From contig CAZHTS010000003.1 in NCBI GenBank assembly GCA_964535315.1, positions 1 to 64,000 on the forward strand: a stretch of DNA of 64,000 bases, read 5' to 3'. Shown here one piece after another: positions 1 through 64,000 of the stretch. A model generated the notes under the pieces. It was not told the origin of the DNA. It saw nothing but the letters and a program-made list of their open reading frames with translations, and ran no database searches. The DNA comes from an uncultured Anaerolineaceae bacterium (GTDB lineage: Bacteria; Chloroflexota; Anaerolineae; Anaerolineales; Anaerolineaceae). The translations under genes and the position numbers were made by a program. Within the stretch, counting starts at the first letter, position 1; each line of letters starts with the position of its first letter.

Positions 1-54
1 CGCGCTGGTACGGCGAGATCATCGCCAGCAACGGCGCCCGGCTGCACGGGTAAA
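1..54 (+). CDS. 3' end of an unidentified upstream gene (partial; frame ends ...RWYGEIIASNGARLHG*)
   Basis: An open frame runs in from the window edge to a TAA at 52-54; it is too short to assign. Confidence 0.2.
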
Positions 55-60
55 GAACGT

Positions 61-951
61 CTACTCCACCCGCAGCCGGCTGCTGCCCAGTTCGATCACG
101 TCGCCGGGTCGCAGCAGTTGTGCCCCGGCGACACGCCGGCCTTTGACCCACACCCCGCCGGTCGAGCCCAGGTCGCGCACCTGCCAGCCGGCGGTGGTGA
201 GTTCGATCACGGCATGCCGGTGGGATAGCTCCTCATCCACCAGGCACACATCGTTATCGCTGTCGCTGCCGATGGACAGGCTGCCGCGTAAAGGGATGGC
301 GCGCCCATCGTCCAGGTGCAGCGCCCGCGGCGTCTGGACGGTTGAGGCAGGCGGCAAAAATGGTTTAAGCCACCCGCTCACCCCTGCACCGGTTTCCCCA
401 TTGAGAAGCGCCCCGCCGGAGCGCTTCTCGCCCTGCTCTTCGGCGTTCAGCGCGCCGCCGCTTTGAAGACGCAATTTCAGGCGTTGCTCCAGATGCTGGC
501 CCCCGGCGACAAGGATAGCCACCAGTTCCGGGCCGCCCGGTTCCAGGGCGGCATCCGCGGCCGGTGCAAATACCGTTACCGGGATCCATAACGCCCCACG
601 AACAACGTACGGGCCTTGCTGCCGGGTACGCCGGTAGCATAGCCTGACCCACTCGCGGTTCGGGCCCTCAACCCGCAGACTGATCTTCGCCGCCAGAGCA
701 TCCAGCCTGTCCGCAGCTACAAACGGCGGCTGGGCGCTCACGCTGGCGCAGGCAAACACCTCTTTGTCGCCGGGCCGCAGACCGGGATCAGCGGCGTCCG
801 CCCATTTCAAGTGCAGCGCATAAACCCGTCCCCCGGCTTCTCCATGCTTCGCACCCTGGATACGCCAGAAAACCAGCACACCGACCACCACGAGAAGCGC
901 AATCAGCGCCAACACAAGCCCGCCTGCAGCGGATATTCCCTCCCCGTTCAC
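61..951 (-). CDS. FHA domain-containing membrane protein
   Basis: 296-aa ORF with an N-terminal hydrophobic helix (LVLALIALLVVVGVLVFW) and a C-terminal FHA-like region (GSDSDNDVCLVDEELSHRHAVIELTTAGWQVRDLGSTGGVWVKGRRV...GDVIELGSSRLRV). It is transcribed divergently from the HK-caspase cassette. Confidence 0.7.
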   Translation of the reverse strand: MNGEGISAAGGLVLALIALLVVVGVLVFWRIQGAKHGEAGGRVYALHLKWADAADPGLRPGDKEVFACASVSAQPPFVAADRLDALAAKISLRVEGPNREWVRLCYRRTRQQGPYVVRGALWIPVTVFAPAADAALEPGGPELVAILVAGGQHLEQRLKLRLQSGGALNAEEQGEKRSGGALLNGETGAGVSGWLKPFLPPASTVQTPRALHLDDGRAIPLRGSLSIGSDSDNDVCLVDEELSHRHAVIELTTAGWQVRDLGSTGGVWVKGRRVAGAQLLRPGDVIELGSSRLRVE

Positions 952-1283
952 ATGCCCCCCAACACTTCCAACCCAGGTTTATTCCGCTGCGCCCACATCG
1001 CTTCCTCTCAACAAGAACAACTTTTGATTAAGCTTCACTGCACCGATGCGTATGCCGTTCCCCACATATAACAACCAACGAACACGCCTATTATAACCCG
1101 CTTTTGCGCAGATCAGAACCAACCGCCGCCTTCAGGCGGGGTAATGCACACTTTTCCAAAGCGCCGATAGTTTAATATTGTCAAAATTGGAAAAGTGGAG
1201 CACAATCAAGAAACAAACATGAGTCATAGCCAAAACAAAAGGGCAGCACAATCGATTTATCTCCTTATGAAGGGGCGTTTCGG

Positions 1284-3263
1284 ATGCCAGATGAAAAAAA
1301 GATTCGATTGCTGATCGTGGATGACATCGCTGAGACGCGCCACAATGTTCGCACACTGTGCAACTATGCCGCCGGTTATATTGAAGTAATTGGGGAAGCT
1401 CGTACTGGGCGAGAAGCCATAAATAAAGCTTTCGAGACAGAACCCGACGTTATCTTGATGGATATCAACATGCCCGATATGGATGGCCTTACCGCCACCC
1501 AGGTCATCCGTAAACGGCTTAAACATACAGGGGTCGTGGTTTTATCGGTACAATCTGACCCGGATTACATGCGCCGCGCCATGCTGGCCGGGGTCCAGGA
1601 TTTTCTGACAAAACCCCCGATGTACGACGAACTGCTGGATGCCATTCGGCGGGCTAAAGCCATCGTGGAAAGCCAGGCAAGCGCCCTTCAACAGGCCATC
1701 GTCTCAAACAATCAGACCCAAAATGACGAACATCTACATCTAAAAAAACAAGAACTTGAAATCACAATATTTGACCTCACGGCCCGGTTGGAGCTATATC
1801 AACAGAGCCCAATAACCGCCAGCCTGGTCAATGAAATCGAACTGCTCATTTCAGGGTTGGCCCACGATTTGAGAAGCCCCATCAACATTATGCTAGGGAT
1901 TCTTACCACCCTGCCCACAAAAAATGAGAGGAACCAAAAGGACGTGGAGCGCATTTTGCGCCGCTGTTTATATTGCAAATGGATTGCAGATAATTTCTTG
2001 GGGATCAGTATGAGTGAGAAAATGGTGCTTCGCCAGGTCCCCATGCATCAGGCGTTGGATGCAGCCGCCCTCCTTCTGGAAAACCAACTATCCACTTCTA
2101 TCAAAATAGAGAATCAGATCCCCAAAGATGTATCCGTCTACGCAGACGCCAACTTGATTAATATTGTTTTTCTCAATCTACTCACCAATGCTGTCGAAAG
2201 CATGCCTGGCGGCGGGATTATACGCGTAGATACCCTGCAAGAGAAAAACAACATGCTAATTACGATAGAAGATGATGGGGAAATGATCCCGCTGCAACAC
2301 AGAATAAACTTATTCTCGCTTGGTTTTACAACCAAAAAAGCGCACAGTGGAACCGGGTTGTATGTTGCCAGGCGTCTTATGCAACAGCAAGGTGGGGATT
2401 TGATTTACACCCAGTATTCTGAGAAAAAAGTTTTCGGCCTGCTTTTCCCTCTCCAGCCGCCTCCGCCCAAACCAATCGCGGCCCACACCATAGCCGACTT
2501 AGAAGCCTGGAGCATGGCCCTTCGCCAGCGGTTAGAAGAAGCAGCAAAATATGTGCTCACAGAAGAAGAACACCGGGCAATGATCGACGATTTTAAACGT
2601 CTTTCGACCACATTTTCTCAAAATTTGAGCCATGAATTATCTGCTATTGAAGCCCTGACAAAACAAATCACGCTGCGGCTTGCCATTGACGAGAATCAGC
2701 TCACCACGGCCCTCATGAAAGTAAACAAAAATTGTGCTTATTGCCGTCTACTCACCAATAATATTCTGGAAATAGGCGAAGAATCATCTCCCAGGTATTC
2801 AAAAATTTCATTGATCGACGTGGCCGAAACCGTCCTTTCCCTCATTGATCGAAAAATGCCGGAAAATCTATACCGTGTGGAATGGGATGTCGACCCTACA
2901 CTTACGGAAGTCGAAGCTGACGAAGTACAATTGGATCAGGTTTTTATGAATCTGATCCGGAACAGTCTGGATGCCATGCCGCATGGAGGAACCTTAGGTA
3001 TTCAGATCAGCCAGGATCACGAAGAAGCTGTTGTAAAAATATCCGATACGGGAATAGGGATTTCGCCCGATCATCTTCCCCGGCTTTTTCAGCTTGGTTT
3101 TACCACGAAGCCCAAAGGATATGGCATTGGGTTGTATAGTATTCGAAACATCCTGCAAAAACACGGCGGCCAGATACAGGTATTGAGCAAACCAGGGCAA
3201 GGGACAACGTTTGTTTTTCGCCTCCCTATCGTCCAAAAAAAGGTCGAGGTCAAAAATGAATGA
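1284..3263 (+). CDS. Hybrid response-regulator/histidine kinase with an N-terminal receiver (REC) domain and two tandem HisKA-HATPase kinase cores
   Basis: REC signature (LLIVDDIAETR...DVILMDINMPDMDG). Kinase core 1: H-box LAHDLRSPIN, N-box NLLTNAVESMPGGG, G-box GTGLYVARRL. Pro-rich linker (QPPPPKP). Kinase core 2: H-box-like LSHELSAIE, N-box NLIRNSLDAMPHGG, G-boxes DTGIGISPD and GYGIGLYS. RBS AAGGGG lies upstream of the ATG. GC content is visibly lower than in flanking genes. Confidence 0.85.
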   Translation: MPDEKKIRLLIVDDIAETRHNVRTLCNYAAGYIEVIGEARTGREAINKAFETEPDVILMDINMPDMDGLTATQVIRKRLKHTGVVVLSVQSDPDYMRRAMLAGVQDFLTKPPMYDELLDAIRRAKAIVESQASALQQAIVSNNQTQNDEHLHLKKQELEITIFDLTARLELYQQSPITASLVNEIELLISGLAHDLRSPINIMLGILTTLPTKNERNQKDVERILRRCLYCKWIADNFLGISMSEKMVLRQVPMHQALDAAALLLENQLSTSIKIENQIPKDVSVYADANLINIVFLNLLTNAVESMPGGGIIRVDTLQEKNNMLITIEDDGEMIPLQHRINLFSLGFTTKKAHSGTGLYVARRLMQQQGGDLIYTQYSEKKVFGLLFPLQPPPPKPIAAHTIADLEAWSMALRQRLEEAAKYVLTEEEHRAMIDDFKRLSTTFSQNLSHELSAIEALTKQITLRLAIDENQLTTALMKVNKNCAYCRLLTNNILEIGEESSPRYSKISLIDVAETVLSLIDRKMPENLYRVEWDVDPTLTEVEADEVQLDQVFMNLIRNSLDAMPHGGTLGIQISQDHEEAVVKISDTGIGISPDHLPRLFQLGFTTKPKGYGIGLYSIRNILQKHGGQIQVLSKPGQGTTFVFRLPIVQKKVEVKNE

Positions 3264-5499
3264 CGCTATTCGTATCCTGATCGTTGAAGATGACTCGGAT
3301 TGGCTGGACATTTATAGTGAATACTTGAGAGACGAAAAATACGAAATTGATACCGCCCGAACCATTCAACAGGCTTTTGAACGCTTAGACAGAGCAATCT
3401 ACGATGTGGTCATTACCGATTTAAAGATGATCGGGTTTGATTACGACTTTGGCGGCTTCAGCGTGCTTAAAAGAGTTCGCGAAATAAGTTCCTGCACGCA
3501 AGTCATCGTCATTACGGCCTATGGTACACAAGAAATCGCATTTCGGGCTACTCAGCAAGGAGCCTTTGATATCGTGTACAAACCCCCCGACCCTGACCGC
3601 CTGCGGGTAAGTGTAAGAGGCGCGATACAGGCCAGTCAGATGCTTGCGACTCGTCGCGGTGATACAGCGCGCCTGTCTCGCCATGCCAGAGTGCCTGCTC
3701 AAAATGCAGCCGAAAACACCCCAGGACTGGGGCTCTTTGGCATCACCGGTAACAGCCGGCAGATGCAAACCACTTTTGAAAAAATCAGCTACGCCGTTCA
3801 TACCGACGCCCCTGTTTTTTTATACGGAGAAACAGGCACCGGGAAGAACCTGATTGCAAAAGCCATCCACCATAATTCCAAACGACAATCTCGCCCTTTC
3901 TCTTCTGTGGCGTTTGCTGATCTTGTGGAGCATTGGAATGCCATTCAGCGCAACCTGTTGCGGATAAAAGGCGGCACCTTCTTCCTGGATTCTTTACAGA
4001 AACCAGGCCCAGGAGCAAGCGCCATCCTGGAAGACCTTTTTACACTTTTGCCCAACGTAGATGTACGCCTGATTTCCACGGTCACTACAGAAGAAAACAC
4101 GCTGGAAAAAATCCGCATCCAATTCGGTTTCGATGCCAATCTGTTTGAGAGGCTTTCACAAACCCCAATTTACATCCCCCCTTTGCGGCTTCGAAAAGAC
4201 GGCGACGACATACCCGCCTTGATCGGCTTTTTTATCCGCACGATCACGGCTGAGCGCTCATCCGAACCACAAATAACCTTTTCAAAAGAGGCGTTAAAAA
4301 AGCTGGTTGATTATGATTATCGTTTGGGAAATGTCAGGGAACTCTATGACATCATTCACAAAGCCGTGAACCTGCTGGGGGCCGAGGGGGAAATTACGCC
4401 TGACCAGCTACCCGCTACGCTGCACCAACGAGAAATGATTGAAGTAAAAGCTGGCCCGGCTCCGGCATCCATTTATACCTTAACCGTTGGCATCGACCAG
4501 TATTTCTTCTTAAACAGGCTGCGTAAGGCTGCTCAGGACGCACAAGACTTTCACGATTTATTGTTGCAAAGCCGGGTGGACAGGCAAAATGCGCTGATGT
4601 TGTTAGATGATCAGGCGACAAAGACGAACATCCTGAATGCTTTATCACAGCTTGCCAGATCGGTAACAGAAAACGATAAGGTTATCATTTTCTTTTCGGG
4701 ACATGGTGTGCAATTACAGGACCTCACCAAAGAAGAATATCTATGCCCGGTTGACACGAATTTTGCCGATCTGGAGAACACACTTATCTCCAGTAAAGAA
4801 TTGACCCGGGCATTTAATGCCATCCACGCCGGCCAGTTCATATGTATTTTTGACGCCTGCCATGCAGGCGGCGTAGGCGAAATCAAACACGCAGGCCTGG
4901 CCATTAAGGATGGGGTCTCCGAGAATTCTTACACACTGTTATCACAGGGCAAGGGTAGAGTGATCCTCGCCTCCAGTTTACCCGACGAGGTTTCCTGGGA
5001 AATCGACACAATGCGCAATGGGTTGTTTACCAATTTTCTGCTCGAAGGATTGAGAGGGAAGGCCGCCCGACAGAATGGCGAGGTGTGGTTGAGCGCTCTG
5101 TTCGGATATGTATCCGAACAAATCCCCAGGCATAGACCACAGCACCCCTATCTCAAATCCGAGACTCAGGACATCGTCATCCTGACAGGCGCCACGCCAA
5201 AAGATACGCGTCACATCCTACAACCTGATCGCGACAATCTTTCTTACAATCTGGCGGCGGTGCGAAATTTGCTCAACAGGGTCTTCAGCGACGAAGGATT
5301 AATTCACTTCTGCCACGACCATTTCCCAATCGTATACGATGATCTGGGCTCAGGAATGAGTAAAGCGACGAAAATTGAATATTTGTTAGACTATTGCGAA
5401 CGCACAATCGAAATCGAAAAGATGTTAAAACTGGTACAGAAGATGAACCCACAACAATATTCGTTTTTTGAAGATCAGCTCCGCAGCCCCACCCCCTGA
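3256..5499 (+). CDS. Receiver (REC) domain - NtrC-type AAA+ (sigma54-interaction-like, GAFTGA-less) - caspase/C14 peptidase - C-terminal EAD-like helical domain fusion protein
   Basis: The start is taken at the ATG at 3256 (MNDAIRILIVEDD; RBS AAGGTCGAGG upstream; ATGAATGA overlaps the stop of the upstream HK), not the ORF-track 3211. REC: phospho-acceptor D in VVITDLKM. AAA+: Walker A LYGETGTGKNLIAKAIHHNS, Walker B GGTFFLDSL, arginine-finger region PPLRLRKDGDDI, GNVRELYDIIHKA; no GAFTGA motif and no C-terminal HTH. Caspase: YTLTVGIDQY...VIIFFSGHGVQ (His) ... ICIFDACHAGG (Cys). C-terminal LLNRVFSDEGLIHFCHDHF...KIEYLLDYCERTIEIEKMLKLVQKMNP resembles the EAD/death-like helical modules of conflict systems. 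Confidence 0.85.
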   Translation: MNDAIRILIVEDDSDWLDIYSEYLRDEKYEIDTARTIQQAFERLDRAIYDVVITDLKMIGFDYDFGGFSVLKRVREISSCTQVIVITAYGTQEIAFRATQQGAFDIVYKPPDPDRLRVSVRGAIQASQMLATRRGDTARLSRHARVPAQNAAENTPGLGLFGITGNSRQMQTTFEKISYAVHTDAPVFLYGETGTGKNLIAKAIHHNSKRQSRPFSSVAFADLVEHWNAIQRNLLRIKGGTFFLDSLQKPGPGASAILEDLFTLLPNVDVRLISTVTTEENTLEKIRIQFGFDANLFERLSQTPIYIPPLRLRKDGDDIPALIGFFIRTITAERSSEPQITFSKEALKKLVDYDYRLGNVRELYDIIHKAVNLLGAEGEITPDQLPATLHQREMIEVKAGPAPASIYTLTVGIDQYFFLNRLRKAAQDAQDFHDLLLQSRVDRQNALMLLDDQATKTNILNALSQLARSVTENDKVIIFFSGHGVQLQDLTKEEYLCPVDTNFADLENTLISSKELTRAFNAIHAGQFICIFDACHAGGVGEIKHAGLAIKDGVSENSYTLLSQGKGRVILASSLPDEVSWEIDTMRNGLFTNFLLEGLRGKAARQNGEVWLSALFGYVSEQIPRHRPQHPYLKSETQDIVILTGATPKDTRHILQPDRDNLSYNLAAVRNLLNRVFSDEGLIHFCHDHFPIVYDDLGSGMSKATKIEYLLDYCERTIEIEKMLKLVQKMNPQQYSFFEDQLRSPTP

Positions 5500-5705
5500 A
5501 ACCAGTCCCGTTTTCTTTGGTCCCTGCCAGTAACGCGTCTCGCGCGATAGCATACAAGCGCCCCAACCTGCGCTAAATTCTGTCACATCCGTCTACCGGT
5601 GGAACGTCGGCTTTGGTTTCGTCAAATTTCCATCTACGCGCTTTTGTACCCTGGCGTCTTTGCGTTAAGCCTTGAACCAACAGCGCCCATCCTGCCGCCG
5701 GCCCA

Positions 5706-5742
5706 GGCCACACAGGTCTCGGGGCCCTGTGTGGCCTTTTGC
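5706..5742 (+). terminator. Rho-independent terminator downstream of the HK-caspase operon
   Basis: Perfect 11-bp stem GGCCACACAGG / CCTGTGTGGCC with a 9-nt loop, followed by TTTTGC. Confidence 0.5.
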
Positions 5743-5763
5743 AGTTCGGATCTCCAGCGGGGT

Positions 5764-6294
5764 TTACCAGCCGTTCCAGTGAACCTTCTCCGGCTTCCAC
5801 TTATCTTTGGCCGGTTCCGCCCCTGCCGGACGGCCAAGGGGGATGACGCTGAGCGGAACGATCGAGTCGGGCAAATTCAAAATAGCCCGAACAGTTCCCA
5901 CCCGCCCGGCGTCGGGCAGGACGGCCGTCCACACCGCACCCCACCCCAACGCTTCGGCTGCCAGCAAAATGTTTTCGGTGGCGGCCGAGCAATCCATCAC
6001 CCACAACAAGCCATTGCCATCGTCAGGCATCTGGCGGCCGGTGTCGCCGCACACCACAATGGCAGCCGGGGCATGCAGCAGCATCTTGGCGTATGGCAAT
6101 TCGCTTCCCAGGCGCTGTAACACCTCGGGCTGGTTGACAACCACAAAGGCCCAGGGTTGCAGATTGACCGCCGACGGCGCAGCCATCCCGGCGCGTACGA
6201 TGCGTTCCAGGTCGGCGTCGGGGACCGGTTCGGCGGTGTACTTGCGGACGCTCTTACGGTTCATGATCAGTGACAAATCGTTCATGTTTCTCAT
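5764..6294 (-). CDS. Nitroreductase family protein (NAD(P)H-flavin oxidoreductase-like)
   Basis: MNDLSLIMNRKSVRKYT...PSAVNLQPWAFVVV is the typical nitroreductase N-terminus. The start is probably at MRNMND (RBS AAGGATGAG) rather than the ORF-track 6333. Confidence 0.8.
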   Translation of the reverse strand: MRNMNDLSLIMNRKSVRKYTAEPVPDADLERIVRAGMAAPSAVNLQPWAFVVVNQPEVLQRLGSELPYAKMLLHAPAAIVVCGDTGRQMPDDGNGLLWVMDCSAATENILLAAEALGWGAVWTAVLPDAGRVGTVRAILNLPDSIVPLSVIPLGRPAGAEPAKDKWKPEKVHWNGW

Positions 6295-6351
6295 CCTTTG
6301 CTGCAAAATAGATTTTGTTGTTTGTACACACAAGCTTGCAGTTAAAAAAAT

Positions 6352-6786
6352 TCAACCCTCTGCGATGATCTGATTGGCGCGATCGATCTCGGCCGTCAGG
6401 TGATCGGCGAAATCCCGCCCCAACACGGCGACAAAACGTTCGTGCAACGCCGCCCACGCCTGGCGCAAGAGCGGCTGCAATTCCAGGCCCTTTTGCGTCG
6501 GGTACACTTTAGATACCTTCCCCACCAGTTCGCGCCGCAGCAATTGCCGCTCAACCAGCTTGTCGATAAAACGCGTGACGGTTGAAGGCGCCAGATTCAT
6601 ACACGTCGCGATCTCATTCTGATTGATGCCGGGCGTTTCGTTAACAAGCATCTGGACAAAAGCATAAGAAGGAGCCAGCCCGGTGACCATAAAGGCTTCA
6701 TCCGCCATCTTGCTGACCGAACGAGCCAGCGAATTGGCGGTGAAATACAGACAGGCATTAAGGTGAGAATCACATTGGGGTGCCAT
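6352..6786 (-). CDS. MarR family transcriptional regulator
   Basis: Winged-HTH signature (...INQNEIATCMNLAPSTVTRFIDKLVERQLLRRE...). Start chosen at MAPQCD with RBS AAGGAAGG; the ORF-track N-extension lacks an RBS. Confidence 0.75.
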   Translation of the reverse strand: MAPQCDSHLNACLYFTANSLARSVSKMADEAFMVTGLAPSYAFVQMLVNETPGINQNEIATCMNLAPSTVTRFIDKLVERQLLRRELVGKVSKVYPTQKGLELQPLLRQAWAALHERFVAVLGRDFADHLTAEIDRANQIIAEG

Positions 6787-6978
6787 TGCGCCTTCCTTAC
6801 AATTGTTTGCACATACAATTATAAGCCAGACAGGATTGTTGTCAAGAGTTTCTGCCTCCACCACTCTCTTCTTAAGCGTTAGGAAGGGTTTAAAAAAGGT
6901 GTCAATAGAGATTGACAATTCACACGATCCGGGTATAGACTTAGTGCGGTTGTTTTTTATTCACAGAATAGGAGAACC

Positions 6979-8814
6979 ATGAACACCACCATTTTTGTAG
7001 CGGTTATCGTGATCGGCCTGTTGATTCTGACGCTGGTCCTGATACCCGGTTTGCTCGGCCTGGTTATCATCAGCGAACGCCAGGTCGGCGTCGTCGTCAA
7101 GAAATTCTCAACCGGCAAGCCCCTTGCCCCAGGACGCCTGGTGGCGTTGGACGGCGAAGCCGGTTACCAGGCCGATACCCTCACCCCGGGCTGGCACTTT
7201 TTCATGTGGCCGTGGCAGTACGTCGTCCACAAGGTGCCCGTTATCGTCATCCCGCAGGGCGAGATTGGCCTGATCGTGGCCGCCGACGGCGACCCCATCC
7301 CGGCCGAACGCATCCTCGGCCGGGCGGTCGAGTGTGACAACTTCCAGGACGCCCGCAAGTTCTTGCTCCACCACGGCGAAAAAGGCCGCCAGATGAGCAT
7401 CCTCACCGCCGGCACCTATCGTATCAATACCGCATTGTTTAACGTCATCATGACTGCCAATGCCAACGCTCAGGGGATGTCGCCCGAACAGCTCAAAGTC
7501 TATCGCGTCGAGCCCGACCGGGTCGGCATCGTCACCCTCATGGACGGCGCCCCGATCGACACCGGCGAAATCGCCGGCCCGATCATCGAAGGCCACGACA
7601 ATTTCCAGAAAGGCCAGCTCTTCCTGGATCACGGCGGGCGGCGCGGTTTGCAGGAACAAATCCTGCTCTCCGGCTCGTGGAACCTCAACCCCTGGTTCGT
7701 CCAGGTCGAGCAGGTACCCATGACCGAAATCCCCATCGGTTACGTCGGTGTGGTCATCTCCTACGTCGGGAAAGCGCACGAAGACGTCAGCGGCGTGGAT
7801 TTCAAACACGGCGATCTGGTCAAAGAAGGCCATAAGGGTGTGTGGGTCACCCCGCTCTACCCCGGCAAGCACCCGATCAACACCCGCATCATGGAGGTCG
7901 AACTGATCCCGACCACCAACATCGTGCTCAACTGGGCCAACCGCACCGAATCGCACCAGTACGACGCCAAGCTCTCCTCCATCACCGTGCGCTCCAAAGA
8001 CGGTTTTGCCTTCAACCTGGACGTGGCCCAGATCATCCACGTCGGCGCCCTGGACGCCCCCAAGGTCATCTCGCGCGTCGGCTCGATGCAAAACCTGGTC
8101 GACCACGTCCTGCAACCCATCGTCGGCAACTACTTCCGCAACGCCGCCCAGACCAACACCGTGTTGGACTTCCTCAGCGCCCGCAGCGAGCGCCAGGCCG
8201 AAGCCGCCGAACACATCCGCCGGGCGCTCAATGCCTACGACGTACAGGCCATCGACACCCTCATCGGCGACATCAACCCGCCCGAAGACCTGATGCAGAC
8301 CCTCACCGACCGCAAGATCGCCGAGGAACAGCGCAAGACCTTCGAGACCCAGGAAGCCGCCCAAAAGCAGCGCCAGCAGTTGGTGCGTGAAACGGCCAAC
8401 GCCGACATCCAGGGCGAAATGGTGCGCTCTGAACAGGGCGTGCGCATCGCCGAACTTCAGGCCAACGCCCAGATCAAACAGGCCACCGGTGAAGCCGAGT
8501 CCATGCGTCTGCGCGCCTCGGCCGACTCGGACTCGATCCGCCTGCGCGCCACCGGCGAGTCCGAAGCCATCCGCATGACGGGTGAGGCTCGCGCCGGCGC
8601 CTACCAGGCCGGTGTGAAAGCGGTGGGCTCCGAAAACTACACCGCCATCCAGCTCATCCAGGCCATCGGGGAACGCAACGTGCGTATCATCCCCGAGATC
8701 CTCGTCAACGGCGCCGGCGCCAACGCCGGTCTGGCCGACGGATTGATCGCCCTCATCTTGCGCAACCAGATGCTGGACAAGAACCCGCCCACCACGGACA
8801 AACCACAGGCATAA
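6979..8814 (+). CDS. SPFH/band-7 family protein, flotillin-like (YqiK-type) with a long C-terminal coiled coil
   Basis: N-terminal TM helix, SPFH core, then an extended E/A/Q/R-rich coiled coil (EEQRKTFETQEAAQKQRQQLVRETANADIQGEM...) typical of bacterial flotillins. RBS AGGAGA lies upstream of the ATG. Confidence 0.85.
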   Translation: MNTTIFVAVIVIGLLILTLVLIPGLLGLVIISERQVGVVVKKFSTGKPLAPGRLVALDGEAGYQADTLTPGWHFFMWPWQYVVHKVPVIVIPQGEIGLIVAADGDPIPAERILGRAVECDNFQDARKFLLHHGEKGRQMSILTAGTYRINTALFNVIMTANANAQGMSPEQLKVYRVEPDRVGIVTLMDGAPIDTGEIAGPIIEGHDNFQKGQLFLDHGGRRGLQEQILLSGSWNLNPWFVQVEQVPMTEIPIGYVGVVISYVGKAHEDVSGVDFKHGDLVKEGHKGVWVTPLYPGKHPINTRIMEVELIPTTNIVLNWANRTESHQYDAKLSSITVRSKDGFAFNLDVAQIIHVGALDAPKVISRVGSMQNLVDHVLQPIVGNYFRNAAQTNTVLDFLSARSERQAEAAEHIRRALNAYDVQAIDTLIGDINPPEDLMQTLTDRKIAEEQRKTFETQEAAQKQRQQLVRETANADIQGEMVRSEQGVRIAELQANAQIKQATGEAESMRLRASADSDSIRLRATGESEAIRMTGEARAGAYQAGVKAVGSENYTAIQLIQAIGERNVRIIPEILVNGAGANAGLADGLIALILRNQMLDKNPPTTDKPQA

Positions 8815-8839
8815 ACCCTGTCTGATAGACAGAATGAAA

Positions 8840-8878
8840 CCTGGCGCCGCATTTCTGGGCGCCAGGTTTTTTATTTTT
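8840..8878 (+). terminator. Rho-independent terminator after the flotillin gene
   Basis: Stem CCTGGCGCC / GGCGCCAGG with a 9-nt loop, followed by TTTTTTATTTTT. Confidence 0.6.
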
Positions 8879-9122
8879 CCATCCGCCTGAGCCCGAATTC
8901 AAATCACACAAACCGGTATTTAAACGCTCACCCACGCCAGTTCCTGTGGAATAAGAGTTGTGTGGAGGCTGTTTTACCATCCAGGTGATAGAATTGAAGC
9001 ATTCCACCAGTGGCACTCCATGGGCCGCAGTCACAAAAAGCCCACCCCCTAAAACCTTTTGTGCCCTTTACAAATGCCTTTTGCTGGCTCGTCAGAATTG
9101 CAACCCATGATTTAGAGGCGAT

Positions 9123-12100
9123 ATGACTCACAAATGGATATCCGGCCTGTTGATGGCTGCTCTGCAACTTCAGCCCTTCCTGTCGCAACCTTCAACCGCC
9201 AACCCGGCAAACGCGTCCCCAATGCACGCCAGCCTGCCTGCTGCCAGTGCAGATTGGACATTCAATATTAACAATCAGGGCGTAGGACGCAACATTATAA
9301 CCGCCGATATAAATGGCGACGGCTTCTCGGATGCGATTGTAGGCGCGAATGAGTACAGCAACTATCGCGGGGCGGTTTACGGATTCTACGGCTCGGCAAA
9401 CGGGCTGAACGCCACCCCTGACTGGTCGCTAGAGGGCGAAAATTCGTACGACTCCTTTGGGGCAGCCCTGGCCAACGCCGGCGATGTCAACGGCGACGGT
9501 TATGCCGACCTGCTCGTCGGCGCCGGCAACTACCCCGGCGGCACGACCTACACCGGCAAGGTCTATCTGTATTACGGTTCTGCCAGCGGACCGGAGCATT
9601 CCCCCGCCTGGGAAAAAACAGGGGAAGATGAAGGCTCGCGCCTGGGCTCTGCGCTGAGCGGCGTCGGCGACCTTAACGCCGATGGTTTTGGCGATGTGAT
9701 CATCGGCGCACCGGGATACGGTGGCTCATTATGGCATGGCCGCGCCTATACCTACCTCGGTTCCGCAGATGGCCTGCCGGCCAACGCCAGCCAGGTGTTG
9801 ACCGGCACGGCGCAAAACGAAATGGTCGGCAATATCGTCGCCCGCGCCGGAGACGTCAACGCCGACGGATTTGCCGACGTCGTCCTCTCCACCAGCAGCC
9901 AGGCGTATACCCGCAAAACACTCCTGTATCAAGGCGGCCCAGACGGGCTGGACGAAACGCCGGCCTGGACAATCACCAATGAACAGGCCGGCTACATGAC
10001 CCCGTCGGGGGCCGGTGATCTCAACGGGGACGGCTATGCCGACATCGCCGTGGTTGCCGAAACCAGCGCACAGGTCTATTTCGGCGCTGCCGGTGGGCCG
10101 CCAACCTCCCCGGGCTGGACGGTTGCCATCGCCAATAATCATTGTCAGATCCCAGGTGGCAATGGCGACGTCAATGGCGATGGCTACGCCGACCTGGCGA
10201 TCAGCGACCGCTGTTATACCCAGGGTGAAACCTACGAAGGCACGGTCGCACTTTACCTGGGTTCATCCGGCGGACTCGCCAGCACTGCCGCCTGGACGGC
10301 CGAGGGCAATCACACCCACATGCAAATGGGCGCCTCTATCAATATCTCAGGAGATATCAACGGCGACGGTTACTCAGATATTTTGACCGGCGCCTACGAC
10401 TTCAATTTTTCAACCACACCGGTTTTGCAAGAAGGCAAAATTTTTGCTTTTCACGGCGCCCCTGATTTTCTCGCCGCTCAGGCTGACTGGAGCGTAGGAG
10501 GCGGGCAGACCTCTGCTCACCTGGGACAGAGCGTCAGTCAGGCTGGTGATGTCAACGGTGACGGTTTTGACGACGTCCTGATCGCTGCTCCCACTTTTGA
10601 CAACGAGCAAGCAGATGAGGGCCGGGTATACCTGTATGCTGGCTCAGCATCAGGGTTGAATGCTGCCCCGGCCTGGAGTGGCGAAGGCAACCAGCCCGGC
10701 GCACAATACGGCAGTGCCGTCAACGCTGCCGGCGATGTAAACGGCGATGGGTTTGCAGACGTTGCCATCGGCGCCCCTTATTTCGATCATGGCCAGGACG
10801 ATGAGGGGGTAGCGGTGGTATACGCTGGCTCGGCGACGGGTTTACAGTCCAGCCCGCTCTGGAGCGTCGAAGGAGATCAGGCCGCTTCTCATCTGGGTAG
10901 TTCACTGGCCTCCGCAGGCGACGTCAACGGGGATGGCTTCGCCGATTTAGTGGTCGGCGCACCCGGCTACAATAATGTCGGACAGGCGCGCCTGTACCTG
11001 GGCGCTGAAACCGGCCTGAGCGCCGTTCCAACCTGGACGGCCAACGGTGTGCAGACCGGTGAAGCGTTTGGTTCTTCAGTCGGCAGCGCTGGCGACGTCA
11101 ACGGCGACGGTTTTGCCGATGTCCTGATCGGCGCCGCGCAGGCCAGCAACGGCGAAAACACCGAGGGCAAAGCGCTGCTCTATCTGGGCTCGGCCGCGGG
11201 CCTCAGCGCCACGCCGGCCTGGACAGTGGAAGGCAATCTGGCTGGCGCTGGCTGCGGTGCGGCGGTCGGCAGCGCCGGAGACGTCAACGGCGACGGCTTT
11301 GCCGATCTACTCATCGGCTGTCCGGGGTATAGCAACGAGCAGACCAACGAGGGACGCGTCTACATTTACTCCGGCTCCAGCGGGGGCCCCGGCAGCCTCT
11401 CATTCAATACCATCGAAATCAACCAGGAAAATGCCTGTTTCGGCATATCGGTATCCACCGCCGGGGATGTCAACGGAGATGGCCTGAGCGAAATTGTGAT
11501 CGGTGCACACCGCTTTAGCAGCGGTCAGACAAACGAGGGGGCCGCGTTCCTTTACCGGGCCCAGGGCAGCCCTGTCTGGGGACTGGCCAGCGACCAGGAT
11601 AACGCCTTCCAGGGTGTGTCGGTCAGCAGTGCGGGCGACGTCAACGGTGATGGATACAATGACGTCATCATTGGCGCCAGCGGTTACACGGCCGGTCAGA
11701 GCGAGGAAGGGCGCGCAACGGTCTATTACGGCAACGCCAGGCCCGGCCTGCCGCTTGCGCTGCGCATGTACCAGCCCGATCGCACCCCCTTGCCCCTCTA
11801 CGGGGTATCCACCAGCCCCGACTCGCTGCAACTATCCTTCCTGGGGCGCAGCCCATGGGGCCGCAGCAAGGCCAGGCTCGAATGGGAAATCAAGCCGGCC
11901 GGCGTTCCCCTGGATGCCGCCGGCCTGGAAAGCACCCCAACCTTCGTGGACACGGGTCTCAACGAATATCTTTTCGAGCCCCTGCTCTCCGGTCTGAGCA
12001 AGAACACGGCATATCACTGGCGTGTTCGCCTGTGGTACGATCCCATTACCACCCCCGGCCAGCCCCACAGCCGCTGGTTCAGCCCCCCTCAAAACGGATG

Positions 12101-12509
12101 GGCGCAGCCCGATTTCCGTACTGCGGACCTACCAATAGAACTCGAATTCGATCAGGCTGCTTATACCTCCACAGAAAGTAGCGGCGCAGTTACTATCCGG
12201 GTGCAGATCAGCAAACCCCCAGAACAAGACGTGCACATTCAATACCACACTGAAGATGGAAGCGCCCTGGCTGGCAACGATTATGCCGCCGCCAGCGGAA
12301 CATTGACTTTCGTTGCCGGTGCGACGGCCAGTCAGGCTATTTCCATTCAAATCATTCGTGATTTTGAGCATGAGACGGACGAAACGTTCACCCTGGTGTT
12401 GAGTGGTATCACCCCGTCAGGCGCCGCCCGTGTCGCCGGCACCAACCCCGTCCAGATCACCCTCACCGACAGCCCACAGACCATCTACCTGCCATTTAAC
12501 CTGCGTTGA
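9123..12509 (+). CDS. Secreted FG-GAP (integrin-alpha-like) repeat protein with a C-terminal Calx-beta domain
   Basis: Signal-peptide-like N-terminus. At least 14 repeats of the ...GDVNGDGFADV/L..G.P... FG-GAP calcium-binding motif. The C-terminus (IELEFDQAAYTSTESSGAVTIRVQIS...YHTEDGSALAGNDYAAASGTLTFVAGATASQAISIQIIRDFEHETDETFTLVLSG) matches Calx-beta. Confidence 0.85.
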   Translation: MTHKWISGLLMAALQLQPFLSQPSTANPANASPMHASLPAASADWTFNINNQGVGRNIITADINGDGFSDAIVGANEYSNYRGAVYGFYGSANGLNATPDWSLEGENSYDSFGAALANAGDVNGDGYADLLVGAGNYPGGTTYTGKVYLYYGSASGPEHSPAWEKTGEDEGSRLGSALSGVGDLNADGFGDVIIGAPGYGGSLWHGRAYTYLGSADGLPANASQVLTGTAQNEMVGNIVARAGDVNADGFADVVLSTSSQAYTRKTLLYQGGPDGLDETPAWTITNEQAGYMTPSGAGDLNGDGYADIAVVAETSAQVYFGAAGGPPTSPGWTVAIANNHCQIPGGNGDVNGDGYADLAISDRCYTQGETYEGTVALYLGSSGGLASTAAWTAEGNHTHMQMGASINISGDINGDGYSDILTGAYDFNFSTTPVLQEGKIFAFHGAPDFLAAQADWSVGGGQTSAHLGQSVSQAGDVNGDGFDDVLIAAPTFDNEQADEGRVYLYAGSASGLNAAPAWSGEGNQPGAQYGSAVNAAGDVNGDGFADVAIGAPYFDHGQDDEGVAVVYAGSATGLQSSPLWSVEGDQAASHLGSSLASAGDVNGDGFADLVVGAPGYNNVGQARLYLGAETGLSAVPTWTANGVQTGEAFGSSVGSAGDVNGDGFADVLIGAAQASNGENTEGKALLYLGSAAGLSATPAWTVEGNLAGAGCGAAVGSAGDVNGDGFADLLIGCPGYSNEQTNEGRVYIYSGSSGGPGSLSFNTIEINQENACFGISVSTAGDVNGDGLSEIVIGAHRFSSGQTNEGAAFLYRAQGSPVWGLASDQDNAFQGVSVSSAGDVNGDGYNDVIIGASGYTAGQSEEGRATVYYGNARPGLPLALRMYQPDRTPLPLYGVSTSPDSLQLSFLGRSPWGRSKARLEWEIKPAGVPLDAAGLESTPTFVDTGLNEYLFEPLLSGLSKNTAYHWRVRLWYDPITTPGQPHSRWFSPPQNGWAQPDFRTADLPIELEFDQAAYTSTESSGAVTIRVQISKPPEQDVHIQYHTEDGSALAGNDYAAASGTLTFVAGATASQAISIQIIRDFEHETDETFTLVLSGITPSGAARVAGTNPVQITLTDSPQTIYLPFNLR
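9280..11520 (+). repeat. Intragenic tandem DNA repeats (~190-200 bp period) encoding the FG-GAP modules
   Basis: Recurrent near-identical cores such as gacgtcaacggcgacggttttgccgat / gatgtcaacggcgacgg at a regular spacing throughout the gene. Confidence 0.6.
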
Positions 12510-12721
12510 GCGTAACAGCCACCACACAAGCCTAAAAATGGCCGCCGGAAGGTTTCTTTCCCGGCGACCGTCAAACGCCTCCACAACCGGCCGATTTTCC
12601 TTCGTAAACCGGGAACGAACCATCGATCATTTCCGTCTATAAAATAGAACCAGGCTGTTTCTGGTTCCATCCGGCGCCCATTCGGATACAATAAAGATAT
12701 ATGGAGAAGGAGGGTCCAGCC

Positions 12722-15700
12722 ATGAGCAATCAACCTCAACGCACAAACACTCGCTTACCAGTTCTCGCCCTGTTACTGGTATTGTTCATCTGCCTTATTG
12801 TGGCAGGTGGTGCAGCCTATTTCTTGCTACGCAACCGCATGTCGCTGCCATTCTCGCCCACCGGCACGCAGCAGATTCCGGTCAACCTTTTACCTGCCAA
12901 TAATACTGGAGGTGCAGTTGTGACGCAAACCGTCGAAAGTGGCGCTCCGCTTCAGTTGAGCGAAGGCCAGGCCCAGCCTGAAACGGTCCAACGGCTGCCG
13001 GTCGCCACCGGTGAGCCGCTCAGCCAGGCACAGGTCGATCAAATTCTGGCGCGCCTGCCAACCCTGGTCCCGCAGCCCGGCCAGCAGACCGACTTCAAGC
13101 TGGCGCAGCAGCCCATCCCCCCGCCGCGGCCGGGGACAACGGTGCAGGGCGCTTTTCCTCCCCCCACACAGCCCCCACCCCCCGACCCGGCCAGCGCCGG
13201 CCCCTTACAGGTGCTGCGCTTTGCCCCCGAAGGGGAAATCCCCACTGCCCCTTTTATTTCGGTCACCTTCAACCAGCCGATGGTGCCGCTCACGACTCTG
13301 GCAGACCTGTCCGCCCGCGACGTTCCCGTGCGCGTTGAACCGCCCCTGGAAGGCACCTGGCGCTGGATCGGCGTCAAAACGCTGACTTTTGAATACGACT
13401 CGGCGCTGATCGACCGCCTGCCCAAGGCCACCGAATATCACATTTCGGTGCCGGCCGGCACACGCTCGCAGACCGGCGGTGTACTGGCAGAAACGGTCGA
13501 ATGGAAATTTACCACCCCGCCGCCCAGGGTTGTCGCCACCTATCCGCCCGACAGCCCGCAGCCTTTGAAGCCGCTGTTCTTCATTCAATTTGACCAGCGC
13601 ATCGACCCGGCCGCCGTACTGAAAACCATCCAGGTCAACGCCGGCGGGCAGCCCGTCGCCCTTCAACTGGCCGGTGAAGAAGAAACCCAGGTCGACAAGG
13701 GCGTCAGCCGCATGATCAAAAACGCCGCCGCCGGGCGCTGGCTGGCCTTCCGCGCCGTCCAGCCCCTCCCTGCCGATACCGGCATCGCCGTCACCATCGG
13801 GCCCGGCACCCCTTCAGCCGAAGGCCCTCTGCTCACTAAAGAAGCACAGACCTACGGTTTTCGCACCTACGCCCCGCTGCGCATCGAAAGCCACGGCTGC
13901 TCCTGGACGGACGAGAACACCTGCCGGCCACTCTCACCCTTCTATATTCGTTTTAACAACAATATCGATGTCTCCTCTTATGCCGAGAGCATGCTGCACA
14001 TTGCCCCTGAACTGGCCGGCGTCTCGGCCAATATCTACGGCAACACCATCACCATTAAAGGCGCCACCCAGGGGCAGACCACCTACACCGTCGATCTGAG
14101 CGGCAAAATCAAAGACGTTTTTGGGCAGGAATTAGGACAGGATGCCCGCCTGACCTTCCAGGTTGGCAAGGCCGAAGCGGTGCTATTTGGCCCCAAACAG
14201 GGCTTTGTCACCATTGACCCCTTTGCCGGCAAACCGCAGTTCTCGGTCTACACTATTAACTACACGAAGTTAAACGTGCAGATTTACGCCGTACAGCCCA
14301 GCGACTGGCCAGCTTACAAACAATACCTGCGCGATTTCCAGCGCAATGATGTCAAAACGACCCCGCCCGGCCGCCGGGTATTCAATAAAGCCATCAACAT
14401 CGAAGCCGAGAGCGACGCCCTGATCGAAACCGGCATCGATCTGAGCCCCTACATGGACGGCAGTTTCGGGCACTTTGTCGTCATCGTCGAACCGCCTACC
14501 GGCTGGTTCCAGCAAAAAGAGTACTGGCGCACGGTACAATCCTGGGTGCAGATCACGCAGGTTGGCCTGGACGCTTTCGTCGATCACAGCGACATGGTCG
14601 TATGGGCCACCTCCCTTAAAGATGGCGCCCCGTTGAGCGGCATCGACATCGCCGCCGAAACATCCGGCAAACAGGCCGCCACCGGCAGCGACGGTCTCGC
14701 CCGCTTTGCCATCCCCAACAACGCCTCATACCTGGTAGCCAGCAGCGGCGCCGATAAGGCCCTGCTGCCACGCTCCACCGCTTTCTGGAGCGACGAAACC
14801 TGGGCCGCCCGACCGGTGCTCGATACACTGCGCTGGTACGTTTTCGACGACCGCCAGATGTACCGCCCTGGTGAAGAGATCCACATCAAGGGCTGGATGC
14901 GCCGCATCGGCGGCAAACAAAACGGCGACGTTGGCCCATCCACCGGTATTACCGCCGTCAACTATCGCATCACCGAACCGCAGGGCAACGAAATCGGCAC
15001 CGGGCGCGCCGAAGTCAACGCCCTGGGCGGCTTCGACTTTGCCTTCACCCTGCCCGAGGCCGTCAACCTGGGCAACGCCAGCATCTATATCTACGGCGAA
15101 GGCAATCTGGGCAACCTGGAAGGCAACCAGTATTACCACAGCTTCCAGATCCAGGAATTCCGCCGGCCAGAGTTTGAGGTCAAGGCCAGCAACGAGACGC
15201 CCGGCCCGTACTTCGCCGGCGATCATACCAACGCCCTGGTCGAAGCCAGATACTATGCCGGCGGCCCGCTGCCGGGCGCCGAGGTCAGTTGGCAGGTAAC
15301 CACCGCACCGGGCAGCTACACACCGCCCAACTGGTCTGATTTTACCTTTGGCACCTGGCAGCCCTGGTGGTTCTACGGGTGGGGCGATGGCGGATCAAGC
15401 GAAGGCGGCCAGACCGAAACGTTTAACGGACGCACCGACGCTGCCGGTGTGCACCGCCTGCGCCTGGATTTCAACCAGAACCTTGGCCCGCGGCCGCTCA
15501 GCGTGGTGGCGTCGGCCGCCGTCATGGACGTCAACCGCCAGGCCTGGGGCGCCACCACCACCCTGCTGGTCCATCCCGCCAGCCTGTACGTGGGCATGCG
15601 CAGCGAACGCTATTTCGTCGAACGCGGCACACCGCTCGAGATCGACCTGATCGTCACCAACCTGGACGGTAAGCCGGTGATCGACCGCCCGATCAAAGTG

Positions 15701-18700
15701 CGCGCGGCCCGCCTGGACTGGAAATATCACGGCGACCGCTGGGGTGAAGAAGAGGCCGACGTCCAGGAATGCACCGCCGGCTCGAAGAGTGAACCGGTCC
15801 GCTGCACCTTTGAGACCGCCCTCGGCGGCAGTTACCGTATCACCGCCGAGATCAGCGACGAACTGGGGCGCAAGAACCAGAGCCAGTTCATTCGCTGGGT
15901 CAGCGGTGGACAGCGACCGGCGGCGCGCAACGTCGAGCAGGAACAGGTCACGCTCATCCCGGATAAAGAAAGCTATCAGCCCGGTGACGTGGCCAACATC
16001 CTGGTACAGCCGCCCTTCAGCCCGGCCGAGGGTCTGCTGACCGTCAGCCGCAGTGGGCTGCTCTATACCGAGCGCTTCCAGGTTACTGAGGGCGCCGTTA
16101 CCCTCAAGATTCCCATCGCGGCCGGACACATCCCCAACCTGAACATCCAGGTCGATCTGACCGGTTCGGCCAACCGCCTGAACGAGCGCGGCGAAACCGT
16201 TGCCGGGGCACCGCGGCGGCCAGCCTACGCCACGGCCCAACTCACCCTCAACATTCCGCCCACACAGCGCAGGCTCACCCTCAGCGCCAACCTGGCGGCC
16301 GCCGAACTGGAGCCCGGTCAAGAGACCACCCTGGACGTGACCGTTAAGGACGCCGCCGGCCAGCCGGTGAGCGACGCCGAACTGGCCGTAGTGGTGGTGG
16401 ACGAAGCCATCCTGGCGCTGTCCAACTACAACATGGCCGACCCGCTGTTCACCTTCTACACCGCTCGCCCGGCGGAGCTGGAGAGCCTGTATGGGCGTGC
16501 CAGCATCCTCCTGGCCAACCCGCAGGAACTGGCCGAAGAAGCCCGCCAGAAGGCCAACGAGGCCGATGGTATGCTGGCCGGTGCTGCTGCTGTCCCCGCC
16601 CCGGCGATGGAAGCCGCCCCCACCATGGCGGCCATGGCCGACGAAGCCAAAGCCGGCGCTGCCGCTCCTCAGCCAATTCGCATGCGCATGGACTTCAACC
16701 CGCTGGCGACCTTCGCCCCTGCCACCCATACCAACGCCGACGGCACCGCCAGGGTGACGATCAAGCTGCCGGATAACCTGACACGCTATCGGGTCATGGT
16801 GGCGGCGGTTGACGGCGGAAGCGGCCGGCGCTTTGGCATCACCGAAAGCAACCTGGTCGCCCGCCTGCCGTTGATGGTGCGCCCGTCTGCCCCGCGCTTC
16901 CTGAACTTTGGCGACCGCTTCGAACTGCCGGTCGTGCTGCAAAACCAGACCGCCGAACCCCTGACGGTTGACGTGGCCGTGCGCGCCAGCAATCTCACCC
17001 TGACCGGCGCCGCCGGCCAGCGCGTGACCATCCCGGCCCGCGACCGGGTCGAAGTACGCTTCCCGGCCACCACGCAACTGGCCGGCACGGCCCGCTTCCA
17101 GGTCGCCGCCGTTTCTGGCAGCTACGCCGATGCCGCCACGGTCGAACTGCCGGTCTACACCCCGGCCACCACCGAAGCCTTCGCCACCTACGGCGTCATC
17201 GACGAGGGCAACACCGCTCAACCGGTAGCCGCCCTGAATGACATCTTCCCTCAATACGGTGGGCTGGAAATCAGCACCTCTTCCACTGCCCTGCAATCCC
17301 TCACCGACGCGGTGTTGTATCTGGTCGCTTACCCGTTTGAATGCACCGAGCAGTTATCTTCTCGCATCCTGGCCGTGGCCGCCCTGCGCGACGTCCTGAC
17401 CGCCTTCAAGGCCGAAGGGCTGCCTTCGGCCAGCGAGATGGAAGCAGCCGTGCAGCGGGACGTCGAACGACTGCAAGGGCTGCAAAACTCTGACGGCGGC
17501 TTCCCCTATTGGCGCAGAGGACAGGACTCGATCCCCTTCAACACCATCCATGTGGCCCACGCCCTGCAGCGCGCCGAGCTCAAAGGCTTCAAGGTGCCCG
17601 AAGAGATGAAACCCCGCCTGCTGCAATACCTGCGCCAGATCGAAAACTACTATCCCTCCTGGTACAGCCAGCACACCCGCCAGACGCTCAGCGCCTATGC
17701 CCTGTACGTCCGCCACCTGATGGGCGACCGCGATCCCGATAAGGCCATCCAACTGCTCGATGAGGCCGGGTTGGAAAACCTCGATCTGGATGCCGTGGGC
17801 TGGTTGTGGCAGGTGCTGCAAGACGCTCCCAACGCCGGCGCTCGCCTGGAGGCCATCCGTAAACACGTCAACAACCGTGTGGTAGAAACCGCCGGCGCGG
17901 CCAACTTCACCACCTCGTATGATGACCAGTCCTACCTGCTGCTCAACTCCGACCGCCGCACCGACGCCATTCTGCTGGAAGCGTTGATGATCGACGACCC
18001 CAAGAGCGACCTGACGCCCAAGGTGGTCAACGGGCTGCTGGCGCACCGCACCCGCGGCCGCTGGGGCAACACCCAGGAGAACGTCTTCGTTCTGCTGGCG
18101 CTGGATCGTTACTTCAACACCTACGAAGCACGTACCCCCGACTTCGTCGCCCGTATGTGGCTGGGAGACGCCTACGTCGGCGAGCACGCCTTCCGCGGCC
18201 GCACCACCGAACGCTACGAGGTCACCGTCCCCATGTCATACCTGGTCGATCAGACCGCTGCCGGAACGCAGAATCTGATCCTCAGCAAGGATGGCCCCGG
18301 CCGGATGTACTACCGTCTCGGTCTGCGCTATGCTCCCACCGATCTGGAACTGCCCCCGCTGGATATGGGCTTTACCGTCCAACGCGTCTACGAGGCCGTG
18401 GATGACCCCAAAGACGTTTCTCAGGACAGCGACGGTGTCTGGCACATCAAGGCCGGGGCGCGCGTGCGGGTGCGCCTGACGCTGGTCGCCGCCAACCGCC
18501 GCTACCATGTGGCCCTGGTCGACCCGCTGCCCGCCGGGCTGGAGATCGTCAACCCCGCCCTGGCCGTTTCCGGCAGTATTCCCCAGGATCCCAACGCCAG
18601 CGATTATTCCTACGGGTGGTGGTGGTGGCGCAGCTGGTTCGAACACCAGAACCTGCGCGACGAACGCGCCGAAGCCTTCACCTCGTTGCTGTGGGATGGC

Positions 18701-18832
18701 GTGTACAACTACACCTACGTCACCCGCGCCACCACGCCCGGTCGCTATGTGGTTCCGCCGGCTAAGGCCGAAGAGATGTACTCGCCCGAAGTGTTCGGGC
18801 GCAGTGGCAGCAATATCGTCATCGTGGAATAA
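12722..18832 (+). CDS. Alpha-2-macroglobulin family protein (bacterial A2M, thioester-containing) with an N-terminal membrane anchor and Pro-rich linker
   Basis: Thioester motif CTEQ (AYPFECTEQLSSRIL, nt 17342-17353). A2M receptor-binding/MG-domain-like C-terminus (WWWWRSWFEHQNLRDERAEAF...). N-terminal TM helix plus PPPRPG...PPPTQPPPPDP linker. Start at 12722 (RBS GGAGAAGGAGGG) is preferred over 12701. Confidence 0.9.
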   Translation: MSNQPQRTNTRLPVLALLLVLFICLIVAGGAAYFLLRNRMSLPFSPTGTQQIPVNLLPANNTGGAVVTQTVESGAPLQLSEGQAQPETVQRLPVATGEPLSQAQVDQILARLPTLVPQPGQQTDFKLAQQPIPPPRPGTTVQGAFPPPTQPPPPDPASAGPLQVLRFAPEGEIPTAPFISVTFNQPMVPLTTLADLSARDVPVRVEPPLEGTWRWIGVKTLTFEYDSALIDRLPKATEYHISVPAGTRSQTGGVLAETVEWKFTTPPPRVVATYPPDSPQPLKPLFFIQFDQRIDPAAVLKTIQVNAGGQPVALQLAGEEETQVDKGVSRMIKNAAAGRWLAFRAVQPLPADTGIAVTIGPGTPSAEGPLLTKEAQTYGFRTYAPLRIESHGCSWTDENTCRPLSPFYIRFNNNIDVSSYAESMLHIAPELAGVSANIYGNTITIKGATQGQTTYTVDLSGKIKDVFGQELGQDARLTFQVGKAEAVLFGPKQGFVTIDPFAGKPQFSVYTINYTKLNVQIYAVQPSDWPAYKQYLRDFQRNDVKTTPPGRRVFNKAINIEAESDALIETGIDLSPYMDGSFGHFVVIVEPPTGWFQQKEYWRTVQSWVQITQVGLDAFVDHSDMVVWATSLKDGAPLSGIDIAAETSGKQAATGSDGLARFAIPNNASYLVASSGADKALLPRSTAFWSDETWAARPVLDTLRWYVFDDRQMYRPGEEIHIKGWMRRIGGKQNGDVGPSTGITAVNYRITEPQGNEIGTGRAEVNALGGFDFAFTLPEAVNLGNASIYIYGEGNLGNLEGNQYYHSFQIQEFRRPEFEVKASNETPGPYFAGDHTNALVEARYYAGGPLPGAEVSWQVTTAPGSYTPPNWSDFTFGTWQPWWFYGWGDGGSSEGGQTETFNGRTDAAGVHRLRLDFNQNLGPRPLSVVASAAVMDVNRQAWGATTTLLVHPASLYVGMRSERYFVERGTPLEIDLIVTNLDGKPVIDRPIKVRAARLDWKYHGDRWGEEEADVQECTAGSKSEPVRCTFETALGGSYRITAEISDELGRKNQSQFIRWVSGGQRPAARNVEQEQVTLIPDKESYQPGDVANILVQPPFSPAEGLLTVSRSGLLYTERFQVTEGAVTLKIPIAAGHIPNLNIQVDLTGSANRLNERGETVAGAPRRPAYATAQLTLNIPPTQRRLTLSANLAAAELEPGQETTLDVTVKDAAGQPVSDAELAVVVVDEAILALSNYNMADPLFTFYTARPAELESLYGRASILLANPQELAEEARQKANEADGMLAGAAAVPAPAMEAAPTMAAMADEAKAGAAAPQPIRMRMDFNPLATFAPATHTNADGTARVTIKLPDNLTRYRVMVAAVDGGSGRRFGITESNLVARLPLMVRPSAPRFLNFGDRFELPVVLQNQTAEPLTVDVAVRASNLTLTGAAGQRVTIPARDRVEVRFPATTQLAGTARFQVAAVSGSYADAATVELPVYTPATTEAFATYGVIDEGNTAQPVAALNDIFPQYGGLEISTSSTALQSLTDAVLYLVAYPFECTEQLSSRILAVAALRDVLTAFKAEGLPSASEMEAAVQRDVERLQGLQNSDGGFPYWRRGQDSIPFNTIHVAHALQRAELKGFKVPEEMKPRLLQYLRQIENYYPSWYSQHTRQTLSAYALYVRHLMGDRDPDKAIQLLDEAGLENLDLDAVGWLWQVLQDAPNAGARLEAIRKHVNNRVVETAGAANFTTSYDDQSYLLLNSDRRTDAILLEALMIDDPKSDLTPKVVNGLLAHRTRGRWGNTQENVFVLLALDRYFNTYEARTPDFVARMWLGDAYVGEHAFRGRTTERYEVTVPMSYLVDQTAAGTQNLILSKDGPGRMYYRLGLRYAPTDLELPPLDMGFTVQRVYEAVDDPKDVSQDSDGVWHIKAGARVRVRLTLVAANRRYHVALVDPLPAGLEIVNPALAVSGSIPQDPNASDYSYGWWWWRSWFEHQNLRDERAEAFTSLLWDGVYNYTYVTRATTPGRYVVPPAKAEEMYSPEVFGRSGSNIVIVE

Positions 18833-18852
18833 CCATCCCGCCCAAAAACTCA

Positions 18853-18883
18853 CCCCCCGGCGAAAAGCCGGGGGGTGTTTTTA
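18853..18883. terminator. Bidirectional rho-independent terminator between the A2M gene and tRNA-Ser
   Basis: Stem CCCCCCGGC / GCCGGGGGG with loop GAAAA; T-run TGTTTTTA on the + strand and TGAGTTTTTGGG on the - strand. Confidence 0.6.
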
Positions 18884-18885
18884 TC

Positions 18886-18975
18886 TGGCGGAGAGGGTGG
18901 GATTTGAACCCACGGTACCTTGCGGTACACGCGCTCTCCAGGCGCGCGCGTTAGGCCAAACTACGCTACCTCTCC
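18886..18975 (-). tRNA. tRNA-Ser (anticodon GGA)
   Basis: Reverse complement reads GGAGAGG-TA-GCG..CGC-G-CGCGC-CTGGAGA-GCGCG-(long variable arm TGTACCGCAAGGTACCG)-GTGGG-TTCAAAT-CCCAC-CCTCTCC-G-CCA. It forms a cloverleaf with a 7-nt anticodon loop carrying GGA, and the long variable arm is diagnostic of a Ser/Leu class II tRNA. Confidence 0.9.
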
Positions 18976-19044
18976 AGGAAAACCTGAGTGCCATCCGCTC
19001 AGGCGACGGCTATTATACCATAACTCTTCCGCAGGACGGCAAAT

Positions 19045-19464
19045 TCATCCATGCTTTTTGCGTTTCACCATCGTCAGGGTATTGGCGCCGCCCGGCTCAA
19101 ACACAAAATGCACTTCATCCATCGTCTGGCGCATCAAATGCAGCCCCAAGCCGCCGTGCACCTCGCGCCGCCGCAGCAGGGTGCGAATGGATGGCCGGCT
19201 GCGCTGCGGATCAAACGACTTGCCCCAATCGCGCAAAACCACCACCAACGCCTCAGGCGTATCGGTCAAGGTGAACTCGATCTCGCCCCCCTCCATACCC
19301 TCATAAGCATGTTCGATGATATTGGCGCAGGCCTCTTCAACCGCCAGTTGTACGGCGTACAATTCCGAGCGGCTCAGGCCAGAATGCAGCGTCTCGGCCT
19401 GCAAATGGGCATCGATCGCCGCCAACTGCTCCAGACGCGCTGCAAAGCGCATACAGCCCCCCAT
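19045..19464 (-). CDS. Anti-sigma regulatory factor (RsbW/SpoIIAB-like serine kinase, HATPase_c)
   Basis: GHKL ATPase motifs (VEEACANIIEHAY; DWGKSFDP; GGLGLHLM). Sits immediately downstream of a STAS gene. Confidence 0.7.
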   Translation of the reverse strand: MGGCMRFAARLEQLAAIDAHLQAETLHSGLSRSELYAVQLAVEEACANIIEHAYEGMEGGEIEFTLTDTPEALVVVLRDWGKSFDPQRSRPSIRTLLRRREVHGGLGLHLMRQTMDEVHFVFEPGGANTLTMVKRKKHG

Positions 19465-19466
19465 CT

Positions 19467-19802
19467 TTACAGATTGCCAATCGCTTCCAACAGCGTCGAC
19501 TGGCGTCTGAAATACTCGCCGATCCCGATGATCTCCATCGTCTCAACGATCGCAGATTGTGCCCCTACCAGAACAATCTCGCCGCGATTATAACGCTTGC
19601 ACGTCTTCTGGGCATTAATCAACACCCACCAGCCTGCACTGGAAATAAAATCGATGGCGCTCATATCGAACAAAATGCGGTAATGCCCGGCTTCGATGAT
19701 CTCGTTGAACGCCTTTTCCAGTTCAGGGGCGGTGTAATGATCGATGCGCTCTTTGGTAGCCAGGACGACGCAGCGTTTGTATTCTTGGATGGAGTATTGC
19801 AT
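19467..19802 (-). CDS. STAS-domain anti-sigma-factor antagonist (SpoIIAA/RsbV-like)
   Basis: 111 aa; ...ILFDMSAIDFISSAGWWVLINAQKTCKR... is a typical STAS fold sequence with a conserved Ser region. A 2-nt intergenic gap to the kinase gene suggests an operon. Confidence 0.75.
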   Translation of the reverse strand: MQYSIQEYKRCVVLATKERIDHYTAPELEKAFNEIIEAGHYRILFDMSAIDFISSAGWWVLINAQKTCKRYNRGEIVLVGAQSAIVETMEIIGIGEYFRRQSTLLEAIGNL

Positions 19803-19892
19803 GGCTTTCCTCGTTTGCCGCGAAAATATCAGTGCAGCGAATTATAGCACGGATGGACGCCCCCTCCCGTAGAAAAGCTGAACCAGACGCGC

Positions 19893-20282
19893 TTATCCCC
19901 GCCGCGTCGAAGAAATCAACTGGCTGCAGCCTGCCCACAGCGAGGCCAGCAAACACCCCCCCACGGCCAGTCCGGCGATTAGCATACCGTAACCGTCCAT
20001 ATCCAGATAACAGATGCGCATCCATAACCAGGACAGTTCCAGGCGCATATAACTCAGCCACGCCTGCGGCAGCCATTGCGCCGCCAACCAGAGCACCCCA
20101 ACCATCCCCATTGCAAACAAGCCCAGGGCAATGTCCAACCACGGCACCTGAAAACGCGGCCGGTAAGGCGTCGTCTTTACCCGGCGCATCACCTGGGGAA
20201 ACAATTGCAGCGGCGCCGGTTCCAATGGCGCAGTACGCAGCGCATCTTCGATCGCATCCTCCCAGCGTTGTTCACCTTCCAT
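19893..20282 (-). CDS. Putative membrane anti-sigma factor cognate to the upstream ECF sigma factor
   Basis: Starts at MEGEQRWEDAI, overlapping the sigma gene stop (ATGGAAGGTGA). Two predicted TM helices (LGLFAMGMVGVLWLAA; GMLIAGLAVGGCLLASLWA). Position immediately 3' of the ECF sigma gene. Confidence 0.5.
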   Translation of the reverse strand: MEGEQRWEDAIEDALRTAPLEPAPLQLFPQVMRRVKTTPYRPRFQVPWLDIALGLFAMGMVGVLWLAAQWLPQAWLSYMRLELSWLWMRICYLDMDGYGMLIAGLAVGGCLLASLWAGCSQLISSTRRG

Positions 20283-20847
20283 CCAACACCTCCTCTCGAG
20301 TCTGCAAAGCGTTCCGCAATTGCGCATGCGCCCGGAACAACCCCGTCTTCACCGTTCCTAAAGGCACGCCTAACACCTGGGCAATCTCATCATACGACAA
20401 ATCCTGCTGGTAACGCAACATCACCATCAGGCGATAACTGGCCGGTAAACGCTCGATCTGACGATGCAAAAAGGAGCGCTGCTCCTGGCGTTCCAGCCCG
20501 GCCTGCAAATCACTGTGTTCTTCGCCCAGCCAGTCTTGCAGCTCCTCCACCGGCAGGGTGGCCAGTTCACGCCGTAGGCGGGGATACTGGCTGTAACACA
20601 AATTCATCACGATCCGGTACAACCAGGTGCGGAAACGAGCCGTTTCCCGAAAACCGGGCAAAGCAGTCCACGCCCGTAAAAACGCCTCCTGCGCCATATC
20701 CTGCGCCTCCTCCGCATTACCGGTCGCCCGCAAAGCCAGATTATAAACGAAAGTCTGGTGCGTTAATACCAGCGTAGCAAACGATTGCGTATCGCCGTTG
20801 CGCGCCCGTTGAATCAGTTCGGTTTCGTTGAAAGATGAGATTGTCAT
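20272..20847 (-). CDS. RNA polymerase ECF-type sigma-70 family sigma factor
   Basis: Region 2 (FATLVLTHQTFVYNLALRATGNAEEAQDMAQEAFLRAW) and region 4 HTH (LSYDEIAQVLGVPLGTVKTGLFRAHAQLRNAL). Confidence 0.85.
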   Translation of the reverse strand: MTISSFNETELIQRARNGDTQSFATLVLTHQTFVYNLALRATGNAEEAQDMAQEAFLRAWTALPGFRETARFRTWLYRIVMNLCYSQYPRLRRELATLPVEELQDWLGEEHSDLQAGLERQEQRSFLHRQIERLPASYRLMVMLRYQQDLSYDEIAQVLGVPLGTVKTGLFRAHAQLRNALQTREEVLDGR

Positions 20848-20957
20848 ACCGACTCATTGATTAGACCACAGTTCACCGTAAAAAGTTTCAACAGTTTTTG
20901 TTGAAACTTTTTGCTCAGAAACCGGTCTTATTACCAAAAGCAAAAAGGAGCGTATGG

Positions 20958-22256
20958 ATGCAAAAGAAATGGCTCATCGCCGCAATTCTCATCGTCTGCC
21001 TGCTGGGCATCTGTGGCCTGACCGTGCTGATCGTAGCCAGCACCTATCGCTACATCAGCGCCTCTGGTGTTCATCTCAGCCTTCAGATCCAGGATATTTC
21101 TGCCGAAGCCGATGAAAACCGCAGTTTCAACGTAGAAAGCCCGGCCGTGCTCATCGTCGAAAACCCCAACGGGCAAACCACCATCATCGGCGGCGAGTCG
21201 CAAATCGCCGTCCAGGCGCACAAGACCGCCTGGGGCCCCGACAAAGAGACCGCCGAACAGGCGCTGTCCGATTTTCAAGTCGAAATGACACAGGATGGCA
21301 ACACCGTGCGGGTCACCGTTAAAGATTCCATCCAGATTGGTATCGGCGAGTTTCACCCCCCCAGCGCCGACCTCACCATCCGGGTGCCCGCCCAGACTCA
21401 GGTCACTGTCAACTCACAGTCCGGGAGCATCGATGCCCAACAGGTCGAAGAAAAGGTCAATCTCAAAACCAATTTTGGCGACATCCACATTGAGAACGCC
21501 AAAGGTGAAGTGACCGCCCAGACCCAGAATGGCACCCTCTCCGCACACCAGATCCAGGCCGGCGAAAAAACGATCGACTTACGCTCCGATTTTGGCGGGA
21601 TTGTCCTGACCGAATCTGACGGCGGTGCGTTAGAGGCTCATTCGAAAAACGGTCAGATCGAATTGAATTCTGTGCGCCTCAGCGGAAGCGCCAACCTGTC
21701 GACCGACTTTGGCGAAACCACCTGGAGCGGCGGCGGGTGTAAGTCGCTCACCAGCCAATCTCAAAATGGCGGCCTGACCTTCAACGGACTGTCGGTGAGC
21801 GAAACCTTGCAGGCAACCAGCGACTTCGGCAGGGTGTCGGTAGAAGACAGCCGCGCCAGTTCCTATGTACTCCAGACGCGCAACGGAGAGATTTCTATCG
21901 TCAAGGCCAACGGCAAGATTAAAGCCAACAGTGAGTTCGGTGAAATTCGCCTCGAAGAGGTGGACGCCAGCGGACTCGAGATCGATACCCGCAGCGGCGG
22001 CATCGAGTTTTCCGGCTCGCTGGGAGACGGCCCACATACGCTGCACACCGAATTCGGCAACGTGAACATCAGAATCCCCCAAAATACGGCTTTCGATTTT
22101 GACCTGGAAACCAATTTTGGCAAAATCGACGTACAATTCGACGTCAACATACAGGGCCAGCCCAACGAGAACCATTGGAAGGGCAGCGTCAACGGCGGCG
22201 GCGCAAAATTGACCGTCACAACCCGCAATGGCAACATTGCAATCGAAACCAAATAA
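20958..22256 (+). CDS. DUF4097-like beta-strand repeat protein (putative adhesin / LiaG-like), membrane anchored
   Basis: Start at MQKKWLIAAIL (RBS AAAAAGGAG). N-terminal TM helix, then many short repeats of the pattern ...NGxI.l....g.i...tdfG.i (e.g. TNFGDIHIENAKGEV, SDFGGIVLTESDGG, TDFGETTWSGGG, SEFGEIRLEEVDAS, TEFGNVNIRIPQNT). Confidence 0.6.
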   Translation: MQKKWLIAAILIVCLLGICGLTVLIVASTYRYISASGVHLSLQIQDISAEADENRSFNVESPAVLIVENPNGQTTIIGGESQIAVQAHKTAWGPDKETAEQALSDFQVEMTQDGNTVRVTVKDSIQIGIGEFHPPSADLTIRVPAQTQVTVNSQSGSIDAQQVEEKVNLKTNFGDIHIENAKGEVTAQTQNGTLSAHQIQAGEKTIDLRSDFGGIVLTESDGGALEAHSKNGQIELNSVRLSGSANLSTDFGETTWSGGGCKSLTSQSQNGGLTFNGLSVSETLQATSDFGRVSVEDSRASSYVLQTRNGEISIVKANGKIKANSEFGEIRLEEVDASGLEIDTRSGGIEFSGSLGDGPHTLHTEFGNVNIRIPQNTAFDFDLETNFGKIDVQFDVNIQGQPNENHWKGSVNGGGAKLTVTTRNGNIAIETK

Positions 22257-22274
22257 CTGTCAGGAGGAATAGAC

Positions 22275-22703
22275 ATGGATGGGTTTATTTTTTGTGCAGG
22301 CGTTATTGCCTTCTTCGTGGTGCTGTTCGGCTTTATTGTGCTGATGCGCTACATGAACTTTCGCGAAACGTTGGCGCTGGCCGAAAAAGGCCTGGCGCAG
22401 CCAGAACGCCCTCGCCGCAACGGCAAAGACACCCTGCGCTGGGGCATCATCATCGCCGCACTCGGCCTGGCGCTTTGCCTGGGGCTGTGGCCGCTGGGGG
22501 TAAACTCTGATTTTCCGCTCGGGTTTGGGCCCTGGATGCTGGTCGGATTGGCGCCGTTATTCTTCGGGCTGGCGCTCATCCTTATTTATGTGCTGACCCA
22601 CGAAGAGAAAACCGAGAAAACAGCGCCGGCGCCAGTCAACAAGCCGCCTGTGGCTTCCATTCCAGAACCTGAAGAGCCCGAACCCCCCGCTCAAACGGTA
22701 TAA
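22275..22703 (+). CDS. Small integral membrane protein with a Pro/Glu-rich C-terminal tail (hypothetical)
   Basis: RBS GGAGGA lies upstream. Three or four hydrophobic helices, then ...APAPVNKPPVASIPEPEEPEPPAQTV. Co-directional with the DUF4097 gene. Confidence 0.5.
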   Translation: MDGFIFCAGVIAFFVVLFGFIVLMRYMNFRETLALAEKGLAQPERPRRNGKDTLRWGIIIAALGLALCLGLWPLGVNSDFPLGFGPWMLVGLAPLFFGLALILIYVLTHEEKTEKTAPAPVNKPPVASIPEPEEPEPPAQTV

Positions 22704-22713
22704 ACATAAAAAA

Positions 22714-22746
22714 CACCGGTCGCCCCACCAGCGACCGGTGTTTTTA
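22714..22746. terminator. Bidirectional rho-independent terminator
   Basis: Stem CACCGGTCGC / GCGACCGGTG with loop CCCACCA, flanked by an A-run upstream (CATAAAAAA) and a T-run downstream (TTTTTAT). Sits between convergent genes. Confidence 0.55.
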
Positions 22747-22761
22747 TCAGCCCACCGTCGT

Positions 22762-23313
22762 TCAGGACAGCAGAGCCAGAATCTCTTCCGCAGTGATCAC
22801 ACGGGCATACGTGCCATTCAACGCCGCCAGAAAAGCGGCGTGTACATGTTCGGCCGGAACCTGCACTCCGCCATACTCGAGCGCCCTGGTGGCGCAGGCA
22901 TCCTGGGCCACCAGGCATTCAAAGCCGTAGTCCCACGCCGCGCGTACCCCCGCGTCCACACACATGTGTGTCATCATCCCGGCCACAACCAGGCGCTCAA
23001 TCTGTAATCCTCGCAGATGATCCAACAATGGCGTATCCCGGAAGCTGTTGGGAACGTGCTTCTGGAACACCGCTTCGCCCGGCAACGGCTGCACGTTGGC
23101 ATGGATCAATACACCCTCTGTATCCGGCAGGAAGAAGCGCGCCCCCGGCCGCGTCGACACATGTTGGATATGCACCACCGGCAGCGCCTGGCGGCGAAAC
23201 GCGTCCAGCAGCCGGCGCGCCTGCACGCTGGCCTCGAGGCTGCCCACCAGCGGGTTGCGCCCGCCGGAAAAATAATCATTCTGGATATCAATCAGCAACA
23301 AAGCAGTTTTCAT
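22762..23313 (-). CDS. Isochorismatase-family cysteine hydrolase
   Basis: MKTALLLIDIQNDYF... N-terminus, plus a conserved Cys region (MMTHMCVDAGVRAA). Confidence 0.8.
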   Translation of the reverse strand: MKTALLLIDIQNDYFSGGRNPLVGSLEASVQARRLLDAFRRQALPVVHIQHVSTRPGARFFLPDTEGVLIHANVQPLPGEAVFQKHVPNSFRDTPLLDHLRGLQIERLVVAGMMTHMCVDAGVRAAWDYGFECLVAQDACATRALEYGGVQVPAEHVHAAFLAALNGTYARVITAEEILALLS

Positions 23314-23388
23314 GTCGTATCCTCTTGTTCTAACGTTTACAGCCCTCTGCTATAATTAGCCTACTTCATCCACACACAAGGGCACGGT

Positions 23389-24609
23389 ATGGTTCAAGTA
23401 TACATCATCGGCGCCGGTCCGGCAGGCATGTTGGCCGCCTTGCAGGCCAGGCAACAAGGCGCCGAAGTCCATCTGATCGAGCGCAACGCCATTCTGGGGC
23501 GCAAACTACTGGTCACCGGCAGCGGGCGCTGCAACCTGACCAACGCCGCCGTGGCGGCAGAACGCTACGCCTGCGCCGACCCCGATTTCATCCGCCAGAT
23601 GTTGAGCCGCTTTGGACGCCCTGAACTGCTCGCCGCCCTGGAAACGATTGGTGTGCTCAGTTATGCCACCCCCGATGGCTGGTATTACCCGCTGTCCGAG
23701 TCGGCCGCCACGGTCGTAGACGCCTTTGCCGCCGCGCTCAACCAGGCAGGCGTCATCCTGCATCTTGACGCCCCTGTTCTGGACATACGCCGCGCCAGGT
23801 CTGGCTTTCAACTCTCGGGGCCCAACGGCGACTTTTTTGCCCGGCGGCTCATCCTCGCCGCCGGCGGCCGGGCTGCCCCCAATCTCGGTTCGCGCGGCGA
23901 GCTCTTCCCTGCCCTGCAGCGCCTGGGGCACACCGTGCTGCCGCTGCGCCCGGCCCTGGCCCCCTTACAGGTCGATTTGCACTCGTTCCACAAACTACAG
24001 GGCGTTCGCCTGGATGTCCGCAGCCGGATATGGCTGGCAGGCAAAACGCTCCTGGGGGAAACCACCGGCAATTTAATCGTCACCCAGTGGGGCTTCAATG
24101 GGCCGGCAGTAATGGATCTCAGCCACCTGGTCGGCGCCCACCCCGGCCAGGACATGCAGCTCGAACTCAACCTGTTACCGGCCAGCGAAGACGCCCTGCG
24201 CCAGTTGATCGCCCGCAAACGCCGCCAGCAGATTCCATTACGCGTTTTACTCGGCGCGGTCCTGCCGCCAAAAGTTCCGCCTGTCTTTCTGGAGCTGGTC
24301 AAAATCCCACTCGAGGCCCCCATCCATCAGATTGACGAAGAAGCGTTGAATCGCCTGCTGCACCTGTTGACCGGGATACGCTTCACCGTACGCGGCACGC
24401 GCGATTTTGAATTCTGCCAGGTGGCCGCCGGTGGTGTACCGGTCGATGAGGTCGATCCCACCCGCATGGCCTCCCGCCGCGTCCCCGGACTCTATCTGGC
24501 CGGGGAAACGTTAGATGTCGTCGGCCCGTGCGGCGGTTACAACCTGCAATTTGCCTTCAGCAGCGGAGCCATCGCCGGCGCAGCCGCCGGGGAAGATAGC
24601 AGCGCCTAG
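23389..24609 (+). CDS. HI0933/BaiN-like NAD(P)/FAD-dependent oxidoreductase (aminoacetone oxidase family)
   Basis: Rossmann-fold motif VYIIGAGPAGMLAA, followed by GRKLLVTGSGRCNLTN and the C-terminal GAIAGAAAG typical of the HI0933 family. Confidence 0.8.
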   Translation: MVQVYIIGAGPAGMLAALQARQQGAEVHLIERNAILGRKLLVTGSGRCNLTNAAVAAERYACADPDFIRQMLSRFGRPELLAALETIGVLSYATPDGWYYPLSESAATVVDAFAAALNQAGVILHLDAPVLDIRRARSGFQLSGPNGDFFARRLILAAGGRAAPNLGSRGELFPALQRLGHTVLPLRPALAPLQVDLHSFHKLQGVRLDVRSRIWLAGKTLLGETTGNLIVTQWGFNGPAVMDLSHLVGAHPGQDMQLELNLLPASEDALRQLIARKRRQQIPLRVLLGAVLPPKVPPVFLELVKIPLEAPIHQIDEEALNRLLHLLTGIRFTVRGTRDFEFCQVAAGGVPVDEVDPTRMASRRVPGLYLAGETLDVVGPCGGYNLQFAFSSGAIAGAAAGEDSSA

Positions 24610-25532
24610 AACGGCGCTTCCACCAGACGGTCGGTCAATTGAATGAAATCCTGAGTGTGCCAGATGTTGCCGGAGCCAACCGGCCATTCGCCGCGCAGCT
24701 GCGCCTTCCAGACCTCCGGAATGGCCGATAAACCGTAGGCCGCTCCGGCCATCGCCCCCACCACCGCTCCGACCGTATCGGCATCCTGCCCCAGATTGAC
24801 CACCTGCACCACCGCCTCCTCAAAAGAGGTGGTGGTCAACAGCCCCCACACCGCGCTTTCCAATGTGTGGCGCACCCAGCCGCTGTTTTCCAATTCCGAC
24901 CGCTGGCGATGCGGCGCCTGCTCGATCGTCTGGCGCAGGTGGGCCGGCAACGTAGTCGCCTTGAGCGCTGTATCCAGCGCTTCGTGCGGCGTGTCCCCGT
25001 GGATCAATTGATAAATGATACGGTTGATTAACACCGACCCCTGCACACATTCAATGTGCGGGTGGGTTACCTTGCTTTGTAACTCGCTATCCACCACCAG
25101 TTGGATCGGGTCGTTCCACCAGGCAATCGCCACCGGCCAGCTGCGCATCAGCGAACCATTAGGGGCGCTGTTGGCCAGGTATTCCTCGGCGCGTTGCATG
25201 GCGTCCCGCCACGGCATCCCCTCTGCCAGCCAGCCCAGGACCTTACGGGTATGCACGCCGATGTCCGGCGGATTCTTTTCATACCAGGCAACAAGATGCC
25301 TGCTCAAATCCGAGCCGCGCAACGGGCGAGAAGAAATCAAACTCTCGGCCACCGCCAGGGCCATCTCGGTATCATCGGTGAACGAACCGGCTGGCAAACG
25401 TCCGGGTTTCATCGTGCGCACCAGGCGATCCTCTGGGATCGCTGGCCCGAACTCCAGCGCCATCCCCAGCGCATCTCCAACCGCCGCGCCAACTGCCACC
25501 CCATATAAACGATCTTTCATCTGTTCGTCCAT
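24606..25532 (-). CDS. ADP-ribosylglycohydrolase family protein (DraG-like)
   Basis: LYGVAVGAAVGDALGMALEF... and the C-terminal GDTDTVGAVVGAMAGAAYG metal-binding motifs. Confidence 0.8.
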   Translation of the reverse strand: MDEQMKDRLYGVAVGAAVGDALGMALEFGPAIPEDRLVRTMKPGRLPAGSFTDDTEMALAVAESLISSRPLRGSDLSRHLVAWYEKNPPDIGVHTRKVLGWLAEGMPWRDAMQRAEEYLANSAPNGSLMRSWPVAIAWWNDPIQLVVDSELQSKVTHPHIECVQGSVLINRIIYQLIHGDTPHEALDTALKATTLPAHLRQTIEQAPHRQRSELENSGWVRHTLESAVWGLLTTTSFEEAVVQVVNLGQDADTVGAVVGAMAGAAYGLSAIPEVWKAQLRGEWPVGSGNIWHTQDFIQLTDRLVEAPF

Positions 25533-25542
25533 CGTCCCTCCG

Positions 25543-26748
25543 TCAGCCTTGAATCATGCGTTGATAAAATACCTGCATCTGCGCTCGCACCAGGTTGACC
25601 TCTGCACGTGCATGAATCTGCTTTAAATTATACTCCGCCGCAGCGCTTCGCAACTCAGTTTGCTCCAAAGCCAGCAATAATGCCTCGGCCAGCGCCTGCG
25701 CCTTGGTCGGCTCGACCAACAATCCGTTCACCCCCGGTGTGATCCACTCGCGCAGCGACTCGATGTCGCCGGCAATGGGGAAACAGCCACACGCCATTGC
25801 CTCGAGCAGCGAATTGGGCGTGCCGTCGTGCGAACTGAGCGAAACAGAAACGTCCGCCCGCATAAACAAATCCCACAGTTCGGCCTGGGGCAGATGCGGC
25901 AGCAAACGCACCTGTGAGCCAATCTTGAACCGGTTGACCCATCGCAACGCTTCCGCCTGCCCGGCCATTGCCGGGCACACAAAGAACACCTTGGGGCGGC
26001 GTTCCAGCACGAGCGGAATGGCCTGGAAAAAGATATCCGTATGCACGCTCCCCGGGCGAAAACCGCGCGGATTGATCACCAACGGCATACAGGGCCAGCA
26101 CTCCGACTGAGAATCGATGCGCTCGACGCGCGCCCGGTGCATGGCGGTCAGATCGATCCCACCGCCGCCCGGCACGACCAGCGTGGGCCGGTCTACGGCA
26201 AACCCCCACTGTTGACCCAGACGAATGTCGCGATGGGCGTCTGCCATCAAGCCGTTGGCGCGCTGCAACGTACGCCGCGTTAACACGCCCATCTCCTTTG
26301 ACCCGCTGGCATGCAGGGTCAAATCGTTGCCCCAAATCGAAACAACCAGCGGCACCCCGGCCGGAATGGCGGCGGCCAGCATCCCCTCAAATGGAATACG
26401 TAATGCATGTACCACATCCGGCCTGTCCGCTTCCACCAGCCGCCGCAACGCCCGGCCATAACCGCCCAACGAGAGCGGCCCCAATAGATAGCGCGCCGCC
26501 AGAAAGACAGAACGGAAACGGCGCACCACCCCACCGCGCAGCCCGCCAGACGCGGCAGTACCGCTGCCGCCCGCACCGCCAGAAAAGCCAGAAAAAGCAA
26601 CCGGCAAGACATGTTGCGCCTCCACCCCCGGCAAAGGGGCGCAGGGAAAAGTTGAGACGACCGTCACACGATGCTGCAAAGCCAACAGGCCCTGAATCCA
26701 CGAACGGGCCGTCGGGCTGCGGCCGTCAACCACCATCATGATGTGCAT
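25543..26748 (-). CDS. Glycosyltransferase family 4 (GT-B fold)
   Basis: C-terminal GT4 motif (PNSLLEAMACGCFPIAGDIESLREWI). The start probably lies at MHIMMVVD, overlapping the stop of the upstream GT gene. Confidence 0.75.
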   Translation of the reverse strand: MHIMMVVDGRSPTARSWIQGLLALQHRVTVVSTFPCAPLPGVEAQHVLPVAFSGFSGGAGGSGTAASGGLRGGVVRRFRSVFLAARYLLGPLSLGGYGRALRRLVEADRPDVVHALRIPFEGMLAAAIPAGVPLVVSIWGNDLTLHASGSKEMGVLTRRTLQRANGLMADAHRDIRLGQQWGFAVDRPTLVVPGGGGIDLTAMHRARVERIDSQSECWPCMPLVINPRGFRPGSVHTDIFFQAIPLVLERRPKVFFVCPAMAGQAEALRWVNRFKIGSQVRLLPHLPQAELWDLFMRADVSVSLSSHDGTPNSLLEAMACGCFPIAGDIESLREWITPGVNGLLVEPTKAQALAEALLLALEQTELRSAAAEYNLKQIHARAEVNLVRAQMQVFYQRMIQG

Positions 26749-27859
26749 CGTTACTCCTCCCGCGCCCATAGATCGCCTGGGCGGCAACCACAGCCTGCTC
26801 AAAAACTGTCACCATACGCTCGATATTGATCTCTTCGGCCACAATGCGGTACGAAACCTCCCCCATTTGACGCAAACGGGGTGCGTTTTGCAAGGCCTCC
26901 TGCAACGTGGCAATCAAATCATCCAGACTGCCCGGCGCAAGCTGCCAGCCGTTTTCGGGGCGTACCAGGTTGCTCTGGGTGCCGTCGGCTTCAGCCACCA
27001 CTACCGGCAGGCCAAAAGACATGGCCTGCTGCACCGCCAGCCCACCTGTCCCCGGCAAGACGAACAGATCCGCCCGGCGGAAGCAGGTTTCAAGTTCGGC
27101 GCCGTGCCGCGCCCCAGGGAATTCACAGCGCGGGTATATCTGGCGCGCCAGTTCCTCCAGACCGGGTCGGGCCGGGCCGTCTCCTACGACACACAAACGC
27201 GGCTGGCGCTCAACCGGCAAGGCAGCGCACGCTCGCAGTAATAGATCGACCCGTTTCCGTTCCTGTAAACGGCCGACAAACAGCAGCGACGGCCCCTGCG
27301 GATCAAAATCGGCGCCGCGCTCTGGCAGCGGGTGCGCCGGCCGCGGCGTCACCGCATTCGGCGCCACAAAGATACGCTGCGCCTCAAAACCGGCCGCCTG
27401 ATATTCCTGCGCCCCCTGCTGGCTGTAAGTCAACAACACATCAAACTGTCCTAAAAACTTCCGGCGCACACCCGCCAGGACGCCCCCGCGCGCCGGCGCC
27501 CCCAACCCCCAGCCCACCACCGGGCGTCGGCGACCGTGCATCCACCGCACCGCTTGCGGCGTACTGAGATAACGCGGGTTGGCTTCTACAATCAACACGT
27601 CCGGCTGCCAGCGCTCTAGCCACGCCACCAGCCCGGACTGCCAGCACACATACCCTCGCCCAGACAACCAGTGATGATTACCGGCCAACGTCCATTGCGC
27701 CCGGCTCAGGTGAGCCTGTTCGCCCAGGGCCTCTTCTGGCCGCGGCGCCCCGGCAAACACCCCCAGGCCACCCTGGCAGGCCTGCGCCAGGGCGTCAAAA
27801 AAAGCCGCCCGGTAAGCCGGCAAGACGCGTTGTTGCAAACCCAGCCGCGTCGCAATCAT
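26726..27859 (-). CDS. Glycosyltransferase family 4 (GT-B fold)
   Basis: ...VLPGTGGLAVQQAMSFGLPVVVAEADG... EX7E-like region. The ATG overlaps the sbcC stop by 4 nt (ATGA). Confidence 0.75.
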   Translation of the reverse strand: MIATRLGLQQRVLPAYRAAFFDALAQACQGGLGVFAGAPRPEEALGEQAHLSRAQWTLAGNHHWLSGRGYVCWQSGLVAWLERWQPDVLIVEANPRYLSTPQAVRWMHGRRRPVVGWGLGAPARGGVLAGVRRKFLGQFDVLLTYSQQGAQEYQAAGFEAQRIFVAPNAVTPRPAHPLPERGADFDPQGPSLLFVGRLQERKRVDLLLRACAALPVERQPRLCVVGDGPARPGLEELARQIYPRCEFPGARHGAELETCFRRADLFVLPGTGGLAVQQAMSFGLPVVVAEADGTQSNLVRPENGWQLAPGSLDDLIATLQEALQNAPRLRQMGEVSYRIVAEEINIERMVTVFEQAVVAAQAIYGRGRSNDAHHDGG

Positions 27860-30417
27860 GCCACCACCCGCAACCGCGAACCGCGCAACGTCTTTTCCAC
27901 TTCAATCCGCGCCGGGAAAGCCTCTTTCAGTTCCTCCAGGTGGGTGATCACCAGAATTTTGGCAAAATCGCCTTTGACCAGGTTAATCGCCTCCACCAGA
28001 CGCTGGCGTCCTTCGGCGTCCTGGCTGCCAAAGCCTTCGTCGATCACCAATGTTTGCAGCCTGGCTCCCGCCCGCTGCGCCAAAACGCGCGACAACGCCA
28101 GGCGGATGGCAAAATTGACGCGAAACGCTTCGCCGCCCGAAAACAGCTCGTACTCACGCCAGCCGGCCGAGTCGCTGATAAGGATATCCAGCGTCTCTTT
28201 TTTATCCTCACGGTTCTTATCTTTGAAATCACGCTGCGTGGCGAACCGTACCGACATGCTGCCGCCGCTGAGACGATCCAACAAATCGTTGGTCTGCAAC
28301 TCGACCTCGGGCAACGCCTGCTCGATCAACAGGGCCGGCACACCGTCTTTACCAAATGCGCGCTCCAGCATCTTCAGCCGGGCCACCTGCCGGTTCAAGG
28401 CGTCTCGCCGCGCCGTCAAGTCCACGCTGCGCTGGCGCAGCGTTTTGAGCACTTCCACCCCCTGGCGCGCCCCGCCCACCTGCATCCGCACCCGGTTCTC
28501 TTGCTCCTGCACGGCGTACAATTCACGTTCGGCCTGCTGCACGTCCGGCAGACTGGCAGCATCCTGCTGATATTTTTGTTCGGCCTGACGCAGAACCGCT
28601 TCATCTTCTATCCGGCGCGTCTCCTCGCTGGCCTGCTGTTCGCCCAACTGGGCGATCTCGCGCTCGAGCGGCCCCAGCGCCGCCCGCGCCGCTTCAATCT
28701 GGCGCAGCGCCTCCTCGCTGGATCGGCCTTCCATCTCCGCCCGGCGGATGGCGTCGTGTTGGGCGGCGTCATAGCCTAACTCCCGCAGGGCCGCATCGAT
28801 ACGCGCCAGTTCGGCCCGCTCATCGGCTGCATATTGCCCGCCGGCCAGGGTATCAGCCAGTTGGCGCATGCGCCGCTCCCCCTCCGCCTGCCAGCCGGCA
28901 ATCGCGGTTTGCCATTGCCCGCCCTGATGCTCTAACTGATCGACGCGGCGCTGATATTCACGCACCTCATTCTCGAACTGGCGCAAATCAGATAACGCTC
29001 TGGCAAGCTCCTGGCGATCACTCTCGGTTTGCTGGCCAAGCGCCTGGTTCTGGCGATAGCGATCGCCCAATTCTTTCCCCTGAGCCTCCAGGTTGGCAAT
29101 CAAGACTTGACGCTCGTCAGGCGCCAACGGCTGACCGCACAACGGGCACACCACCCCGCTGGCCTCACGCAAGCGATCAATGCGTTCCTTGAGTTCGAGC
29201 ATGTCCTCGCGCAAGTGTTTGTTTTCAGCCGCCGCCTCCGATTGCGCCGCCATCAGGCTGCGCTCGCGCTCTTCCAACGCCGCGCGTTGTTCCAGACGCG
29301 CCTGCGCCTCCAACAGCCGGGCGCGCCCTTCCGCCAACTGCCCGTCCAACTCAGGTAGCCGCTCGCCAATCAAGATCTGTATCTGGCGTTCTTGCTCGCG
29401 CAGCGCGCCCAATTCGCTCTCCAGGCGCGCCCGCCCGGCCTCAATCGCCATTAGCGGCCCGGAGCGTTGGTTCTCGTACTGGCGGAAATTGGCCGACACC
29501 GCCTCCCAGCGTTCCAGTTCCTGACGGGCGCTCTGCCAGGCCTGGTAGGCCATGCGCGTCTGCGCCTCGCCTGCCAGTTGACGGCGGTATGCAGCGCACT
29601 CTTCCTGCCGCGCTGCGATCTGCGCCATACGCTGCTGGTGCCGCTGGCGGGTAGTCTCAACCTGGCTGCGTAATACCTCTACCAGGCGGCGCTGCTCGGC
29701 AAGCGTAGCCGCCAGACGGCGCAGGTTATCCAACGTAGCCTCCTGCGCCTGGCGGGCGGTGCTCAATTGCGCCAGCGCCTCTTCCAACTGTTGCAGACGA
29801 GCGCGCCGTTCTTCTTCCTGGCGCAATTCGCCATAAATCTCTTCCAGCGAGCCATCCAGCGTCGTGACTTCGTTCTCAATACGTTTCCGCCGCTCCGCAG
29901 TCGTATCCCGGTAGGCCTCCCACACCTCCAGCCCCAGGATGCTGGACAGGATGCGTTTGCGGTCGCCGGGGCGTTGTTGGGCAAACTGATCGGCCTTCCC
30001 CTGCAGAAAAAAGGAAGCGTTGATAAACGTTTCGTAGTCCATGCGCAGCGTGCTTTGAATACGGGCGTCCGTCTCGCGCACCGATTTCTCGGTCAGCGCC
30101 CGCCAGCCGTCCGGCGTTTCAACCGAAAACTCGAGCAGCGTGGACTTATCACGCGGCTTGCTGCGCTGGATACGATAGCGATTGCCCTCATAGCCAAATT
30201 CAAACATCACTTCGGCGGCGTTGCTATGACTGTGGATCAGGGCGTCATCTCTGCGCCGTGCCTGACCAAACAATCCCCAGGTAATGGCGTCCAGCAGCGA
30301 AGATTTTCCGGCGCCGTTTGCACCGGAAATACACGCCAGATCAAACAAGGAAAAATCCAGTTCGACCGGATCAAAATAAGAAAGGAAACCGGAAACCCGC
30401 AGAGAATAAGGGATCAT
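27856..30417 (-). CDS. sbcC: SbcC-like DNA double-strand-break repair ATPase (SMC family) with a zinc hook
   Basis: Walker A (CISGANGAGKSSLLDAITWGLFG). Long coiled coils with a central CPLCGQPL zinc hook. Signature/Walker B/D-loop at the C-terminus (LSGGEAFRVNFAIRLAL...LQTLVIDEGFGSQD). Confidence 0.85.
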   Translation of the reverse strand: MIPYSLRVSGFLSYFDPVELDFSLFDLACISGANGAGKSSLLDAITWGLFGQARRRDDALIHSHSNAAEVMFEFGYEGNRYRIQRSKPRDKSTLLEFSVETPDGWRALTEKSVRETDARIQSTLRMDYETFINASFFLQGKADQFAQQRPGDRKRILSSILGLEVWEAYRDTTAERRKRIENEVTTLDGSLEEIYGELRQEEERRARLQQLEEALAQLSTARQAQEATLDNLRRLAATLAEQRRLVEVLRSQVETTRQRHQQRMAQIAARQEECAAYRRQLAGEAQTRMAYQAWQSARQELERWEAVSANFRQYENQRSGPLMAIEAGRARLESELGALREQERQIQILIGERLPELDGQLAEGRARLLEAQARLEQRAALEERERSLMAAQSEAAAENKHLREDMLELKERIDRLREASGVVCPLCGQPLAPDERQVLIANLEAQGKELGDRYRQNQALGQQTESDRQELARALSDLRQFENEVREYQRRVDQLEHQGGQWQTAIAGWQAEGERRMRQLADTLAGGQYAADERAELARIDAALRELGYDAAQHDAIRRAEMEGRSSEEALRQIEAARAALGPLEREIAQLGEQQASEETRRIEDEAVLRQAEQKYQQDAASLPDVQQAERELYAVQEQENRVRMQVGGARQGVEVLKTLRQRSVDLTARRDALNRQVARLKMLERAFGKDGVPALLIEQALPEVELQTNDLLDRLSGGSMSVRFATQRDFKDKNREDKKETLDILISDSAGWREYELFSGGEAFRVNFAIRLALSRVLAQRAGARLQTLVIDEGFGSQDAEGRQRLVEAINLVKGDFAKILVITHLEELKEAFPARIEVEKTLRGSRLRVVA

Positions 30418-31739
30418 ACGCCTTTCACTTCCTGGTCATCCACCGGCGCAACCAGCACTTTATCGACGCGCCGCCCATCCATATCCAACACCTCAAAACG
30501 CAGCCCGGCGCAAAGGAAATGCTGCCCAGGCTGTGGGATCGAACCCAACTGGCTCATCACAAAACCACCCAACGTCTGATAGCCGGCGCGCTCTTCGTCA
30601 GGTAACTGCTTGAGCTCAAACAACACCTTGAATTCATCGATCTGCAACAGACCATCCAGCAGCCAGGAACCGTCTTCGCGGCGGACGATTTGCGCTTTGC
30701 CGTTTTCACCGGGCACGTTGAACGCCCCAACAATCGCCTTGAGGATATCGTACGACGTCACCATCCCCAACACGCCGCCGAACTCATCGATCACCAGCGC
30801 CACGTGCCCGGATACCGACTTGATCTGTTCTAACGCGCGCAGAGCAGGTGTACCCGCCGGAATAAACAACGGCGGGCGTAACAGCGCCGTCACGTTGACC
30901 TGTTCTTCACACCGGTCGCGCACCAGTAAATCGCGCGCCAGCAGAATACCCTGAACGTTATCCAGGCTGCCGCGCCCTACCGGGTAACGGGTGTGGTCGC
31001 TTTCCAGGACGGTTTGCAACAGACGCTGATACGGCTCATCCAGATCCAACCACACCAGTTCAGTATGCGGCGTCATCAAGGCATCCACGCTCCGCTCCCC
31101 CAGGCGAAAAACGCCCTCAACCATGTCTTGCTCAGCCGCCTCAAACACCCCAACTTTTGTCCCCTGCTCGATGAGCACACGCACCTCTTCTTCGGTCACC
31201 GCCGGCTCATCCGTTTCGGCCACCCCCATCAAACGTAGCCCCAGGTTGGTCGACCCGCTCAACAGGCGCACCACAGGCAACATCGCCCGTGATAGCAAGT
31301 ACATAGGCCGGGCGACGCGCACCGCCACCCCTTCCGGATTGTTCAGCCCCAGTCGTTTAGGGATCAACTCGCCGACCACCAGCGAAAGGTAAGTGATCAA
31401 CGTCACCACCAGGACCAGCGCTAACGCCTCGCTATAAGGCGCCAGCCAGGGCAGCCGCCCCAACCATTCCCCCAACGCCTCGGCCAGTGTACCGCCGCCA
31501 ACTGCCCCGGCCAGGATACCCACCAGCGTGATTCCCACCTGAACGGTCGAGAGAAAGTGGGTCGGATCCTCAGCCAGATGCAGGGCCACCCGCGCCCGCT
31601 CGTCCCCTTCCTCGGCGCTTGCCTGCAAGCGCGCCTGCCGCGCCGAAACCACGGCGATCTCAGCCAGTGCAAACAGGCCGTTGACAAAAATCAACGCCAG
31701 CACCAACAGGATCTCGCCTACAGCCGCATCCATGTTCAC
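30414..31739 (-). CDS. CNNM/CorC-family membrane protein (DUF21-CBS pair-CorC_HlyC transporter-associated domain)
   Basis: N-terminal DUF21 TM region (ILLVLALIFVNGLFALAEIAVVSARQARL), CBS pair and a CorC C-terminal domain. 4-nt overlaps with both flanking genes. Confidence 0.85.
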   Translation of the reverse strand: MNMDAAVGEILLVLALIFVNGLFALAEIAVVSARQARLQASAEEGDERARVALHLAEDPTHFLSTVQVGITLVGILAGAVGGGTLAEALGEWLGRLPWLAPYSEALALVLVVTLITYLSLVVGELIPKRLGLNNPEGVAVRVARPMYLLSRAMLPVVRLLSGSTNLGLRLMGVAETDEPAVTEEEVRVLIEQGTKVGVFEAAEQDMVEGVFRLGERSVDALMTPHTELVWLDLDEPYQRLLQTVLESDHTRYPVGRGSLDNVQGILLARDLLVRDRCEEQVNVTALLRPPLFIPAGTPALRALEQIKSVSGHVALVIDEFGGVLGMVTSYDILKAIVGAFNVPGENGKAQIVRREDGSWLLDGLLQIDEFKVLFELKQLPDEERAGYQTLGGFVMSQLGSIPQPGQHFLCAGLRFEVLDMDGRRVDKVLVAPVDDQEVKGV

Positions 31740-32974
31740 TCCTCCGGATTACCTATCTGCACCGCAAGGATTTCGGCCGCCAGCGCTTGCAACGCCGCAA
31801 CCTCATCCCCATCTGTTTTCAACGTCTTCCAGTATAGATCCAACAAATCCATCACCGTCAGGCTGCTGATGGTCTGGTCGCTGGGCAGGCGAATGCGGCC
31901 CTCCATCATCGGCCGGCGTACCAGGTGAAATTCAAAAGCCGGCTCCAGGTAACGACGAAGCGCAGCCTCATCAAACAGGTTCTCCCAGCCACGGGGGTAC
32001 TCCACCACCAGGCGCACGATGGCGTCCTGCAACGCCTCACGCTCCGGTAAAACCGCCAGCATCTGGCCGAGAATATCTTCTGAACGGCTCAGGGTCAGGC
32101 TGCGATCCACAAAACGGCGGCCCTGCAAACGGCGCCATTCCACCGCACACGCGCCGCGCTCCACCCGGGCCACGACGAAGAATTTATCATCCCCGGCTTC
32201 GCCAAAATCGACCCGCTCAATCGAGCCAGGATAAATGACCGGCGGATGGGCGTCCTTGTTCAAATTTTGCGCCTTGTGAATGTGCCCCAAAGCCACATAA
32301 TCCAGGCGCGGGTCACGCACCAACGCCCCCGGCAGCACCAGATCGCCGCCTAACATAACGCTGCGTTCGCCGCCATACACCGCCCCCTGCACCGAACCAT
32401 GCGCAGTCAGGATCACCGGCAGGGTGGGGTCGATCTGCTGTAACCAGCCCTGCACCAGCGCCTCGAGGCGCACCCCCAGTTCCTCGTACACCCGCTCGGG
32501 CTCGGCCCCGCTTAACGATAATGATGCCATCAGGCCAGAACGCGAAACCCACGGCAGCGCCAGCACCTGGGCCGGTAAGCCGTCCAGATCATCCGGTCGC
32601 AGCAACGAAGGCTTGCCCACCACATGCACATAGGGTACCGCCAGGGTGTCAAACTCCTGTAAAGCGTGCGCCCGCCCCGCCGAAGGCGAGAGGTCGTGGT
32701 TACCCACCAGCAACAGGGTGCGAATACCCGCCTGTGACAGGCGCGCAACCCGCCGCCCCCATTCGCGCTGAAAGGTGGGCACCGGCGTGCGGTCTTTGTA
32801 AGCGTCGCCCGCAAAAATCACCAGGTCCACCCGTTCCTGGATGGCCGTATCCACAATCGTATCCAGGGCCTTGAGAAAGTCCAACACCCTGACCGGCAAT
32901 CCGCTGGCGGCATCGTGGCGGCCATGGCTGGCAATATCGATATGAGCATCGGCAAAATGCAGCAAAGTGAGCAT
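31736..32974 (-). CDS. sbcD: SbcD/Mre11-like nuclease (calcineurin-like phosphoesterase)
   Basis: Metallophosphoesterase motifs (MLTLLHFADAHID; DLVIFAGDAYKD; LLLVGNHD; GHIH). Confidence 0.85.
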   Translation of the reverse strand: MLTLLHFADAHIDIASHGRHDAASGLPVRVLDFLKALDTIVDTAIQERVDLVIFAGDAYKDRTPVPTFQREWGRRVARLSQAGIRTLLLVGNHDLSPSAGRAHALQEFDTLAVPYVHVVGKPSLLRPDDLDGLPAQVLALPWVSRSGLMASLSLSGAEPERVYEELGVRLEALVQGWLQQIDPTLPVILTAHGSVQGAVYGGERSVMLGGDLVLPGALVRDPRLDYVALGHIHKAQNLNKDAHPPVIYPGSIERVDFGEAGDDKFFVVARVERGACAVEWRRLQGRRFVDRSLTLSRSEDILGQMLAVLPEREALQDAIVRLVVEYPRGWENLFDEAALRRYLEPAFEFHLVRRPMMEGRIRLPSDQTISSLTVMDLLDLYWKTLKTDGDEVAALQALAAEILAVQIGNPEE

Positions 32975-33053
32975 ATGGATCTGATCTCGAATGGGGTCTA
33001 AAAACTATTCTGGCGGCCCGGATTGCACCGCCAGAATAGACGTACACAAACCA

Positions 33054-34370
33054 TCAGGGCGTCGTCACGCCCAGGTTTTTGAGTTCATCCATCGCTGGCG
33101 AAAAGTTAGGGTGATACTCAATACTCTTCTTGAGATCGGCAACGGCCCCATCCTGGTCCCCAATCATCAACTTGGCCTTTGCCCGCCAGTAATAACTCTC
33201 TTCCAGATAAGGTTTGCCCGAACGCTCCACCGGCGTCAGAGTGGCATCCGCCAGATTGATGACATCCTGATAACGCCCGGCGTAATAATAGGCAAAGTAA
33301 GGCCCGGTCTGATACCAGACCAGACGATACGGGCGTTTTTCCTCAGGCAGTTCGGCGATCAGGCGAAATGCCTCGTCGTACGCCTCAGCCGCTCCGGCGT
33401 AATCCTGCAAGCGCACCAGGCTGGAACCGCGGTTAAACCAGGCAAACACCTGGTCTGGCCCGGTGAGGCTATAAATTTCCTGGGTGGAACGCTGGTATGC
33501 CTTCTGATCTGACGTGACCTCATCGCCATAATCGCCCAACACCGCAAACAGGCGCTTTTGTTGATCGGCCGGGTAGACCACCAAAAAGCCGAAATTAAAG
33601 GCGCGCCATTCCTGTTCGATCAAGGTGTAATCGAAACGTATGTTGGCGCCGGGTGCCAGGTAAGAATCCTGGATGATAAACTGCTGGGCCGCATCGTCAT
33701 AACCTGTGACCAGGTTGTAATGCCCCATCCAGCTATACTTACCGGTCAGCGTATCCCGCAATCCATACGTGCCCTTTTCGATGATCACCGGAAAACCAGC
33801 TGCCAGCAGCTCCTTGAGCAGATCCAGCGTGCCGCCAGAACGCCACACCGCCCCCATCCCGCTCTGTTGTTGGGCAAAAGTTGCCATCTCATACAACATT
33901 ACGTTCTTATCCTGCTCGAAAGGCTTCAAGCCTGTGGCGGCTTCTTCACGTTTTCCCGGCCACTGCCAGTACTGCAAGGCCATCGTCAACGTGGCTGGCG
34001 AGCACATATTCCAGCCGAAATGCTGATCGACGTAAGGAACTCCTTGCAACTCGATCATTGCAGGCAAAGGGGTGGGAGTCTGGGTGGGGATAATCGTAAT
34101 AACCGGCGCAGTGGGGGTTACGGTTATCTCCGGTGTGGGCGTCAGCGTAAGCGCCATCATGGTAGCCTGCACCAATGTTTCTACCTGTTTTTGCGGTACA
34201 AATACCTCGCGTTCAGGTGGAAAAAATGTATAAGCAAGCCGCGTGCGCCAGTCTTCCAATCGCCGGTTGACACGTTCTCTCACCGGCGGCAAAGCATACA
34301 AAACCGCCAGCAAGACCACAATCGGCAAGATGACGATAAGTGGGTTGGTTTTATTTTCGCGCATGCGCAA
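33054..34370 (-). CDS. Membrane-anchored peptidase C39-like (papain-fold) domain protein with C-terminal TPR repeats
   Basis: N-terminal TM helix, Thr/Pro linker (TLTPTPEITVTPTAPVITIIPTQTPTP), Cys region (QHFGWNMCSPATLTMALQYW) and His region (WMGHYNLVTGYD) consistent with a C39_2-like cysteine peptidase; TPR-like helices at the C-terminus. Confidence 0.55.
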   Translation of the reverse strand: MRMRENKTNPLIVILPIVVLLAVLYALPPVRERVNRRLEDWRTRLAYTFFPPEREVFVPQKQVETLVQATMMALTLTPTPEITVTPTAPVITIIPTQTPTPLPAMIELQGVPYVDQHFGWNMCSPATLTMALQYWQWPGKREEAATGLKPFEQDKNVMLYEMATFAQQQSGMGAVWRSGGTLDLLKELLAAGFPVIIEKGTYGLRDTLTGKYSWMGHYNLVTGYDDAAQQFIIQDSYLAPGANIRFDYTLIEQEWRAFNFGFLVVYPADQQKRLFAVLGDYGDEVTSDQKAYQRSTQEIYSLTGPDQVFAWFNRGSSLVRLQDYAGAAEAYDEAFRLIAELPEEKRPYRLVWYQTGPYFAYYYAGRYQDVINLADATLTPVERSGKPYLEESYYWRAKAKLMIGDQDGAVADLKKSIEYHPNFSPAMDELKNLGVTTP

Positions 34371-34376
34371 ATTATA

Positions 34377-35846
34377 TCATTTCTCTTGTTGCGCTTGCAG
34401 AACAGGCAAGATCAGTTCCATCACCACACCGGGCCGGTCACTGCGGTTCATCATGCGATATTTGCCCCCCACACTCCAAACCAACGAAGCAATCAATGGC
34501 AGGCCCAACCCCATGCCCGGCGTCTCGCCGGTAAAATCTTTCCCCCCCTGAAAATAGGGGAACCATACCCTGGAAAGATTTTGCGGCGGCAAATTGACGC
34601 CATCGTCGCGCACCCGCAGCCGGATCCTGTCAGTGTCTATCTGAGAGATAAACATCTCCACCTGTGGATTAAGATCCGGGTGGAATTTCTGCGAATTCTC
34701 CAAAACCTGCCACAACACCAGTTCCATTGCCCGCTGCGAAATGCTCAAACGTATCTGGCTCATCTCATCCGGCAGAAGCAAATTAACTGCTTTCATTCCA
34801 AGCTCGCCGGTAACCTGGGCAACCATGCCGGCCAGCTCAGACAATACCATCGGCGTATTGGCCGGGTTGAGCCGGGACACATTTAAGAAGCGCAAAATCT
34901 CGTCGATCTCACCCCGCAAAAGTTGAGCGTTTTGTAACAGCGCCCGAGACCATTCGGTCACATGCTCCATGCTCAGCTTGTCCGCCTTCGAGGTCAACAA
35001 TTCCATACCCAGAATCATGTTCGAGAGCGGTGTGCGCAGCTTGTGGGCAATGATGGCGTGAAAAGACCAGACCTCGCGCTGCAATTCAAGCTGTTCGCTG
35101 ATGTCGCTGATGCGCACCAACAAACCGGTATCTTTGCTCCAACTCACGTTGAGCAGTTCCACATTCATCCACACATCGTGGCTGGTATCATCCTCAGGGT
35201 GGATCATGTACAACACTTCGTTGCTGCGCAATGTCTCCAACCAGTTATCCCACTTGTCTTCCGGCTCGCAGCGATAGACTTTTTGCGCCCACTGCTGGAA
35301 CGTCCCCGAAACAGGCTGGGTCTCGTCGGTAGGCATGTGTAACATGATACGCGCTTTCGGGTTGGCGTATAATACGTGGCCGTTATCTTTGAGGATCAAA
35401 TAACCATCGTTGGATTGTTCCATCACCCAGGCAAAACGGATACGCTCCAGCAACAGGCGGCGGTAACGATTCAGGCGGGTAATGGAGCCCACCCGCGCCC
35501 GCAGTTCCACCCGGTCAAACGGCTTGGTGATAAAATCATCCGCCCCGGCCTCAATGACCTTTAACCGCATGTCACGGTCTTTAAAACCGGTCACCATCAA
35601 CACCGGCACTTCTGCCAGCAACGGATCAGAGCGCATCTTCTGACATACTTCAATACCATCCATCGGATACATGCCCAAATCCAGCAGGACCACGTCTGGG
35701 GTAACTTCGGCTGCCTTCTGCAGCCCCTCGGGGCCATTCTCGGCAAATACCAGATGATAGTCCTGCAACATCAACGCACTGGCAATCGCCTCGCGATCTC
35801 CCAGATCGTCATCGATAATCAAAATGGTAGGGCTTTCATCCATCAC
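34377..35846 (-). CDS. Hybrid response-regulator/histidine kinase (REC-PAS-HisKA-HATPase)
   Basis: REC domain (ILIIDDDLGDREAIA...DVVLLDLGMYPMDG), H-box (AHKLRTPLSNM), and N/G-boxes at the C-terminus. Start overlaps the stop of the upstream giant kinase gene by 11 nt. Confidence 0.8.
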   Translation of the reverse strand: MMDESPTILIIDDDLGDREAIASALMLQDYHLVFAENGPEGLQKAAEVTPDVVLLDLGMYPMDGIEVCQKMRSDPLLAEVPVLMVTGFKDRDMRLKVIEAGADDFITKPFDRVELRARVGSITRLNRYRRLLLERIRFAWVMEQSNDGYLILKDNGHVLYANPKARIMLHMPTDETQPVSGTFQQWAQKVYRCEPEDKWDNWLETLRSNEVLYMIHPEDDTSHDVWMNVELLNVSWSKDTGLLVRISDISEQLELQREVWSFHAIIAHKLRTPLSNMILGMELLTSKADKLSMEHVTEWSRALLQNAQLLRGEIDEILRFLNVSRLNPANTPMVLSELAGMVAQVTGELGMKAVNLLLPDEMSQIRLSISQRAMELVLWQVLENSQKFHPDLNPQVEMFISQIDTDRIRLRVRDDGVNLPPQNLSRVWFPYFQGGKDFTGETPGMGLGLPLIASLVWSVGGKYRMMNRSDRPGVVMELILPVLQAQQEK

Positions 35847-38800
35847 GCCGTTCCTCCCTGCCGTATTGCAATAACATCCGCTTAATCATATCGGCCAGGA
35901 TATACAAATCAACCGGTTTGCTCACATACTCATCTGCGCCAGCTTCCAGACAACGCTGGCGATCCCCAGGTAATTCTAACGCATTCATCAGAATAATGGG
36001 CAAACGCGCCAGTACCTCGTTCATCCGAATCCGACGCACAGCTTCCAGGCCATCAATCCCGGCAATCCGCATGTCCATCAAAATCAGGTTGGGGCGTTCC
36101 TGCCAGGCGCGCTGGATCGCCTCGCTGCCATTATGCGCCAGGATCACCTGATAACCCGAAGCCATCAAAAACTGCTGGTGAATGGCAATACTGGCCTGAT
36201 TTTCGTCTACCAGCAGGATCATTGAACGTCCCGTCACAGGCTCGCGGCTGGGCACCACCACCAACGCCCGGCGCCACAAACGCGCCGTGCCTTTGGGCGA
36301 AACCCGGCGCAACGCATTCCGCAAATCGGGCAACGGCAGGGGCTTGGTAGCATACACGATCACGCCGCCATCCGCATCGGGATAATGCGCTTCTCCGGTC
36401 GCCAGCACCACCACCGGCACCGCAGCCGTCTGCGGATTGCGGCGCAGCTGGCGCACGATGTCCCAATCGGGTGCACTGCCGCCAGGCACATCGATCAAGA
36501 AAATGTCCGGATGCAATTCGGTTGCCTTTTCCACCGCGCCTTCATCGCGCGGGTATAGCGTTGTCTCCATTCCAATCTCATTCAGGAAACGGGTCAGTTG
36601 AATGGTTGAGTCGGGTGAAGCATCGATCTGCAACCCCGAAGACAACATGCTGGAGTGTCCGCCGGGTGGTGGACTCCAGCGCAAGGTCACCGTGAAACGG
36701 CTGCCCTCGCCGGGCTGGCTCTCCACGGCAATGGCCCCATCGTGCAACTGGATCAGGCGATAGGCCAGCACCAACCCCAAACCCGTACCCGGAAACTGGC
36801 GGGCAATGCGGTTATCCAGCTGAATAAACGGCTGGAAGAGATAACGCATACTTTCCGGCGCAATGCCGATGCCCGTATCCCACACGGTAAAATGCACCCG
36901 CCCGGCCGAAATATCCCCGGTCACCCGCAAGCCGATGCGCCCGCCGGGCGGGGTAAATTTCACCGCATTGCTCAACAAGTTGAGCAATATCTGGTTCAGA
37001 CGCAGCGGGTCGGCCTGAATCCAGACCACCAGTGGATCAACCTCCACCTCAACCTGCTGTCCCTTCTGGCGCGCCGCCTGCTCGATCAATTCCAGACAGG
37101 TCTGGCAGACACTTTGCACGGTCAACGTCCCGATCTCGACCTTAAGCTTGCCGGCCTCAAGACTGGAGAAATCAAGGATATCCTCGACCAGTGAGGAAAG
37201 ATGTTTGCTGCTGTTATGGATCAGGTGCAGTTTCTCCGCCTGCAACGCGCTCAGGGCCCCATAGGCCTGCTCTAACAACGCCTCGGCCAGGCTGCTGATC
37301 GAGGTCAGCGGCGTGCGAAATTCATGGTTGATATTGGCGATGAATTTGCTCTTGAGTTCATTGGCCATCTTGAGATCCGCATTGGCAGCGCTCAATTCCT
37401 CTGTGCGCTCCTGTACCCGGCGCGCCAGCCGCGAACGTTCCTCGCGCAGCGCCCGCTCCGCCTGTTTGCGGCGCTCCAACTCCAGGGCAATCTGCTCATT
37501 AATGCGCAGCAATTCCGCCGTACGTTCTTCCACCCGGCCCTCCAGGTCGGCCTTGGCGCTTTCCAACAACTCTTCTGTACGTTTGCGCTCCTCCAACTCG
37601 CTTTGAAGGCGGTGATACAACAGGGCGTTATCCAGTGCAATCGAGGCCAACTGGGCAAAACGCTCAATGATGCGAACGTGCTCGTCGGTCAAAAGATGCT
37701 CGGGGCTGACTTCGCCCAACCCGACCACCCCCGCCACTCGTTGCCCAACCACCAACGGCACCCCCAGGGTCGAATACAACAAAGTGCGCGGGTATTTATC
37801 CGATCTGCCCGGCCAGGTGGTGTAATCGGAAATCAACATACTCTTGCGTTCCCGCAGAATACGGCCTGCCATCCCTTCCCCTGGCCCAAGAGTCAACCCG
37901 ATGAAATTACGGTACACCCCCAGGCCCACTTCGAGCCGCAATATGTCCTGATGCTCGTCATATAAATACAGATAACCGTTCTCACATCCCGCCAGTTGCC
38001 CGGCGCGCGTCATAATATTTTCGAGCAATTCACCCAACTGCAGGCGGCGCATCAGCCCCAGAGAGGTTTCGTGCAAGCTCTCCAGATAGGCGTACTGCGA
38101 ACGCAGTTCTTCCTCGGCCTGCCGGCGGGCCAGCAACCCCCCCAGACTTCCAGCCAGTGTACACGCCGCGGCCACCTCGGCTTCGCTCCAACTGCGGCCG
38201 GCAACGTGCACATCAAACCCCAGGAACCCCCAAAACGCACCACGGATGTTGATGGGAACGGCCAGAAGCGAGACGACCTTACGGCTCAGCAAGGTCGTAC
38301 GTTCATCTTCTGGGAAATCATCAACCGCCCCCATCAGACACTTACCCGTGGCAAGAATCTGATACCAGCGTTCGGGGATCATCATCCCCGGCGCTTCTCT
38401 CAAATTACGGCGCAGCGTTTCGTTGGCCTCTTGCTCGCCCAGCCAATCGAAGTGTAAACGCACCCGCGGCTGGTTATGCGTCTTGTCCGGAACATACTCA
38501 AACAAATAGGCCCGATCTGCTTGCATAGAACGCCCCAGGTCCGCCAGCGCCCGGGTCACCGCCTGCTCATAATCGGCCGTGATCAGCAAATTACTGGCCG
38601 AAAGGGCCAATCCGCTCAACAATTCCTCCTGGCGCCGTAAAGCCGCTTCGGCCTGCTGGCGTACCAGCAATTCTCGCCGGACAGACGCAGACAACGCCAC
38701 CTTGTCAAGCGCCGGTCCTACCGCCGCCGCCACCGAGCGGGCAATACGAATCTCGTCCTCATGAAAAGAACGGGGCTCAAGCGCATCCAAACCCAACGTA

Positions 38801-40278
38801 CCAATCGACTGTCTTCCAGAAAGCAGCGGCACAATTAACAACGAAACGGTGCCGCGATTCTTCGCAACAGCCTGCATATCCTGGGCGCCCGCGTCCAGTT
38901 GGGCATTTGCCAGCACCAACGGCTCCTGGGTGTCCAACACATACCGTGTAGAGGGGTTGTTCTCTAACGGAATACGAAAACCGATCACCGATGGCCGGCC
39001 GGCCTCGCAGTACTCGGCGCGCACGACCAGCTGCTTTCTATCTTCGTCCAGAAGTGTGGCAGCCGCCTGAGGCAGATGCATAAACAAGGCCAGTTCCTTG
39101 CAAACCGTTGTTAGCACCGCTTCGACATCGTTCGATTGTGCTGCTTTTTCGATGACGCGATTGAGCAGCAACGTCTCATCCAGGCGTCGTTGTAAATGTT
39201 CTTCATCCTGAACATGCCGGCGTCTCGCCTCTTGCAAACGCTCCAGAAGGCCATTAACGTGCTCGGTAAAATGCCGCAACTCACCATGAGACGGCAGGGG
39301 TATCCGCTCATTTAAGCCCCCCGACTCATCAATCTGATCCAGCCTGGCGCTCAAACGTAACATGGGCCGGATCACCAATAGCTCCAGCGCGCCAATGATG
39401 ACGGCCACAGACACCAACCCGATAATTAGCAACAACGCCACCCATTGGGCGTGAAGCGAAGGCCAACGGTTGTAAACCGTTCGCGGCATCTCGATTTGCA
39501 CCAGCACGTTCGGCCGCCCCTGGATGTCATCAGCCAGAATCGAACCGACCACGATCTGATCGCCTTTTACCTCCACCAACGGCTCGTCCCGATCAGCCAA
39601 TGTATTCAAGATCGCAGCCATTTCGCTCGTCTGCTGCAACTTGTCCAGGCGCTGGACGGATAAACGATACCCCAATTGCTCGGACAACTGCTCCACATCG
39701 GCCGCCCGCAGATACTTCCCTACCACCAACACGCCCCGGTTCTCCCCGGCCTTATCACTTGGGAGAATTTGCGCCAGGCCCAACACCAGCGGGCCGTTCT
39801 CCTCAAACAAAACCGTGCCCGAAGCCGACTTGCGCTCACCCAGCAAGTGCAAGGGCTGGTAATAGCGCATTTGCTCGATCAGGCGTTCCGGCGGCGCCAC
39901 CACCTGATTGCTTTGATAATCGTACAATCGCCCGGCAAAATATTTTCCCGAGCGGTCATAAAACAACATAAAATTGACCTGCAAGTTTTTCAGCGTCTCA
40001 TCATCCAGGCGGATCAGCAAACGACCCGCAGCCGGCGTGCTTTCAACCATCAATGCATACGTTTCATCCCAAAAAGCATACGAGCGGGCGGTTTGCTCTA
40101 CACCCTTATTAAATCCTTCCAATAAATCCTGGGTACGTTTCAGGGCTTCCCCCACCCGTTCCTGTTCCAACGCAGCATATTCCTGCGCAAAAATTGCAGA
40201 AGACGATAGATATAACACCGGGACCAGGGCGACCAGAATCCCAAACATTGCCCAAAAAGTTCGTTTGCGCAAAGTCAT
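35836..40278 (-). CDS. Giant hybrid sensor histidine kinase (extracytoplasmic CHASE4-like sensor - HAMP - GAF x3 - HisKA - HATPase - REC x2)
   Basis: Signal/TM region, then a periplasmic CHASE-like domain and a second TM (VALLLIIGLVSVAVIIGALELLVI). Multiple GAF-like segments. H-box (NHEFRTPLTSI), HATPase (NLLSNAVKFTPPGGRI...GTGLGLV). Two C-terminal receivers (DIFLIDVPGG...; NLILMDMRIAGIDG). Confidence 0.85.
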   Translation of the reverse strand: MTLRKRTFWAMFGILVALVPVLYLSSSAIFAQEYAALEQERVGEALKRTQDLLEGFNKGVEQTARSYAFWDETYALMVESTPAAGRLLIRLDDETLKNLQVNFMLFYDRSGKYFAGRLYDYQSNQVVAPPERLIEQMRYYQPLHLLGERKSASGTVLFEENGPLVLGLAQILPSDKAGENRGVLVVGKYLRAADVEQLSEQLGYRLSVQRLDKLQQTSEMAAILNTLADRDEPLVEVKGDQIVVGSILADDIQGRPNVLVQIEMPRTVYNRWPSLHAQWVALLLIIGLVSVAVIIGALELLVIRPMLRLSARLDQIDESGGLNERIPLPSHGELRHFTEHVNGLLERLQEARRRHVQDEEHLQRRLDETLLLNRVIEKAAQSNDVEAVLTTVCKELALFMHLPQAAATLLDEDRKQLVVRAEYCEAGRPSVIGFRIPLENNPSTRYVLDTQEPLVLANAQLDAGAQDMQAVAKNRGTVSLLIVPLLSGRQSIGTLGLDALEPRSFHEDEIRIARSVAAAVGPALDKVALSASVRRELLVRQQAEAALRRQEELLSGLALSASNLLITADYEQAVTRALADLGRSMQADRAYLFEYVPDKTHNQPRVRLHFDWLGEQEANETLRRNLREAPGMMIPERWYQILATGKCLMGAVDDFPEDERTTLLSRKVVSLLAVPINIRGAFWGFLGFDVHVAGRSWSEAEVAAACTLAGSLGGLLARRQAEEELRSQYAYLESLHETSLGLMRRLQLGELLENIMTRAGQLAGCENGYLYLYDEHQDILRLEVGLGVYRNFIGLTLGPGEGMAGRILRERKSMLISDYTTWPGRSDKYPRTLLYSTLGVPLVVGQRVAGVVGLGEVSPEHLLTDEHVRIIERFAQLASIALDNALLYHRLQSELEERKRTEELLESAKADLEGRVEERTAELLRINEQIALELERRKQAERALREERSRLARRVQERTEELSAANADLKMANELKSKFIANINHEFRTPLTSISSLAEALLEQAYGALSALQAEKLHLIHNSSKHLSSLVEDILDFSSLEAGKLKVEIGTLTVQSVCQTCLELIEQAARQKGQQVEVEVDPLVVWIQADPLRLNQILLNLLSNAVKFTPPGGRIGLRVTGDISAGRVHFTVWDTGIGIAPESMRYLFQPFIQLDNRIARQFPGTGLGLVLAYRLIQLHDGAIAVESQPGEGSRFTVTLRWSPPPGGHSSMLSSGLQIDASPDSTIQLTRFLNEIGMETTLYPRDEGAVEKATELHPDIFLIDVPGGSAPDWDIVRQLRRNPQTAAVPVVVLATGEAHYPDADGGVIVYATKPLPLPDLRNALRRVSPKGTARLWRRALVVVPSREPVTGRSMILLVDENQASIAIHQQFLMASGYQVILAHNGSEAIQRAWQERPNLILMDMRIAGIDGLEAVRRIRMNEVLARLPIILMNALELPGDRQRCLEAGADEYVSKPVDLYILADMIKRMLLQYGREERRDG

Positions 40279-40462
40279 GCACCCGCTCCCCTGAAATCGA
40301 TTGCCGGTAAGGGAAACAAACCGGTGATTAAACGCGACAATAGACCACAGCCCCGCTTTCTATGCAGCCGCAATACTCCCGATCTACATAAGATTTTAAC
40401 CACCCCGCTGGCTAAAAACAATACCAGCAGCCCACAAAATTGATAACTCACCTCAGAAAAGT

Positions 40463-40493
40463 CTTTTGCCGGGCGCAAAAGGCCCGGCAAAAG
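40463..40493 (-). terminator. Rho-independent terminator downstream of dnaK
   Basis: Stem CTTTTGCCGGGC / GCCCGGCAAAAG with a 7-nt loop; on the coding (-) strand it is followed by ACTTTTCT. Confidence 0.5.
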
Positions 40494-40519
40494 ACAGAAT
40501 GCATCGTAAAAACTCAGGC

Positions 40520-42412
40520 CTAGGCCTGGCGAAATTCGCCTTCGATCACCTCGCCCTCGCCCGATGGCTCAGGTGAATGGCCATTTCCCCCATACCCATT
40601 GCCATTCCCGTTTTCAGCCCGGGAGGCGGTGGGTGACAGCCGCCCGGCAGCCTGCTGGACCCCTTCCATTTTTTGACGAATGGCGCTCTCGTCATGATCG
40701 TTCAATACCCGGCGTAATTCGGCCACTGCTGCCTCTACTTCAGAGCGCACTTCAGCCGGCGCCTGCGTCTGTTCTTTCAGCATGAGTTCCGCCTGATAGG
40801 CCAGGTTATCCGCCTGATTGCGTAATTCTGCCAGTGCATGCCGGCGCTCATCGTCAGCCTGGTTGCGTTGGGCTTCCTGCACCAGGCGTTCGATCTCACC
40901 TTTGTTCAAATTGGTCGAGGCGGTGATCGTCACCCGCTGTTCCTTACCAGAAGCCTTGTCCCGAGCCGAAACATTGAGAATCCCGTTGGCGTCGATGTCA
41001 AAGGTTACCTCAATTTGCGGCTGGCCGCGCCGCGCCGGTGGAATACCATCCAGGCGGAAACGTCCCAGGCTCATATTATCGGCAGCCATCGGGCGCTCAC
41101 CCTGTAAAACGTGCACGTCTACCCCCGGCTGGTTGTCTTCGGCGGTCGAGAATACCTCAGTCTTGCGCACCGGTACGGTCGTGTTGCGTGCGATGAGAGT
41201 GGTCATCACTCCCCCCAGCGTCTCTACGCCCAATGACAGCGGGGTCACATCCAGCAAGAGCACATCCTTTACCTCGCCCGCCAAGACACCGCCCTGAATC
41301 GCCGCCCCTACCGCCACCACCTCATCAGGGTTGACCCCTTTGTTGGGTTCTTTACCGCTCAACGCCCGCACCAAATCCTGTACCATAGGCATGCGCGTCG
41401 AGCCTCCCACCAGAACCACTTCGTCCACCTGCCGGGTATCCAGGCCGGCGTCACGCAGCGCCGCTTCAAACGGCCCGCGCAGCCGCTCGACCAGATGCCG
41501 GGTCAGTTGTTCAAAACGCGCCCGGTTCAGGCGCAACTGCAAGTGCTTCGGCCCATTGACATCGGCGGTGATATACGGCAAATTGATCTCCGTCTCCATC
41601 ATGCTGGACAGCTCAATCTTGGCCTTCTCGGACGCTTCGCGCAGCCGCTGCAATGCCTGCCGGTCACCGCGCAGATCGATACCCTGTTCAGTGCGGAACG
41701 AATCGGCCGCCCAGTTGACGATCACCTCGTCCCAATCGTCGCCGCCCAGGTGGGTATCGCCGCTGGTGGCTTTGACCTCAAAAACGCCATCGCCGACCTC
41801 CAGCACACTGACGTCAAACGTTCCACCGCCCAGGTCGAACACCAGAATCTTTTCATTCTTCTTCTTATCCAGCCCGTAGGCCAGCGCCGAGGCGGTCGGC
41901 TCATTGATGATGCGCAGAACGTCCAGACCGGCAATCTTACCCGCATCGCGGGTGGCCTGGCGTTGACTGTCATTGAAGTAGGCCGGGACCGTAATCACCG
42001 CCTGCGTCACCGGCTCACCCAGGTATGCTTCGGCGTCGGCTTTCAACTTGGCAAGAATCATGGCTGAAATTTCCTGCGGGGTATAATCTCGTCCGGTCAG
42101 CGCCGATTTAACGCGGGCGTCGCCCGCCGGCCCGCTGACCACCGCATAGGGCACCATCTTGCGTTCGCGTTCGACCTCATCGTAACGCCGCCCCATAAAA
42201 CGCTTGATCGAGAAAATGGTATTCTCCGCATTGATTACCGCCTGGCGCTTGGCCGTTTGACCTACCAGACGCTCGTTATTTCTGGTAAAAGAAACCACCG
42301 ACGGACACAGACGCGATCCTTCTGCTGTAACAATGACCGCCGGATCGCCGCCTTCCATCACTGCAACCACGCTGTTGGTGGTGCCGAGGTCAATACCGAT
42401 AATTTTTCCCAT
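40520..42412 (-). CDS. dnaK: Molecular chaperone DnaK (Hsp70)
   Basis: [18 protein letters not shown]..., [26 protein letters not shown], and a C-terminal G/N-rich tail ending EGEFRQA. Confidence 0.97.
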
Positions 42413-42617
42413 GTCAGCACTCCTTTCCTGGCTGAAAAATCTTTCACGCCTTTAGCATATCCGGCGACTACAAGAATGGCGTTAACAGAATATAGGAAGT
42501 CTATCAACACAGGTCTCGTTCGCAGAGAGGACAGTCCTTTTTGACTTCTCAACAGACTGGCTTATAATCAAAGAGGATCTTCCAATCGCTAATTGCTCTA
42601 TGCTGCAGGAGGCTGTC

Positions 42618-43934
42618 ATGCGCAAACGCTCAATGTCCTTTCTCATGATCGTGATATGGCTGTTATTCGGTATCGTCCAGCCGGTTGCGGCGCAAGGCGC
42701 CACGGCAAAGGCGGTCGTACTCAAAGCCGAAGGCCCGTTGACCCCGGTCATGGTTACATACATCGAGCGTGGCCTGCGCATTGCCGCCGAAGATAATGCC
42801 ACCGTTGTAGTGCTGAAACTCAACACCCCCGGCGGTAGCATCGACCTGATGAACCGTATCGTCCAGAATATTCGCACCAGCAGCGTGCCGGTAGTGGTAT
42901 ATGTCAGCCCCAACGGCGCCATGGCCGCCAGCGCCGGCACGTTGATCACCCTCGCCGGCCATCTGGCCGCCATGTCTCCCGAAACGGCCATCGGTGCCGC
43001 CAGCCCGGTGGGCGGGCAGGGCGAAGATATCGGCGAGACGATGGAAACCAAAGTCAAGGAAATCCTCAAAGCCACCACCCGTTCTCTCACCGAGCGGCGC
43101 GGCCCCCGCGCTACCGAACTGGCCGAACAAAGCATCGACAAGGCTCGCGCCGTTTCTGCCAAAGAAGCCTTAGAAGCAGGCCTGATCGATTACATCGCAA
43201 GCGATCTCAACGATTTATTGAAACAAATCGATGGACAATCGGTGCTGGTAAACGGCCAGACAAAAACCCTGCACACTGCCGGTCTGGAACAATACCCGGT
43301 TGCCAACACGCTGATCGAAGAAATCCTTAATATGCTCACCAACCCCAACATCGTCTTCCTGCTGATGTCGGTCGGGGTGCAGGCCATCTTGATCGAATTA
43401 TCCAGCCCGGGCGGTTGGGTGGCCGGCTTTATCGGCGCCGTCTGTCTGGCGTTGGCCGGCTACGGCCTGGGCATTCTGCCGGTTAACTGGTTTGGCATCG
43501 TTTTTCTGCTCATCGCCTTTGCCCTGTTTGTGCTGGACATCAAAGCGCCCACACATGGCGCCCTGACCACAGCCGGGGCGGCCTGCTTCATCGTCGGCGC
43601 CCTGGTGCTGTTTAACTCGACCCGCACCCCAGGCTTCCCCACCGTTTCGGTGCCGCTGGTCATCGGTGTAGGCATCTTTATCGCCCTGTCGTTCTTTGCC
43701 ATCATGACCATCGCCTTGCGGGCGCAGCGCACCCCCATCCGCACCGGCAAAGAAAGCCTGGCCGGCAGAACCGGCATCGCCCGCGACGACATCAACCCGG
43801 ACGGCAACGTCCAGGTTGCCGCCGAGTTATGGAGCGCCGAACTGGCGCCTGGCTCGCCCCCCATCCACCGCGGCGAGCGGGTGGAAGTGGTCGCAGTGGA
43901 AGGCCTGCGCCTGATTGTACGCAAACAAAACTGA
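42618..43934 (+). CDS. NfeD-like membrane-bound ClpP-class serine protease (long-form NfeD with C-terminal OB-fold)
   Basis: Start at MRKRSMSF (RBS CAGGAGG). Signal peptide and ClpP-like domain (VVLKLNTPGGSIDLMNRIVQ...YVSPNGAMAASAGTLITLAG), then several TM helices and a C-terminal OB-fold (NVQVAAELWSAELAPG...GERVEVVAVEGLRLIV). Confidence 0.8.
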   Translation: MRKRSMSFLMIVIWLLFGIVQPVAAQGATAKAVVLKAEGPLTPVMVTYIERGLRIAAEDNATVVVLKLNTPGGSIDLMNRIVQNIRTSSVPVVVYVSPNGAMAASAGTLITLAGHLAAMSPETAIGAASPVGGQGEDIGETMETKVKEILKATTRSLTERRGPRATELAEQSIDKARAVSAKEALEAGLIDYIASDLNDLLKQIDGQSVLVNGQTKTLHTAGLEQYPVANTLIEEILNMLTNPNIVFLLMSVGVQAILIELSSPGGWVAGFIGAVCLALAGYGLGILPVNWFGIVFLLIAFALFVLDIKAPTHGALTTAGAACFIVGALVLFNSTRTPGFPTVSVPLVIGVGIFIALSFFAIMTIALRAQRTPIRTGKESLAGRTGIARDDINPDGNVQVAAELWSAELAPGSPPIHRGERVEVVAVEGLRLIVRKQN

Positions 43935-43942
43935 GCGCGGGC

Positions 43943-44890
43943 TTATTGCCACAAAGTCTTAAAATGCTCGTCAAAGGCATCCAGCGCCTGGTCGCCGAGC
44001 AAACCACTTTGCATAATCTCGTCCAGCGAGAATAGGTGCTCGTTCTGGCCTGCTTCTCCGGCCTGGCCAGTTTCGCCGGCAGACAGGGGAACGCTCTGCT
44101 CAATAATGGCGGTAAGCTGCGGCAAAATCTGGCGTGTGGCGTACAACACCATCCCTGAACGGACATCCTGCCCAAAGACCACCAACAGGAACAAATCAGA
44201 GGCCAGGTTGGCCGAATAGACGCTGTAGCGACTGCCTTCATGATAATTCAGGCGGAAAGCCTCGCCCTCGCCAATCAGCGAGGCGATCCCAGCGGTGGCG
44301 GCAAAATCTCCGGCCATCAACGCCGCCAGTGCGGCCACGTTGATGTCCTCAATCACCCCCTTGGCATCCACCACATAGCCGCTGCCCTCCACCAGTAAAA
44401 CGCAGCGGGCGGCCGCCTCGGCGCGCAATTCGGCCAGGATACGATCGATCTCGTCCAGCTGCGCCGGCGAGAGCTGGCGCGAGAACACGGCCGGGGCACT
44501 CTCGACCACGGTCGCCGGTTTGTGCCGGCCGCTCTCGCGCGCCACAATCGTCAGCAGTTCTTCGGGCTGGTAGGGCTTAGGCATAAAATCGCTCACGCCA
44601 TGACGCAGCGCCTGGATGACCACATCCGCATCGGCGTGTCCGGTGATCATCACCACCGGCAGTTGTGGCGCCAACCGCTTGATTTCGGCCAACAACTGCA
44701 AACCGTTCATTCCAGGCATTTGCAAATCGGTCAACACCAGATCAAACGACCGGCCGGCCAACTGCTCCAACGCATCCTCGGCAGTTTGCACAGCCTCGAC
44801 TTCATAGCCGGCCCGCGTCAGAATGCGTTGCAAACTGCGGCGCACGCTTTCATCATCATCTACGACCAGGATCGTTGCATTTACACTCAT
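43943..44890 (-). CDS. Response regulator (REC) fused to a roadblock/LC7-like C-terminal domain
   Basis: REC domain (ILVVDDDESVRRSL...DLVLTDLQMPGMNG). The C-terminal ~150 aa (ARCVLLVEGSGYVVDAKGVIEDINVAALAALMAGDFAATAGIA...) resembles MglB/roadblock folds. Confidence 0.6.
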   Translation of the reverse strand: MSVNATILVVDDDESVRRSLQRILTRAGYEVEAVQTAEDALEQLAGRSFDLVLTDLQMPGMNGLQLLAEIKRLAPQLPVVMITGHADADVVIQALRHGVSDFMPKPYQPEELLTIVARESGRHKPATVVESAPAVFSRQLSPAQLDEIDRILAELRAEAAARCVLLVEGSGYVVDAKGVIEDINVAALAALMAGDFAATAGIASLIGEGEAFRLNYHEGSRYSVYSANLASDLFLLVVFGQDVRSGMVLYATRQILPQLTAIIEQSVPLSAGETGQAGEAGQNEHLFSLDEIMQSGLLGDQALDAFDEHFKTLWQ

Positions 44891-44914
44891 GGCGCACCCT
44901 CACATGCAAACAAT

Positions 44915-45673
44915 TTACGCTTTCGGCAATTGATAGACGTCTTCCATCAAATCCAGCCCACACGACAAGCCCTCCGCCCAGGCAATAAAGCGCTGAACGT
45001 GCTCTTTTTTCTTAAACATGGCGCCGTGCTGGGGTGCAATGACGTCGATATCTAGCTGACGCACCATTTTGGCCCACAAACGTAACGCTTTGCCAGAGGC
45101 CATATACCGTTGGTGGAAACCGGTCATATACTGCAAATGATCGTCGAAGTTTTCGACCACCGTATAGGTCTGGCCCAGTGAGGCGCCAAGGTCGCCCGTA
45201 TACAGGATTCTGGATACCGGATCGTACAGCTGGAAATTTCCCGGAGAATGCAGGAAATGGGCCGGCAGCAGCGATAGCCCGCAGCCCGCCAGATCGAGCA
45301 CCATGCCTTCATCGGGCACGGCCTGAATGCGATCCATCACCATTTCGTCCACCCCAAAGTGTGCGATAAAACGCATCCACAGGCGCGAGAGCAGCCCTTC
45401 GGCCTCGGTAATCATCAACCAGCCGTTGGCGGCGGCGATGATATCTGGATCTTGATGAGAAAACAGAATGTACTTCAGGGCGCTGGTAGGCAAGATGGCC
45501 GATAATTCGGCCAGCGCACCCGAATAGACCTTGTGTCCGCCCGGATCGAGCAAGATGGCCTGATCCTTATGAACAATGACATGCTGGTTGGCCTGCACCA
45601 TCTGCCCTGAGGTGAAGTCTTCCAACAAAATATTCTTATGCTCGCCATTATCAAATAAGACCTGCGTCGGCAT
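44915..45673 (-). CDS. Metallo-beta-lactamase (MBL)-fold hydrolase
   Basis: HxHxDH-like variant (ILFSHQDPDIIAAANGW), plus downstream H and D metal ligands (LLPAHFLHSPGNFQLYD). Confidence 0.65.
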   Translation of the reverse strand: MPTQVLFDNGEHKNILLEDFTSGQMVQANQHVIVHKDQAILLDPGGHKVYSGALAELSAILPTSALKYILFSHQDPDIIAAANGWLMITEAEGLLSRLWMRFIAHFGVDEMVMDRIQAVPDEGMVLDLAGCGLSLLPAHFLHSPGNFQLYDPVSRILYTGDLGASLGQTYTVVENFDDHLQYMTGFHQRYMASGKALRLWAKMVRQLDIDVIAPQHGAMFKKKEHVQRFIAWAEGLSCGLDLMEDVYQLPKA

Positions 45674-45692
45674 CGTTTATCTCCTCGTCCAC

Positions 45693-46073
45693 TTAGTTCA
45701 AGATCCCGGCCACTTTTTGCGCCCCTTCGTGCGCCTCAAGAAACGCCATCCCTAAATTGACGTTTTTGCTCGTCAACGCCACAAAAGCAGCGTTCTTCCC
45801 CGCATAAGTAATAATGATGTTGCCTTCCTTACCCTGAATCAGCGTCTGTTGAAATTCACCACCGGCCAGCTGACCAATCGAACGGCTTGACAGATTCAAG
45901 ATACCCGCCGCTACGGCGCCGACCCGCGCCTGATCCAATTTTTGCGGCAGTTCGGCAGCGATCACCAGACCGTCCATACTGATCACAGCCACACCATAAA
46001 TATCGGTAGAATTATCCACCAGGCCGCGCAACGCTTCGGCCAGTTGTTCGCTTCGTTTCTGTGCTCCTGCCAT
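45693..46073 (-). CDS. Roadblock/LC7 (MglB-like) domain protein
   Basis: 126 aa; LVDNSTDIYGVAVISMDGLVIAAELPQKLDQARVGAVAAGILNL... is the canonical roadblock pattern. Confidence 0.75.
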   Translation of the reverse strand: MAGAQKRSEQLAEALRGLVDNSTDIYGVAVISMDGLVIAAELPQKLDQARVGAVAAGILNLSSRSIGQLAGGEFQQTLIQGKEGNIIITYAGKNAAFVALTSKNVNLGMAFLEAHEGAQKVAGILN

Positions 46074-46102
46074 TTCTTACTCCTTTCACCAACGCACCAT
46101 TC

Positions 46103-46834
46103 CTATCCTTTTGCTTCAGATAGCACCTGTTCCAGGATTTCCACACCCTGCCGGGCCTCGAAAAATGTCATCCCCAGGTTAACCGCCGGGTCGGCCAACG
46201 CCACCAGAATGGCGTCGACGCCCACCGGGGTGAGAACCACGCTGCCAATCGCCCCCTGTACCAGGGTCTGTTGTAAAGCGCCGCAATCCAACTGCCCGAC
46301 TGAGCGCGCCGACAGGTTGAGGATACCCGCCGCCACCGCCCCCACCCGCGCTCGATCCAGCGTCGCGGGCAGTTCGGCCGCCAGCAACGCCCCATCCCGG
46401 CGCAACAATACCAGCCCCACAAAACTGGAACGCTCGCTCAGGCGGTGCAGCGCTGCACCCAACGGGTCTTCTACCACCGGCGGCGGAGCATCGACCAGCA
46501 TGCCGCCCTCGTCCACCCGGCGCAACCCTTCCATCACCAGCGCCGACCAGGGCAAATGAATGCTGCGCTGCGGCGCCGCCGCCCCTTGCTCCACGGCGAA
46601 AGAACCATCCGGCCAGCGCAGCAGGTGATAAACCGCCTCTTCACCCACAATCTCCCCCAACTGGGCATGCACCACTTCGCCTTCGGCAAAGTAGACCACC
46701 AGTTCCTCACCCTGGCGCCAGGCGTACAAGCGGGCCCGCACCCCCGACTGGCAGTGCAGTTGGATCAAATCCGCAATACTGATGTCGGTCAGATCACCTT
46801 TTAGCGCCATATCTTCTCCATTTTCAAGCGGCAC
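46103..46834 (-). CDS. DUF4388-like N-terminal domain fused to a roadblock/LC7 domain
   Basis: N-terminal LKGDLTDISIADLIQLHCQSGVRARLYAWRQGEELVVYFAEGEVVHAQ resembles DUF4388. C-terminal LVLLRRDGALLAAELPATLDRARVGAVAAGILNL matches roadblock. Confidence 0.7.
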   Translation of the reverse strand: MPLENGEDMALKGDLTDISIADLIQLHCQSGVRARLYAWRQGEELVVYFAEGEVVHAQLGEIVGEEAVYHLLRWPDGSFAVEQGAAAPQRSIHLPWSALVMEGLRRVDEGGMLVDAPPPVVEDPLGAALHRLSERSSFVGLVLLRRDGALLAAELPATLDRARVGAVAAGILNLSARSVGQLDCGALQQTLVQGAIGSVVLTPVGVDAILVALADPAVNLGMTFFEARQGVEILEQVLSEAKG

Positions 46835-47198
46835 GATCCCGCTGCGCCCAAACGCGTTGGATCTGGCGGATGGCCTGGTTGGTCGCCCGGCGATATGCCG
46901 TCTGCGCCGCCAGTTTCACCACCAAAATCAACGTGCGTTCGCCGGCGGCAAAGGCGCGGCACACCAACCGCTGGCCGTGTTCGTCAAACATCACGATCTC
47001 GTCCATCTCACCCAGGCCGACGTGGGCGCTGGCCTGTTGGGCAACCCGTTGTACCCGCGCCGCAATCGCCGCCGGCGCTTCGGCCTGTTCTCCGCCGGTA
47101 GACGCCGCCAGCGGGAAGCCCGAGGCATCGGTCAACACGACTGCCAGAAAACCATGTTCGACTCCGACCTGTTGTACGATCTCCTGAAGCTGTTTCAT
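46824..47198 (-). CDS. Roadblock/LC7 (MglB-like) domain protein
   Basis: 124 aa; GFLAVVLTDASGFPLAASTGGEQAEAPAAIAARVQRV.... 11-nt overlap with the downstream gene and 4-nt overlap with the upstream GTPase gene. Confidence 0.7.
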   Translation of the reverse strand: MKQLQEIVQQVGVEHGFLAVVLTDASGFPLAASTGGEQAEAPAAIAARVQRVAQQASAHVGLGEMDEIVMFDEHGQRLVCRAFAAGERTLILVVKLAAQTAYRRATNQAIRQIQRVWAQRDRAA

Positions 47199-47821
47199 TC
47201 TCGTACTCCTGTTTGCGCATCGCGCGCCGCGCTCAATTTACGTTGGACGCTGGACAACACCAGCCGCATGGCAGCGTGAAGCGTTTCAGGGACACCCTCA
47301 CCGGTGGCCGCGATGGCATGATAAGCCGGGTATTGCGCCAGACCGAGCGCCTGCTGTAATTCCACCACCGGCAGCACACCGGGTAAATCGCGTTTGTTAT
47401 ACTGAATTACCGCCGGGAATTCAGGCAAATGCTGCCCCATCTTCGCCAGATGTTCATTTAAGTCGTTCCAGGATGCGCGGTTATCTTCCAATCGCTCCGC
47501 CTGTGAATCGACCACAAAAACCACACCATCTGCCCGGCGCAATACCGCCTGGCGGGTCGCTTCGTAATACACCTGACCGGGCACAGTATACAGGCCAAAC
47601 TTGGGCTTGAGGCCGCCGATCATGCCGATTTCGAGCTGTAAGAAATCAAAAAAGATGGTGCGGTCTTCGTGAGTATTGAGCGTAAACAACTCACTGCGCG
47701 TTTTGGCCGCCGTCATGGCGTGAATGCGCTCCAGGTTGGTCGTCTTGCCACTCAACGCCGCGCCATAATACACAATGCTGACGTTCAATTCACGGGTTTT
47801 CCAGTTAATAAACATGTACAC
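47195..47821 (-). CDS. MglA-like small Ras-family GTPase
   Basis: P-loop VYYGAALSGKTTNL, switch II TVPGQ, specificity motif YNKRDLP. Its size and placement upstream of roadblock genes are typical of MglA/CvnD-type GTPases. Confidence 0.8.
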   Translation of the reverse strand: MYMFINWKTRELNVSIVYYGAALSGKTTNLERIHAMTAAKTRSELFTLNTHEDRTIFFDFLQLEIGMIGGLKPKFGLYTVPGQVYYEATRQAVLRRADGVVFVVDSQAERLEDNRASWNDLNEHLAKMGQHLPEFPAVIQYNKRDLPGVLPVVELQQALGLAQYPAYHAIAATGEGVPETLHAAMRLVLSSVQRKLSAARDAQTGVRE

Positions 47822-47838
47822 ACACCTCGCCTGGTAGC

Positions 47839-48999
47839 TTATGAATACACAGGAATTTGCAATGTAAAAGCCGTTCCCTCGCCGACCCGGCTTTCTACAC
47901 TTAATTGCCCACCGTGATCCTGAGCAATACTATAGCAAATACTCAAACCCAGCCCGGTACCGCGTTCCCCTTTGGTGGTAAAGAATGGCTCAAAGATGCG
48001 CTCCAGCAAATCGGCAGGGATACCGGCCCCGGTGTCAGCTACCCGGGCTTTGACAAAACAATCGTCAGCCCAGGTGCTCAGGGTAAGGCTGCCCCCACCC
48101 GACATGGCGTCCTGAGCGTTGATGATCAGGTTCATAAAAATTTCGCCCATCTGTTCCGGCGAGGCCATTACGACCGGCAGATCCTCGGCCAGCGAACGGT
48201 GTACGCGAATATGTCGTTTTTGCAGCTCTTTACCGGTCAGAGATAATACCTGCTGGATCACCTGGTTGAGCACGATAGGCCGGCGCTCCTTGCAGGGCGG
48301 TTTGGAAAAATCGCGCAACTGCTGCACCAGTTTGGCAATAGCGTGGATTTGTGTCTCCATGATGTGTAAATCTTCTTGCACCTCGGCCGTCTGTGGCAGG
48401 TCGGACTTGAGCAAATAGACGTAATTCAACAGCCCGCTCAACGGGTTGTTGATCTCATGCGCCAACGAGGCCGCCAGACGCCCTAACGAAGATAGCTTTT
48501 CGGCATGCCGCAGCTTGCTGTGCGCCTGTTCGAGTTGCAGAGTGCGCTCGACCACCTTTTTTTCCAACACCTCGTTTAAACCGGCAAGTTCGTCTGTGAT
48601 CACTTTCAAACGCAGAGCGGCGCGCGTGCGCATTAACAACTCGGCGTTTTCCAACGGCAGCCCTAAGAACTCGTCCGCTCCGGCGTTGAGCGCCGCCGAA
48701 ATATTTTCGGGCCCGGCCTGATCCAGCATCAGGATGGGGATAAAAGGCCACGCCTCGTTGGCCTTCACCTGTCGAGCGGTCTCGTATCCAGAAATGGTCG
48801 GTAAATGGGCCTTGAGCAAAATCAGATCCGGCGGGCGGGCTGCAATCGTCTCCAGTGCGGCTTCCCCACTCGCCGCACTGCGCACCGCATACCCCGCCGA
48901 TTGCAAAACAAGACGCACCTTGCGAACAAAGGCTACGTCAGCATCCACTACCAGAATGTTGGCAAACAAAGGACCCAGTTTCATCGCGACCCGTTTCAA
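47839..48999 (-). CDS. Hybrid histidine kinase with an N-terminal degenerate receiver domain (REC*-HisKA-HATPase)
   Basis: The receiver-like N-terminus has K in place of the phospho-acceptor Asp (PDLILLKAHLPTISGYE). H-box LAASLAHEINNPLSGL; HATPase NLIINAQDAMSGGG...GTGLGLSICY. Confidence 0.8.
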   Translation of the reverse strand: MKRVAMKLGPLFANILVVDADVAFVRKVRLVLQSAGYAVRSAASGEAALETIAARPPDLILLKAHLPTISGYETARQVKANEAWPFIPILMLDQAGPENISAALNAGADEFLGLPLENAELLMRTRAALRLKVITDELAGLNEVLEKKVVERTLQLEQAHSKLRHAEKLSSLGRLAASLAHEINNPLSGLLNYVYLLKSDLPQTAEVQEDLHIMETQIHAIAKLVQQLRDFSKPPCKERRPIVLNQVIQQVLSLTGKELQKRHIRVHRSLAEDLPVVMASPEQMGEIFMNLIINAQDAMSGGGSLTLSTWADDCFVKARVADTGAGIPADLLERIFEPFFTTKGERGTGLGLSICYSIAQDHGGQLSVESRVGEGTAFTLQIPVYS

Positions 49000-49091
49000 C
49001 CGACAAAAAACAACCCATTAAAACATTATTTATTGAAGCACAAGATCAGATGAACGTCAATCATCCTTTGATAATATTTTACATTAAAATT

Positions 49092-49119
49092 TTACGTATT
49101 CGCCATGTGACGGTATAAT
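49092..49119 (+). promoter_or_regulatory. Sigma70-like promoter (-35 TTACGT, 16-bp spacer, -10 TATAAT) for the 49140 gene
   Basis: Sits in an AT-rich intergenic region; -10 TATAAT at 49114-49119; RBS AAGGAGA lies 6 nt upstream of the ATG at 49140. Confidence 0.45.
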
Positions 49120-49139
49120 GAACCCTAAGGAGAAACGAG

Positions 49140-50036
49140 ATGCCCCATCCGTCGTGGAAACACCGCTGCCCGACACGCAACGGTGAGTGGGTTTTTGGCC
49201 CACAACATTGCCCGGATTGCGGTCAAATCAGCGAAATAAAAGTATGGCGACGCAGCATGTTGCAGCGCATTGCTCTGTATCGCCAACTCACCGGCCTGCC
49301 GCCTTATGGCCCGCACTTACGTTTCCTCCCTCCACTCACCCATCCATGCGAACAATGCGACGGCGAGGGTCTGGTCACCACCAGCGACGGCCAGTGGCGA
49401 GATTGCCCGTATTGTAACGGCTACGGGAATCTGATCAGCCGCACCCCAGAGGAAATGGAACGAATCCATCGTTGGGCGCAACGGCGCCAGTCTGAAGCAC
49501 GTACCCGGCCGCCAGACGCCCCCGACCTGCTGCTTGGACGCATCCCCTATACCTTCAACCCGTTGCAAACCAATTCCCCTGAGGGCTTCTTTTACCAGAT
49601 CGCTGCTCTCATTCGTGATCACGAGCAAAACCACGTCCGCAACCAGCGCATCGGCCTGCTCCTGCTGGCCTGTAATGACGAGCACTGGGATGCTTTCATT
49701 TACCTGATCGAGCAATGGGAGAAGGCCGGGTTTGGCCTGGATGTAGACGCGGGCAGCATCCTGTTATTAGGGAAGCAGCCCGGCGCAGGATTGATCGCCA
49801 GTCTGACACCTGCCCTGTCCAGCCTGAACCTGAATTATGTTGGCCTGCAACAAATGGCCTTCCCACGCGCCGTCATTCACCGCCTGCAAACCGCCATCGA
49901 CCAGGCGCTCGGTCTGCCCCACGGTCAATATCAGAGCTACGATATCCTCCTGCTGCGGAGTTTCAATCGCACCCAGGCCCGCGCCCTGCTCAAGGCGCTC
50001 ATCACCGCCGCCAGCACACAACTGGCGCTCAACTAA
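49140..50036 (+). CDS. Hypothetical protein with three zinc-ribbon-like CxxC pairs
   Basis: CPTRNGEWVFGPQHCPDCGQ, CEQCDGEG and CPYCNGYGN; the C-terminal ~180 aa has no recognisable motifs. Good promoter and RBS. Confidence 0.6.
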   Translation: MPHPSWKHRCPTRNGEWVFGPQHCPDCGQISEIKVWRRSMLQRIALYRQLTGLPPYGPHLRFLPPLTHPCEQCDGEGLVTTSDGQWRDCPYCNGYGNLISRTPEEMERIHRWAQRRQSEARTRPPDAPDLLLGRIPYTFNPLQTNSPEGFFYQIAALIRDHEQNHVRNQRIGLLLLACNDEHWDAFIYLIEQWEKAGFGLDVDAGSILLLGKQPGAGLIASLTPALSSLNLNYVGLQQMAFPRAVIHRLQTAIDQALGLPHGQYQSYDILLLRSFNRTQARALLKALITAASTQLALN

Positions 50037-50042
50037 TAGCGC

Positions 50043-50147
50043 ATGAAACGACACCCCATCCTTGCTTTTTACTTGTTGGCCTTTCTATTTAGCTGGACGC
50101 TCTGGGTGTTGGACTTTATCGCCCTCGGCAAAATGCTCATCGTCTGA
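50043..50147 (+). pseudogene. Truncated N-terminal fragment resembling CPBP (CAAX protease / bacteriocin-processing) family membrane proteins
   Basis: The 34-codon ORF MKRHPILAFYLLAFLFSWTLWVLDFIALGKMLIV* mimics the characteristic CPBP N-terminus (..ILAFFLLAF.FSW..W) and then stops; no continuation in frame. Confidence 0.3.
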
Positions 50148-50354
50148 TCGTCGCCGTCACCCTCGCTCTGGGCGGGCTTACCACAAACACAACCGCACTC
50201 AACCCGGCCGTCACAGTGCAGCCGTCGGACGAACAGGCAAAATGATTTTCGCCTGTTCTAAAACGCCACGATGAAAAACCGTTTCGGTAATGTGCAGGCG
50301 TAGCCCCCCCTTCACCTGCACCCGCAGTGCTTTGCTGGCCTTTTCCCAGCGCTC

Positions 50355-50627
50355 TCACCGGCATGGGCACGGGTCGTCTTCCAATGCGTTTGCCGGCGCC
50401 AGACGGGCGGCATACGATTGCATGGCGCAGCCCCAGACCACCAGGCGTTCCCCCAACCCATTCAACAGGCGCTGATACACCCCCGGCTGGCGAGGCCGGG
50501 CCAGTTCGGCCTGACGCACCCAATGATATTGTTCGGCCGCCGCCATTTCTTCTTTTCGGCGTTCAAAAGCAACCTGTTCATGCAAATAACCGCTCATCGT
50601 ATACTCCTTTCTCGAGGTCAAGCGCAC
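50355..50627 (-). CDS. Small hypothetical protein
   Basis: 90-aa ORF directly downstream of, and 9 nt from, the ArsR-family gene; no recognisable motifs. Confidence 0.35.
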   Translation of the reverse strand: MRLTSRKEYTMSGYLHEQVAFERRKEEMAAAEQYHWVRQAELARPRQPGVYQRLLNGLGERLVVWGCAMQSYAARLAPANALEDDPCPCR

Positions 50628-50636
50628 ACATCCGGC

Positions 50637-51737
50637 TCAGTGCGCTAACAAAAAGGCCGCCACCGCCTGCAAAACGTCTTCCACCCGTTCTGGATTAAGC
50701 GCATAATACTTACCACCATCGCCGCGCCGCTCCGACAGATAACCGGTGGCGGTCAACTGCGAGAGATGCCGCGAAGCGGTAGATTGGGTCAGGTCCAGAC
50801 CCTGAATGACATCCTGAGCGCACAGCTCGCCATTCTCTGCCACCAGGCGCAAAATGCGCAAACGGGTATCATCGGCCAGAGCGTTCAATCGCACCACAAT
50901 CTCGGCCCGGCTCAAATCCGAAGCCACACCGCGGGCGCCCTTGGGCGAGCGCGCCCCAAATACCACCACCAGCGCCTTACTCGCATGGTATTTGCCCAGA
51001 TAGGGCCCCACGTGCGCGTTGGGGACAAAAATCAACCGCTCGGCAGCGCTCAGTGCGCGCTCCCATTTCTTCTCGGCAAACGTGTGCCCGGTGATCCAAC
51101 GCGCCGCCTCCAGGCGTTCCATCCCGTTCAGATCGACCTGCTGGAAGGAACGCACCGCTTCCGCCAACAGCGGGCGTGTCCGCTTCCACTCTGCCGCAAG
51201 ATACCGTTCCCACATCCGCCACAGATGATCGACAATCAGCGCCTGCATCGCCGGCGGATCGATCACATACTGGTAGGCGCGCCCTTCCAGATCAATATCC
51301 AATTTATCCGGCGAGAAACGTTCTTGTAGAAAATTCAGATACGCATCCACAGAATGGAGCGCAGCGCTCCATTCCACACCCTGGGCGTTTTCCGTAGCAT
51401 CCCAACCAACCGACGGCGAACAACACGCATAGCGCGCCATCAGGCGATCCCGCAGCGCCACGGCATCCATGCGCTTCAGTGCATCCACGTAAGCCGGGAA
51501 AGACGGCCAGCCATGTTCCGGCTCAATGGCGTAATAAAAACCGGTCAACACCAGGCGGTTGGTCTGGCGTTCCTCGCTCGACATGGCCTGCACTGTGTGA
51601 TAAACCCAATCGTGCAGCCCCGAAATCTGGTCGGCCTGGCTCAACAAGAACAGGCTGTGCAGCAGGTTGTAGGCCGGTTCCAGCGCGACGCTCACCAACG
51701 GCTGGGGGACGGGGAAATCCTGAATGGGTGCGGGCAT
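50637..51737 (-). CDS. ArsR-family transcriptional regulator with a long N-terminal DUF5937-like domain
   Basis: C-terminal ArsR HTH (LADDTRLRILRLVAENGELCAQDVIQGLDLTQSTASRHLSQLTATGYLSERR), preceded by a ~270-aa domain of the kind found N-terminal to ArsR HTHs in Actinobacteria. Confidence 0.7.
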   Translation of the reverse strand: MPAPIQDFPVPQPLVSVALEPAYNLLHSLFLLSQADQISGLHDWVYHTVQAMSSEERQTNRLVLTGFYYAIEPEHGWPSFPAYVDALKRMDAVALRDRLMARYACCSPSVGWDATENAQGVEWSAALHSVDAYLNFLQERFSPDKLDIDLEGRAYQYVIDPPAMQALIVDHLWRMWERYLAAEWKRTRPLLAEAVRSFQQVDLNGMERLEAARWITGHTFAEKKWERALSAAERLIFVPNAHVGPYLGKYHASKALVVVFGARSPKGARGVASDLSRAEIVVRLNALADDTRLRILRLVAENGELCAQDVIQGLDLTQSTASRHLSQLTATGYLSERRGDGGKYYALNPERVEDVLQAVAAFLLAH

Positions 51738-51759
51738 GTCGGTTGCTCCTGTTTCTCGC

Positions 51760-51805
51760 TTCTATGCATTTATGCGGTTTATGCATACTTATGAATAAAT
51801 GCATT
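51760..51805. promoter_or_regulatory. Array of ATGCAT/ATGMRK hexamer repeats (putative operator) in a divergent promoter region
   Basis: tctATGCATttATGCGGtttATGCATacttATGAATaaATGCATtttt has five copies at 7-10 bp spacing, three of them the perfect palindrome ATGCAT. It is located between the ArsR-family gene start (51737) and a TATAAT at 51871. Confidence 0.4.
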
Positions 51806-51931
51806 TTTAGTATACAGAAATTGCCGCAAGCTGTCAAGCCCCTGTTTGGATAAGCGTTGAACGGCTGCGGTATAATAAACGCCAGGAAATTTCTATCCAT
51901 CCCTCAGACTACAGTTTCTCTCTATTTCCCT

Positions 51932-52342
51932 ATGACCACACCTCCTCCCCCCAATTCTCCCGAAGAAGCCTGGCATGACGTCGGGCAACAATTTAAAATC
52001 CTCGGTGATAGCCTGGCCTCTGCCCTCAGCGCCGCCTGGAAAGACGAGCACAATCGCCAGCGCGTGATCGAGATGCAGGCCGGCCTGCAGGCCATGGTTG
52101 AGACCGTCGGCAAGGTCATCGAGGAAAAGGCCGCCTCACCCGAGGCCGCCCACCTGCGGCAAGAAGTCGAAAAGACCGCCAGTGCAGTGCACGAGGCCGG
52201 AACCCAGGCCGTGCAGGAAGCGCGCCCTCACCTGATCGCCGCGCTGCGCCAGGTCAACCACGAATTGCAAAAGATGATCGAACACATGGAACCCCAAACG
52301 CCGTCTGCCCCGGATGGCGAGGACCGACCGACAGGATCCTGA
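51932..52342 (+). CDS. Hypothetical helical protein
   Basis: Start at MTTPPPPNSPEEAWHD. Sequence is A/E/Q-rich and predicted helical; no strong RBS, so the start is uncertain. Confidence 0.45.
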   Translation: MTTPPPPNSPEEAWHDVGQQFKILGDSLASALSAAWKDEHNRQRVIEMQAGLQAMVETVGKVIEEKAASPEAAHLRQEVEKTASAVHEAGTQAVQEARPHLIAALRQVNHELQKMIEHMEPQTPSAPDGEDRPTGS

Positions 52343-52379
52343 CGTGAGCGATTCCAACCAATCCCTTCGTTCCGTCGCC

Positions 52380-53564
52380 ATGCCGTTGGCGACGATTGCC
52401 ATCCTGGCACTGGCGTTCATCATCTGGCTTTTCCTGCCGCCGGTCAAACGCATGTTAACCGCGGTCACCCCCACCCCGCAGCCCAGCCTCACGCCGCGCC
52501 CTACCCGCACGCCGCGCCCCTCCGCCACTCCCACCCTCACCCCTGAGCCAAGCCCGACGGCGCAGGCCAACCCGGCCGACACCTTGCAAAATTTAAAGAG
52601 CATCGATCCCCCGCTGTTGGCCCCCGCCGTCGAAGTGATCGTCCTCAACGAAGACAAAAATGTCCAGGTGGATCCGGATTTCACCAATCTACAATGGATC
52701 TCTTCGACCACCATCGCCACACAACTGGCGCAAGAGATCCCCGAACCTTACTACGCCACCTTTGGCCCTGCTTCCGTTATCTGGCGCACAGATAGACCGG
52801 TTTCCAGCGGCCTGTACCAGATCTATGTCATGGACACCGTGTATAGTTCCGCCGGCCCACTCGATTTCAAGGTCGCCCTGGACGATACAGTCCTCTCTCC
52901 TTCGCTTGGGCAGACCCACATCGATTTTCAAACCAACCGTTTCGACCCGCGCCAGGTGGTCGATAAATGGCGTGACATCGGCACGTATCGGGTAGACCGC
53001 TCCGGCATACTCTCGGTCAGCACCAGCTGGCAGAGCCGGAACGAAGACTCAATCGTCGCCATCGACCGCGTTCTCATCCTCCACCTGCCCGATCCCGGCA
53101 TGACGGTGCTCGATCGCCTGCCCCCCGCGGGCCTGCGTTACATCATCGATGAGATCGCCGCCACCAAAGAAAAGATGGGGCTCTCCCTCACCCGTACCGA
53201 TGTCCTGGCCTGGGGCGGCAGTTATGAAGTCGTCATCAACCCGACCGAAGATTGCCGCGTCACCTGGGAAACATCCGAAACCGTCCCCCCCGGTCAATTC
53301 CAGATTGCCATGTGGGTGCCGGCCAACAAAAACCAGCCCGTGGTAAATTTCCGCGTTCTGGCTGACGATACAGAGCTTGAGCCCGGCCCCTTCAGCGGCG
53401 CCCTGACCAGCGGCAACCCCGAAGGCGGCTGGATCAGTCTGGGAACCTGGAGCACGCCGCGCGTCATGGAAAAGCCCGTGCGTCTCAAGGTGCAGATGTC
53501 CATTCCCGCCGGCACCACCGGAGAAATTCCGGTGGACGCGGTGGCCTTCATGCGCATACCCTGA
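52380..53564 (+). CDS. Hypothetical secreted/membrane-anchored protein with a Pro/Thr-rich linker
   Basis: N-terminal TM helix (MPLATIAILALAFIIWLFLPPV), then PTPQPSLTPRPTRTPRPSATPTLTPEPSPT linker and a ~330-aa globular domain. An alternative start at 52314 would overlap the preceding gene. Confidence 0.55.
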   Translation: MPLATIAILALAFIIWLFLPPVKRMLTAVTPTPQPSLTPRPTRTPRPSATPTLTPEPSPTAQANPADTLQNLKSIDPPLLAPAVEVIVLNEDKNVQVDPDFTNLQWISSTTIATQLAQEIPEPYYATFGPASVIWRTDRPVSSGLYQIYVMDTVYSSAGPLDFKVALDDTVLSPSLGQTHIDFQTNRFDPRQVVDKWRDIGTYRVDRSGILSVSTSWQSRNEDSIVAIDRVLILHLPDPGMTVLDRLPPAGLRYIIDEIAATKEKMGLSLTRTDVLAWGGSYEVVINPTEDCRVTWETSETVPPGQFQIAMWVPANKNQPVVNFRVLADDTELEPGPFSGALTSGNPEGGWISLGTWSTPRVMEKPVRLKVQMSIPAGTTGEIPVDAVAFMRIP

Positions 53565-53601
53565 CCCCGTCTGCCCCGCGGGTCATACCGGTAACACCCC
53601 C

Positions 53602-53644
53602 AGATGTGCTCGCAGCCATGACTGCGAGCACATCTAATTTTATT
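53602..53644 (+). terminator. Rho-independent terminator
   Basis: 14-bp stem AGATGTGCTCGCAG / CTGCGAGCACATCT with loop CCATGA, followed by AATTTTATT. Confidence 0.55.
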
Positions 53645-53709
53645 CGTGCACGACTACACTCTATAACAGATACAAAATGCTCTGTATTACATTGCCAAGG
53701 AGTCTAGCC

Positions 53710-55188
53710 ATGCACATTCTATTGACCTACCCCGAATTCCCTGACACTTTCTGGAGCTTTAAACATGCGCTCCGTTTCGTTCACAAACGCGCCTCTTCGC
53801 CGCCCCTCGGCCTGCTGACCGTGGCCGCCATGCTGCCCAACGAGTGGGAAAAACGCCTGATCGATCTCAATGTCCAACCACTGTGCGACGAGGACATCGC
53901 CTGGGCAGACATGGTCTTTATCAGCGCCATGGTCGTCCAGCGTGAATCCACCCGCCAGGTGATCCAGCGCTGCCATGCGGCCGGAAAGACCATCGTGGCC
54001 GGCGGCCCAATTTTCAGCGGCGAATGGGAACAGTTCCCCGAGGTGGATTACTTCGTACTCGGCGAAGGTGAGCTCACTCTGCCACGCTTCCTGAGCGATC
54101 TGGCCAACAACTGCCCCCAGCACGTCTATACCGCCGAGGGCTACGCCGATCTGGCCAGTTCACCGGTTCCCATGTGGGAACTGGTCGACCTCCGTCGTTA
54201 CGAATCGCTCAGCATCCAGTATTCGCGCGGCTGCCCCTTCAACTGCGACTTTTGCAATATCACCGCCATGCTCGGACACCGGCCACGCACTAAAAGCGCC
54301 GCCCAGATCATCGCCGAATTGGACAAGATGTATGCCCTCGGCTGGCAGCGCGGCGTATTTTTCGTCGATGACAATTTCATCGGCAACAAACGCCAGATCA
54401 AAGAAGAAATCCTGCCGGCGCTGATCGAATGGCGCAAAGATAAAAGCGGTTATAACTTCATCACCGAGGCTTCGATCAACCTCTCGGATGACGAAGAACT
54501 AATGGATCTGATGACCGCCGCCGGCTTTACCTCGGTCTTCGTCGGTATCGAAACCCCCGATGAGAGCAGCCTGGCCGAATGCGGCAAAGGCCAGAATACC
54601 CGTCGCGATCTGGTTGAATGTGTGCGCCGCCTGCAAAACCGCGGCATCCAGGTGATGGGAGGTTTTATCGTTGGTTTCGATAACGATACCACCAGCATCT
54701 TCCAACGTCAGATCGAATTCATCCAGAATAGCGGCATCGTCACTGCCATGGTTGGCATGCTCCAGGCCCCTTACGGCACCCAGCTCTACGCTCGCATGGA
54801 AAAGGAAGGCCGCCTGGTGCACGAAATGTCAGGCGATAACGCCGACGGCTCAACCAATATCATCCCGCGCATGGGCCTGGAAACACTGAGCGCCGGTTAT
54901 CGCCAGGTGGTACACGAGATTTATTCGCCAGAAAAATTTTACCAGCGGGTCAAAACCTTCCTGCGCAACTACAACCCGCCCATTATTCACACCAATTTGC
55001 AAATTGTCGAAATCCTGGCCTTCTTCCAATCCATCTGGCAGTTGGGCATCGTCGGCAAGGAGCGGCGCGAATATTGGCGGTTGTTCTTCTGGGCGTTATT
55101 CAAATACCCGCGCAAATTTGCCATGGCCATCACTCTGGCCATCTACGGCTTCCATTTCCGCAAAGTCAGCGAGCTAAATGGCATCTGA
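53710..55188 (+). CDS. B12-binding domain-containing radical SAM protein (class B rSAM, DUF4070-type C-terminus)
   Basis: Start at MHILLTYPEF (RBS AAGGAG). N-terminal cobalamin-binding Rossmann region (PPLGLLTVAAMLP). rSAM cluster motif YSRGCPFNCDFCNI. Confidence 0.85.
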   Translation: MHILLTYPEFPDTFWSFKHALRFVHKRASSPPLGLLTVAAMLPNEWEKRLIDLNVQPLCDEDIAWADMVFISAMVVQRESTRQVIQRCHAAGKTIVAGGPIFSGEWEQFPEVDYFVLGEGELTLPRFLSDLANNCPQHVYTAEGYADLASSPVPMWELVDLRRYESLSIQYSRGCPFNCDFCNITAMLGHRPRTKSAAQIIAELDKMYALGWQRGVFFVDDNFIGNKRQIKEEILPALIEWRKDKSGYNFITEASINLSDDEELMDLMTAAGFTSVFVGIETPDESSLAECGKGQNTRRDLVECVRRLQNRGIQVMGGFIVGFDNDTTSIFQRQIEFIQNSGIVTAMVGMLQAPYGTQLYARMEKEGRLVHEMSGDNADGSTNIIPRMGLETLSAGYRQVVHEIYSPEKFYQRVKTFLRNYNPPIIHTNLQIVEILAFFQSIWQLGIVGKERREYWRLFFWALFKYPRKFAMAITLAIYGFHFRKVSELNGI

Positions 55189-55240
55189 TGAGCGCCCGTT
55201 TGAACGCGCCAACATGCCCGATTTGGCCTGACAGCGCCCC

Positions 55241-55280
55241 CATAGGGTATAATACCCATAACCCGTAGGGTATAATGCAC
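55241..55280 (+). promoter_or_regulatory. Tandem duplicated -10-like elements (2 x TAGGGTATAAT) upstream of the small gene at 55302
   Basis: cATAGGGTATAATacccataacccgTAGGGTATAATgcac has two identical 11-mers 23 bp apart, each containing a consensus TATAAT. RBS GGAGG lies downstream. Confidence 0.4.
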
Positions 55281-55301
55281 TATTCACACAGGAGGCGCTT
55301 G

Positions 55302-55571
55302 ATGGCTATCCAGAACACACCTGAAGAACGCCAGCTAATGAAGCTGATCGAGAAGATGCCGGTCCCGGTTGAAGACCAACAGACCTGGAATGAAACAATT
55401 CGCAATGAAGGGTTGAACGAAGAACTGGCCGAAGAAATTCGCCGCAAACTGGTGACGGTTGCTGAAGGCGAAACGCTGGCCCCGGCGCGCGCCCGCATGG
55501 CCGCCGACCTGTCTCGCCTGGTACGCTCCTGGCGCCTGGGCAAGGGCAGCCACAACTTCCACCGCCGCTGA
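55302..55571 (+). CDS. Small acidic helical hypothetical protein (89 aa)
   Basis: The ATG at 55302 has RBS GGAGG 6 nt upstream (the ORF-track start at 55275 has none). Sequence MAIQNTPEERQLMKLIEKMPVPVEDQQTWNETIRNEGLNEELAEEIRRKL..., no Cys. Sits between the rSAM gene and the ABC exporter. Confidence 0.5.
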   Translation: MAIQNTPEERQLMKLIEKMPVPVEDQQTWNETIRNEGLNEELAEEIRRKLVTVAEGETLAPARARMAADLSRLVRSWRLGKGSHNFHRR

Positions 55572-55768
55572 TCCGCTGGACGAAAAGTAAAACGAGACCG
55601 CCTCAACAGGCGGTCTCGTTTGCTTTGTATGCCGGCGCCCGGTCACCGTGTGTATAATGTTTCGAGCAGGTTTTGTCACCCCGCCTTCCCACTCATGATA
55701 TACTAACTTCATACAAAGCATATCAAGACATCCTTATCCGGGCAAGGATAGGGATACCTGGAGGGAAC

Positions 55769-56923
55769 ATGGCAGTTTATCTGGCGTTCAAGGAAGTCTG
55801 GCGTAACCGGGGGCGTTTTTTTCTGTTCAGTCTGGTGATTGCCCTGATCACCACCCTGGTGCTCTTCATCGCGGCCCTGGCCGAAGGGTTGGCGCTTGCC
55901 AACCGGCAATTCTTGCAAAAATTAGACGCCGAATTGCTTGTCTTCCAAAAAAACGTGGATACCTCGCTCAGTACCAGCCGCATCGGGCGATCCAAGATCA
56001 ACGATGTGCGCCGTATCGAAGGGGTAAAGGCCGTAGGCTCGTTGGGCTTGAGCAGTGGGACGCTGGTCTACGGCCCGTCGCGCAAGAACCTCAACATCTC
56101 GCTGATCGGCATCGAACCTGGCGAACCGGGCACACCGCTTCTATTTGCCGGCCGCGAACTGAGTACCAGTCGCGGCAACGAGGTCATCATCGACGACAAC
56201 CTTGCCAGCCGGGCCGGCGTGCGCGTCAATGATGTCATCACCATCAAGACCATTCAAGGCACCGACGAGAAATTCTTCGAACTGCTGGTGGTTGGCATGA
56301 CCGACGGCCAGCAATATCTCTTCCAACCATCGGTCTTTTTACCCTACCGCACCTGGGACCGCATCCGCCCTCAAGGCTCCAGCGGCTCCAATCTGGTCGA
56401 GTTGACCTCAAACGTCATCGCCGTCAAGCTCAATAATCCAGGTGAATTAGATACCGTCCGCAGCCGCATTGAGAGTGAGGTAGAAGGGGTCGAAGCGGTT
56501 GATATTCCATCGGCCATCGAGGCCATCCCCGGCTACCGGGTGCAACAGAGCACACTCAATACCCAGAGCGGCTTCACCCTGTTGATCGGCATCCTGGTGA
56601 TCGGCGGCTTCTTCCAGATCCAATTGCTGCAAAAAGTCCCTCAAATCGGCGTGCTCAAAGCCATCGGCACTTCTAACATCGTCGTGGCCGCCGCCGTGGT
56701 CATGCAAATTGTCCTGGTCACCACTTTTGGCGTCACCCTGGGCGGGTTGATTACGCTGGGACTGGCGGCCGGCATGCCCGCCAACGTCCCGATTATTTTC
56801 AATGGCTCTTCCGTTATCCTGGCAATCATTGCCCTGTTGTCCATTGGCCCACTGGGGGGGCTGGTCTCCGTTCGCCTGGCCATTTCAATCGAACCGCTGG
56901 CCGCACTCGGCCTGTCGTCTTGA
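55769..56923 (+). CDS. ABC transporter permease, FtsX/MacB-like (4 TM with large periplasmic domain)
   Basis: Start at MAVYLAFKEVWRNRG (RBS GGAGGG). TM1 followed by a ~220-aa extracytoplasmic domain and three C-terminal TM helices, which is the FtsX topology. Confidence 0.8.
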   Translation: MAVYLAFKEVWRNRGRFFLFSLVIALITTLVLFIAALAEGLALANRQFLQKLDAELLVFQKNVDTSLSTSRIGRSKINDVRRIEGVKAVGSLGLSSGTLVYGPSRKNLNISLIGIEPGEPGTPLLFAGRELSTSRGNEVIIDDNLASRAGVRVNDVITIKTIQGTDEKFFELLVVGMTDGQQYLFQPSVFLPYRTWDRIRPQGSSGSNLVELTSNVIAVKLNNPGELDTVRSRIESEVEGVEAVDIPSAIEAIPGYRVQQSTLNTQSGFTLLIGILVIGGFFQIQLLQKVPQIGVLKAIGTSNIVVAAAVVMQIVLVTTFGVTLGGLITLGLAAGMPANVPIIFNGSSVILAIIALLSIGPLGGLVSVRLAISIEPLAALGLSS

Positions 56924-56933
56924 GGCAGATGAT

Positions 56934-57653
56934 ATGAACACTGTAATCGAAGCCAATGAAGTTAGCAAAGTGTACCGCTCCGGCGCCAACAGCGTGCGCG
57001 CTGTAGATCAGGTCTCGTTCAACGTCAAAGCCGGTGAATTTGTTGGACTGGTCGGACCCAGCGGCTCGGGCAAGACCACCATGCTGGCCATGCTGGCTGC
57101 CCTGCTGCTGCCCAGTGAAGGAGCCGTGACCATCGATGGGCAAAATCTGAGCAAACTGAACGATCAGCAGCGCGTGCGCTTCCGCCGCGAACGGATCGGT
57201 TTCACCTTTCAATCCAACAACCTGGTACCCTATCTCACCGTCCAGGAAAACGTCGAACTCATGCTGCGCCTGAATGGGCGTTACGACCGCAGCGAGCGCC
57301 AGCGGGTGCTCGATTTGCTCGACCGGCTCGGGCTGAGCGAACGGCTCAACAACCTGCCCAGCCAGATTTCAGGTGGCCAACGCCAACGCGTCGCCATTGC
57401 CCGCTCGCTGATCCACAACCCCAGCCTGGTGCTGGCGGACGAACCCACCGCCAGCCTCGATACCGAGCGCGCTTACCAGGTCGTGCGTATCTTTTCCGAT
57501 CTGATCCATGAGCAAAACAAAGCCGGCATCATGGTCACTCACGACCTGCGCATGTGCGTTTACGTCGATAAGGTCTTCCAGATGAACGACGGCAAAATTT
57601 CCTCGGTGCTTTCGACCAAAGCCGAAATCGACGCCCTCATCTCCTGCGGTTAA
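56934..57653 (+). CDS. ABC transporter ATP-binding protein (MacB/LolD-type)
   Basis: Walker [10 protein letters not shown], signature [15 protein letters not shown], Walker [20 protein letters not shown] upstream of the ATG. Confidence 0.9.
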
Positions 57654-58071
57654 CGGCCGCGATGTTTTTCTTTCTTACGCTGCTGGCGCAGGCGATATTT
57701 TTCCGCCTGCGCTTCTTCGCGCTCCTCCTTGCCGGTCTGCCGGCGCTCTTGCTTGCCCCGTTCTCGCTCTGCCTGCAAGGCTGCTTGAGCGCGCGTACAG
57801 CTGCGCCCGCCTTGCTGCGCCATCAGACGCCGCACCTCACGCTGTCTGCGCTTGAAATTTACCTCACCCCGGTTGACGCACGACGCCGGCTCAAGTGGCG
57901 CGCTAAAAACCACCTGGCGGTTGTATTGATGTAAAGCAAAATCAAGCAATTCAGCCTCGCCCGGCTCGGCGCCAAAAACCACCCGCGCCACAGCATACCC
58001 TGCTTCATCGCCGCGTTCAAAAACCGCCACCCAAAAAGGATCTTCAAAGAGAACCGTACATGTATACGCCA
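57650..58071 (-). CDS. DUF2992 (YjdC-like) family protein
   Basis: N-terminus MAYTCTVLFEDPFWVAVFERGDEAGYAVARVVFGAEP matches the DUF2992 signature. C-terminal basic tail (KRRQREVRR...[12 protein letters not shown]). The ORF-track N-extension is discarded. Confidence 0.5.
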
Positions 58072-58202
58072 TTCTGACACCTGTCAATAAAAAAGCCCCT
58101 GCCGCGCAGGGGACTCGTAAATAAAACAACCCCTCAAAAAACGAGGGTCGAGTCACAATCGTCTGGATGTCAGATACCGTTTACTTACCCGCATTATACC
58201 AC

Positions 58203-58242
58203 CAAAAATACGACCTCCCCTGCTGAGGAACAGGGGAGGTCG
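58203..58242 (-). terminator. Rho-independent terminator downstream of the sortase-fusion gene
   Basis: 12-bp stem CGACCTCCCCTG / CAGGGGAGGTCG with loop CTGAGGAA; the - strand has a T-run after the hairpin (TATTTTTGGTGG). Confidence 0.55.
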
Positions 58243-58266
58243 CGTCTGACCGCCGGAATAATATCC

Positions 58267-60495
58267 TTACTGTGTCTCGATTGATATTAACGTTGCCCGT
58301 ACCACCAGGCGGCTGGCATACTGTCCGCTCTGAGCGTCGTAGTCCTGACAGGTGATCAGCGTCAACCAGGATTGCTCCTCGTGGCGCAGCGGGCTCAGGT
58401 CGCCCGGCTTCACCAGCCCCACCTCGCGCACCTCGTACACATAGCGCTGCCCCCACGCCTGCACTTCCACCCGGTCCCCCCAACCCAGCGTCTTCAGGTC
58501 TACAAACGGTCCCGGCTTCCCATCCGGCAGATACACGTGCCCCGTGATCACGCTGTTCCCCGCCCAGGTCGGGAACGCCGTCCCCTCCAGGTAGCCCGCC
58601 TGCTCCCACAGCCAGCTCAGATCCCAACTGTCGCCTACCTGCGGCACCCCCACCACCGCCATCTTCACCCCCAGCTTCGGCACCACCAGCTGCATATCGT
58701 TCTGCTGGCTATACACCTTCTCCAACGGTTGTTCGCCCAACAGCGTTTCCGCTCCCGGTGCAAAGCCCGTCGCCGGCAGTATCACCGCCGGGCCCTTGTA
58801 GCGCTGTCCTGCCACCCCCACTCCGCTCAGTTTGAAGCGCACCGTCCCCGGCCCCGCCTGCGCCGTCACATACGCCGTCGTCTTCGCCCCATCCAGCGCC
58901 GCCACCACCATCGCCTGCCCGGATTGGTTCGTCCGGGCACGCGGCGTGCTCAACTGCACCCCAGACCCGGCGTCCGGTGTGTACACCACCCGCCAGTTCT
59001 CCAGCGCATTGCCGTACGTGTTGTACACCCCCAGGCGCAGCGGGCTGCCCAACAGATCCCCCACCTTCTCCGTGTTCGGCAGCCCCGAATTGGCCACCAG
59101 CACCGGTTTGGCGTCGTACTCGAACGCCCCGATGTCACACTTGCCCACATTCGCCAGCCCGCGCTGATCGCGGTAGTCGCACGTCGCCATGTTCCCACGG
59201 TCGATCGCCGGACTGCCCGCCTTCAGCCCCAGCGTGCCCGTCGGCCCGCCGTTGTCCGCCACACCGTTCTCATGCAGCCCGGTGATCGCCTCCATCCGGT
59301 CCGACTTGTCGTCCGGCTGGAGTTCTAACTGCGGGTCTGTACGGTTCAACGAACTCTTGCCGCTGAACCCGCACGATGTGCCCGTATCGATGTTGTTGCC
59401 CCCGTTCTCGATCCCGCCCGCACCGCCCTTCTTCAGCGTGTTCTTGCAGTTGGTCGTGTCGTACGTCCGGCACACCTGACGCGGACGACCGCTACTATCA
59501 TATTTGTACTCGCAATCCATATCCTTGCTCTGCGCCACGATCGAGTTGCGCAGCACCACCCGCGCCGTCGTCGGCGGGCCATAGAAGGCGTTCGAGAAGT
59601 TCTCCACCGCATTCGGATTGTTCCCGTAGAACGTGCAGCGGTTGCACTCCGCAAAGCTCTGATCCCCCAGGAACGAGAAGTTCATCAGCCCCCCACCCTC
59701 GTCCATCGCCATGTTGTTGTAGATCGTCGACGTGTTGATCGTCGTTTGCGAGGCGTTGTAGATCCCGCCGCCCCGCCTCATCGCCCGGTTGTTCTGGATC
59801 ACGCTCTTCGTGATCACCGTCTCCTGCCCCCACGCATACACCCCGCCCCCGTCCATGTACGCCAGGTTGTCGGCGATGTCGCTGTTCTCGATCACCAGCT
59901 TACTCGCATACGGCGAATACATGTAGATCGCCCCGCCCAGGTGCGCCGTGTTGTGCACCAGCACCATATTCTGCAGCACCAGGCTCCCGTACGTCTTGAT
60001 CGCACCCCCATATTGCAGCTTCCCAGGGTACCCGTTGCGCAGCGTCAGGTTGCGCAGCGTCAACGTGATCTCCGAACCAAAGTCCACCACATGGAAGATG
60101 CGATCCCCGCTCATCTCGTGGCTGAAATCCTTGTAGCCATCGATGATCGTCGTGTCCGGGTCTTCGCCCACGATCGTCAGCGACCCGCCGTAGTCCTTGA
60201 TGTCCAGATCCCCGCCTGCATTCTCGTCGTCGTGCCCACCATACAGGTAATACGTCCCCGCCGGCACATAGATCTCGTCCATCCCGCTGTGCTTCGTGGC
60301 ATAGTTCACCGCACCCCGCAGACTGCAATCCCCAGGCGCGCTGGTACACGCCGACAACGAACCGTCGTCCTCGACCGTGTCCACCACCACCTGCGGCAGC
60401 GCCTGCGCCGGCGCAGCGCCCAGTGTGCCCAGCGCTCCAAGCGCCAGCGCCAGAGCCACCCCCCAGCGTACCAACTGCCATATCCTTTGCGCCAT
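58267..60495 (-). CDS. Secreted right-handed beta-helix (choice-of-anchor-Q-like) domain protein fused to a C-terminal sortase catalytic domain; internal LPATG motif
   Basis: Signal peptide (ALALALGALGTLGAAPAQA). CSLRGAVNYA and many N/G-rich beta-helix rungs. LPATG at nt 58765-58779. The C-terminal 160 aa have sortase hallmarks (VITGHVYLPDGKPGPFVDLKTLGWGDRVEV...SWLTLITCQDYD..RLVVRA) with the His...Cys(TLxTC)...Arg triad. Confidence 0.75.
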   Translation of the reverse strand: MAQRIWQLVRWGVALALALGALGTLGAAPAQALPQVVVDTVEDDGSLSACTSAPGDCSLRGAVNYATKHSGMDEIYVPAGTYYLYGGHDDENAGGDLDIKDYGGSLTIVGEDPDTTIIDGYKDFSHEMSGDRIFHVVDFGSEITLTLRNLTLRNGYPGKLQYGGAIKTYGSLVLQNMVLVHNTAHLGGAIYMYSPYASKLVIENSDIADNLAYMDGGGVYAWGQETVITKSVIQNNRAMRRGGGIYNASQTTINTSTIYNNMAMDEGGGLMNFSFLGDQSFAECNRCTFYGNNPNAVENFSNAFYGPPTTARVVLRNSIVAQSKDMDCEYKYDSSGRPRQVCRTYDTTNCKNTLKKGGAGGIENGGNNIDTGTSCGFSGKSSLNRTDPQLELQPDDKSDRMEAITGLHENGVADNGGPTGTLGLKAGSPAIDRGNMATCDYRDQRGLANVGKCDIGAFEYDAKPVLVANSGLPNTEKVGDLLGSPLRLGVYNTYGNALENWRVVYTPDAGSGVQLSTPRARTNQSGQAMVVAALDGAKTTAYVTAQAGPGTVRFKLSGVGVAGQRYKGPAVILPATGFAPGAETLLGEQPLEKVYSQQNDMQLVVPKLGVKMAVVGVPQVGDSWDLSWLWEQAGYLEGTAFPTWAGNSVITGHVYLPDGKPGPFVDLKTLGWGDRVEVQAWGQRYVYEVREVGLVKPGDLSPLRHEEQSWLTLITCQDYDAQSGQYASRLVVRATLISIETQ

Positions 60496-60563
60496 CTGTG
60501 CCTCCTTCCCGTCTCAGACCGCTCCGTTTCCATCCCGCCAGGGATGACTCAGCGGATACAGTC

Positions 60564-61793
60564 TTATTCCTCGACAAAGTTGGCAGAGGCGGTCATGTTC
60601 CAGCGCAGCCGTTCATCCTGCTGATCCAACGTAATCACCACCTTGTAGGTGATATCGCCCTGTTTGTTCTGTCCCAGCGCCTGGATGCGCTCTACCTTCC
60701 CGCTCAGTTCCAGCCCGGGGATGGCGTCCAGCGTGATCTTCACCGGCCCGCCAACCTTCACCCGCACCACGTCCAGTTCGGTCAGATCGGTCGTCTCCAC
60801 CTGCCAGGTCGCCATGTCCGCCAGCGTCGCCACCGGCGTGTTCGGCGCCACCCGCTCACCCACCTTCAAGTCGTTGGTCACCACCGTGCCCCCAAACGGC
60901 GCTTCCAGCACCATGTCATCCAGTGTCGCTTTGGCCGCATCCAGCTGCGCCTGGGCGTTCTTGATGCGCGCATCCGCCAGCGCCAGATCGTCCGGGTCCG
61001 GCCCGTTTTTCAATTCGTCAAAATCGCGTTTGGCGGTCGACAGTTCGGCTTCCGCCACCTTCAGGGAGTTATCTGCCACCCCGATTTCCAACGGATCCGG
61101 GTTCTCCAACAACCAGTTGAGGCGTTTTTTGGCGTCATCGCGCATGTCGCGCACCTTGGCCAGTTGCGACAACGCCGCCGCCCGGTTGATATCTTCTTCG
61201 TCATAATTGGCAAAATAAGCAAAGCTGTCTTCGGCGTCTTCGACCGCATCCTGCGCCAGGATGTACTCCGCCCGGGCCTGATCCAGTTTGTCCTGGTCGG
61301 CGCGGCGGTAACGCTTACGCGTCGCCTCTTCTTTGGCGTCGTCCAGCGCCTTTTCTGCCTTCGCCACCCGCAGCGCCGCCTGCGCCCGGGTCACATCCAG
61401 GTTATCGTACAGTTTATCCTTGGCCTGGCGGGCATTGAGCAGTTCCATCTCTGCCGCAGCGATAGAGGCCTTGACCTGCTCTGAACCCTGTAATCGGGCA
61501 ATCGGCTGGCCCTTCTCCACCTGGCTGCCCTCGGGCGCCAGAACTTCTTCCACCACGCCCGCCGTGGCAAAACTCAGGGTGGCATCTTGCAACGGCACCA
61601 CCTCAGCTTCGGCAATCACCCCACCCTCAGCCCGCACCGGGGCCGAAATGGCCGTCGCCTCTGCCGGCGAAGGCGTTTCCGACTGAGCACCACACCCTGC
61701 CAGCCCAAATAACGTGGCAGCTACAACCAACAAACCAACAAGGACGGTCAAACGATTTTTCATGGCATTTCTCCTCAGTGAACTTTCTGGCAT
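60564..61793 (-). CDS. HlyD/MacA-type periplasmic adaptor (membrane fusion protein) of a tripartite ABC efflux system
   Basis: N-terminal lipoprotein-like signal (LVVAATLFGLAGC). Long coiled coil (AAAEMELLNARQAKDKL...). Beta-barrel/lipoyl segments (VVRVKVGGPVKITLDAIPG). Confidence 0.8.
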   Translation of the reverse strand: MPESSLRRNAMKNRLTVLVGLLVVAATLFGLAGCGAQSETPSPAEATAISAPVRAEGGVIAEAEVVPLQDATLSFATAGVVEEVLAPEGSQVEKGQPIARLQGSEQVKASIAAAEMELLNARQAKDKLYDNLDVTRAQAALRVAKAEKALDDAKEEATRKRYRRADQDKLDQARAEYILAQDAVEDAEDSFAYFANYDEEDINRAAALSQLAKVRDMRDDAKKRLNWLLENPDPLEIGVADNSLKVAEAELSTAKRDFDELKNGPDPDDLALADARIKNAQAQLDAAKATLDDMVLEAPFGGTVVTNDLKVGERVAPNTPVATLADMATWQVETTDLTELDVVRVKVGGPVKITLDAIPGLELSGKVERIQALGQNKQGDITYKVVITLDQQDERLRWNMTASANFVEE

Positions 61794-61795
61794 TG

Positions 61796-63979
61796 CTATT
61801 CGTACGCCAGAACATCGCGAACGGTCAAACGGACTGCATTTCGCGCCGGCATAAAACTGGCCAACGTCGAAATGATCAATACCACAATCAACCAGATAAT
61901 AAAACCATCAAACGAGAAGGTCATATTGAGCGGCACGGTCAACAGCGAATACCCAACCGCGTCTCCCAACACCTTACTGATCGGGATGGCCAGCAGAGCG
62001 CCCAGCAGCCAGCTCATGACGCCAATCAGCAACCCTTCAAAAATCACCATACCCAAAATAGTCAGATCCGAAGCTCCAATGGAACGCATCACACCGATTT
62101 CGCGAGTACGTTCCATCACGTTCATGCTCATCGTTCCCATTAACCCCAGCCCCCCCACCAGGGCAATCAGGATAGCCATTGCCATGAGCGCATAGATCAA
62201 CACATCGATCTGCTGCGCCTGCTGTACACGAATCTCAGAGCCAGTCGTAATGCCGGTTGCATTAATACCTTTATCTTTTAACATCTTTTCCAACGCCTTG
62301 CCAACGCGTGTTTCTGTCAACGCGTCCTGTGAGGCAGTGATCACCCGAAACTCGCTGGTCAGGTCAATTTCATCGCGCATCTTGGCCAGGTATTCATTGT
62401 TTGCATAAACAAACGGCGGTTCTACGTTACCCGTCAACACATAGGTACCCACGATCTGCCACTTGCTTTCTTTGCCCTTAATCTTGATCGTAACCGCATC
62501 CCCCACCTTGAGATCCGGGCGTTTCTTCAATAAGTGATTGCCGACCACCAACGCATTCTGATCCTCTGGCAGCAACCAACGCCCTGCAGTCATCACGGGC
62601 TTGATCAACGCCGAACCCGCCGGCGGCGCCCACAATAAGACCTGTACCGAGGTCTTGTCGTCTGACGACATGAGCTGGCCGGTGCTGATCCCCCAGCCTT
62701 CAATCGCAGTAACGTCTGGGATGCGCAAAGCAATCTGCTCGATCTCCTTAATTCGGTACTGTTTATCCAGCGAAACGTTGATGTCCGAAAGGAAATACCC
62801 CAACGTTTTATTAATCTCAACCACAATCGAAGTACGGATATTGAAAATCGCGATAAAGATCGCTCCGCCCAATGTCAAAGTGAACAGGGTCAATGCCAGA
62901 CGCGTCTTGCGCCGGAAAGTGTTGCGCAGCGAAATTAACAACGGGCGAGACAGGAAACGAATGCTTTCTACCATCCGGTCGACCAGGCTCTTGCCAAACT
63001 GCCCGGCCGAAAGGCCATAATTACTGATCGCCTCACGCACCGTCAGGCGCGTGCCGCTGATTACCGGCCCAGCCGCAGCCGCCAAAGGTACCAGCAGCGC
63101 CACAATCAATTGCAGCACCACCGCCACAGGAATAAAACGGAACCCCAACAGGTTGAAGTTCAAGAAAGAAGCCAGCGCACTCGCCAACGAATAGGCCAGA
63201 TAACCGCTTAACGGCGCGGCAATCAAAAAAGCAATGGCCCCATAGCTGAGCACCAGGCCAATATACATGCCAATCAACTGATTGGAATCGGCGCCAATGG
63301 CCTTCATCATCCCAATCTGGCGGATGTGTTGGCTGAGCAAAGCATTCATGGTGTTGACCACCAGAAAAGCGCTTAAAAACACCGCCAACACCCCCAGCCC
63401 CCCCAGGAGGGTCAACATGGCCGCCACAAAACTACCGATCGGGTGTTGCCCAGGCTGATAGACAAAGGTGTAATAGACTTCGCGTCCGCCCTTTTCAATC
63501 TTCTCGGCCACATTTTGTGCGACCCGATTGACATGCGCCTCATTCGACTGGTCGCGCGCTACGGTGATGTACAGCTGGTTATAATCGGCCTCACCGCCCA
63601 GCCAGGTCAGGGTTTCTTCATTAACAAACCCGCTCAGTTGTTGCGAGAAAGCATACGAGAAACCGGTCACGTCATGCACAATGCCCGCCACACGCAATTC
63701 GCGCTGGCGGTTTTCACCGATGGTTACGGTGATTGTATCGCCTTCCCTGGCCGGGATGGCGCTGGCGCCCGAACGCTCAATATAGATTTCATGCAGACCC
63801 AGCGGCGGGAACGCCCCTTCGCCCTCATAACGGATCGTATCGATCTGCATCTGATCGACCGCCGGGATACGCTGGATCGAAATGGGGATCTTTTTTGTTG
63901 CGCCTGCCACCGTGGCCGTGATAGAAGCGCGGCCCTCCGCCGCGCCCACCTCCGGCATTCGTTTGACAATTTCAACCAC
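61796..63979 (-). CDS. ABC transporter permease with duplicated FtsX domains (MacB/YknZ-like, 8 TM)
   Basis: Two FtsX-type 4-TM modules, each preceded by a large extracytoplasmic domain. The frame stays open upstream to the window edge (…PESFDDDVVEIV…), so the true 5' end, or a fused ATPase domain, may lie beyond 64000. Confidence 0.75.
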   Translation of the reverse strand: MVEIVKRMPEVGAAEGRASITATVAGATKKIPISIQRIPAVDQMQIDTIRYEGEGAFPPLGLHEIYIERSGASAIPAREGDTITVTIGENRQRELRVAGIVHDVTGFSYAFSQQLSGFVNEETLTWLGGEADYNQLYITVARDQSNEAHVNRVAQNVAEKIEKGGREVYYTFVYQPGQHPIGSFVAAMLTLLGGLGVLAVFLSAFLVVNTMNALLSQHIRQIGMMKAIGADSNQLIGMYIGLVLSYGAIAFLIAAPLSGYLAYSLASALASFLNFNLLGFRFIPVAVVLQLIVALLVPLAAAAGPVISGTRLTVREAISNYGLSAGQFGKSLVDRMVESIRFLSRPLLISLRNTFRRKTRLALTLFTLTLGGAIFIAIFNIRTSIVVEINKTLGYFLSDINVSLDKQYRIKEIEQIALRIPDVTAIEGWGISTGQLMSSDDKTSVQVLLWAPPAGSALIKPVMTAGRWLLPEDQNALVVGNHLLKKRPDLKVGDAVTIKIKGKESKWQIVGTYVLTGNVEPPFVYANNEYLAKMRDEIDLTSEFRVITASQDALTETRVGKALEKMLKDKGINATGITTGSEIRVQQAQQIDVLIYALMAMAILIALVGGLGLMGTMSMNVMERTREIGVMRSIGASDLTILGMVIFEGLLIGVMSWLLGALLAIPISKVLGDAVGYSLLTVPLNMTFSFDGFIIWLIVVLIISTLASFMPARNAVRLTVRDVLAYE

Positions 63980-64000
63980 ATCATCATCAAACGACTCCGG

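What the first reader, a model, noticed from the sequence alone, without database searches (positions are those of the whole stretch)
3256..5499. Two-component-regulated AAA+ caspase: REC - NtrC-type AAA+ (no GAFTGA, no HTH) - C14 caspase - EAD-like tail in one polypeptide
The protein has the first two thirds of an NtrC/sigma54 enhancer-binding protein: a receiver domain with phospho-acceptor Asp, then an AAA+ core with Walker A GETGTGKNL, Walker B FLDSL and arginine fingers. The GAFTGA loop that contacts sigma54 is missing (VEHWNAIQRNLLRIKGG sits in its place), and the C-terminal Fis-type DNA-binding helix-turn-helix is replaced by a complete caspase/metacaspase domain with an intact catalytic dyad (FFSGHG ... 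FDACHAGG). A further ~90-aa helical tail follows. This implies a protease whose activity or oligomerisation is gated by receiver phosphorylation and AAA+ ring assembly. That is an effector logic like the NTPase-coupled caspase 'death' modules of bacterial conflict and abortive-infection systems, but wired to a phosphorelay rather than a STAND NTPase. I do not know of this architecture being described.
Basis: partly seen in the sequence, partly recalled or inferred. Interest (0 to 1): 0.92.

Follow-up and report, generated by a model that had tools for sequence, protein, structure and literature searches.

The report
Phosphorelay-switched caspase on dead NtrC ATPase
A two-gene cassette in a Chloroflexota genome pairs a histidine kinase with a response regulator whose DNA-binding end is replaced by a caspase protease and a death-like adaptor, and whose NtrC-type ATPase has lost its catalytic and sigma-54-contact parts; relatives swap the caspase for other cell-killing domains and often sit in phage-defence islands, so it is probably an undescribed type of bacterial immune or suicide switch.

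Summary
ORF 3256-5499 (747 aa) is REC, a sigma54-type AAA+ core with lid, a Peptidase_C14 caspase (His483/Cys535) and EAD7. It has no GAFTGA and no HTH. Two details need correcting. The AAA+ core is degenerate, not merely GAFTGA-less: both sigma54-family loops (L1 and the pre-sensor-I insertion) are deleted, the Walker B Glu is Ser, and sensor I and one Arg finger are lost; only Walker A is conserved. The tail is a true EAD7.

The protein belongs to a very rare, Anaerolineae-restricted clade: 7 representatives among 1.84 billion. Members share the REC-AAA* chassis but carry caspase-EAD7, TIR, CHAT, EAD7 alone or bDLD1 at the C-terminus. Every locus with enough flank has an overlapping upstream REC-HK-HK kinase gene. 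Three loci lie between DrmMI and DrmA of DISARM. In the window the cassette is a low-GC island (0.48 against 0.59).

Best reading: a conflict or abortive-infection module in which phosphotransfer to Asp55 drives assembly of a non-hydrolysing AAA* scaffold that activates the caspase by proximity. I found no description of it. It combines Detocs-like wiring with the NTPase-EAD-effector logic of Kaur et al. The function is inferred, not tested.

The parts
1000..5550 (.). Low-GC island that holds the two-gene cassette. GC is 0.48 against 0.59 for the rest of the window. GC3 is 0.51-0.54 against 0.68-0.84 in neighbouring genes.
   Evidence: the borders are approximate, taken from a 500-nt profile
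1284..3263 (+). Partner kinase, 659 aa: REC - DHp1 - CA1 - DHp2 - CA2. It has no recognisable sensor or transmembrane domain.
   Evidence: Pfam; orthologue alignment A3; present upstream of every tight-clade member with enough flank
1311..1649 (+). [quoted passage not shown] Candidate phosphate sink or buffer, or an input.
   Evidence: Pfam 8.4e-26; D13, D14, D60 and K110 invariant; the sister clade encodes this REC as a separate gene
1842..2012 (+). DHp1 / HisKA with the invariant phospho-acceptor His194 (1863-1865, AHDLRSP).
2157..2423 (+). CA1, the first HATPase domain, with a degenerate G1 box (EDDGEMIP).
2919..3230 (+). CA2, the second HATPase domain, with canonical N, G1, F and G2 boxes. 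The DHp2 that precedes it has a His here, but N or R in most orthologues.
3256..5499 (+). The response-regulator effector, 747 aa: REC - linker - AAA* - lid - caspase - EAD7.
3274..3615 (+). Receiver domain (residues 7-120). Asp12, Asp13, Asp55 (3418-3420), Thr87 and Lys109 are all conserved. A clade-specific 4-aa insertion, GFDYDFGGF, follows DLKM.
3742..4185 (+). Degenerate sigma54-type AAA+ core (residues 163-310). Walker A GETGTGK is kept (Lys197 at 3844-3846). Walker B is FFLDS (Glu replaced by Ser). The L1/GAFTGA loop and the pre-sensor-I (L2) loop are deleted. The sensor I Asn is replaced by Thr.
   Evidence: AF2 model plus Foldseek hits to NtrX, NtrC1, NtrC4 and LuxO
4201..4434 (+). 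AAA+ lid domain (residues 316-393) with the GNVRE sensor II motif.
4480..5160 (+). Peptidase_C14 caspase/metacaspase-like domain (residues 409-635). The catalytic residues are His483 (4702-4704) and Cys535 (4858-4860), within the motif D533-A-C535-H.
5260..5451 (+). EAD7 (Effector-associated domain 7, residues 669-732). It is predicted as a six-helix bundle at high confidence.
   Evidence: Pfam PF19960, 40.9 bits against a cutoff of 32; AF2 helices 267-343 of the segment, pLDDT about 90-97

Best explanation
The cassette 1284-5499 is a horizontally acquired, two-gene conflict (probably abortive-infection or programmed-death) module. The kinase (REC-DHp1[His194]-CA1-DHp2-CA2) autophosphorylates on an unknown cue and passes the phosphoryl group to Asp55 of the effector protein. 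Its own N-terminal receiver probably acts as a phosphate sink that sets a threshold. Phosphorylation of the effector's receiver releases or promotes oligomerisation of an NtrC-derived AAA+ module. That module still binds nucleotide (Walker A is conserved) but can no longer hydrolyse it or touch sigma54: the Walker B Glu, sensor I and the Arg finger are lost, and both sigma54-family loops are deleted. The oligomer serves as a platform that brings the C-terminal caspase domains together and activates them by proximity. The metacaspase-type D-x-C-H motif suggests Arg/Lys specificity. The terminal EAD7 death-like domain either recruits further EAD7-tagged effectors encoded elsewhere or links platforms into higher-order assemblies. 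SHOWN: domain content, motif states, operon conservation, effector swapping, defence-island context and the compositional island. INFERRED: the phosphotransfer route, oligomerisation, proximity activation, the lethal outcome, and the trigger (unknown).
For: Architecture and motifs.

Receiver domain: its catalytic quintet is kept in 45 of 45 family members, while GAFTGA and Walker-B DE are present in 0 of 45; six canonical NtrC proteins in the same alignment keep both.

Effector swapping on one chassis: caspase-EAD7 (P0001-3), TIR_2 (P0004-12, 14, 18, 20), CHAT (P0015, P0017, P0121), EAD7 alone (P0016, 19, 21-24) and bDLD1 (P0013). These are the effector and adaptor domains of the NTPase conflict systems of Kaur et al. 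(PMC7159879, PMC8195603).

Kinase partner: the gene lies directly upstream and overlaps in all tight-clade loci with enough flank: window, L001, L003, L004, L006, L090, L091, L092, L093-L100, L115, L116, L118.

Sister clade: it splits the same parts into [REC][HK][REC-AAA*-X-EAD7], the three-gene topology of Detocs, where the free REC buffers the signal (10.1101/2023.01.24.525353).

Trans version: in L008 and L109 the caspase is a separate downstream gene. In L008 its C-terminal tail is 43% identical over 58 aa to the tail of the REC-AAA* protein (pairwise E 1e-11). This is the EAD-coupling principle, and the window protein is the fused form.

Defence context: the module sits between DrmMI (E=0) and DrmA (about 1e-302), with DrmB and DrmC, in L001 and L004, and in L091. 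L090 has integrase and REase neighbours; L003 has a NACHT-FGE-sulfatase neighbour. Stand-alone caspase-EAD7 cassettes lie beside TIR-EAD7, AbiE and BrxL.

Horizontal transfer: GC 0.48 against 0.59, and GC3 0.51-0.54 against 0.68-0.84.

Structural neighbours: for the chassis, NtrX, NtrC1, NtrC4 and LuxO. For the protease, MALT1, a death-domain-bearing paracaspase that, from my own knowledge, is activated by oligomerisation.
Against: There is no experimental datum for any member.

In the window itself, and in L006, the neighbours are housekeeping genes (FHA protein, nitroreductase, MarR, band-7), not defence genes.

The kinase has no recognisable sensor domain, so the trigger is unknown.

No second EAD7 protein was found in the 64-kb window or within 8 kb of five homologous loci, so the EAD7 partner is undefined.

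Oligomerisation of a loop-less AAA+ with degenerate Arg finger and sensor II is unproven. NtrX, the closest solved structure, is not known as a classical hexameric activator (own knowledge). REC-caspase-EAD7 proteins without any AAA+ exist (P0273; L013), so the AAA* is not strictly needed to couple a receiver to a caspase.

The full-length AF2 model has only moderate confidence (pLDDT 74, pTM 0.47) and says nothing about the assembly.
Confidence: 0.58

Rival explanations
1. Developmental or stress-induced cell-death or signalling protease of filamentous Chloroflexota. The same molecular switch would respond to an endogenous cue such as nutrient stress, filament damage or differentiation rather than to phage. 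It would cleave specific host substrates, possibly without killing the cell, in the manner of HetF or orthocaspase roles in cyanobacteria.
For: The window and L006 contexts are housekeeping. The kinase has only a receiver as input, which suggests it sits downstream of another cellular kinase. A large CHASE4-GAF hybrid kinase is present in the window. The family is restricted to filamentous Anaerolineae MAGs. Kaur et al. link such systems to multicellular habit (abstract).
Against: C-terminal domains are exchanged among TIR, CHAT, caspase and death-like adaptors between close relatives. The module is repeatedly inserted inside DISARM. It forms a compositional island and its distribution is patchy and rare. 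All of these are typical of defence cargo, not of a conserved developmental pathway.
Confidence: 0.2
2. The AAA* module is not an assembly platform but a nucleotide sensor or allosteric latch. It would bind ATP, or another nucleotide, as a second input, so that the caspase fires only when phosphorylation and a given nucleotide state coincide (an AND gate). Activation would occur in dimers, as in the AAA-less REC-caspase-EAD7 proteins.
For: Walker A is strictly conserved while all the hydrolysis residues drift. REC-caspase-EAD7 proteins function without an AAA+. The closest solved structures include NtrX, LuxO and VpsR, where the AAA+ acts in regulation rather than as a motor (their roles are from my own knowledge).
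Against: TIR and caspase/CHAT effectors generally need higher-order assembly (own knowledge). The lid and the inter-subunit surface are well conserved (PPLRxRKDGDDIP is invariant). Death-like adaptors also point to multimeric signalosomes (PMC8195603).
Confidence: 0.15
3. An ATP-driven AAA+ protease in the manner of Lon or FtsH: the AAA+ would unfold substrates and feed them to the caspase domain.
For: An AAA+ and a protease are fused in one chain.
Against: Both pore loops (L1 and L2) are deleted, and the Walker B Glu, sensor I and an Arg finger are lost. In paralogues the same chassis carries non-protease domains: TIR, EAD7 and bDLD1.
Confidence: 0.03
4. An atypical, sigma70-dependent NtrX/VpsR-like transcription regulator, or a decaying pseudogene of one.
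For: The best NCBIfam and PDB matches are NtrX-type regulators that also lack GAFTGA.
Against: There is no HTH anywhere in the protein. All NCBIfam regulator scores are far below their cutoffs, for example 146 against 600. The protein is intact and conserved at 45-58% identity in three orthologues, with the catalytic dyad and receiver residues invariant, so it is not a pseudogene.
Confidence: 0.02

Closest known systems
Detocs (defensive two-component system; DtcA kinase, DtcB free receiver, DtcC receiver-effector; Rousset et al. 2023, 10.1101/2023.01.24.525353)
   Same: His-Asp phosphotransfer is wired directly to a cell-killing effector instead of a DNA-binding domain. The effector domain is exchangeable. 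There is an extra receiver, free in Detocs and in the sister clade here, fused to the kinase in this clade. Operons have two or three genes.
   Different: Detocs has no AAA+ module between receiver and effector. Its effectors are mostly PNP ATP nucleosidases and its kinase has TPR sensors. No PADLOC model named Detocs or Dtc was among the hits for either window protein at E<=0.1; I did not verify that PADLOC-DB 2.0.0 contains Detocs models. Here the kinase has two HK cores and no sensor domain, and the effectors are caspase, TIR, CHAT or death-like adaptors.
NTPase-centred, EAD-coupled conflict systems of multicellular prokaryotes (Kaur, Burroughs, Iyer, Aravind 2020, PMC7159879; Kaur et al. 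2021, PMC8195603)
   Same: An NTPase chassis carries interchangeable caspase/TIR/CHAT effectors and EAD7 or bDLD1 death-like adaptors. The phyletic bias is towards filamentous bacteria. The same adaptor appears on the core and on a separately encoded effector (L008).
   Different: The described chassis are STAND, MoxR-vWA, GAP1-type GTPases and others. In the main text of PMC7159879 searched here, NtrC-like AAA+ appears once, in the introduction, as an analogy; PMC8195603 has no occurrence. In those papers receivers are reported as occurring independently of histidine kinases. Here the chassis is a degenerate bEBP AAA+ and a dedicated kinase is always present.
Bacterial enhancer-binding proteins (NtrC, NtrC1, LuxO) and GAFTGA-less relatives (NtrX, VpsR)
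   Same: The REC - AAA+ - lid order is shared. Fold matches are 5m7p, 1ny5, 3dzd and 5ep0. The receiver and Walker A are conserved.
   Different: There is no HTH_8, no GAFTGA, no L2 insertion and no Walker B Glu. The C-terminus is a protease plus adaptor. NCBIfam scores are 4-5 fold below the family cutoffs.
Apoptosome / MALT1-CBM type proximity-activated (para)caspases
   Same: A caspase-fold protease is joined to a death-fold adaptor and to a nucleotide-binding oligomerisation module. MALT1 is the best structural match of the protease.
   Different: The resemblance is an analogy of logic only. The oligomerisation module is a classical AAA+ of the NtrC lineage, not a STAND/AP-ATPase. The trigger is phosphorylation.

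Membership tests
sigma54-dependent enhancer-binding proteins (NtrC family) | GAFTGA (L1) loop that contacts sigma54 | tested here: not met
   The loop is deleted, with VEHWNAIQRNLLRI in its place. 0 of 45 family members carry GAFTGA, against 6 of 6 canonical controls with G(A/S)FTGA.
sigma54-dependent enhancer-binding proteins (NtrC family) | Pre-sensor-I insertion (L2 loop) | tested here: not met
   There is a 10-residue deletion relative to the canonical REIIPVGGTEPIKV. The Pfam Sigma54_activat model matches only positions 1-78 of 168.
sigma54-dependent enhancer-binding proteins (NtrC family) | Catalytically competent AAA+ (Walker A, Walker B DE, sensor I Asn, Arg fingers, sensor II Arg) | tested here: not met
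   Walker A is present. Walker B is DS, sensor I is Thr, the first Arg is lost and the second is not conserved in orthologues. The sensor II Arg is present here but variable in the clade.
sigma54-dependent enhancer-binding proteins (NtrC family) | C-terminal Fis-type HTH (HTH_8) | tested here: not met
   There is no HTH hit at E<=0.1. The C-terminus is Peptidase_C14 plus EAD7.
sigma54-dependent enhancer-binding proteins (NtrC family) | NCBIfam equivalog score above the cutoff | tested here: not met
   The best score is NtrX at 146.6 bits against a cutoff of 600.
Response regulators (receiver domain) | Acidic pocket, phospho-acceptor Asp, Thr/Ser and Lys | tested here: met
   D12, D13, D55, T87 and K109 are invariant in the clade. 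Pfam E-value 1.6e-21.
Clan CD caspase / metacaspase (Peptidase_C14) | Caspase-hemoglobinase fold with a His-Cys dyad in the SGHG and DxCH(S/A)G motifs | tested here: met
   Pfam 1.2e-22. H483 and C535 are invariant in 50 sequences. The AF2 model (pLDDT 87.8) matches MALT1, metacaspases and GSU0716 and Yca1 by sequence. Activity was not tested.
NCBIfam 'caspase, EACC1-associated type' (NF047832) | Score above the cutoff, and an adjacent EACC1 gene | tested here: not met
   84.6 bits against a cutoff of 140. There is no third gene in the operon; the next gene is a nitroreductase on the opposite strand.
EAD7 (Effector-associated domain 7, PF19960) | Profile match above the gathering score | tested here: met
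   40.9 bits against 32. The domain is predicted as a six-helix bundle.
EAD7 (Effector-associated domain 7, PF19960) | A cognate EAD7 on a second protein of the same system (EAD coupling) | tested here: inconclusive
   There is none in the 64-kb window or within 8 kb in L001-L006. The rest of the genome is not available. Coupling through a different shared tail is seen in L008.
Detocs | Three genes: sensor kinase, free receiver, receiver-effector | tested here: not met
   Here there are two genes, with the extra receiver fused to the kinase. The sister clade does have the three-gene layout. No PADLOC model named Detocs or Dtc was among the hits at E<=0.1; I did not verify that the library holds such models.
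Detocs | Defence dependent on the kinase His and the receiver Asp | not testable with these tools
   This needs phage challenge of H194A and D55A mutants.
DISARM | The module is a core DISARM gene | tested here: not met
   The window has no Drm genes. In L001, L004 and L091 the module is inserted between DrmMI and DrmA alongside other cargo (VapBC, STAND NTPases). It is cargo, not a core gene.

The most novel reading that the evidence does not exclude
This is the founding example of an unrecognised class of prokaryotic immune or death signalosome. A catalytically dead NtrC-type AAA+ ring, switched on by His-Asp phosphotransfer from a dedicated dual-core kinase with a built-in receiver buffer, would serve as an apoptosome-like platform for caspase, CHAT or TIR effectors and death-fold adaptors. 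If so, the enhancer-binding-protein lineage was recruited at least once from transcription into cell-suicide signalling. It would also mean bacteria use phosphorelay-gated induced-proximity caspase activation.
Probability: 0.45. Interest if true: 0.85.

Novelty: new variant of a known kind. Interest (0 to 1): 0.74.

Why it matters
If the model is right, it joins two ideas so far described separately: two-component-wired defence (Detocs) and NTPase/death-adaptor signalosomes with swappable caspase and TIR effectors. It also adds a new chassis, showing that the sigma54-activator AAA+ fold can be stripped of its motor and its sigma54 contacts and reused as an assembly platform.

It gives a compact two-gene system for testing phosphorylation-triggered, proximity-induced activation of a bacterial caspase. 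The point mutants are obvious: H194, D60, D55, K197, C535 and deletion of EAD7. It bears on how caspase-plus-death-fold signalling arose in multicellular bacteria. The kinase has no sensor domain, which raises the separate question of what is sensed.

In practice, genome annotation currently labels these proteins 'DNA-binding NtrC family response regulator', which is wrong.

Tried and rejected
- EAD7 partner. I searched for a second EAD7 protein with phmmer and with a custom EAD7 HMM on six-frame translations of the window and of L001-L006. Only the query proteins themselves were found.
- Mobile-element carriage. No relative was found in IMG/VR viral contigs. No plasmid record covers 80% or more of the protein; all plasmid hits are ordinary NtrC regulators matching the REC and AAA parts.
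- Island borders. No flanking direct or inverted repeats mark the low-GC island. The only repeats found are internal, between the two HK cores.
- Promoter and terminator scan of 900-5900: counts were no higher than in shuffles, so it was uninformative.
- Membership in EACC1-type caspase systems: score below the cutoff and no EACC1 gene.
- Reading the protein as a canonical or NtrX-like transcription factor: rejected because there is no HTH.
- AAA+ unfoldase-protease reading: rejected on the motif evidence.
- Foldseek against AFDB50, to look for the same architecture in UniProt: the library was unavailable.
- The full-length AF2 model gave good domains but no usable inter-domain geometry (pTM 0.47).
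- I did not use the third large homologue search. The question it could have answered, whether the kinase family is exclusive to these systems, was judged not worth the cost.

Full report
**1. What is in the sequence**

The ORF 3211..5499 on the + strand starts at the ATG at 3256. Orthologues begin with the same M-x-x-x-x-(I/L)L(I/L)VEDD. This ATG overlaps the stop codon of the upstream gene by 8 nt, ATGAATGA.

Pfam places six domains on the 747-aa product:
- Response_reg, residues 7-120
- Sigma54_activat, residues 163-242, covering only model positions 1-78 of 168
- Sigma54_activ_2, residues 165-310
- AAA_lid_14, residues 316-393
- Peptidase_C14, residues 409-635 (1.2e-22)
- EAD7, residues 669-732 (40.9 bits, gathering score 32)

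No helix-turn-helix is found. NCBIfam regulator models such as NtrX, LuxO and NtrC match only at a quarter or less of their cutoffs.

The upstream gene 1284..3263 encodes REC plus two histidine-kinase cores.

**2. The caspase and the tail**

A search with residues 400-747 returned 766 homologues. In a 50-sequence alignment the His of SGHG (His483) and the Cys of DACH (Cys535) are invariant.

An AF2 model built on that alignment has pLDDT 87.8. Its best PDB matches are MALT1 paracaspase (E 1.4e-12), Arabidopsis metacaspase 9, Geobacter GSU0716 and yeast Yca1. By sequence the best solved relative is Yca1 (1.3e-6), with both motifs aligned.

The D-x-C-H motif is the metacaspase type. From my own knowledge of metacaspases and paracaspases, this suggests Arg/Lys rather than Asp specificity. 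That is an inference.

The tail is modelled as six helices at pLDDT about 90-97. This agrees with the all-alpha, death-like nature that Kaur et al. ascribe to EAD7 (PMC7159879).

**3. The AAA+ module is degenerate, not only GAFTGA-less**

I aligned clade members with canonical NtrC proteins. The differences in the window protein and its clade are:
- A deletion of about 17 residues removes the L1/GAFTGA loop.
- A second deletion of about 10 residues removes the pre-sensor-I insertion (L2; REIIPVGGTEPIKV in the canonical proteins).
- Walker B is FFLDS, with the catalytic Glu replaced by Ser.
- The sensor I Asn is Thr.
- In FRxDLYYRL, the first Arg is lost. The second is kept in the window protein but is K, Q or absent in its orthologues.
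- The sensor II Arg is present here but variable in the clade.

Only Walker A (G-E-x-G-T-G-K) is invariant.

Across 45 effector-fused relatives, none has GAFTGA and none has Walker-B DE. All six canonical controls have both. The receiver residues (D12, D13, D55, T87, K109) are kept in all 45.

The full-length AF2 model (pLDDT 74) matches NtrX, NtrC1, NtrC4 and LuxO. The chassis is therefore an NtrC-lineage REC-AAA+ that has lost the motor and the sigma54 interface but kept the switch and the P-loop.

**4. The family**

The first homologue search and an exhaustive profile search of 1.84 billion cluster representatives agree. The tight clade, with both loops deleted, has only seven representatives at 50% identity, each scoring 573 bits or more. 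About a dozen looser relatives follow. Ordinary NtrC regulators begin near 250 bits.

The exact architecture REC-AAA*-caspase-EAD7 is seen in three proteins: the window protein, P0002 (58% identity) and P0003 (45% identity).

The same chassis carries other C-terminal modules:
- TIR_2 (about 540 aa; P0004-12, 14, 18, 20)
- CHAT (P0015, P0017, P0121)
- EAD7 alone (about 475 aa; P0016, 19, 21-24)
- bDLD1 (P0013)

A sister clade (P0025-31, P0126-130) keeps the two loops, but with GAFTGA decayed (GAFYGV, GALHGA, GTIYSA) and Walker B DS or DG. It carries TIR, EAD7 or bDLD1. This looks like an intermediate stage.

Among 185,579 species genomes, true members occur only in Anaerolineae/Chloroflexota MAGs, including Ca. 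Leptofilum.

**5. Gene neighbourhood**

A REC-HK-HK gene of about 650 aa, orthologous to 1284..3263 (40-47% identity), lies directly upstream and overlaps the effector gene in every tight-clade locus with enough flank. These are the window, L001, L003, L004, L006, L090, L091, L092, L093-L100, L115, L116 and L118.

In the kinase, His194 of the first DHp and the second catalytic domain are conserved. The first catalytic domain has a decayed G1 box. The His of the second DHp is N or R in most orthologues. No sensor domain is detected.

The sister clade encodes the same parts as three genes: a free receiver, a short kinase, and REC-AAA*-X-EAD7. This is the topology of Detocs, where the free receiver is proposed to buffer leaky phosphorylation.

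In L008 and L109 the caspase is a separate gene immediately downstream. In L008 its C-terminal tail is 43% identical over 58 residues to the tail of the REC-AAA* protein (pairwise E 1e-11). This is the adaptor-coupling principle of Kaur et al. The window protein is the covalently fused version.

**6. Defence context and mobility**

In L001 (caspase-EAD7), L004 (TIR) and L091 (TIR) the module lies between DrmMI and DrmA of a class-1 DISARM operon. For L001 and L004, PADLOC gives DrmMI E=0, DrmA about 1e-302, plus DrmB and DrmC. L091 was identified from Pfam and gene order. VapBC or STAND NTPases are inserted at the same junction.

L090 has an integrase and a restriction-endonuclease-like gene as neighbours. 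L003 has a NACHT-FGE-sulfatase protein.

Stand-alone caspase-EAD7 cassettes, the closest relatives of residues 400-747, sit beside TIR-EAD7, EAD7-X, AbiEi/AbiEii and BrxL. REC-caspase-EAD7 proteins without an AAA+ also exist, next to GAF kinases.

In the window the neighbours are housekeeping genes: an FHA protein, a nitroreductase, MarR and a band-7 protein. Even so, the cassette is a sharp compositional island, with GC 0.48 against 0.59 and GC3 0.51-0.54 against 0.68-0.84. No relatives were found on viral contigs or plasmids.

**7. Mechanism**

The best-supported model runs as follows. The kinase autophosphorylates on His194 and transfers the phosphoryl group to Asp55. Its fused receiver (Asp60) competes for the phosphate and sets a threshold. 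The phosphorylated receiver permits oligomerisation of the nucleotide-bound but non-hydrolysing AAA* module. The clustered caspase domains then activate by proximity, and EAD7 recruits further effectors or cross-links assemblies. The outcome is proteolytic cell death or arrest.

The anatomy, its conservation, the effector exchange and the genomic context are shown. The phosphotransfer route, the oligomerisation, the activation mode, the substrates and the trigger are inferred.

The main rivals are:
- the same switch used for developmental or stress-induced death rather than phage defence;
- the AAA* acting as a nucleotide-sensing latch rather than a ring platform.

An unfoldase-protease reading and a transcription-factor reading are contradicted by the motif and domain evidence.

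**8. Comparison with what is known, and novelty**

Full-text searches found no description of REC-NtrC-type AAA+ fusions to caspase, TIR, CHAT or EAD domains. In the main texts searched, Kaur et al. 2020 mention NtrC-like AAA+ once, in the introduction, as an analogy; the 2021 paper does not mention it. They also report receivers in their systems as occurring without histidine kinases.

Detocs supplies the precedent for two-component-wired defence but has no AAA+ module. Ambrosia couples a two-component system to restriction-modification genes through a wHTH regulator.

The protein fails the defining tests of an enhancer-binding protein. It meets those of a receiver domain, a C14 peptidase and EAD7.

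I rate it a new variant of known kinds: a new chassis and new wiring for the NTPase/adaptor/effector conflict-system logic. Interest is high but limited by the absence of any functional data.

Noticed in passing
L001 1-17958; L004 1-17632; L091 1-17629: In three different Anaerolineae metagenome loci, the DrmMI-DrmA junction of a class-1 DISARM operon holds inserted cargo. The cargo is the HK-HK/REC-AAA* module together with VapBC and a small TM protein (L001), small unknown ORFs (L004), or two STAND/nSTAND NTPases (L091). The junction looks like a hotspot for defence cargo.
   Followed up: partly
L101-L113 (e.g. L108 264-3418; L113 6666-9926): The sister clade encodes the system as three genes: a free receiver (about 140-170 aa), a short kinase (about 270 aa), and REC-AAA*-unknown middle domain-EAD7. 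This is the same topology as Detocs DtcB/DtcA/DtcC. The domain of about 170 aa between the lid and EAD7 has no Pfam match.
   Followed up: partly
L008 7980-10922 (also L109 7162-10139): A REC-AAA* protein and the stand-alone caspase encoded immediately downstream share a C-terminal coiled-coil-like tail, ...AEF(V/I)D.R..PPDL.RA... (43% identity over 58 aa). It is not matched by EAD7 and may be an undescribed adaptor.
   Followed up: partly
window 1284-3263 and orthologues (alignment A3): The partner kinase has two DHp-CA units. The first has the conserved His but a decayed ATP-lid G1 box. The second has a canonical ATP-binding domain, but its DHp His is N or R in four of six orthologues. This suggests a division of labour, with CA2 phosphorylating His194 of DHp1.
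   Followed up: partly
L013 2707-4254; L119 4580-6127; L089 8001-9527; P0273: Receiver-caspase(-EAD7) proteins with no AAA+ module lie next to cyclase-GAF or GAF histidine kinases in Anaerolineales and in a cyanobacterial plasmid-like contig (ParA/ParB, TrbI and an integrase nearby). They form a simpler two-component caspase system.
   Followed up: partly
L087 5224-9056; L088 3700-13500: Clusters of EAD7-tagged proteins (TIR-EAD7, caspase-EAD7, and EAD7 with an unknown 350-aa domain) lie beside AbiEi/AbiEii, BrxL-like ATPases and a Pol-beta nucleotidyltransferase. Each TIR-EAD7 gene is preceded by an unannotated 453-aa protein.
   Followed up: no
L009 5536-9683 (also L010, L011): A third, more distant branch has a stand-alone TIR gene, then REC-HK-HK, then REC-AAA (DAFPGA in place of GAFTGA, Walker B DR) with an unannotated C-terminal domain of about 150 aa.
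   Followed up: no
window 35836-40278 (-): A large hybrid sensor kinase, CHASE4-GAF-GAF-HisKA-HATPase-REC (1480 aa). It is a conceivable upstream input to the sensor-less cassette kinase, but nothing links the two.
   Followed up: no
window 9123-18832 (+): Adjacent genes encode an FG-GAP/Calx-beta repeat protein of 1128 aa and a bacterial alpha-2-macroglobulin of 2043 aa (MG2, bait region, A2M, bMG10).
   Followed up: no
window 61-951 (-); 27856-30417 (-); 58267-60495 (-): An FHA-domain protein with an N-terminal TM segment lies immediately upstream of the cassette. Elsewhere in the window there is an SbcC/Rad50-like ATPase with a zinc hook, and a 742-aa protein ending in a sortase domain.
   Followed up: no
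window 3631-3741 (RR residues 126-162): The REC-AAA linker is GC-rich (0.61) inside an otherwise 0.46-0.49 GC gene. It is poorly conserved and modelled as disordered (pLDDT about 30).
   Followed up: no

What the first reader, a model, noticed from the sequence alone, without database searches (positions are those of the whole stretch)
5218..5496. C-terminal effector-associated (death-like) helical domain on the caspase protein - an adaptor looking for a partner
The last ~90 residues (LAAVRNLLNRVFSDEGLIHFCHDHFPIVYDDL...SKATKIEYLLDYCERTIEIEKMLKLVQKMNPQQ) follow the pattern of effector-associated domains (EADs) reported in NTPase-centred conflict systems of multicellular bacteria: LLxxxFxxxELxxLcfxl ... 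KxxxLlxyxxrxgxlxxLlxxl...P. Such modules work by homotypic pairing with an identical domain on a separate core NTPase or sensor protein. No second copy is visible in this 64-kb window, so a partner would be encoded elsewhere in the genome.
Basis: inference. Interest (0 to 1): 0.6.

Follow-up and report, generated by a model that had tools for sequence, protein, structure and literature searches.

The report
Death-fold EAD7 adaptor on caspase regulator
The tail of this bacterial caspase protein is a real copy of a known small adaptor domain (EAD7) that folds like animal cell-death adaptors, and it sits on an unusual signalling protein that looks like a phosphorylation-triggered suicide or immunity switch.

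Summary

The same protein also carries a receiver domain and an NtrC-type AAA+ module. That module has lost the GAFTGA loop, the Walker-B glutamate and the DNA-binding domain. The caspase keeps its His/Cys dyad.

The gene overlaps an upstream kinase gene, and that pairing recurs in 6 of 6 loci. In relatives the C-terminal module is swapped for TIR, CHAT, EAD7 alone or bDLD1. A stand-alone caspase-EAD7 protein also exists.

Most likely this is a phosphorelay-gated, oligomerising death or defence module, and its EAD7 makes homotypic contacts. A separate partner could not be tested because the source genome was not retrievable. The domain is known; the scaffold appears undescribed.

The parts
5251..5481 (+). 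EAD7 adaptor domain (residues 666-742). It is a six-helix bundle. The Pfam core is residues 669-732 (nt 5260-5451).
5161..5250 (+). Flexible linker between the caspase and EAD7 (residues 636-665).
   Evidence: The full-length AF2 model has pLDDT below 50 for residues 649-660, and no Pfam match covers this stretch.
4480..5160 (+). Caspase (Peptidase_C14) domain, residues 409-635. The catalytic His483 is in SGHG (nt 4702-4704) and Cys535 is in DACH (nt 4858-4860).
   Evidence: Pfam PF00656 E 1.2e-22. The dyad is conserved in P0002, P0003 and in stand-alone caspase-EAD7 proteins.
3742..4434 (+). Sigma54-type AAA+ module plus lid (residues 163-393). Walker A GETGTGK (K197) is kept. Walker B reads FFLDS, with the catalytic Glu replaced by Ser246. 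The GAFTGA L1 loop and the pre-sensor-I insertion are deleted. No HTH_8 DNA-binding domain follows.
   Evidence: Pfam Sigma54_activ_2 7e-16, Sigma54_activat 4e-15, AAA_lid_14 5e-14. Alignment with canonical NtrC-type proteins shows the deletions and substitutions. PF02954 is absent from P0001-P0031 but present in the canonical hits.
3274..3615 (+). Receiver (REC) domain, residues 7-120. The acidic pocket (E11, D12, D13), the phospho-acceptor D55 (nt 3418-3420), T87 and K109 are all present.
   Evidence: Pfam PF00072 E 1.6e-21. D55, T87 and K109 are nearly invariant in the 50-sequence alignment.
3256..5499 (+). The whole gene: REC, AAA+, caspase and EAD7 (747 aa plus stop).
   Evidence: ORF list and translation. 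An identical 747-aa gene call exists on two public contigs.
1284..3263 (+). Partner gene encoding REC, then HisKA and HATPase, then a second DHp-like region and HATPase (659 aa). Its end overlaps the caspase gene's start by 8 nt (3256-3263).
   Evidence: Pfam. The same kinase type lies directly upstream, abutting or overlapping, in 6 of 6 loci examined: the window, L003, L005, L067, L068 and L069.
950..5550 (.). Low-GC island that coincides with the two-gene module. GC is 0.45-0.51, against 0.58-0.67 in the flanks.
   Evidence: Composition profile.

Best explanation
Residues 666-742 are an EAD7 domain (Pfam PF19960). It is a small non-catalytic six-helix bundle with the Death/CARD-type fold, tethered by a floppy linker to the C-terminus of a caspase.

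The whole protein is a response regulator made of four parts: REC, an NtrC-type AAA+ module, a caspase and EAD7. The AAA+ module can probably still bind ATP, because Walker A is intact. It has lost the sigma54-contact loop (GAFTGA), the Walker-B glutamate and the DNA-binding domain. It therefore cannot be a classical enhancer-binding transcription factor.

Proposed mechanism (inferred, not shown):
1. The co-transcribed kinase phosphorylates D55.
2. This releases the AAA+ module to assemble into a ring.
3. Ring assembly brings the caspase domains together and activates them by proximity.
4. It also clusters the EAD7 domains, which make homotypic EAD7-EAD7 contacts.
5. Those contacts stabilise the assembly and recruit other EAD7-tagged proteins (TIR, SIR2, CHAT or STAND types, common in Chloroflexota) encoded elsewhere in the genome.
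6. The outcome is cell suicide or defence.

What is shown: domain identities, motif states, predicted fold, operon conservation, cassette swapping and defence-island contexts. What is inferred: phosphotransfer, oligomerisation, proximity activation, homotypic pairing, and the existence of a separate partner in this genome.
For: Identity:
- Pfam EAD7 matches the full profile above its cut-off.
- 1686 relatives were found, and 83 of 83 scanned carry EAD7, mostly at a terminus and fused to TIR, caspase, nSTAND1, SIR2, TCAD9, CHAT or PNP domains.

Fold:
- AF2 pLDDT 90.3 with six helices.
- TM-score to the CARD8 CARD is 0.60.

Adaptor role:
- On the same REC-AAA+ scaffold the C-terminal slot holds TIR (P0004 and others), CHAT (P0015, P0017), EAD7 alone (P0016, P0019, P0021-P0024), bDLD1 (P0013) or caspase-EAD7 (P0001-P0003).
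- The effector-less versions need an effector supplied in trans.
- L069 has an EAD7-nSTAND1 gene about 10 kb from REC-AAA-EAD7.
- Ca. Leptofilum has an EAD7-TIR gene on the same contig as P0024, about 210 kb away.
- L028 carries two EAD1-EAD7 adaptor-only genes next to an EAD7-TPR gene.
- 11 of 49 assemblies had at least two EAD7 loci, even with a narrow pattern scan.

Fusion logic:
- A stand-alone caspase-EAD7 protein (P0229) is collinear with window residues 407-744 (33% identity, E 4e-49).
- The same cassette also occurs on REC-TCAD9 proteins.

Not a transcription factor: GAFTGA and HTH are absent and Walker B reads DS.

Defence context: the caspase-EAD7 ortholog (L003) and a TIR paralog (L067) both sit between an MmeI-like methyltransferase and helicase plus MZB (DISARM-like) genes.

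Selection: the tail diverges at about the same rate as the whole protein (54% against 58% identity with P0002; 37% against 45% with P0003) and keeps the family's core residues.

Literature: EADs are proposed to couple effectors to cores by homotypic interaction, and EAD7 is listed among those that recruit effectors (PMC7159879).
Against: - No second EAD7 lies in the 64-kb window or within 10 kb either side of the ortholog in L003.
- The protein already has input, NTPase and effector, so a trans partner is not logically required.
- The source genome was not found in either collection, so a partner in this organism is unverified.
- No EAD7 interaction has been shown experimentally to my knowledge, and no solved structure shares its sequence.
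- In this window the module sits among housekeeping genes, not in a defence island.
- No PADLOC system model matches beyond single domains.
Confidence: 0.6

Rival explanations
1. Self-association only. The EAD7 contacts only EAD7 domains of other copies of the same protein. It helps nucleate or lock the AAA+/caspase oligomer or filament, as a CARD does for caspase-1 or caspase-9. No separate partner exists.
Against: This EAD7 is of the mainstream subtype. It is 45-55% identical to EAD7s on unrelated TIR, SIR2, CHAT and STAND proteins of the same phylum, and closer to those than to the EAD7 of its sister REC-AAA-EAD7 proteins (17-32%). Multi-copy genomes and adaptor-only EAD1-EAD7 proteins argue for networks.
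Confidence: 0.22
2. Reverse polarity. This protein is the client. Its EAD7 docks it as an effector arm onto a different EAD7-bearing sensor or STAND NTPase encoded elsewhere, and the phosphorelay acts only as a second safety input.
For: EAD7 is frequent on nSTAND1, NACHT and TCAD9 cores. The caspase-EAD7 cassette exists as a stand-alone effector (P0229), and that protein must be recruited by something.
Against: The protein carries its own NTPase switch and a dedicated kinase, conserved in 6 of 6 loci. No such core lies nearby.
Confidence: 0.1
3. Evolutionary relic. The EAD7 came along when a caspase-EAD7 cassette was fused to the REC-AAA+ scaffold and no longer has a role.
For: Cassette fusion is evident. 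No partner is visible locally.
Against: The domain is kept in all three known orthologs at the same divergence as the rest of the protein. The family's near-invariant residues (R, C, V, L, P) are intact, and the fold is predicted confidently.
Confidence: 0.05
4. Replacement DNA-binding or regulatory helical domain. The tail stands in for the Fis-type HTH of NtrC-family activators, and the protein is a transcription factor.
Against: The GAFTGA loop needed to contact sigma54 is deleted and Walker B is degenerate. All 83 relatives scanned have conflict-system partners, not DNA-binding contexts. The top structural matches are Death-fold domains.
Confidence: 0.02

Closest known systems
EAD7, Effector-associated domain 7 (Pfam PF19960; Kaur, Burroughs, Iyer & Aravind 2020, PMC7159879)
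   Same: The sequence matches the full profile above the cut-off. The domain is small, all-helical, non-catalytic and terminally placed. It is fused to a caspase, one of the effector classes listed for EAD-linked proteins. Its relatives are concentrated in filamentous Chloroflexota.
   Different: [quoted passage not shown] Here the core is a REC plus sigma54-type AAA+ response regulator, which neither Kaur paper describes. No cognate second copy is adjacent. The conserved domain is about 15-20 residues longer than the 62-position Pfam model, adding an 'NPxQY' motif and helix 6.
Death-fold adaptors: CARD, PYD, DD and DED (for example Apaf-1/Dark CARD with caspase-9/Dronc CARD), bacterial bDLD1-3, and the bacterial CARD of PDB entry 9frr
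   Different: No sequence or profile similarity was found: Pfam Death/CARD/bDLD models do not hit at E<=1, an hmmsearch of the PDB finds nothing, and hhalign against a bDLD1 sequence gives probability below 1%. Common ancestry is therefore not shown. The NTPase is an NtrC-type AAA+, not a STAND.
Detocs, the defensive two-component system (Rousset et al., bioRxiv 10.1101/2023.01.24.525353)
   Same: An operon with a histidine kinase plus a receiver-domain protein whose output is a toxic effector rather than a DNA-binding domain. Effectors are swappable across homologs. Some loci sit in defence islands.
   Different: There is no DtcB-like stand-alone buffer receiver and no TPR sensor on the kinase. 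The kinase here starts with its own REC and has two HATPase modules. An AAA+ module lies between REC and effector, and adaptor domains are present. No Detocs model was among the PADLOC hits.
NtrC-family bacterial enhancer-binding proteins (sigma54 activators)
   Same: The REC plus sigma54-type AAA+ plus lid architecture, 31-35% identity over that half, and an intact Walker A.
   Different: The GAFTGA loop and pre-sensor-I insertion are deleted. The Walker-B Glu is lost. There is no HTH_8. Scores are far below every NCBIfam equivalog cut-off, for example NtrC at 137.6 against 558.6.

Membership tests
EAD7 (PF19960) | Sequence match to the family profile above the curated threshold | tested here: met
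   40.9 bits (44.0 for the tail alone) against a cut-off of 32, profile positions 1-62 of 62, E 1.8e-10. The public precomputed annotation also lists PF19960.
EAD7 (PF19960) | Small, non-enzymatic, entirely alpha-helical domain | tested here: met
   AF2 predicts six helices, pLDDT 90.3, about 77 residues.
EAD7 (PF19960) | Terminal position, fused to an effector or core component | tested here: met
   It lies at the extreme C-terminus after the caspase. Among relatives with a single copy, 77 are C-terminal, 39 N-terminal, 7 stand-alone and 7 internal.
EAD7 (PF19960) | [quoted passage not shown] | tested here: inconclusive
   None in the 64-kb window or around the ortholog. The rest of the genome could not be retrieved. 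Relatives' genomes often hold several copies.
EAD7 (PF19960) | Homotypic EAD-EAD interaction | not testable with these tools
   No multimer prediction or experiment was available. The idea rests on PMC7159879 and PMC8195603.
Death-like superfamily (DD/DED/CARD/PYD/bDLD) | Six-helix bundle with Death-fold topology | tested here: met
Death-like superfamily (DD/DED/CARD/PYD/bDLD) | Detectable sequence or profile homology to a member family | tested here: not met
   No Death, CARD or bDLD Pfam hit at E<=1. The profile against PDB sequences finds nothing relevant. hhalign against a bDLD1 sequence gives probability 0.3%. The best Foldseek E is 0.5.
NtrC-type sigma54 enhancer-binding proteins | GAFTGA sigma54-contact loop | tested here: not met
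   A 14-residue deletion spans the loop in P0001-P0024, whereas canonical hits keep G(A/S)FTGA.
NtrC-type sigma54 enhancer-binding proteins | C-terminal HTH_8 / Fis-type DNA-binding domain | tested here: not met
   PF02954 is absent from P0001-P0031 and present in most of the canonical hits.
NtrC-type sigma54 enhancer-binding proteins | Catalytic Walker A Lys and Walker B Asp-Glu | tested here: not met
   Walker A GETGTGK is present. Walker B reads LDS (E replaced by S246), and the Glu is lost in nearly all members aligned (one reads LEEL).
Caspase / Peptidase_C14 | Caspase fold with the catalytic His-Cys dyad | tested here: met
   PF00656 E 1.2e-22. H483 lies in SGHG and C535 in DACH, both conserved in orthologs.
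Detocs (DtcA/DtcB/DtcC) | Three genes: a sensor kinase with TPRs, a stand-alone buffer receiver, and a REC-effector | tested here: not met
   Only two genes are conserved. There are no TPRs and no REC-only gene. No Detocs model was among the PADLOC hits.

The most novel reading that the evidence does not exclude
NtrC-type response regulators that lost sigma54 contact and DNA binding have been rebuilt, in filamentous Chloroflexota, into a previously undescribed class of NTPase-centred death or immunity switch. On this reading a dedicated phosphorelay drives AAA+ ring assembly. The ring presents either a killing enzyme (caspase, CHAT or TIR) or a Death-fold adaptor (EAD7 or bDLD1). The clustered adaptors nucleate a CARD-like higher-order assembly that pulls in EAD7-tagged effectors from across the genome. 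That would be a bacterial, phosphorylation-gated analogue of the apoptosome or inflammasome.
Probability: 0.35. Interest if true: 0.7.

Novelty: new variant of a known kind. Interest (0 to 1): 0.45.

Why it matters
Taken alone, the tail is one more member of a catalogued adaptor family, so the finding as written is largely confirmation.

Two things add value. First, a confident predicted structure places EAD7 in the Death/CARD fold class. The defining papers reported only structural parallels between the helical EADs and Death-like domains. Second, the host protein shows the adaptor, and a caspase, wired to a two-component phosphorelay through an NtrC-type AAA+ module that has been stripped of its transcriptional parts. 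This links two previously separate themes: Detocs-like two-component defence, and NTPase-plus-adaptor 'apoptosome-like' conflict systems.

It also gives a compact two-gene system in which adaptor function can be tested by mutating D55, K197 and C535 and by deleting EAD7.

Tried and rejected
- Word-indexed homolog searches with the tail alone and with a 28-sequence EAD7 alignment returned 0 and 2 hits. This reflects the index's limits for a short divergent domain, not rarity. The exhaustive search found 1686.
With a closer alignment it gave 61 loci, but none from the source organism; the best was 54% identical.
- The metagenome scan also lacked the source sample's contigs. The 'partner elsewhere in the genome' question therefore could not be answered.
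- Exact look-ups of the protein and of the window's DnaK gave only short Logan/JGI contigs without taxonomy. The organism is inferred only from its relatives, which are Chloroflexota.
- PADLOC gave domain-level hits only (RtcR/PspF-type AAA, caspase, REC) and no known system.
- The profile against PDB sequences and hhalign against bDLD1 gave no sequence link to Death-like families. Foldseek E-values were not significant.
- Promoter and terminator scans were no better than shuffled sequence.
- Rejected: chance similarity; a disordered tail; a sigma54 transcription-factor role; membership of Detocs.
- The idea that a caspase was inserted in front of the scaffold's own EAD7 is unlikely. The sister proteins' EAD7 is a different, shorter subtype (17-32% identity), whereas the whole caspase-EAD7 cassette matches stand-alone proteins.
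Full report
**1. Observation**

The ORF 3211-5499 (+) most likely starts at ATG 3256 (MNDAIRILIVEDD...). Public gene calls on two identical metagenomic contigs use that start and give 747 aa. The finding's coordinates 5218-5496 are residues 655-747 and translate exactly to the quoted peptide.

Pfam-A places these domains on the protein:
- Response_reg, residues 7-120 (E 1.6e-21)
- Sigma54_activ_2 / Sigma54_activat, residues 163-310 (about 1e-15)
- AAA_lid_14, residues 316-393
- Peptidase_C14, residues 409-635 (1.2e-22)
- EAD7 (PF19960), residues 669-732, covering profile positions 1-62 of 62 at 40.9 bits against a cut-off of 32. The tail alone scores 44 bits (E 1.9e-11).

An exhaustive phmmer search of the 93-residue tail against 1.84 billion representative proteins found 1686 proteins at E<=1e-3 and 360 at E<=1e-10. 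In those hits the module is usually terminal: 77 C-terminal, 39 N-terminal, 7 stand-alone, 7 internal, and some tandem arrays. All 83 hits of at least 230 aa that I scanned are Pfam EAD7 proteins. Their co-domains are TIR_2 (8), caspase (6), nSTAND1 (5), SIR2_2 (5), TCAD9 (4), CHAT (4), PNP, HD-CE and FGE-sulfatase. This matches the repertoire described for EAD-linked proteins (PMC7159879).

**2. Fold**

With a 28-sequence alignment, AlphaFold2 predicts the tail with mean pLDDT 90.3 and pTM 0.80 as six helices. In the full-length model (pLDDT 87, pTM 0.54) the same helices span residues 666-742. They follow a low-confidence linker at 649-660; the other floppy linkers are 141-159 and 391-398.

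Foldseek agrees on the best targets (CARD8 CARD, TM 0.60/0.64, probability 0.93), but its E-values are not significant. No sequence-level link exists. No Death, CARD or bDLD Pfam model hits at E<=1. The profile against PDB sequences finds nothing relevant. hhalign against a bDLD1 sequence is negative. 'Death-like' is therefore supported as a fold resemblance of a predicted model, not as demonstrated homology. [quoted passage not shown] It formally assigns only bDLD1-3 to that superfamily (PMC8195603).

The conserved domain is longer than the Pfam model. A 90-state HMM, the alignment consensus (...NPxQY...) and a confident sixth helix extend it by about 15-20 residues.

**3. No second copy in the window**

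I built an HMM from 176 EAD7 segments and searched it, with filters off, against all six-frame segments of the window of at least 30 aa. It hits only this ORF (E 6.8e-35); the next best hit has E 2.1. Pfam scans of 29 other large ORFs show housekeeping and signalling genes: DnaK, SbcC, alpha-2-macroglobulin, an FG-GAP protein, SPFH/NfeD, glycosyltransferases and several two-component proteins. They show no STAND NTPase, TIR or other conflict-system component.

**4. The host protein is core and effector in one**

Alignment with canonical NtrC-type regulators shows what this protein and its close family (P0001-P0024) have kept and lost:
- Walker A is kept (GETGTGK, K197).
- A 14-residue stretch containing the GAFTGA sigma54-contact loop is missing.
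- The pre-sensor-I insertion is missing.
- The Walker-B Glu is replaced (LDS here; DN, DK or DD in others).
- No HTH_8 domain is present.

The REC domain keeps its acidic pocket, D55, T87 and K109. The caspase keeps His483 (SGHG) and Cys535 (DACH). The protein therefore cannot act as a sigma54 activator. It looks like a phosphorylation-controlled, nucleotide-binding oligomerisation switch that carries a protease.

**5. A conserved two-gene module with swapped outputs**

The upstream gene (1284-3263) encodes REC, then HisKA and HATPase, then a second DHp-like region and HATPase. It overlaps the caspase gene by 8 nt. The same kinase type lies directly upstream in all six loci examined: the window, L003, L005, L067, L068 and L069.

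On the same REC-AAA+ scaffold the C-terminal module varies:
- caspase-EAD7 (P0001-P0003; only three 90%-identity clusters found)
- TIR_2 (P0004-P0012, P0014, P0018, P0020)
- CHAT (P0015, P0017)
- EAD7 alone (P0016, P0019, P0021-P0024)
- bDLD1, a bacterial Death-like domain (P0013)

Killing enzymes and adaptors are thus interchangeable in one slot. This is the signature of a conflict system. It also argues that EAD7 and a recognised Death-like domain play equivalent roles.

Two loci sit at the same place in DISARM-like islands, between an MmeI-like methyltransferase and helicase plus MZB genes. One carries caspase-EAD7 (L003, which also has VapBC and PLD genes nearby) and the other carries TIR (L067). 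In the window itself the module is a 4.5-kb low-GC island (0.45-0.51 against 0.58-0.67) among housekeeping genes, which suggests horizontal acquisition.

**6. Cassette origin**

A stand-alone 370-aa caspase-EAD7 protein (P0229) is collinear with window residues 407-744 (33% identity, E 4e-49). Two proteins of about 940 aa carry the same cassette behind a weak REC match (below Pfam's cut-off) and TCAD9/APH-like domains.

The EAD7 of the sister REC-AAA-EAD7 proteins is a different, shorter subtype. It is 17-32% identical to the window's tail and lacks the NPxQY helix. The window's tail, by contrast, is 45-55% identical to EAD7s on many unrelated architectures. The whole caspase-EAD7 cassette was therefore grafted onto the scaffold. 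The existence of separate 'scaffold-EAD7' and 'caspase-EAD7' proteins is a Rosetta-stone-type hint that such parts work together.

**7. Evidence bearing on a partner**

With narrow peptide patterns, a scan of one genome per species found 61 loci in 49 assemblies. Of these, 46 are titled as Chloroflexota lineages (Anaerolineae, Thermoflexales, Promineifilaceae, Ardenticatenaceae, Chloroflexaceae). Eleven assemblies had two or more loci. Several loci carry two or three EAD7 genes.

Examples:
- L028 has two EAD1-EAD7 adaptor-only genes next to an EAD7-TPR gene.
- L069 has an EAD7-nSTAND1 gene about 10 kb from REC-AAA-EAD7.
- In Ca. Leptofilum an EAD7-TIR gene (L047) lies on the same 2.68-Mb contig as REC-AAA-EAD7 (P0024), about 210 kb away.

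These fit the published 'EAD principle' (PMC7159879, PMC8195603). However, neither scan returned the source genome. Whether this organism encodes a partner is unknown. The ortholog's 22-kb context shows none.

**8. Mechanism (inferred)**

1. The kinase phosphorylates REC at D55.
2. Inhibition of the AAA+ module is relieved.
3. An ATP-bound ring forms. ATP hydrolysis is probably poor because Walker B is degenerate.
4. The caspase domains are activated by proximity, and the tethered EAD7 domains are clustered.
5. Homotypic EAD7 contacts stabilise the assembly and recruit other EAD7-tagged proteins.

The main rival is self-association only (0.22). Next comes the protein acting as a client of another EAD7-bearing core (0.10). 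Relic (0.05) and DNA-binding (0.02) readings are disfavoured.

**9. Comparison and novelty**

The domain is a member of EAD7, a known family, and caspase-EAD fusions are known. The closest validated analogue of the operon logic is Detocs, but defining Detocs features are absent here.

Full-text searches did not find a description of sigma54-type AAA+ response regulators fused to caspase, TIR, CHAT or EAD modules. The two Kaur et al. papers mention NtrC only as an analogy. The library is incomplete, so prior description cannot be excluded.

**Verdict**

The EAD7 tail is a new member of a known family. The scaffold it sits on is a new variant of NTPase-centred conflict systems. Interest is moderate.

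Noticed in passing
window 950-5550: The two-gene kinase plus REC-AAA-caspase-EAD7 module is a sharp low-GC island (0.45-0.51) between flanks of 0.58-0.67 GC. The surrounding genes are housekeeping, so horizontal acquisition is likely.
   Followed up: partly
window 1284-3263 (+): The partner kinase has an unusual layout: an N-terminal REC followed by two tandem kinase-like modules (HisKA with AHDLRSP plus a weak HATPase, then a second DHp-like SHELS region plus a strong HATPase). It has no recognisable sensor domain. The same layout lies upstream of every family member examined.
   Followed up: partly
L003 10001-12217 and L067 7001-8632: The caspase-EAD7 and TIR versions of the module occupy the same position, between an MmeI-like methyltransferase and helicase plus MZB (DUF1998) genes of a DISARM-like island. 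This looks like effector swapping in place, or the module may be an accessory of that island.
   Followed up: partly
P0013 (residues 421-512): A family member carries bDLD1 (PF20689, Bacterial Death-like domain 1) in the slot where others carry EAD7, TIR, CHAT or caspase-EAD7.
   Followed up: partly
window 5452-5481 (residues 733-742) and alignment A1: The conserved EAD7 unit extends about 15-20 residues beyond the 62-position Pfam model. The extension includes a near-invariant Pro in an 'NPxQY' motif and a confidently predicted sixth helix, so the Pfam boundary seems short.
   Followed up: partly
P0121 (2091 aa) and P0122 (488 aa): These proteins carry tandem arrays of 4-5 EAD7 copies in one polypeptide. 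They may be scaffolds or hubs for EAD7 networks.
   Followed up: no
L028 976-2554 and 5971-7323: Two adjacent genes encode adaptor-only EAD1-EAD7 proteins next to an EAD7-TPR gene. They look like bridges between EAD1 and EAD7 networks.
   Followed up: partly
L007 429-2699: A contig binned as a Thorarchaeota archaeon MAG encodes a UvrD-helicase-EAD7 protein beside another EAD7 ORF. Its EAD7 is 54% identical to the window's tail, so this is either a binning error or inter-domain transfer.
   Followed up: no
P0025-P0031: A second, more distant group of REC-AAA+ proteins keeps the L1 loop but with a degenerate GAFTGA (for example EAGTIYSA). Several end in TIR domains. They may be intermediates in the loss of sigma54 function.
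   Followed up: no
window 34377-40278 (-), 43943-44890 (-), 47195-48999 (-): The window is rich in other two-component genes: a REC-HATPase protein, a 1480-aa CHASE4-GAF-HisKA-HATPase-REC hybrid kinase, a REC protein, and a REC-HisKA-HATPase next to an Arf/MglA-like small GTPase. Any of these could feed the N-terminal REC of the module's kinase.
   Followed up: no
window 12701-18832 (+) and 9123-12509 (+): A 2043-aa bacterial alpha-2-macroglobulin gene and a 1128-aa FG-GAP/Calx-beta protein gene lie just downstream. A tRNA gene is at 18889-18975 (-).
   Followed up: no

What the first reader, a model, noticed from the sequence alone, without database searches (positions are those of the whole stretch)
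43943..48999. MglA-like GTPase with roadblock x4 / DUF4388 / MBL module embedded between two receiver-containing signalling proteins, one with a degenerate receiver
A compact co-directional operon with 4-11 nt overlaps encodes, in order: a hybrid kinase whose N-terminal receiver has Lys instead of the phospho-acceptor Asp (LILLKAHLP); a small Ras-like GTPase (MglA/CvnD-like); a roadblock protein; a DUF4388-roadblock fusion; another roadblock protein; an MBL-fold hydrolase; and a REC-roadblock fusion. Roadblock/MglB proteins are GAPs and GEFs for MglA-type GTPases. Four roadblock domains, plus one physically fused to a bona fide receiver, suggests a GTPase switch whose GAP or GEF activity is controlled by phosphorylation. 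The arrangement resembles, but is more elaborate than, actinobacterial 'conservons' and the myxobacterial polarity module.
Basis: partly seen in the sequence, partly recalled or inferred. Interest (0 to 1): 0.55.

Follow-up and report, generated by a model that had tools for sequence, protein, structure and literature searches.

The report
Oxygen-sensor-linked MglA polarity switch operon
A seven-gene operon, conserved in Anaerolineae (Chloroflexota), joins a Ras-like polarity GTPase (MglA) to a two-component system whose response regulator is fused to the MglA-inactivating protein MglB and to a di-iron oxygen/iron sensor (ODP), which suggests that these bacteria steer cell polarity or movement by oxygen without a chemoreceptor.

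Summary
Window 43943-48999 (minus strand) is a tight seven-gene operon: pseudo-receiver histidine kinase, Group-1 MglA, three roadblock proteins (one fused to PATAN/DUF4388), an MBL-fold protein, and a receiver-roadblock fusion.

There are two corrections.
- The "MBL hydrolase" is an orthologue of the oxygen-binding di-iron protein ODP (226 bits to T. maritima ODP). All metal-binding motifs are invariant. It is a sensor, not a generic hydrolase.
- Only the receiver-fused roadblock is a true MglB (62 bits to M. xanthus MglB; Foldseek TM 0.84). The other three are CvnB/Asgard-like or divergent roadblocks.

The cassette is conserved in about 29 Chloroflexota species genomes. Most carry an extra protoglobin gene next to ODP. 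All four REC-MglB homologues picked independently of ODP sit in the same operon.

Outside Chloroflexota, ODP relatives are preceded by a roadblock gene in 34 of 48 loci. About 18 of these also carry REC-PATAN and a ParA/MinD-like ATPase instead of MglA. Only 1 of 80 loci has a chemoreceptor gene nearby.

Best reading (inferred): O2/Fe sensing by ODP is passed through roadblock adaptors to the kinase. The kinase phosphorylates REC-MglB, which tunes GAP activity on MglA. This is a new variant of known kinds. REC-MglB fusions and PATAN neighbours were noted before; I found no report of the ODP-roadblock link.

The parts
47839..48999 (-). Soluble histidine kinase: N-terminal pseudo-receiver (aa 15-123), HisKA (aa 172-233), HATPase_c (aa 281-384). 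No transmembrane or ligand-binding sensor domain was detected.
   Evidence: Pfam: Response_reg 62 bits, HisKA 49 bits, HATPase_c 86 bits. The H-box His181 is invariant in 24 of 24 orthologues.
48811..48813 (-). Codon for Lys63, at the position of the receiver's phospho-acceptor Asp (degenerate receiver).
   Evidence: At this column the 24 orthologues have A 11, D 7, G 2, S 2, E 1, K 1. The T87-equivalent is D and the K109-equivalent is L in the window protein.
47195..47821 (-). Group-1 MglA small GTPase. It has the P-loop GAALSGKT, the intrinsic Arg finger in EDRT, TVPGQ (Thr in place of the DxxG Asp) and NKRD.
   Evidence: 206 bits, E 3e-60 to M. xanthus MglA (5ymx, 6h17) and 178 bits to T. 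thermophilus MglA (3t12_A). The motifs can be read in that alignment.
46824..47198 (-). Robl1: a divergent single-domain roadblock protein, translationally coupled to mglA by an ATGA overlap.
   Evidence: Pfam Robl_LC7 25.9 bits. AF2 pLDDT 86.9, pTM 0.82, with alpha-beta-beta-alpha-beta-beta-beta-alpha topology. Foldseek finds Asgard Roadblock3 (9jue) and MglB (6hjm, 1j3w) at TM 0.76-0.79. Junction sequence.
46103..46834 (-). PATAN (DUF4388, aa 12-109) fused to a CvnB/Asgard-type roadblock domain (aa about 118-243). The likely true start is the ATG at 46810, preceded by GGAG.
   Evidence: Pfam DUF4388 82 bits and Robl_LC7 42 bits. PDB best hits are 7f8m (49.5 bits), 9jue and CvnB5 (3leq); MglB is not matched up to E = 1. 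JGI calls the gene as 235 aa. Sequence.
45693..46073 (-). Robl3: a stand-alone CvnB/Asgard-type roadblock directly upstream of ODP. It is a paralogue (49% identity) of the roadblock domain of the PATAN fusion, and it belongs to the clade of ODP-adjacent roadblocks seen in many phyla.
   Evidence: Pfam 62 bits. PDB hits are 7f8m (58 bits), 9jue and 3leq, with MglB only at E about 0.5. Paralogy. Tree. Adjacency statistics.
44915..45673 (-). ODP, the oxygen-binding di-iron protein (MBL fold). The metal-binding motifs are H73-Q-D75-P-D77, H139/H142, D161 and Q215-H216.
   Evidence: Pfam PF19583 236 bits. 226 bits to T. maritima ODP (6qrq) and 207 bits to T. denticola ODP (6qnm). The motif residues are invariant in 81 of 81 aligned relatives.
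43943..44890 (-). REC-MglB fusion. It has a canonical receiver (aa 1-122, acceptor Asp55), a disordered linker (aa 123-140), an MglB-type roadblock domain (aa 142-264), a disordered stretch (aa 265-288) and C-terminal helices (aa 289-314).
   Evidence: Pfam Response_reg 119.5 bits. The C-terminal half gives 62 bits, E 7e-16 to M. xanthus MglB and 37 bits to T. thermophilus MglB. AF2 pLDDT 85. Foldseek top hit is MglB 6hjm, TMt 0.84, rmsd 2.3 A. D11, D12, D55, T83 and K105 are conserved in 27 of 27 orthologues.
44726..44728 (-). Codon for Asp55, the predicted phospho-acceptor of the REC-MglB fusion.
   Evidence: Invariant in 27 of 27 orthologues and an invariant column in alignment A1.

Best explanation
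This is a self-contained signalling operon of Anaerolineae. It couples a gas/redox sensor to the MglA polarity switch through a two-component phosphorelay.

Shown by the tools (component identities):
- A soluble HisKA-type kinase whose only N-terminal domain is a phosphorylation-dead pseudo-receiver.
- A Group-1 MglA.
- The cognate MglB-type GAP domain fused behind a canonical receiver.
- Three further roadblock domains, one of them fused to PATAN.
- An ODP di-iron protein with all metal-binding motifs intact.

Inferred signal flow:
1. ODP binds O2 (and senses Fe(II)/redox). In most relatives a protoglobin also takes part.
2. ODP's state is read by its conserved roadblock partner, which is Robl3 and/or the roadblock half of PATAN-Robl.
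3. This alters the phospho-state of the kinase. The possible routes are docking on its pseudo-receiver, or, as published for ODP and CheA, destabilising the phospho-His.
4. The kinase phosphorylates Asp55 of REC-MglB.
5. Phosphorylation changes MglB dimer geometry, localisation or access to MglA. This raises or lowers GAP activity and so sets the MglA-GTP level.
6. MglA-GTP, together with the PATAN domain, directs the polarity or activity of a surface-motility or other polar machine. [quoted passage not shown]

The net effect would be an aerotaxis-like or redox-dependent reversal or polarity response that needs no chemoreceptor array.
For: Component identities:
-.

Operon integrity:
- Junctions range from a 4-nt overlap to gaps of at most 29 nt. 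There is no credible internal terminator, and the neighbouring genes are on the opposite strand.

Co-inheritance:
- The order HK-MglA-Robl-PATAN:Robl-[Robl3 and/or protoglobin]-ODP-REC:MglB recurs in about 29 Chloroflexota species genomes. The flanking genes are not conserved.
- All four REC-MglB homologues chosen without reference to ODP (43-52% identity) lie in the same operon with ODP immediately upstream.

Kinase and regulator look like a working pair:
- The H-box His is invariant in 24 of 24 orthologues, and the receiver catalytic residues are conserved in 27 of 27. The kinase's own receiver has lost its Asp in 17 of the 24 aligned sequences, window included.

MglB competence:
- The helix LAALMAGDFAATAGIASLIGE aligns with LASLTAGNVAAMGGLAKLIGE of M. 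xanthus MglB. The small residues at the A64/G68-equivalent positions are kept (the numbering is from my own count).
- The protein also has a C-terminal helical extension after a disordered stretch.

Sensing theme:
- A protoglobin (126 bits) lies next to ODP in 23 of the 29 Chloroflexota loci.
- ODP acts as an O2/Fe sensor for chemotaxis in T. denticola (PMC7666581). My own recollection of Muok et al. 2019 PNAS is that iron-peroxo ODP destabilises CheA-P.

Roadblock as ODP partner:
- In 34 of 48 non-Chloroflexota ODP loci a roadblock gene ends less than 300 bp upstream of ODP. In Gammaproteobacteria this is a stand-alone two-gene cassette.
- These roadblocks and the Chloroflexota ones are sister clades.

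Precedent for gas sensor plus roadblock:
- The globin-Roadblock/LC7 fusion HGbRL (PMC4476040).

PATAN output:
- The PATAN domain of PixE binds PilB1 and PilC and reverses phototaxis (bioRxiv 10.1101/2021.06.11.447907).
- PATAN genes near mglA/mglB were noted by Wuichet and Sogaard-Andersen 2014 (PMC4316618).
Against: - No step of the signal flow has been tested. Everything beyond domain identity and co-inheritance is inference from gene neighbourhood.
- ODP's only characterised partners are an MCP and CheA, not a HisKA kinase or a roadblock.
- In Gammaproteobacteria the Robl-ODP pair has no kinase, receiver or GTPase nearby. ODP-roadblock signalling therefore need not pass through a kinase.
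- The AF2 model gives no fixed REC/MglB orientation (pTM 0.51), so no autoinhibition mechanism can be read from it.
- The window variant lacks the protoglobin present in most relatives.
- No pilus or gliding genes are seen in the 64-kb window, and many cultured Anaerolineae are described as non-motile (my own knowledge). The output is the weakest link.
Confidence: 0.5

Rival explanations
1. The operon is a conservon-like regulatory complex that controls development, division or stress physiology of the filament rather than motility or polarity. Kinase, roadblocks and GTPase form a nucleotide- and phosphorylation-dependent complex as in Streptomyces Cvn9. ODP reports redox state to it.
For: - Kinase, roadblock and small GTPase share one operon, as in conservons (PMC4316618).
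- Two of the roadblocks are closest to CvnB5 (3leq) and Asgard roadblocks rather than to MglB.
- No motility genes are present in the window.
- In one relative the operon lies about 2.4 kb from minCDE and ftsW/rodA.
- In other phyla the same Robl-ODP-REC-PATAN set is joined to a ParA/MinD-like ATPase.
Against: - The GTPase is a Group-1 MglA, with about 206 bits to M. xanthus MglA, an intrinsic Arg finger and TVPGQ. It is not a Group-2 CvnD.
- There is no CvnC/DUF742 gene, and the kinase is not a membrane HAMP kinase.
- A genuine MglB is present.
- PATAN is experimentally linked to the pilus motor.
Confidence: 0.2
2. ODP is not the input sensor. It is an enzyme or a protective component, for example an O2/NO-scavenging di-iron protein or a phosphatase-like effector, that is co-expressed with or regulated by the MglA module. 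The real stimulus reaches the kinase by another route.
For: - ODP is related to flavodiiron O2/NO reductases. There is a weak NCBIfam match to flavorubredoxin, and the relationship is described in PMC7785958.
- In one relative a rubrerythrin gene follows the operon, and OsmC, AhpC and nitroreductase genes lie upstream.
- In another relative a COX1 gene lies upstream.
Against: - ODP lacks a flavodoxin domain. Only the 252-aa MBL core is present.
- It has the ODP-specific ligand set, including the motif-5 Gln.
- Its fixed position between roadblock and REC-MglB across about 30 operons, with a sensor-type protoglobin beside it, fits a signalling role.
- The characterised orthologues are sensors.
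Confidence: 0.12
3. Two functionally separate units merely share a transcript. One is a Robl-ODP sensor cassette with its own unknown output. The other is a kinase/REC-MglB/MglA module whose stimulus is unrelated to ODP. Alternatively, the REC of REC-MglB is fed by a kinase encoded elsewhere.
For: - Robl-ODP exists on its own in Gammaproteobacteria.
- The window encodes several other hybrid kinases.
Against: - Strict co-inheritance: 4 of 4 independently chosen REC-MglB homologues have ODP immediately upstream.
- ODP sits between genes of the MglA module rather than at an end of the operon.
- In other phyla Robl-ODP again travels with a kinase, a REC and PATAN.
Confidence: 0.13

Closest known systems
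Myxococcus xanthus / Thermus thermophilus MglA-MglB polarity module (with RomR-RomX, MglC, RomY and FrzS, steered by the Frz chemosensory system)
   Same: - Group-1 MglA with an intrinsic Arg finger and TVPGQ.
- MglB-type roadblock GAP domain with the conserved interface helix and a C-terminal helical extension.
- Extra roadblock paralogues (compare MglC), receiver and pseudo-receiver proteins (compare RomR, FrzS) and PATAN proteins take part in the network.
   Different: - Here the receiver is covalently fused to MglB.
- The kinase is a HisKA kinase inside the operon, not a CheA.
- No RomR/RomX-like gene is in the operon.
- Gene order is mglA first with mglB last, and four genes lie between them.
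- ODP, and in relatives a protoglobin, is part of the operon.
Actinobacterial conservon (CvnA kinase, CvnB roadblock, CvnC DUF742, CvnD GTPase)
   Same: - A histidine kinase, roadblock protein(s) and an MglA-family GTPase share one operon.
- Robl3 and the PATAN-fused roadblock match CvnB5 (3leq) at 45 and 23 bits.
   Different: - The GTPase is Group 1, not Group 2.
- There is no CvnC.
- The kinase is soluble with a pseudo-receiver, not a membrane HAMP kinase with an LPxR tail.
- A response-regulator receiver is present, whereas conservons have none.
- ODP and PATAN are present.
ODP-chemoreceptor O2/Fe(II) sensing in Treponema denticola and Thermotoga maritima
   Same: - An orthologous ODP (226 and 207 bits) with the same metal-binding motifs.
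- It is encoded within a signalling operon that contains a histidine kinase.
   Different: - No MCP or CheA is present. An MCP gene was found in only 1 of the 80 closest ODP loci and none in the window.
- The conserved neighbour is a roadblock protein.
- The downstream switch is a small GTPase (or a ParA/MinD-like ATPase in other phyla), not the flagellar motor.
HGbRL globin-Roadblock/LC7 fusion of Methylacidiphilum (putative globin-coupled sensor)
   Same: A gas-binding sensor domain is physically coupled to a roadblock domain, with an MglA/MglB-like pair in the same genome. Relatives of this operon carry a protoglobin next to the roadblock and ODP genes.
   Different: - There the sensor is a haem globin fused in one polypeptide, and it is restricted to one genus.
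- Here the sensor is a separate di-iron protein, accompanied by a kinase, a REC-MglB and PATAN.
PatA-type PATAN-REC response regulators (PixG, PixE, LsiR of Synechocystis)
   Same: A PATAN/DUF4388 domain combined with two-component signalling. PATAN is the output domain that contacts PilB1 and PilC.
   Different: In the window, PATAN is fused to a roadblock domain instead of a receiver. The REC-PATAN form occurs in the Desulfobacterota-type Robl-ODP clusters.

Membership tests
MglA family, Group 1 (Wuichet and Sogaard-Andersen 2014) | Single-domain small GTPase with a P-loop GxxxxGKT and NKxD | tested here: met
   GAALSGKT and NKRD are visible in the alignment with 5ymx_A. The protein is 208 aa.
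MglA family, Group 1 (Wuichet and Sogaard-Andersen 2014) | Thr in place of the DxxG Asp (TVPGQ), a catalytic Gln and an intrinsic Arg finger | tested here: met
   LYTVPGQVYY aligns with LYTVPGQVFY. EDRTIFFDF aligns with ETDRTLFFDF.
MglA family, Group 1 (Wuichet and Sogaard-Andersen 2014) | Genomic coupling to an MglB/roadblock gene (within four genes in that study) | tested here: met
   Robl1 overlaps the mglA stop codon. Two more roadblock genes follow. The true MglB domain is in the fifth gene downstream.
MglB (roadblock GAP of MglA) | Roadblock/LC7 fold with specific sequence similarity to characterised MglB | tested here: met
   62 bits, E 7e-16 to M. xanthus MglB and 37 bits to T. thermophilus MglB. 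Foldseek TMt 0.84, rmsd 2.3 A. This applies only to aa 142-264 of the REC fusion. Robl3 matches MglB only at E about 0.5, and Robl1 and PATAN-Robl give no MglB match up to E = 1.
MglB (roadblock GAP of MglA) | Small residues on the MglA-contacting helix (A64/G68 of M. xanthus MglB) | tested here: met
   GDFAATAGIA aligns with GNVAAMGGLA. The residue numbering comes from my own count of the chain.
MglB (roadblock GAP of MglA) | Stimulates GTP hydrolysis by MglA | not testable with these tools
   Needs a GTPase assay.
ODP (oxygen-binding di-iron protein, PF19583) | Match above the Pfam gathering score and close similarity to the solved ODPs | tested here: met
   236 bits against a cut-off of 27.2. 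226 bits to 6qrq and 207 bits to 6qnm.
ODP (oxygen-binding di-iron protein, PF19583) | ODP-type metal ligand set: HxDxD in motif 2 without the third His, a motif-3 His, a motif-4 Asp and Gln-His in motif 5 | tested here: met
   H73, D75, D77, H139/H142, D161, Q215 and H216 are invariant in 81 of 81 relatives. The Gln replacement is described in PMC7785958. The exact ligand list of the original paper could not be read.
ODP (oxygen-binding di-iron protein, PF19583) | Genetic coupling to a sensor-less cytoplasmic chemoreceptor | tested here: not met
   No MCP signalling domain is in the window, and only 1 of 80 related loci has one. This is a feature of the described system, not of the protein family.
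ODP (oxygen-binding di-iron protein, PF19583) | Reversible O2 binding as a peroxo-di-iron species | not testable with these tools
   Needs spectroscopy on the purified protein.
Actinobacterial conservon | Four-gene set CvnA (membrane HAMP kinase with an LPxR tail), CvnB, CvnC (DUF742) and CvnD (Group-2 MglA) | tested here: not met
   None of the seven proteins gives a DUF742 or HAMP hit. The GTPase is Group 1. The kinase has a pseudo-receiver N-terminus. The operon is not filed as a conservon.
Two-component system (kinase plus response regulator) | Kinase with a conserved H-box His and ATP-binding domain, and a receiver with DD, D, T/S and K signature residues | tested here: met
   HisKA and HATPase_c hits. 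His181 is invariant. In the REC-MglB receiver D12, D55 and K105 are invariant in 27 of 27 orthologues, D11 is D in 26 and E in 1, and T83 is T in 25 and S in 2.
Two-component system (kinase plus response regulator) | Phosphotransfer between this kinase and this receiver | not testable with these tools
   Inferred from co-inheritance only.
Hybrid histidine kinase | A receiver domain with a phosphorylatable Asp in the same polypeptide | tested here: not met
   Lys63 is at the acceptor position, and the position is non-Asp in 17 of the 24 aligned sequences, window included. The protein is better described as a pseudo-receiver kinase than as a hybrid kinase.
PATAN / DUF4388 | Match to PF14332 above the gathering score | tested here: met
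   82.3 bits against a cut-off of 25, covering aa 12-109. JGI's precomputed call is PatA_N.

The most novel reading that the evidence does not exclude
Roadblock-ODP is a widespread, so far undescribed sensory cassette. In it a roadblock protein, not a chemoreceptor, transduces the O2/Fe state of a di-iron protein to P-loop polarity or positioning switches. The switch is MglA via a phosphorylatable REC-MglB in Anaerolineae, and a ParA/MinD-like ATPase via REC-PATAN in Desulfobacterota, Nitrospirota, Acidobacteriota and Myxococcota. In Gammaproteobacteria the cassette stands alone. This would be a chemoreceptor-independent route for oxygen-guided polarity and motility. It would also be the first natural case in which MglB GAP activity is set directly by two-component phosphorylation.
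Probability: 0.35. Interest if true: 0.78.

Novelty: new variant of a known kind. Interest (0 to 1): 0.62.

Why it matters
How the MglA/MglB polarity switch receives environmental signals is known in detail only for Myxococcus, where a Che-like system acts indirectly through several response regulators. Here the wiring is much shorter and can be tested with purified proteins. One kinase, one receiver fused to the GAP itself, and one candidate O2/Fe sensor sit in a single operon.

If the inferred flow is right, it gives three things.
- A minimal system for asking how phosphorylation controls a roadblock-type GAP. This is relevant to the Ragulator/LAMTOR and MglB families in general.
- A second, non-chemotactic signalling context for ODP, whose only described partners are a chemoreceptor and CheA.
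- A function for the many "orphan" bacterial roadblock proteins, as adaptors for a metalloprotein sensor.

It also suggests that abundant but poorly understood filamentous Anaerolineae, found in sludge, sediments and mats, respond behaviourally to oxygen gradients.

Tried and rejected
1. Conservon membership was rejected. There is no DUF742/CvnC, no HAMP or membrane kinase, and the GTPase is Group 1 rather than Group 2.
2. "Generic MBL hydrolase" was rejected in favour of ODP.
3. "All four roadblocks are MglB-like GAP/GEFs" was rejected. Only the REC-fused domain matches MglB. Local hhalign shows that Robl1 is only distantly related to the others.
4. Chemotaxis-type ODP coupling was rejected. 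An MCP probe written from memory of E. coli Tsr hit 1 of 80 loci and nothing in the window.
5. Internal terminators or promoters: only weak in-gene matches at roughly the background rate (14 found against 7.1 +/- 2.5 expected, none intergenic). Not considered real.
6. NCBIfam gave no specific family for any of the small proteins.
7. Conservation of flanking genes (NfeD, DnaK, the 298-aa ORF and others) next to the operon elsewhere: none found. They are not part of the system.
8. The original ODP paper (Muok et al. 2019, PNAS) could not be opened by DOI, PubMed id or PMC id. Statements about CheA-P destabilisation rest on my memory of its abstract.
9. Literature searches for roadblock with ODP or di-iron found nothing. 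Searches for MglA in Chloroflexota found nothing relevant.
10. The AF2 model of REC-MglB gave no defined inter-domain packing (pTM 0.51), so no structural autoinhibition model is offered.
11. Not done: a complex prediction (ODP-roadblock, MglA-MglB) is not possible with the tools. No search was made for type IV pilus genes in the host genomes.

Full report
**1. What is there**

Between 43943 and 48999, seven ORFs lie head to tail on the minus strand. They are bounded by a convergent NfeD-type gene (42600-43934, +) and a divergent 298-aa ORF (49140-50036, +).

The junctions are as follows:
- Kinase to MglA: a 17-nt gap.
- MglA to Robl1: an ATGA overlap of 4 nt.
- Robl1 to PATAN-Robl: an 11-nt overlap with the GTG start. 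More probably it is a 13-nt gap, using the ATG at 46810, which is preceded by GGAG and is the start JGI called.
- The remaining three junctions: gaps of 29, 19 and 24 nt.

A consensus scan finds no intergenic terminator or minus-strand promoter inside the block. The hits are weak stems inside coding sequence.

The window comes from JGI metagenome 3300022666, contig Ga0248168_1000463. The nearest genomes are Chloroflexota/Anaerolineae MAGs.

**2. The parts**

*Kinase (47839-48999).* It has Response_reg, HisKA and HATPase_c domains.
- The receiver has Lys63 where the phospho-acceptor Asp should be.
- The Thr and Lys signature positions are also lost.
- Among 24 aligned sequences (window included) the acceptor column reads A 11, D 7, G 2, S 2, E 1, K 1. 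The H-box His is invariant.

It is therefore an active-looking soluble kinase whose only N-terminal domain is a pseudo-receiver. It is not a true hybrid kinase.

*GTPase (47195-47821).* It scores 206 bits against M. xanthus MglA and 178 bits against T. thermophilus MglA. It carries GxxxxGKT, the intrinsic Arg (EDRT), TVPGQ and NKRD. These are the Group-1 MglA hallmarks as defined in PMC4316618.

*Roadblock domains.* All four are real, but they are of different kinds.
- The C-terminal half of 43943-44890 is a genuine MglB.
  - It scores 62 bits (E 7e-16) to M. xanthus MglB and 37 bits to T. thermophilus MglB.
  - The MglA-contacting helix is conserved.
  - An AF2 model (pLDDT 85) shows REC 1-122, a disordered linker, a roadblock fold at 142-264, a disordered stretch, and C-terminal helices at 289-314.
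  - The best structural matches are MglB chains (TMt 0.84, rmsd 2.3 A).
  - Its receiver is canonical. D12, D55 and K105 are invariant in 27 of 27 orthologues. D11 is D in 26 and E in 1, and T83 is T or S.
- Robl3 (45693-46073) and the roadblock half of the PATAN fusion are 49% identical paralogues. They match Asgard roadblocks (7f8m, 9jue, 7yh1) and CvnB5 (3leq), not MglB.
- Robl1 (46824-47198) is very divergent in sequence.
  - Pfam gives 25.9 bits.
  - Local hhalign gives E 4e-4 to the PATAN-Robl roadblock family.
  - It nonetheless folds confidently as a roadblock. AF2 gives pLDDT 86.9 and pTM 0.82, and Foldseek gives TM 0.76-0.79.

*PATAN domain.* The N-terminal half of 46103-46834 is PATAN/DUF4388 (82 bits).

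*The "MBL hydrolase" (44915-45673).* It is an orthologue of the oxygen-binding di-iron protein ODP.
- PF19583 scores 236 bits.
- It scores 226 bits to the T. maritima structure and 207 bits to the T. denticola structure.
- The ODP-type metal motifs (H73-x-D75-x-D77, H139/H142, D161, Q215-H216) are invariant in 81 aligned relatives.
- ODP is described as the oxygen sensor for T. denticola chemotaxis, genetically coupled to a sensor-less MCP (PMC7666581).
- Its unusual ligand set, with a motif-5 Gln, is noted in PMC7785958.

**3. Comparative evidence**

*Search from ODP.* A scan of one genome per species with ODP as the query returned 80 loci. I mapped the seven window proteins onto them by tblastn and blastp.
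- The 29 best loci are all Chloroflexota. Wherever the contig is long enough, they show the same order: HK-MglA-Robl1-PATAN:Robl-[Robl3 and/or protoglobin]-ODP-REC:MglB.
- The genes flanking the window operon are not conserved elsewhere.

*Protoglobin.* In 23 of the 29 Chloroflexota loci a 180-aa protoglobin (PF11563, 126 bits) lies directly upstream of ODP.
- The window has no globin.
- The window, L001, L003 and L019 instead have the stand-alone Robl3 there.
- L002 has both genes (L026 appears to as well), and L008 and L017 have neither.

*Search from REC-MglB.* The reverse test does not depend on ODP. A protein search with REC-MglB found 73 full-length clusters and then a sharp fall to receiver-only matches. 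The only source names are "response regulator" or "CheY-like". Four of these, including the most distant (43-52% identity), were looked up on their contigs. All four lie in the same operon with ODP immediately upstream.

*Beyond Chloroflexota.*
- The next-closest ODPs (58-64% identity) come from Gammaproteobacteria, Desulfobacterota, Myxococcota, Acidobacteriota, Nitrospirota, Calditrichia and Aquificae.
- None has MglA within 10 kb.
- In 34 of the 48 loci with enough upstream sequence, a roadblock gene ends less than 300 bp upstream of ODP on the same strand.
- In about 18 loci, for example Geomonas L038 and Desulfobacterales L069, the cluster continues with an optional HD-GYP-type protein, a PAS kinase, a REC-PATAN response regulator and a ParA/MinD-like ATPase.
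- In Gammaproteobacteria, Robl-ODP is a stand-alone pair between unrelated genes.
- In Aquificae, ODP follows an unassigned 147-aa ORF in the dcw cluster.
- A rough NJ tree puts all Chloroflexota ODP-linked roadblock domains, whether PATAN-fused or stand-alone, in one clade. That clade is sister to the ODP-adjacent roadblocks of other phyla.
- An MCP signalling-domain probe hit only 1 of the 80 loci.

*Conclusion.* The recurrent set is roadblock + ODP, usually with a kinase, a receiver and PATAN. The fusion partners are shuffled: PATAN:Robl and REC:MglB in Chloroflexota, and Robl and REC:PATAN elsewhere. The P-loop switch is exchanged between MglA and a ParA/MinD-like ATPase.

**4. How it most likely works**

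Shown: the component identities, intact catalytic and ligand residues, tight operon organisation and strict co-inheritance.

Inferred:
1. ODP, with the protoglobin in most relatives, senses O2, Fe(II) or redox state.
2. Its conserved roadblock neighbour reads that state.
3. The kinase's phospho-state changes. The pseudo-receiver is a plausible docking site. From my memory of Muok et al. 2019, ODP in its peroxo state destabilises CheA-P. I could not open that paper.
4. The kinase phosphorylates Asp55 of REC-MglB.
5. This tunes GAP activity, dimerisation or localisation of the MglB domain, and so the MglA-GTP level.
6. MglA-GTP and the PATAN domain act on a polar machine. The PATAN domain of PixE binds PilB1 and PilC and is sufficient to reverse phototaxis in Synechocystis. 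PATAN genes near mglA/mglB were noted in PMC4316618.

The output is the least secure step. No pilus or gliding genes are in the window.

Rivals:
- A conservon-like regulator of division or development. One relative has minCDE and ftsW nearby, and the sister clusters use a ParA/MinD-like ATPase.
- ODP as an enzyme or protective protein rather than the input.
- Two separate modules sharing one transcript.

**5. Comparison with what is known**

The system works like a shortened, hard-wired version of the myxobacterial polarity module.
- It passes the membership tests for Group-1 MglA, MglB (for one domain), ODP, PATAN and a two-component pair.
- It fails the tests for a conservon and for the MCP-coupled ODP system.
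- The kinase fails the test for a hybrid kinase.

Earlier work had noted some of these features.
- Five Response_reg + MglB-like fusions are mentioned in the methods of PMC4316618.
- The same paper, and Makarova et al. 2006, note PATAN genes near mglA/mglB.
- A globin-roadblock fusion has been described (PMC4476040).

Searches of the held library found no paper that links roadblock proteins or MglA with ODP. The library is incomplete, so this is absence of evidence only.

**6. Verdict**

It is a new variant of known kinds built from known domains, with an undescribed and experimentally tractable wiring. Interest 0.62.

Noticed in passing
L005 9320-9862 (also L002, L004, L006, L007, L009-L016, L018, L020-L029; L083 4065-4607; L085 5674-6219): A 180-aa protoglobin (PF11563, 126 bits) sits directly upstream of ODP in 23 of the 29 Chloroflexota loci. 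The window variant lacks it. The window, L001, L003 and L019 have the stand-alone Robl3 in that position. L002 has both genes.
   Followed up: yes
L030-L036, L042, L046, L050 (Gammaproteobacteria); e.g. L033 9196-9564 and 9569-10330: A stand-alone two-gene roadblock-ODP cassette (11-nt gap) lies between unrelated genes (a Sel1-repeat protein and an M1 peptidase). No GTPase, kinase or receiver is within 10 kb. Its function and partner are unknown.
   Followed up: partly
L038 9514-15627; L069 8367-12516; also L039, L045, L051, L052, L054, L055, L057-L059, L063, L072, L076: A second conserved architecture occurs in Desulfobacterota, Geomonas, Nitrospirota, Acidobacteriota and Myxococcota. Its order is Robl-ODP-[HD-GYP-type HD_5]-[PAS kinase]-REC:PATAN-ParA/MinD-like ATPase. 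It contains no MglA.
   Followed up: partly
L074 9510-9953 (also L061, L075, L078, L080; Aquificae): ODP is preceded by a conserved ORF of 147-159 aa with no Pfam match. The pair is embedded between surA-like and mraW-ftsL-PBP (dcw) genes. I did not determine whether the small ORF is a very divergent roadblock.
   Followed up: no
L044 9156-9908, L066 2655-3407, L067 4868-5620, L073 10800-11552, L019: Some loci carry a second ORF of about 250 aa next to ODP, which looks like a tandem ODP paralogue. L019 shows two ODP hits plus a 1440-aa REC-containing protein in place of REC-MglB.
   Followed up: no
L004 and L009 (upstream and downstream of the main operon): A second MglA-Robl1-like gene pair lies upstream of the kinase, and a second PATAN-Robl gene lies downstream of REC-MglB. 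This points to local duplication of module parts.
   Followed up: no
window 34377-40278 (-): Two large signalling genes overlap by 11 nt. One is a 1480-aa CHASE4-HAMP-GAFx3-HisKA-HATPase-REC hybrid kinase. It is followed by a 489-aa REC-PAS-HisKA-HATPase kinase. They look like a separate phosphorelay 3.7 kb from the operon, with dnaK and nfeD between.
   Followed up: partly
window 1284-3263 (+): A 659-aa REC-HisKA protein with two HATPase_c matches and a weak HPTransfase-like match. This is an unusual kinase architecture.
   Followed up: no
window 9123-18832 (+): There are two very large putative surface or secreted proteins. One is a 1128-aa FG-GAP repeat/Calx-beta protein. The other is a 2043-aa bacterial alpha-2-macroglobulin.
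   Followed up: no
window 27856-32974 (-): An SbcC/Rad50-like ATPase with a zinc hook (853 aa) and a calcineurin-like phosphoesterase (SbcD-like, 412 aa) are separated by a CNNM/CorC-type transporter gene.
   Followed up: no
window 1-64000: GC skew is negative in almost every 2-kb bin (cumulative -4.0 over the window). GC content dips to 0.47 at 2001-4000, against about 0.58 elsewhere.
   Followed up: no
window 49140-50036 (+): The divergently transcribed 298-aa ORF has only a weak DnaJ-type CXXCXGXG zinc-finger match. A sigma-70-like promoter match (10 of 12) lies at 49091-49119. The ORF is not conserved next to the operon in relatives.
   Followed up: partly
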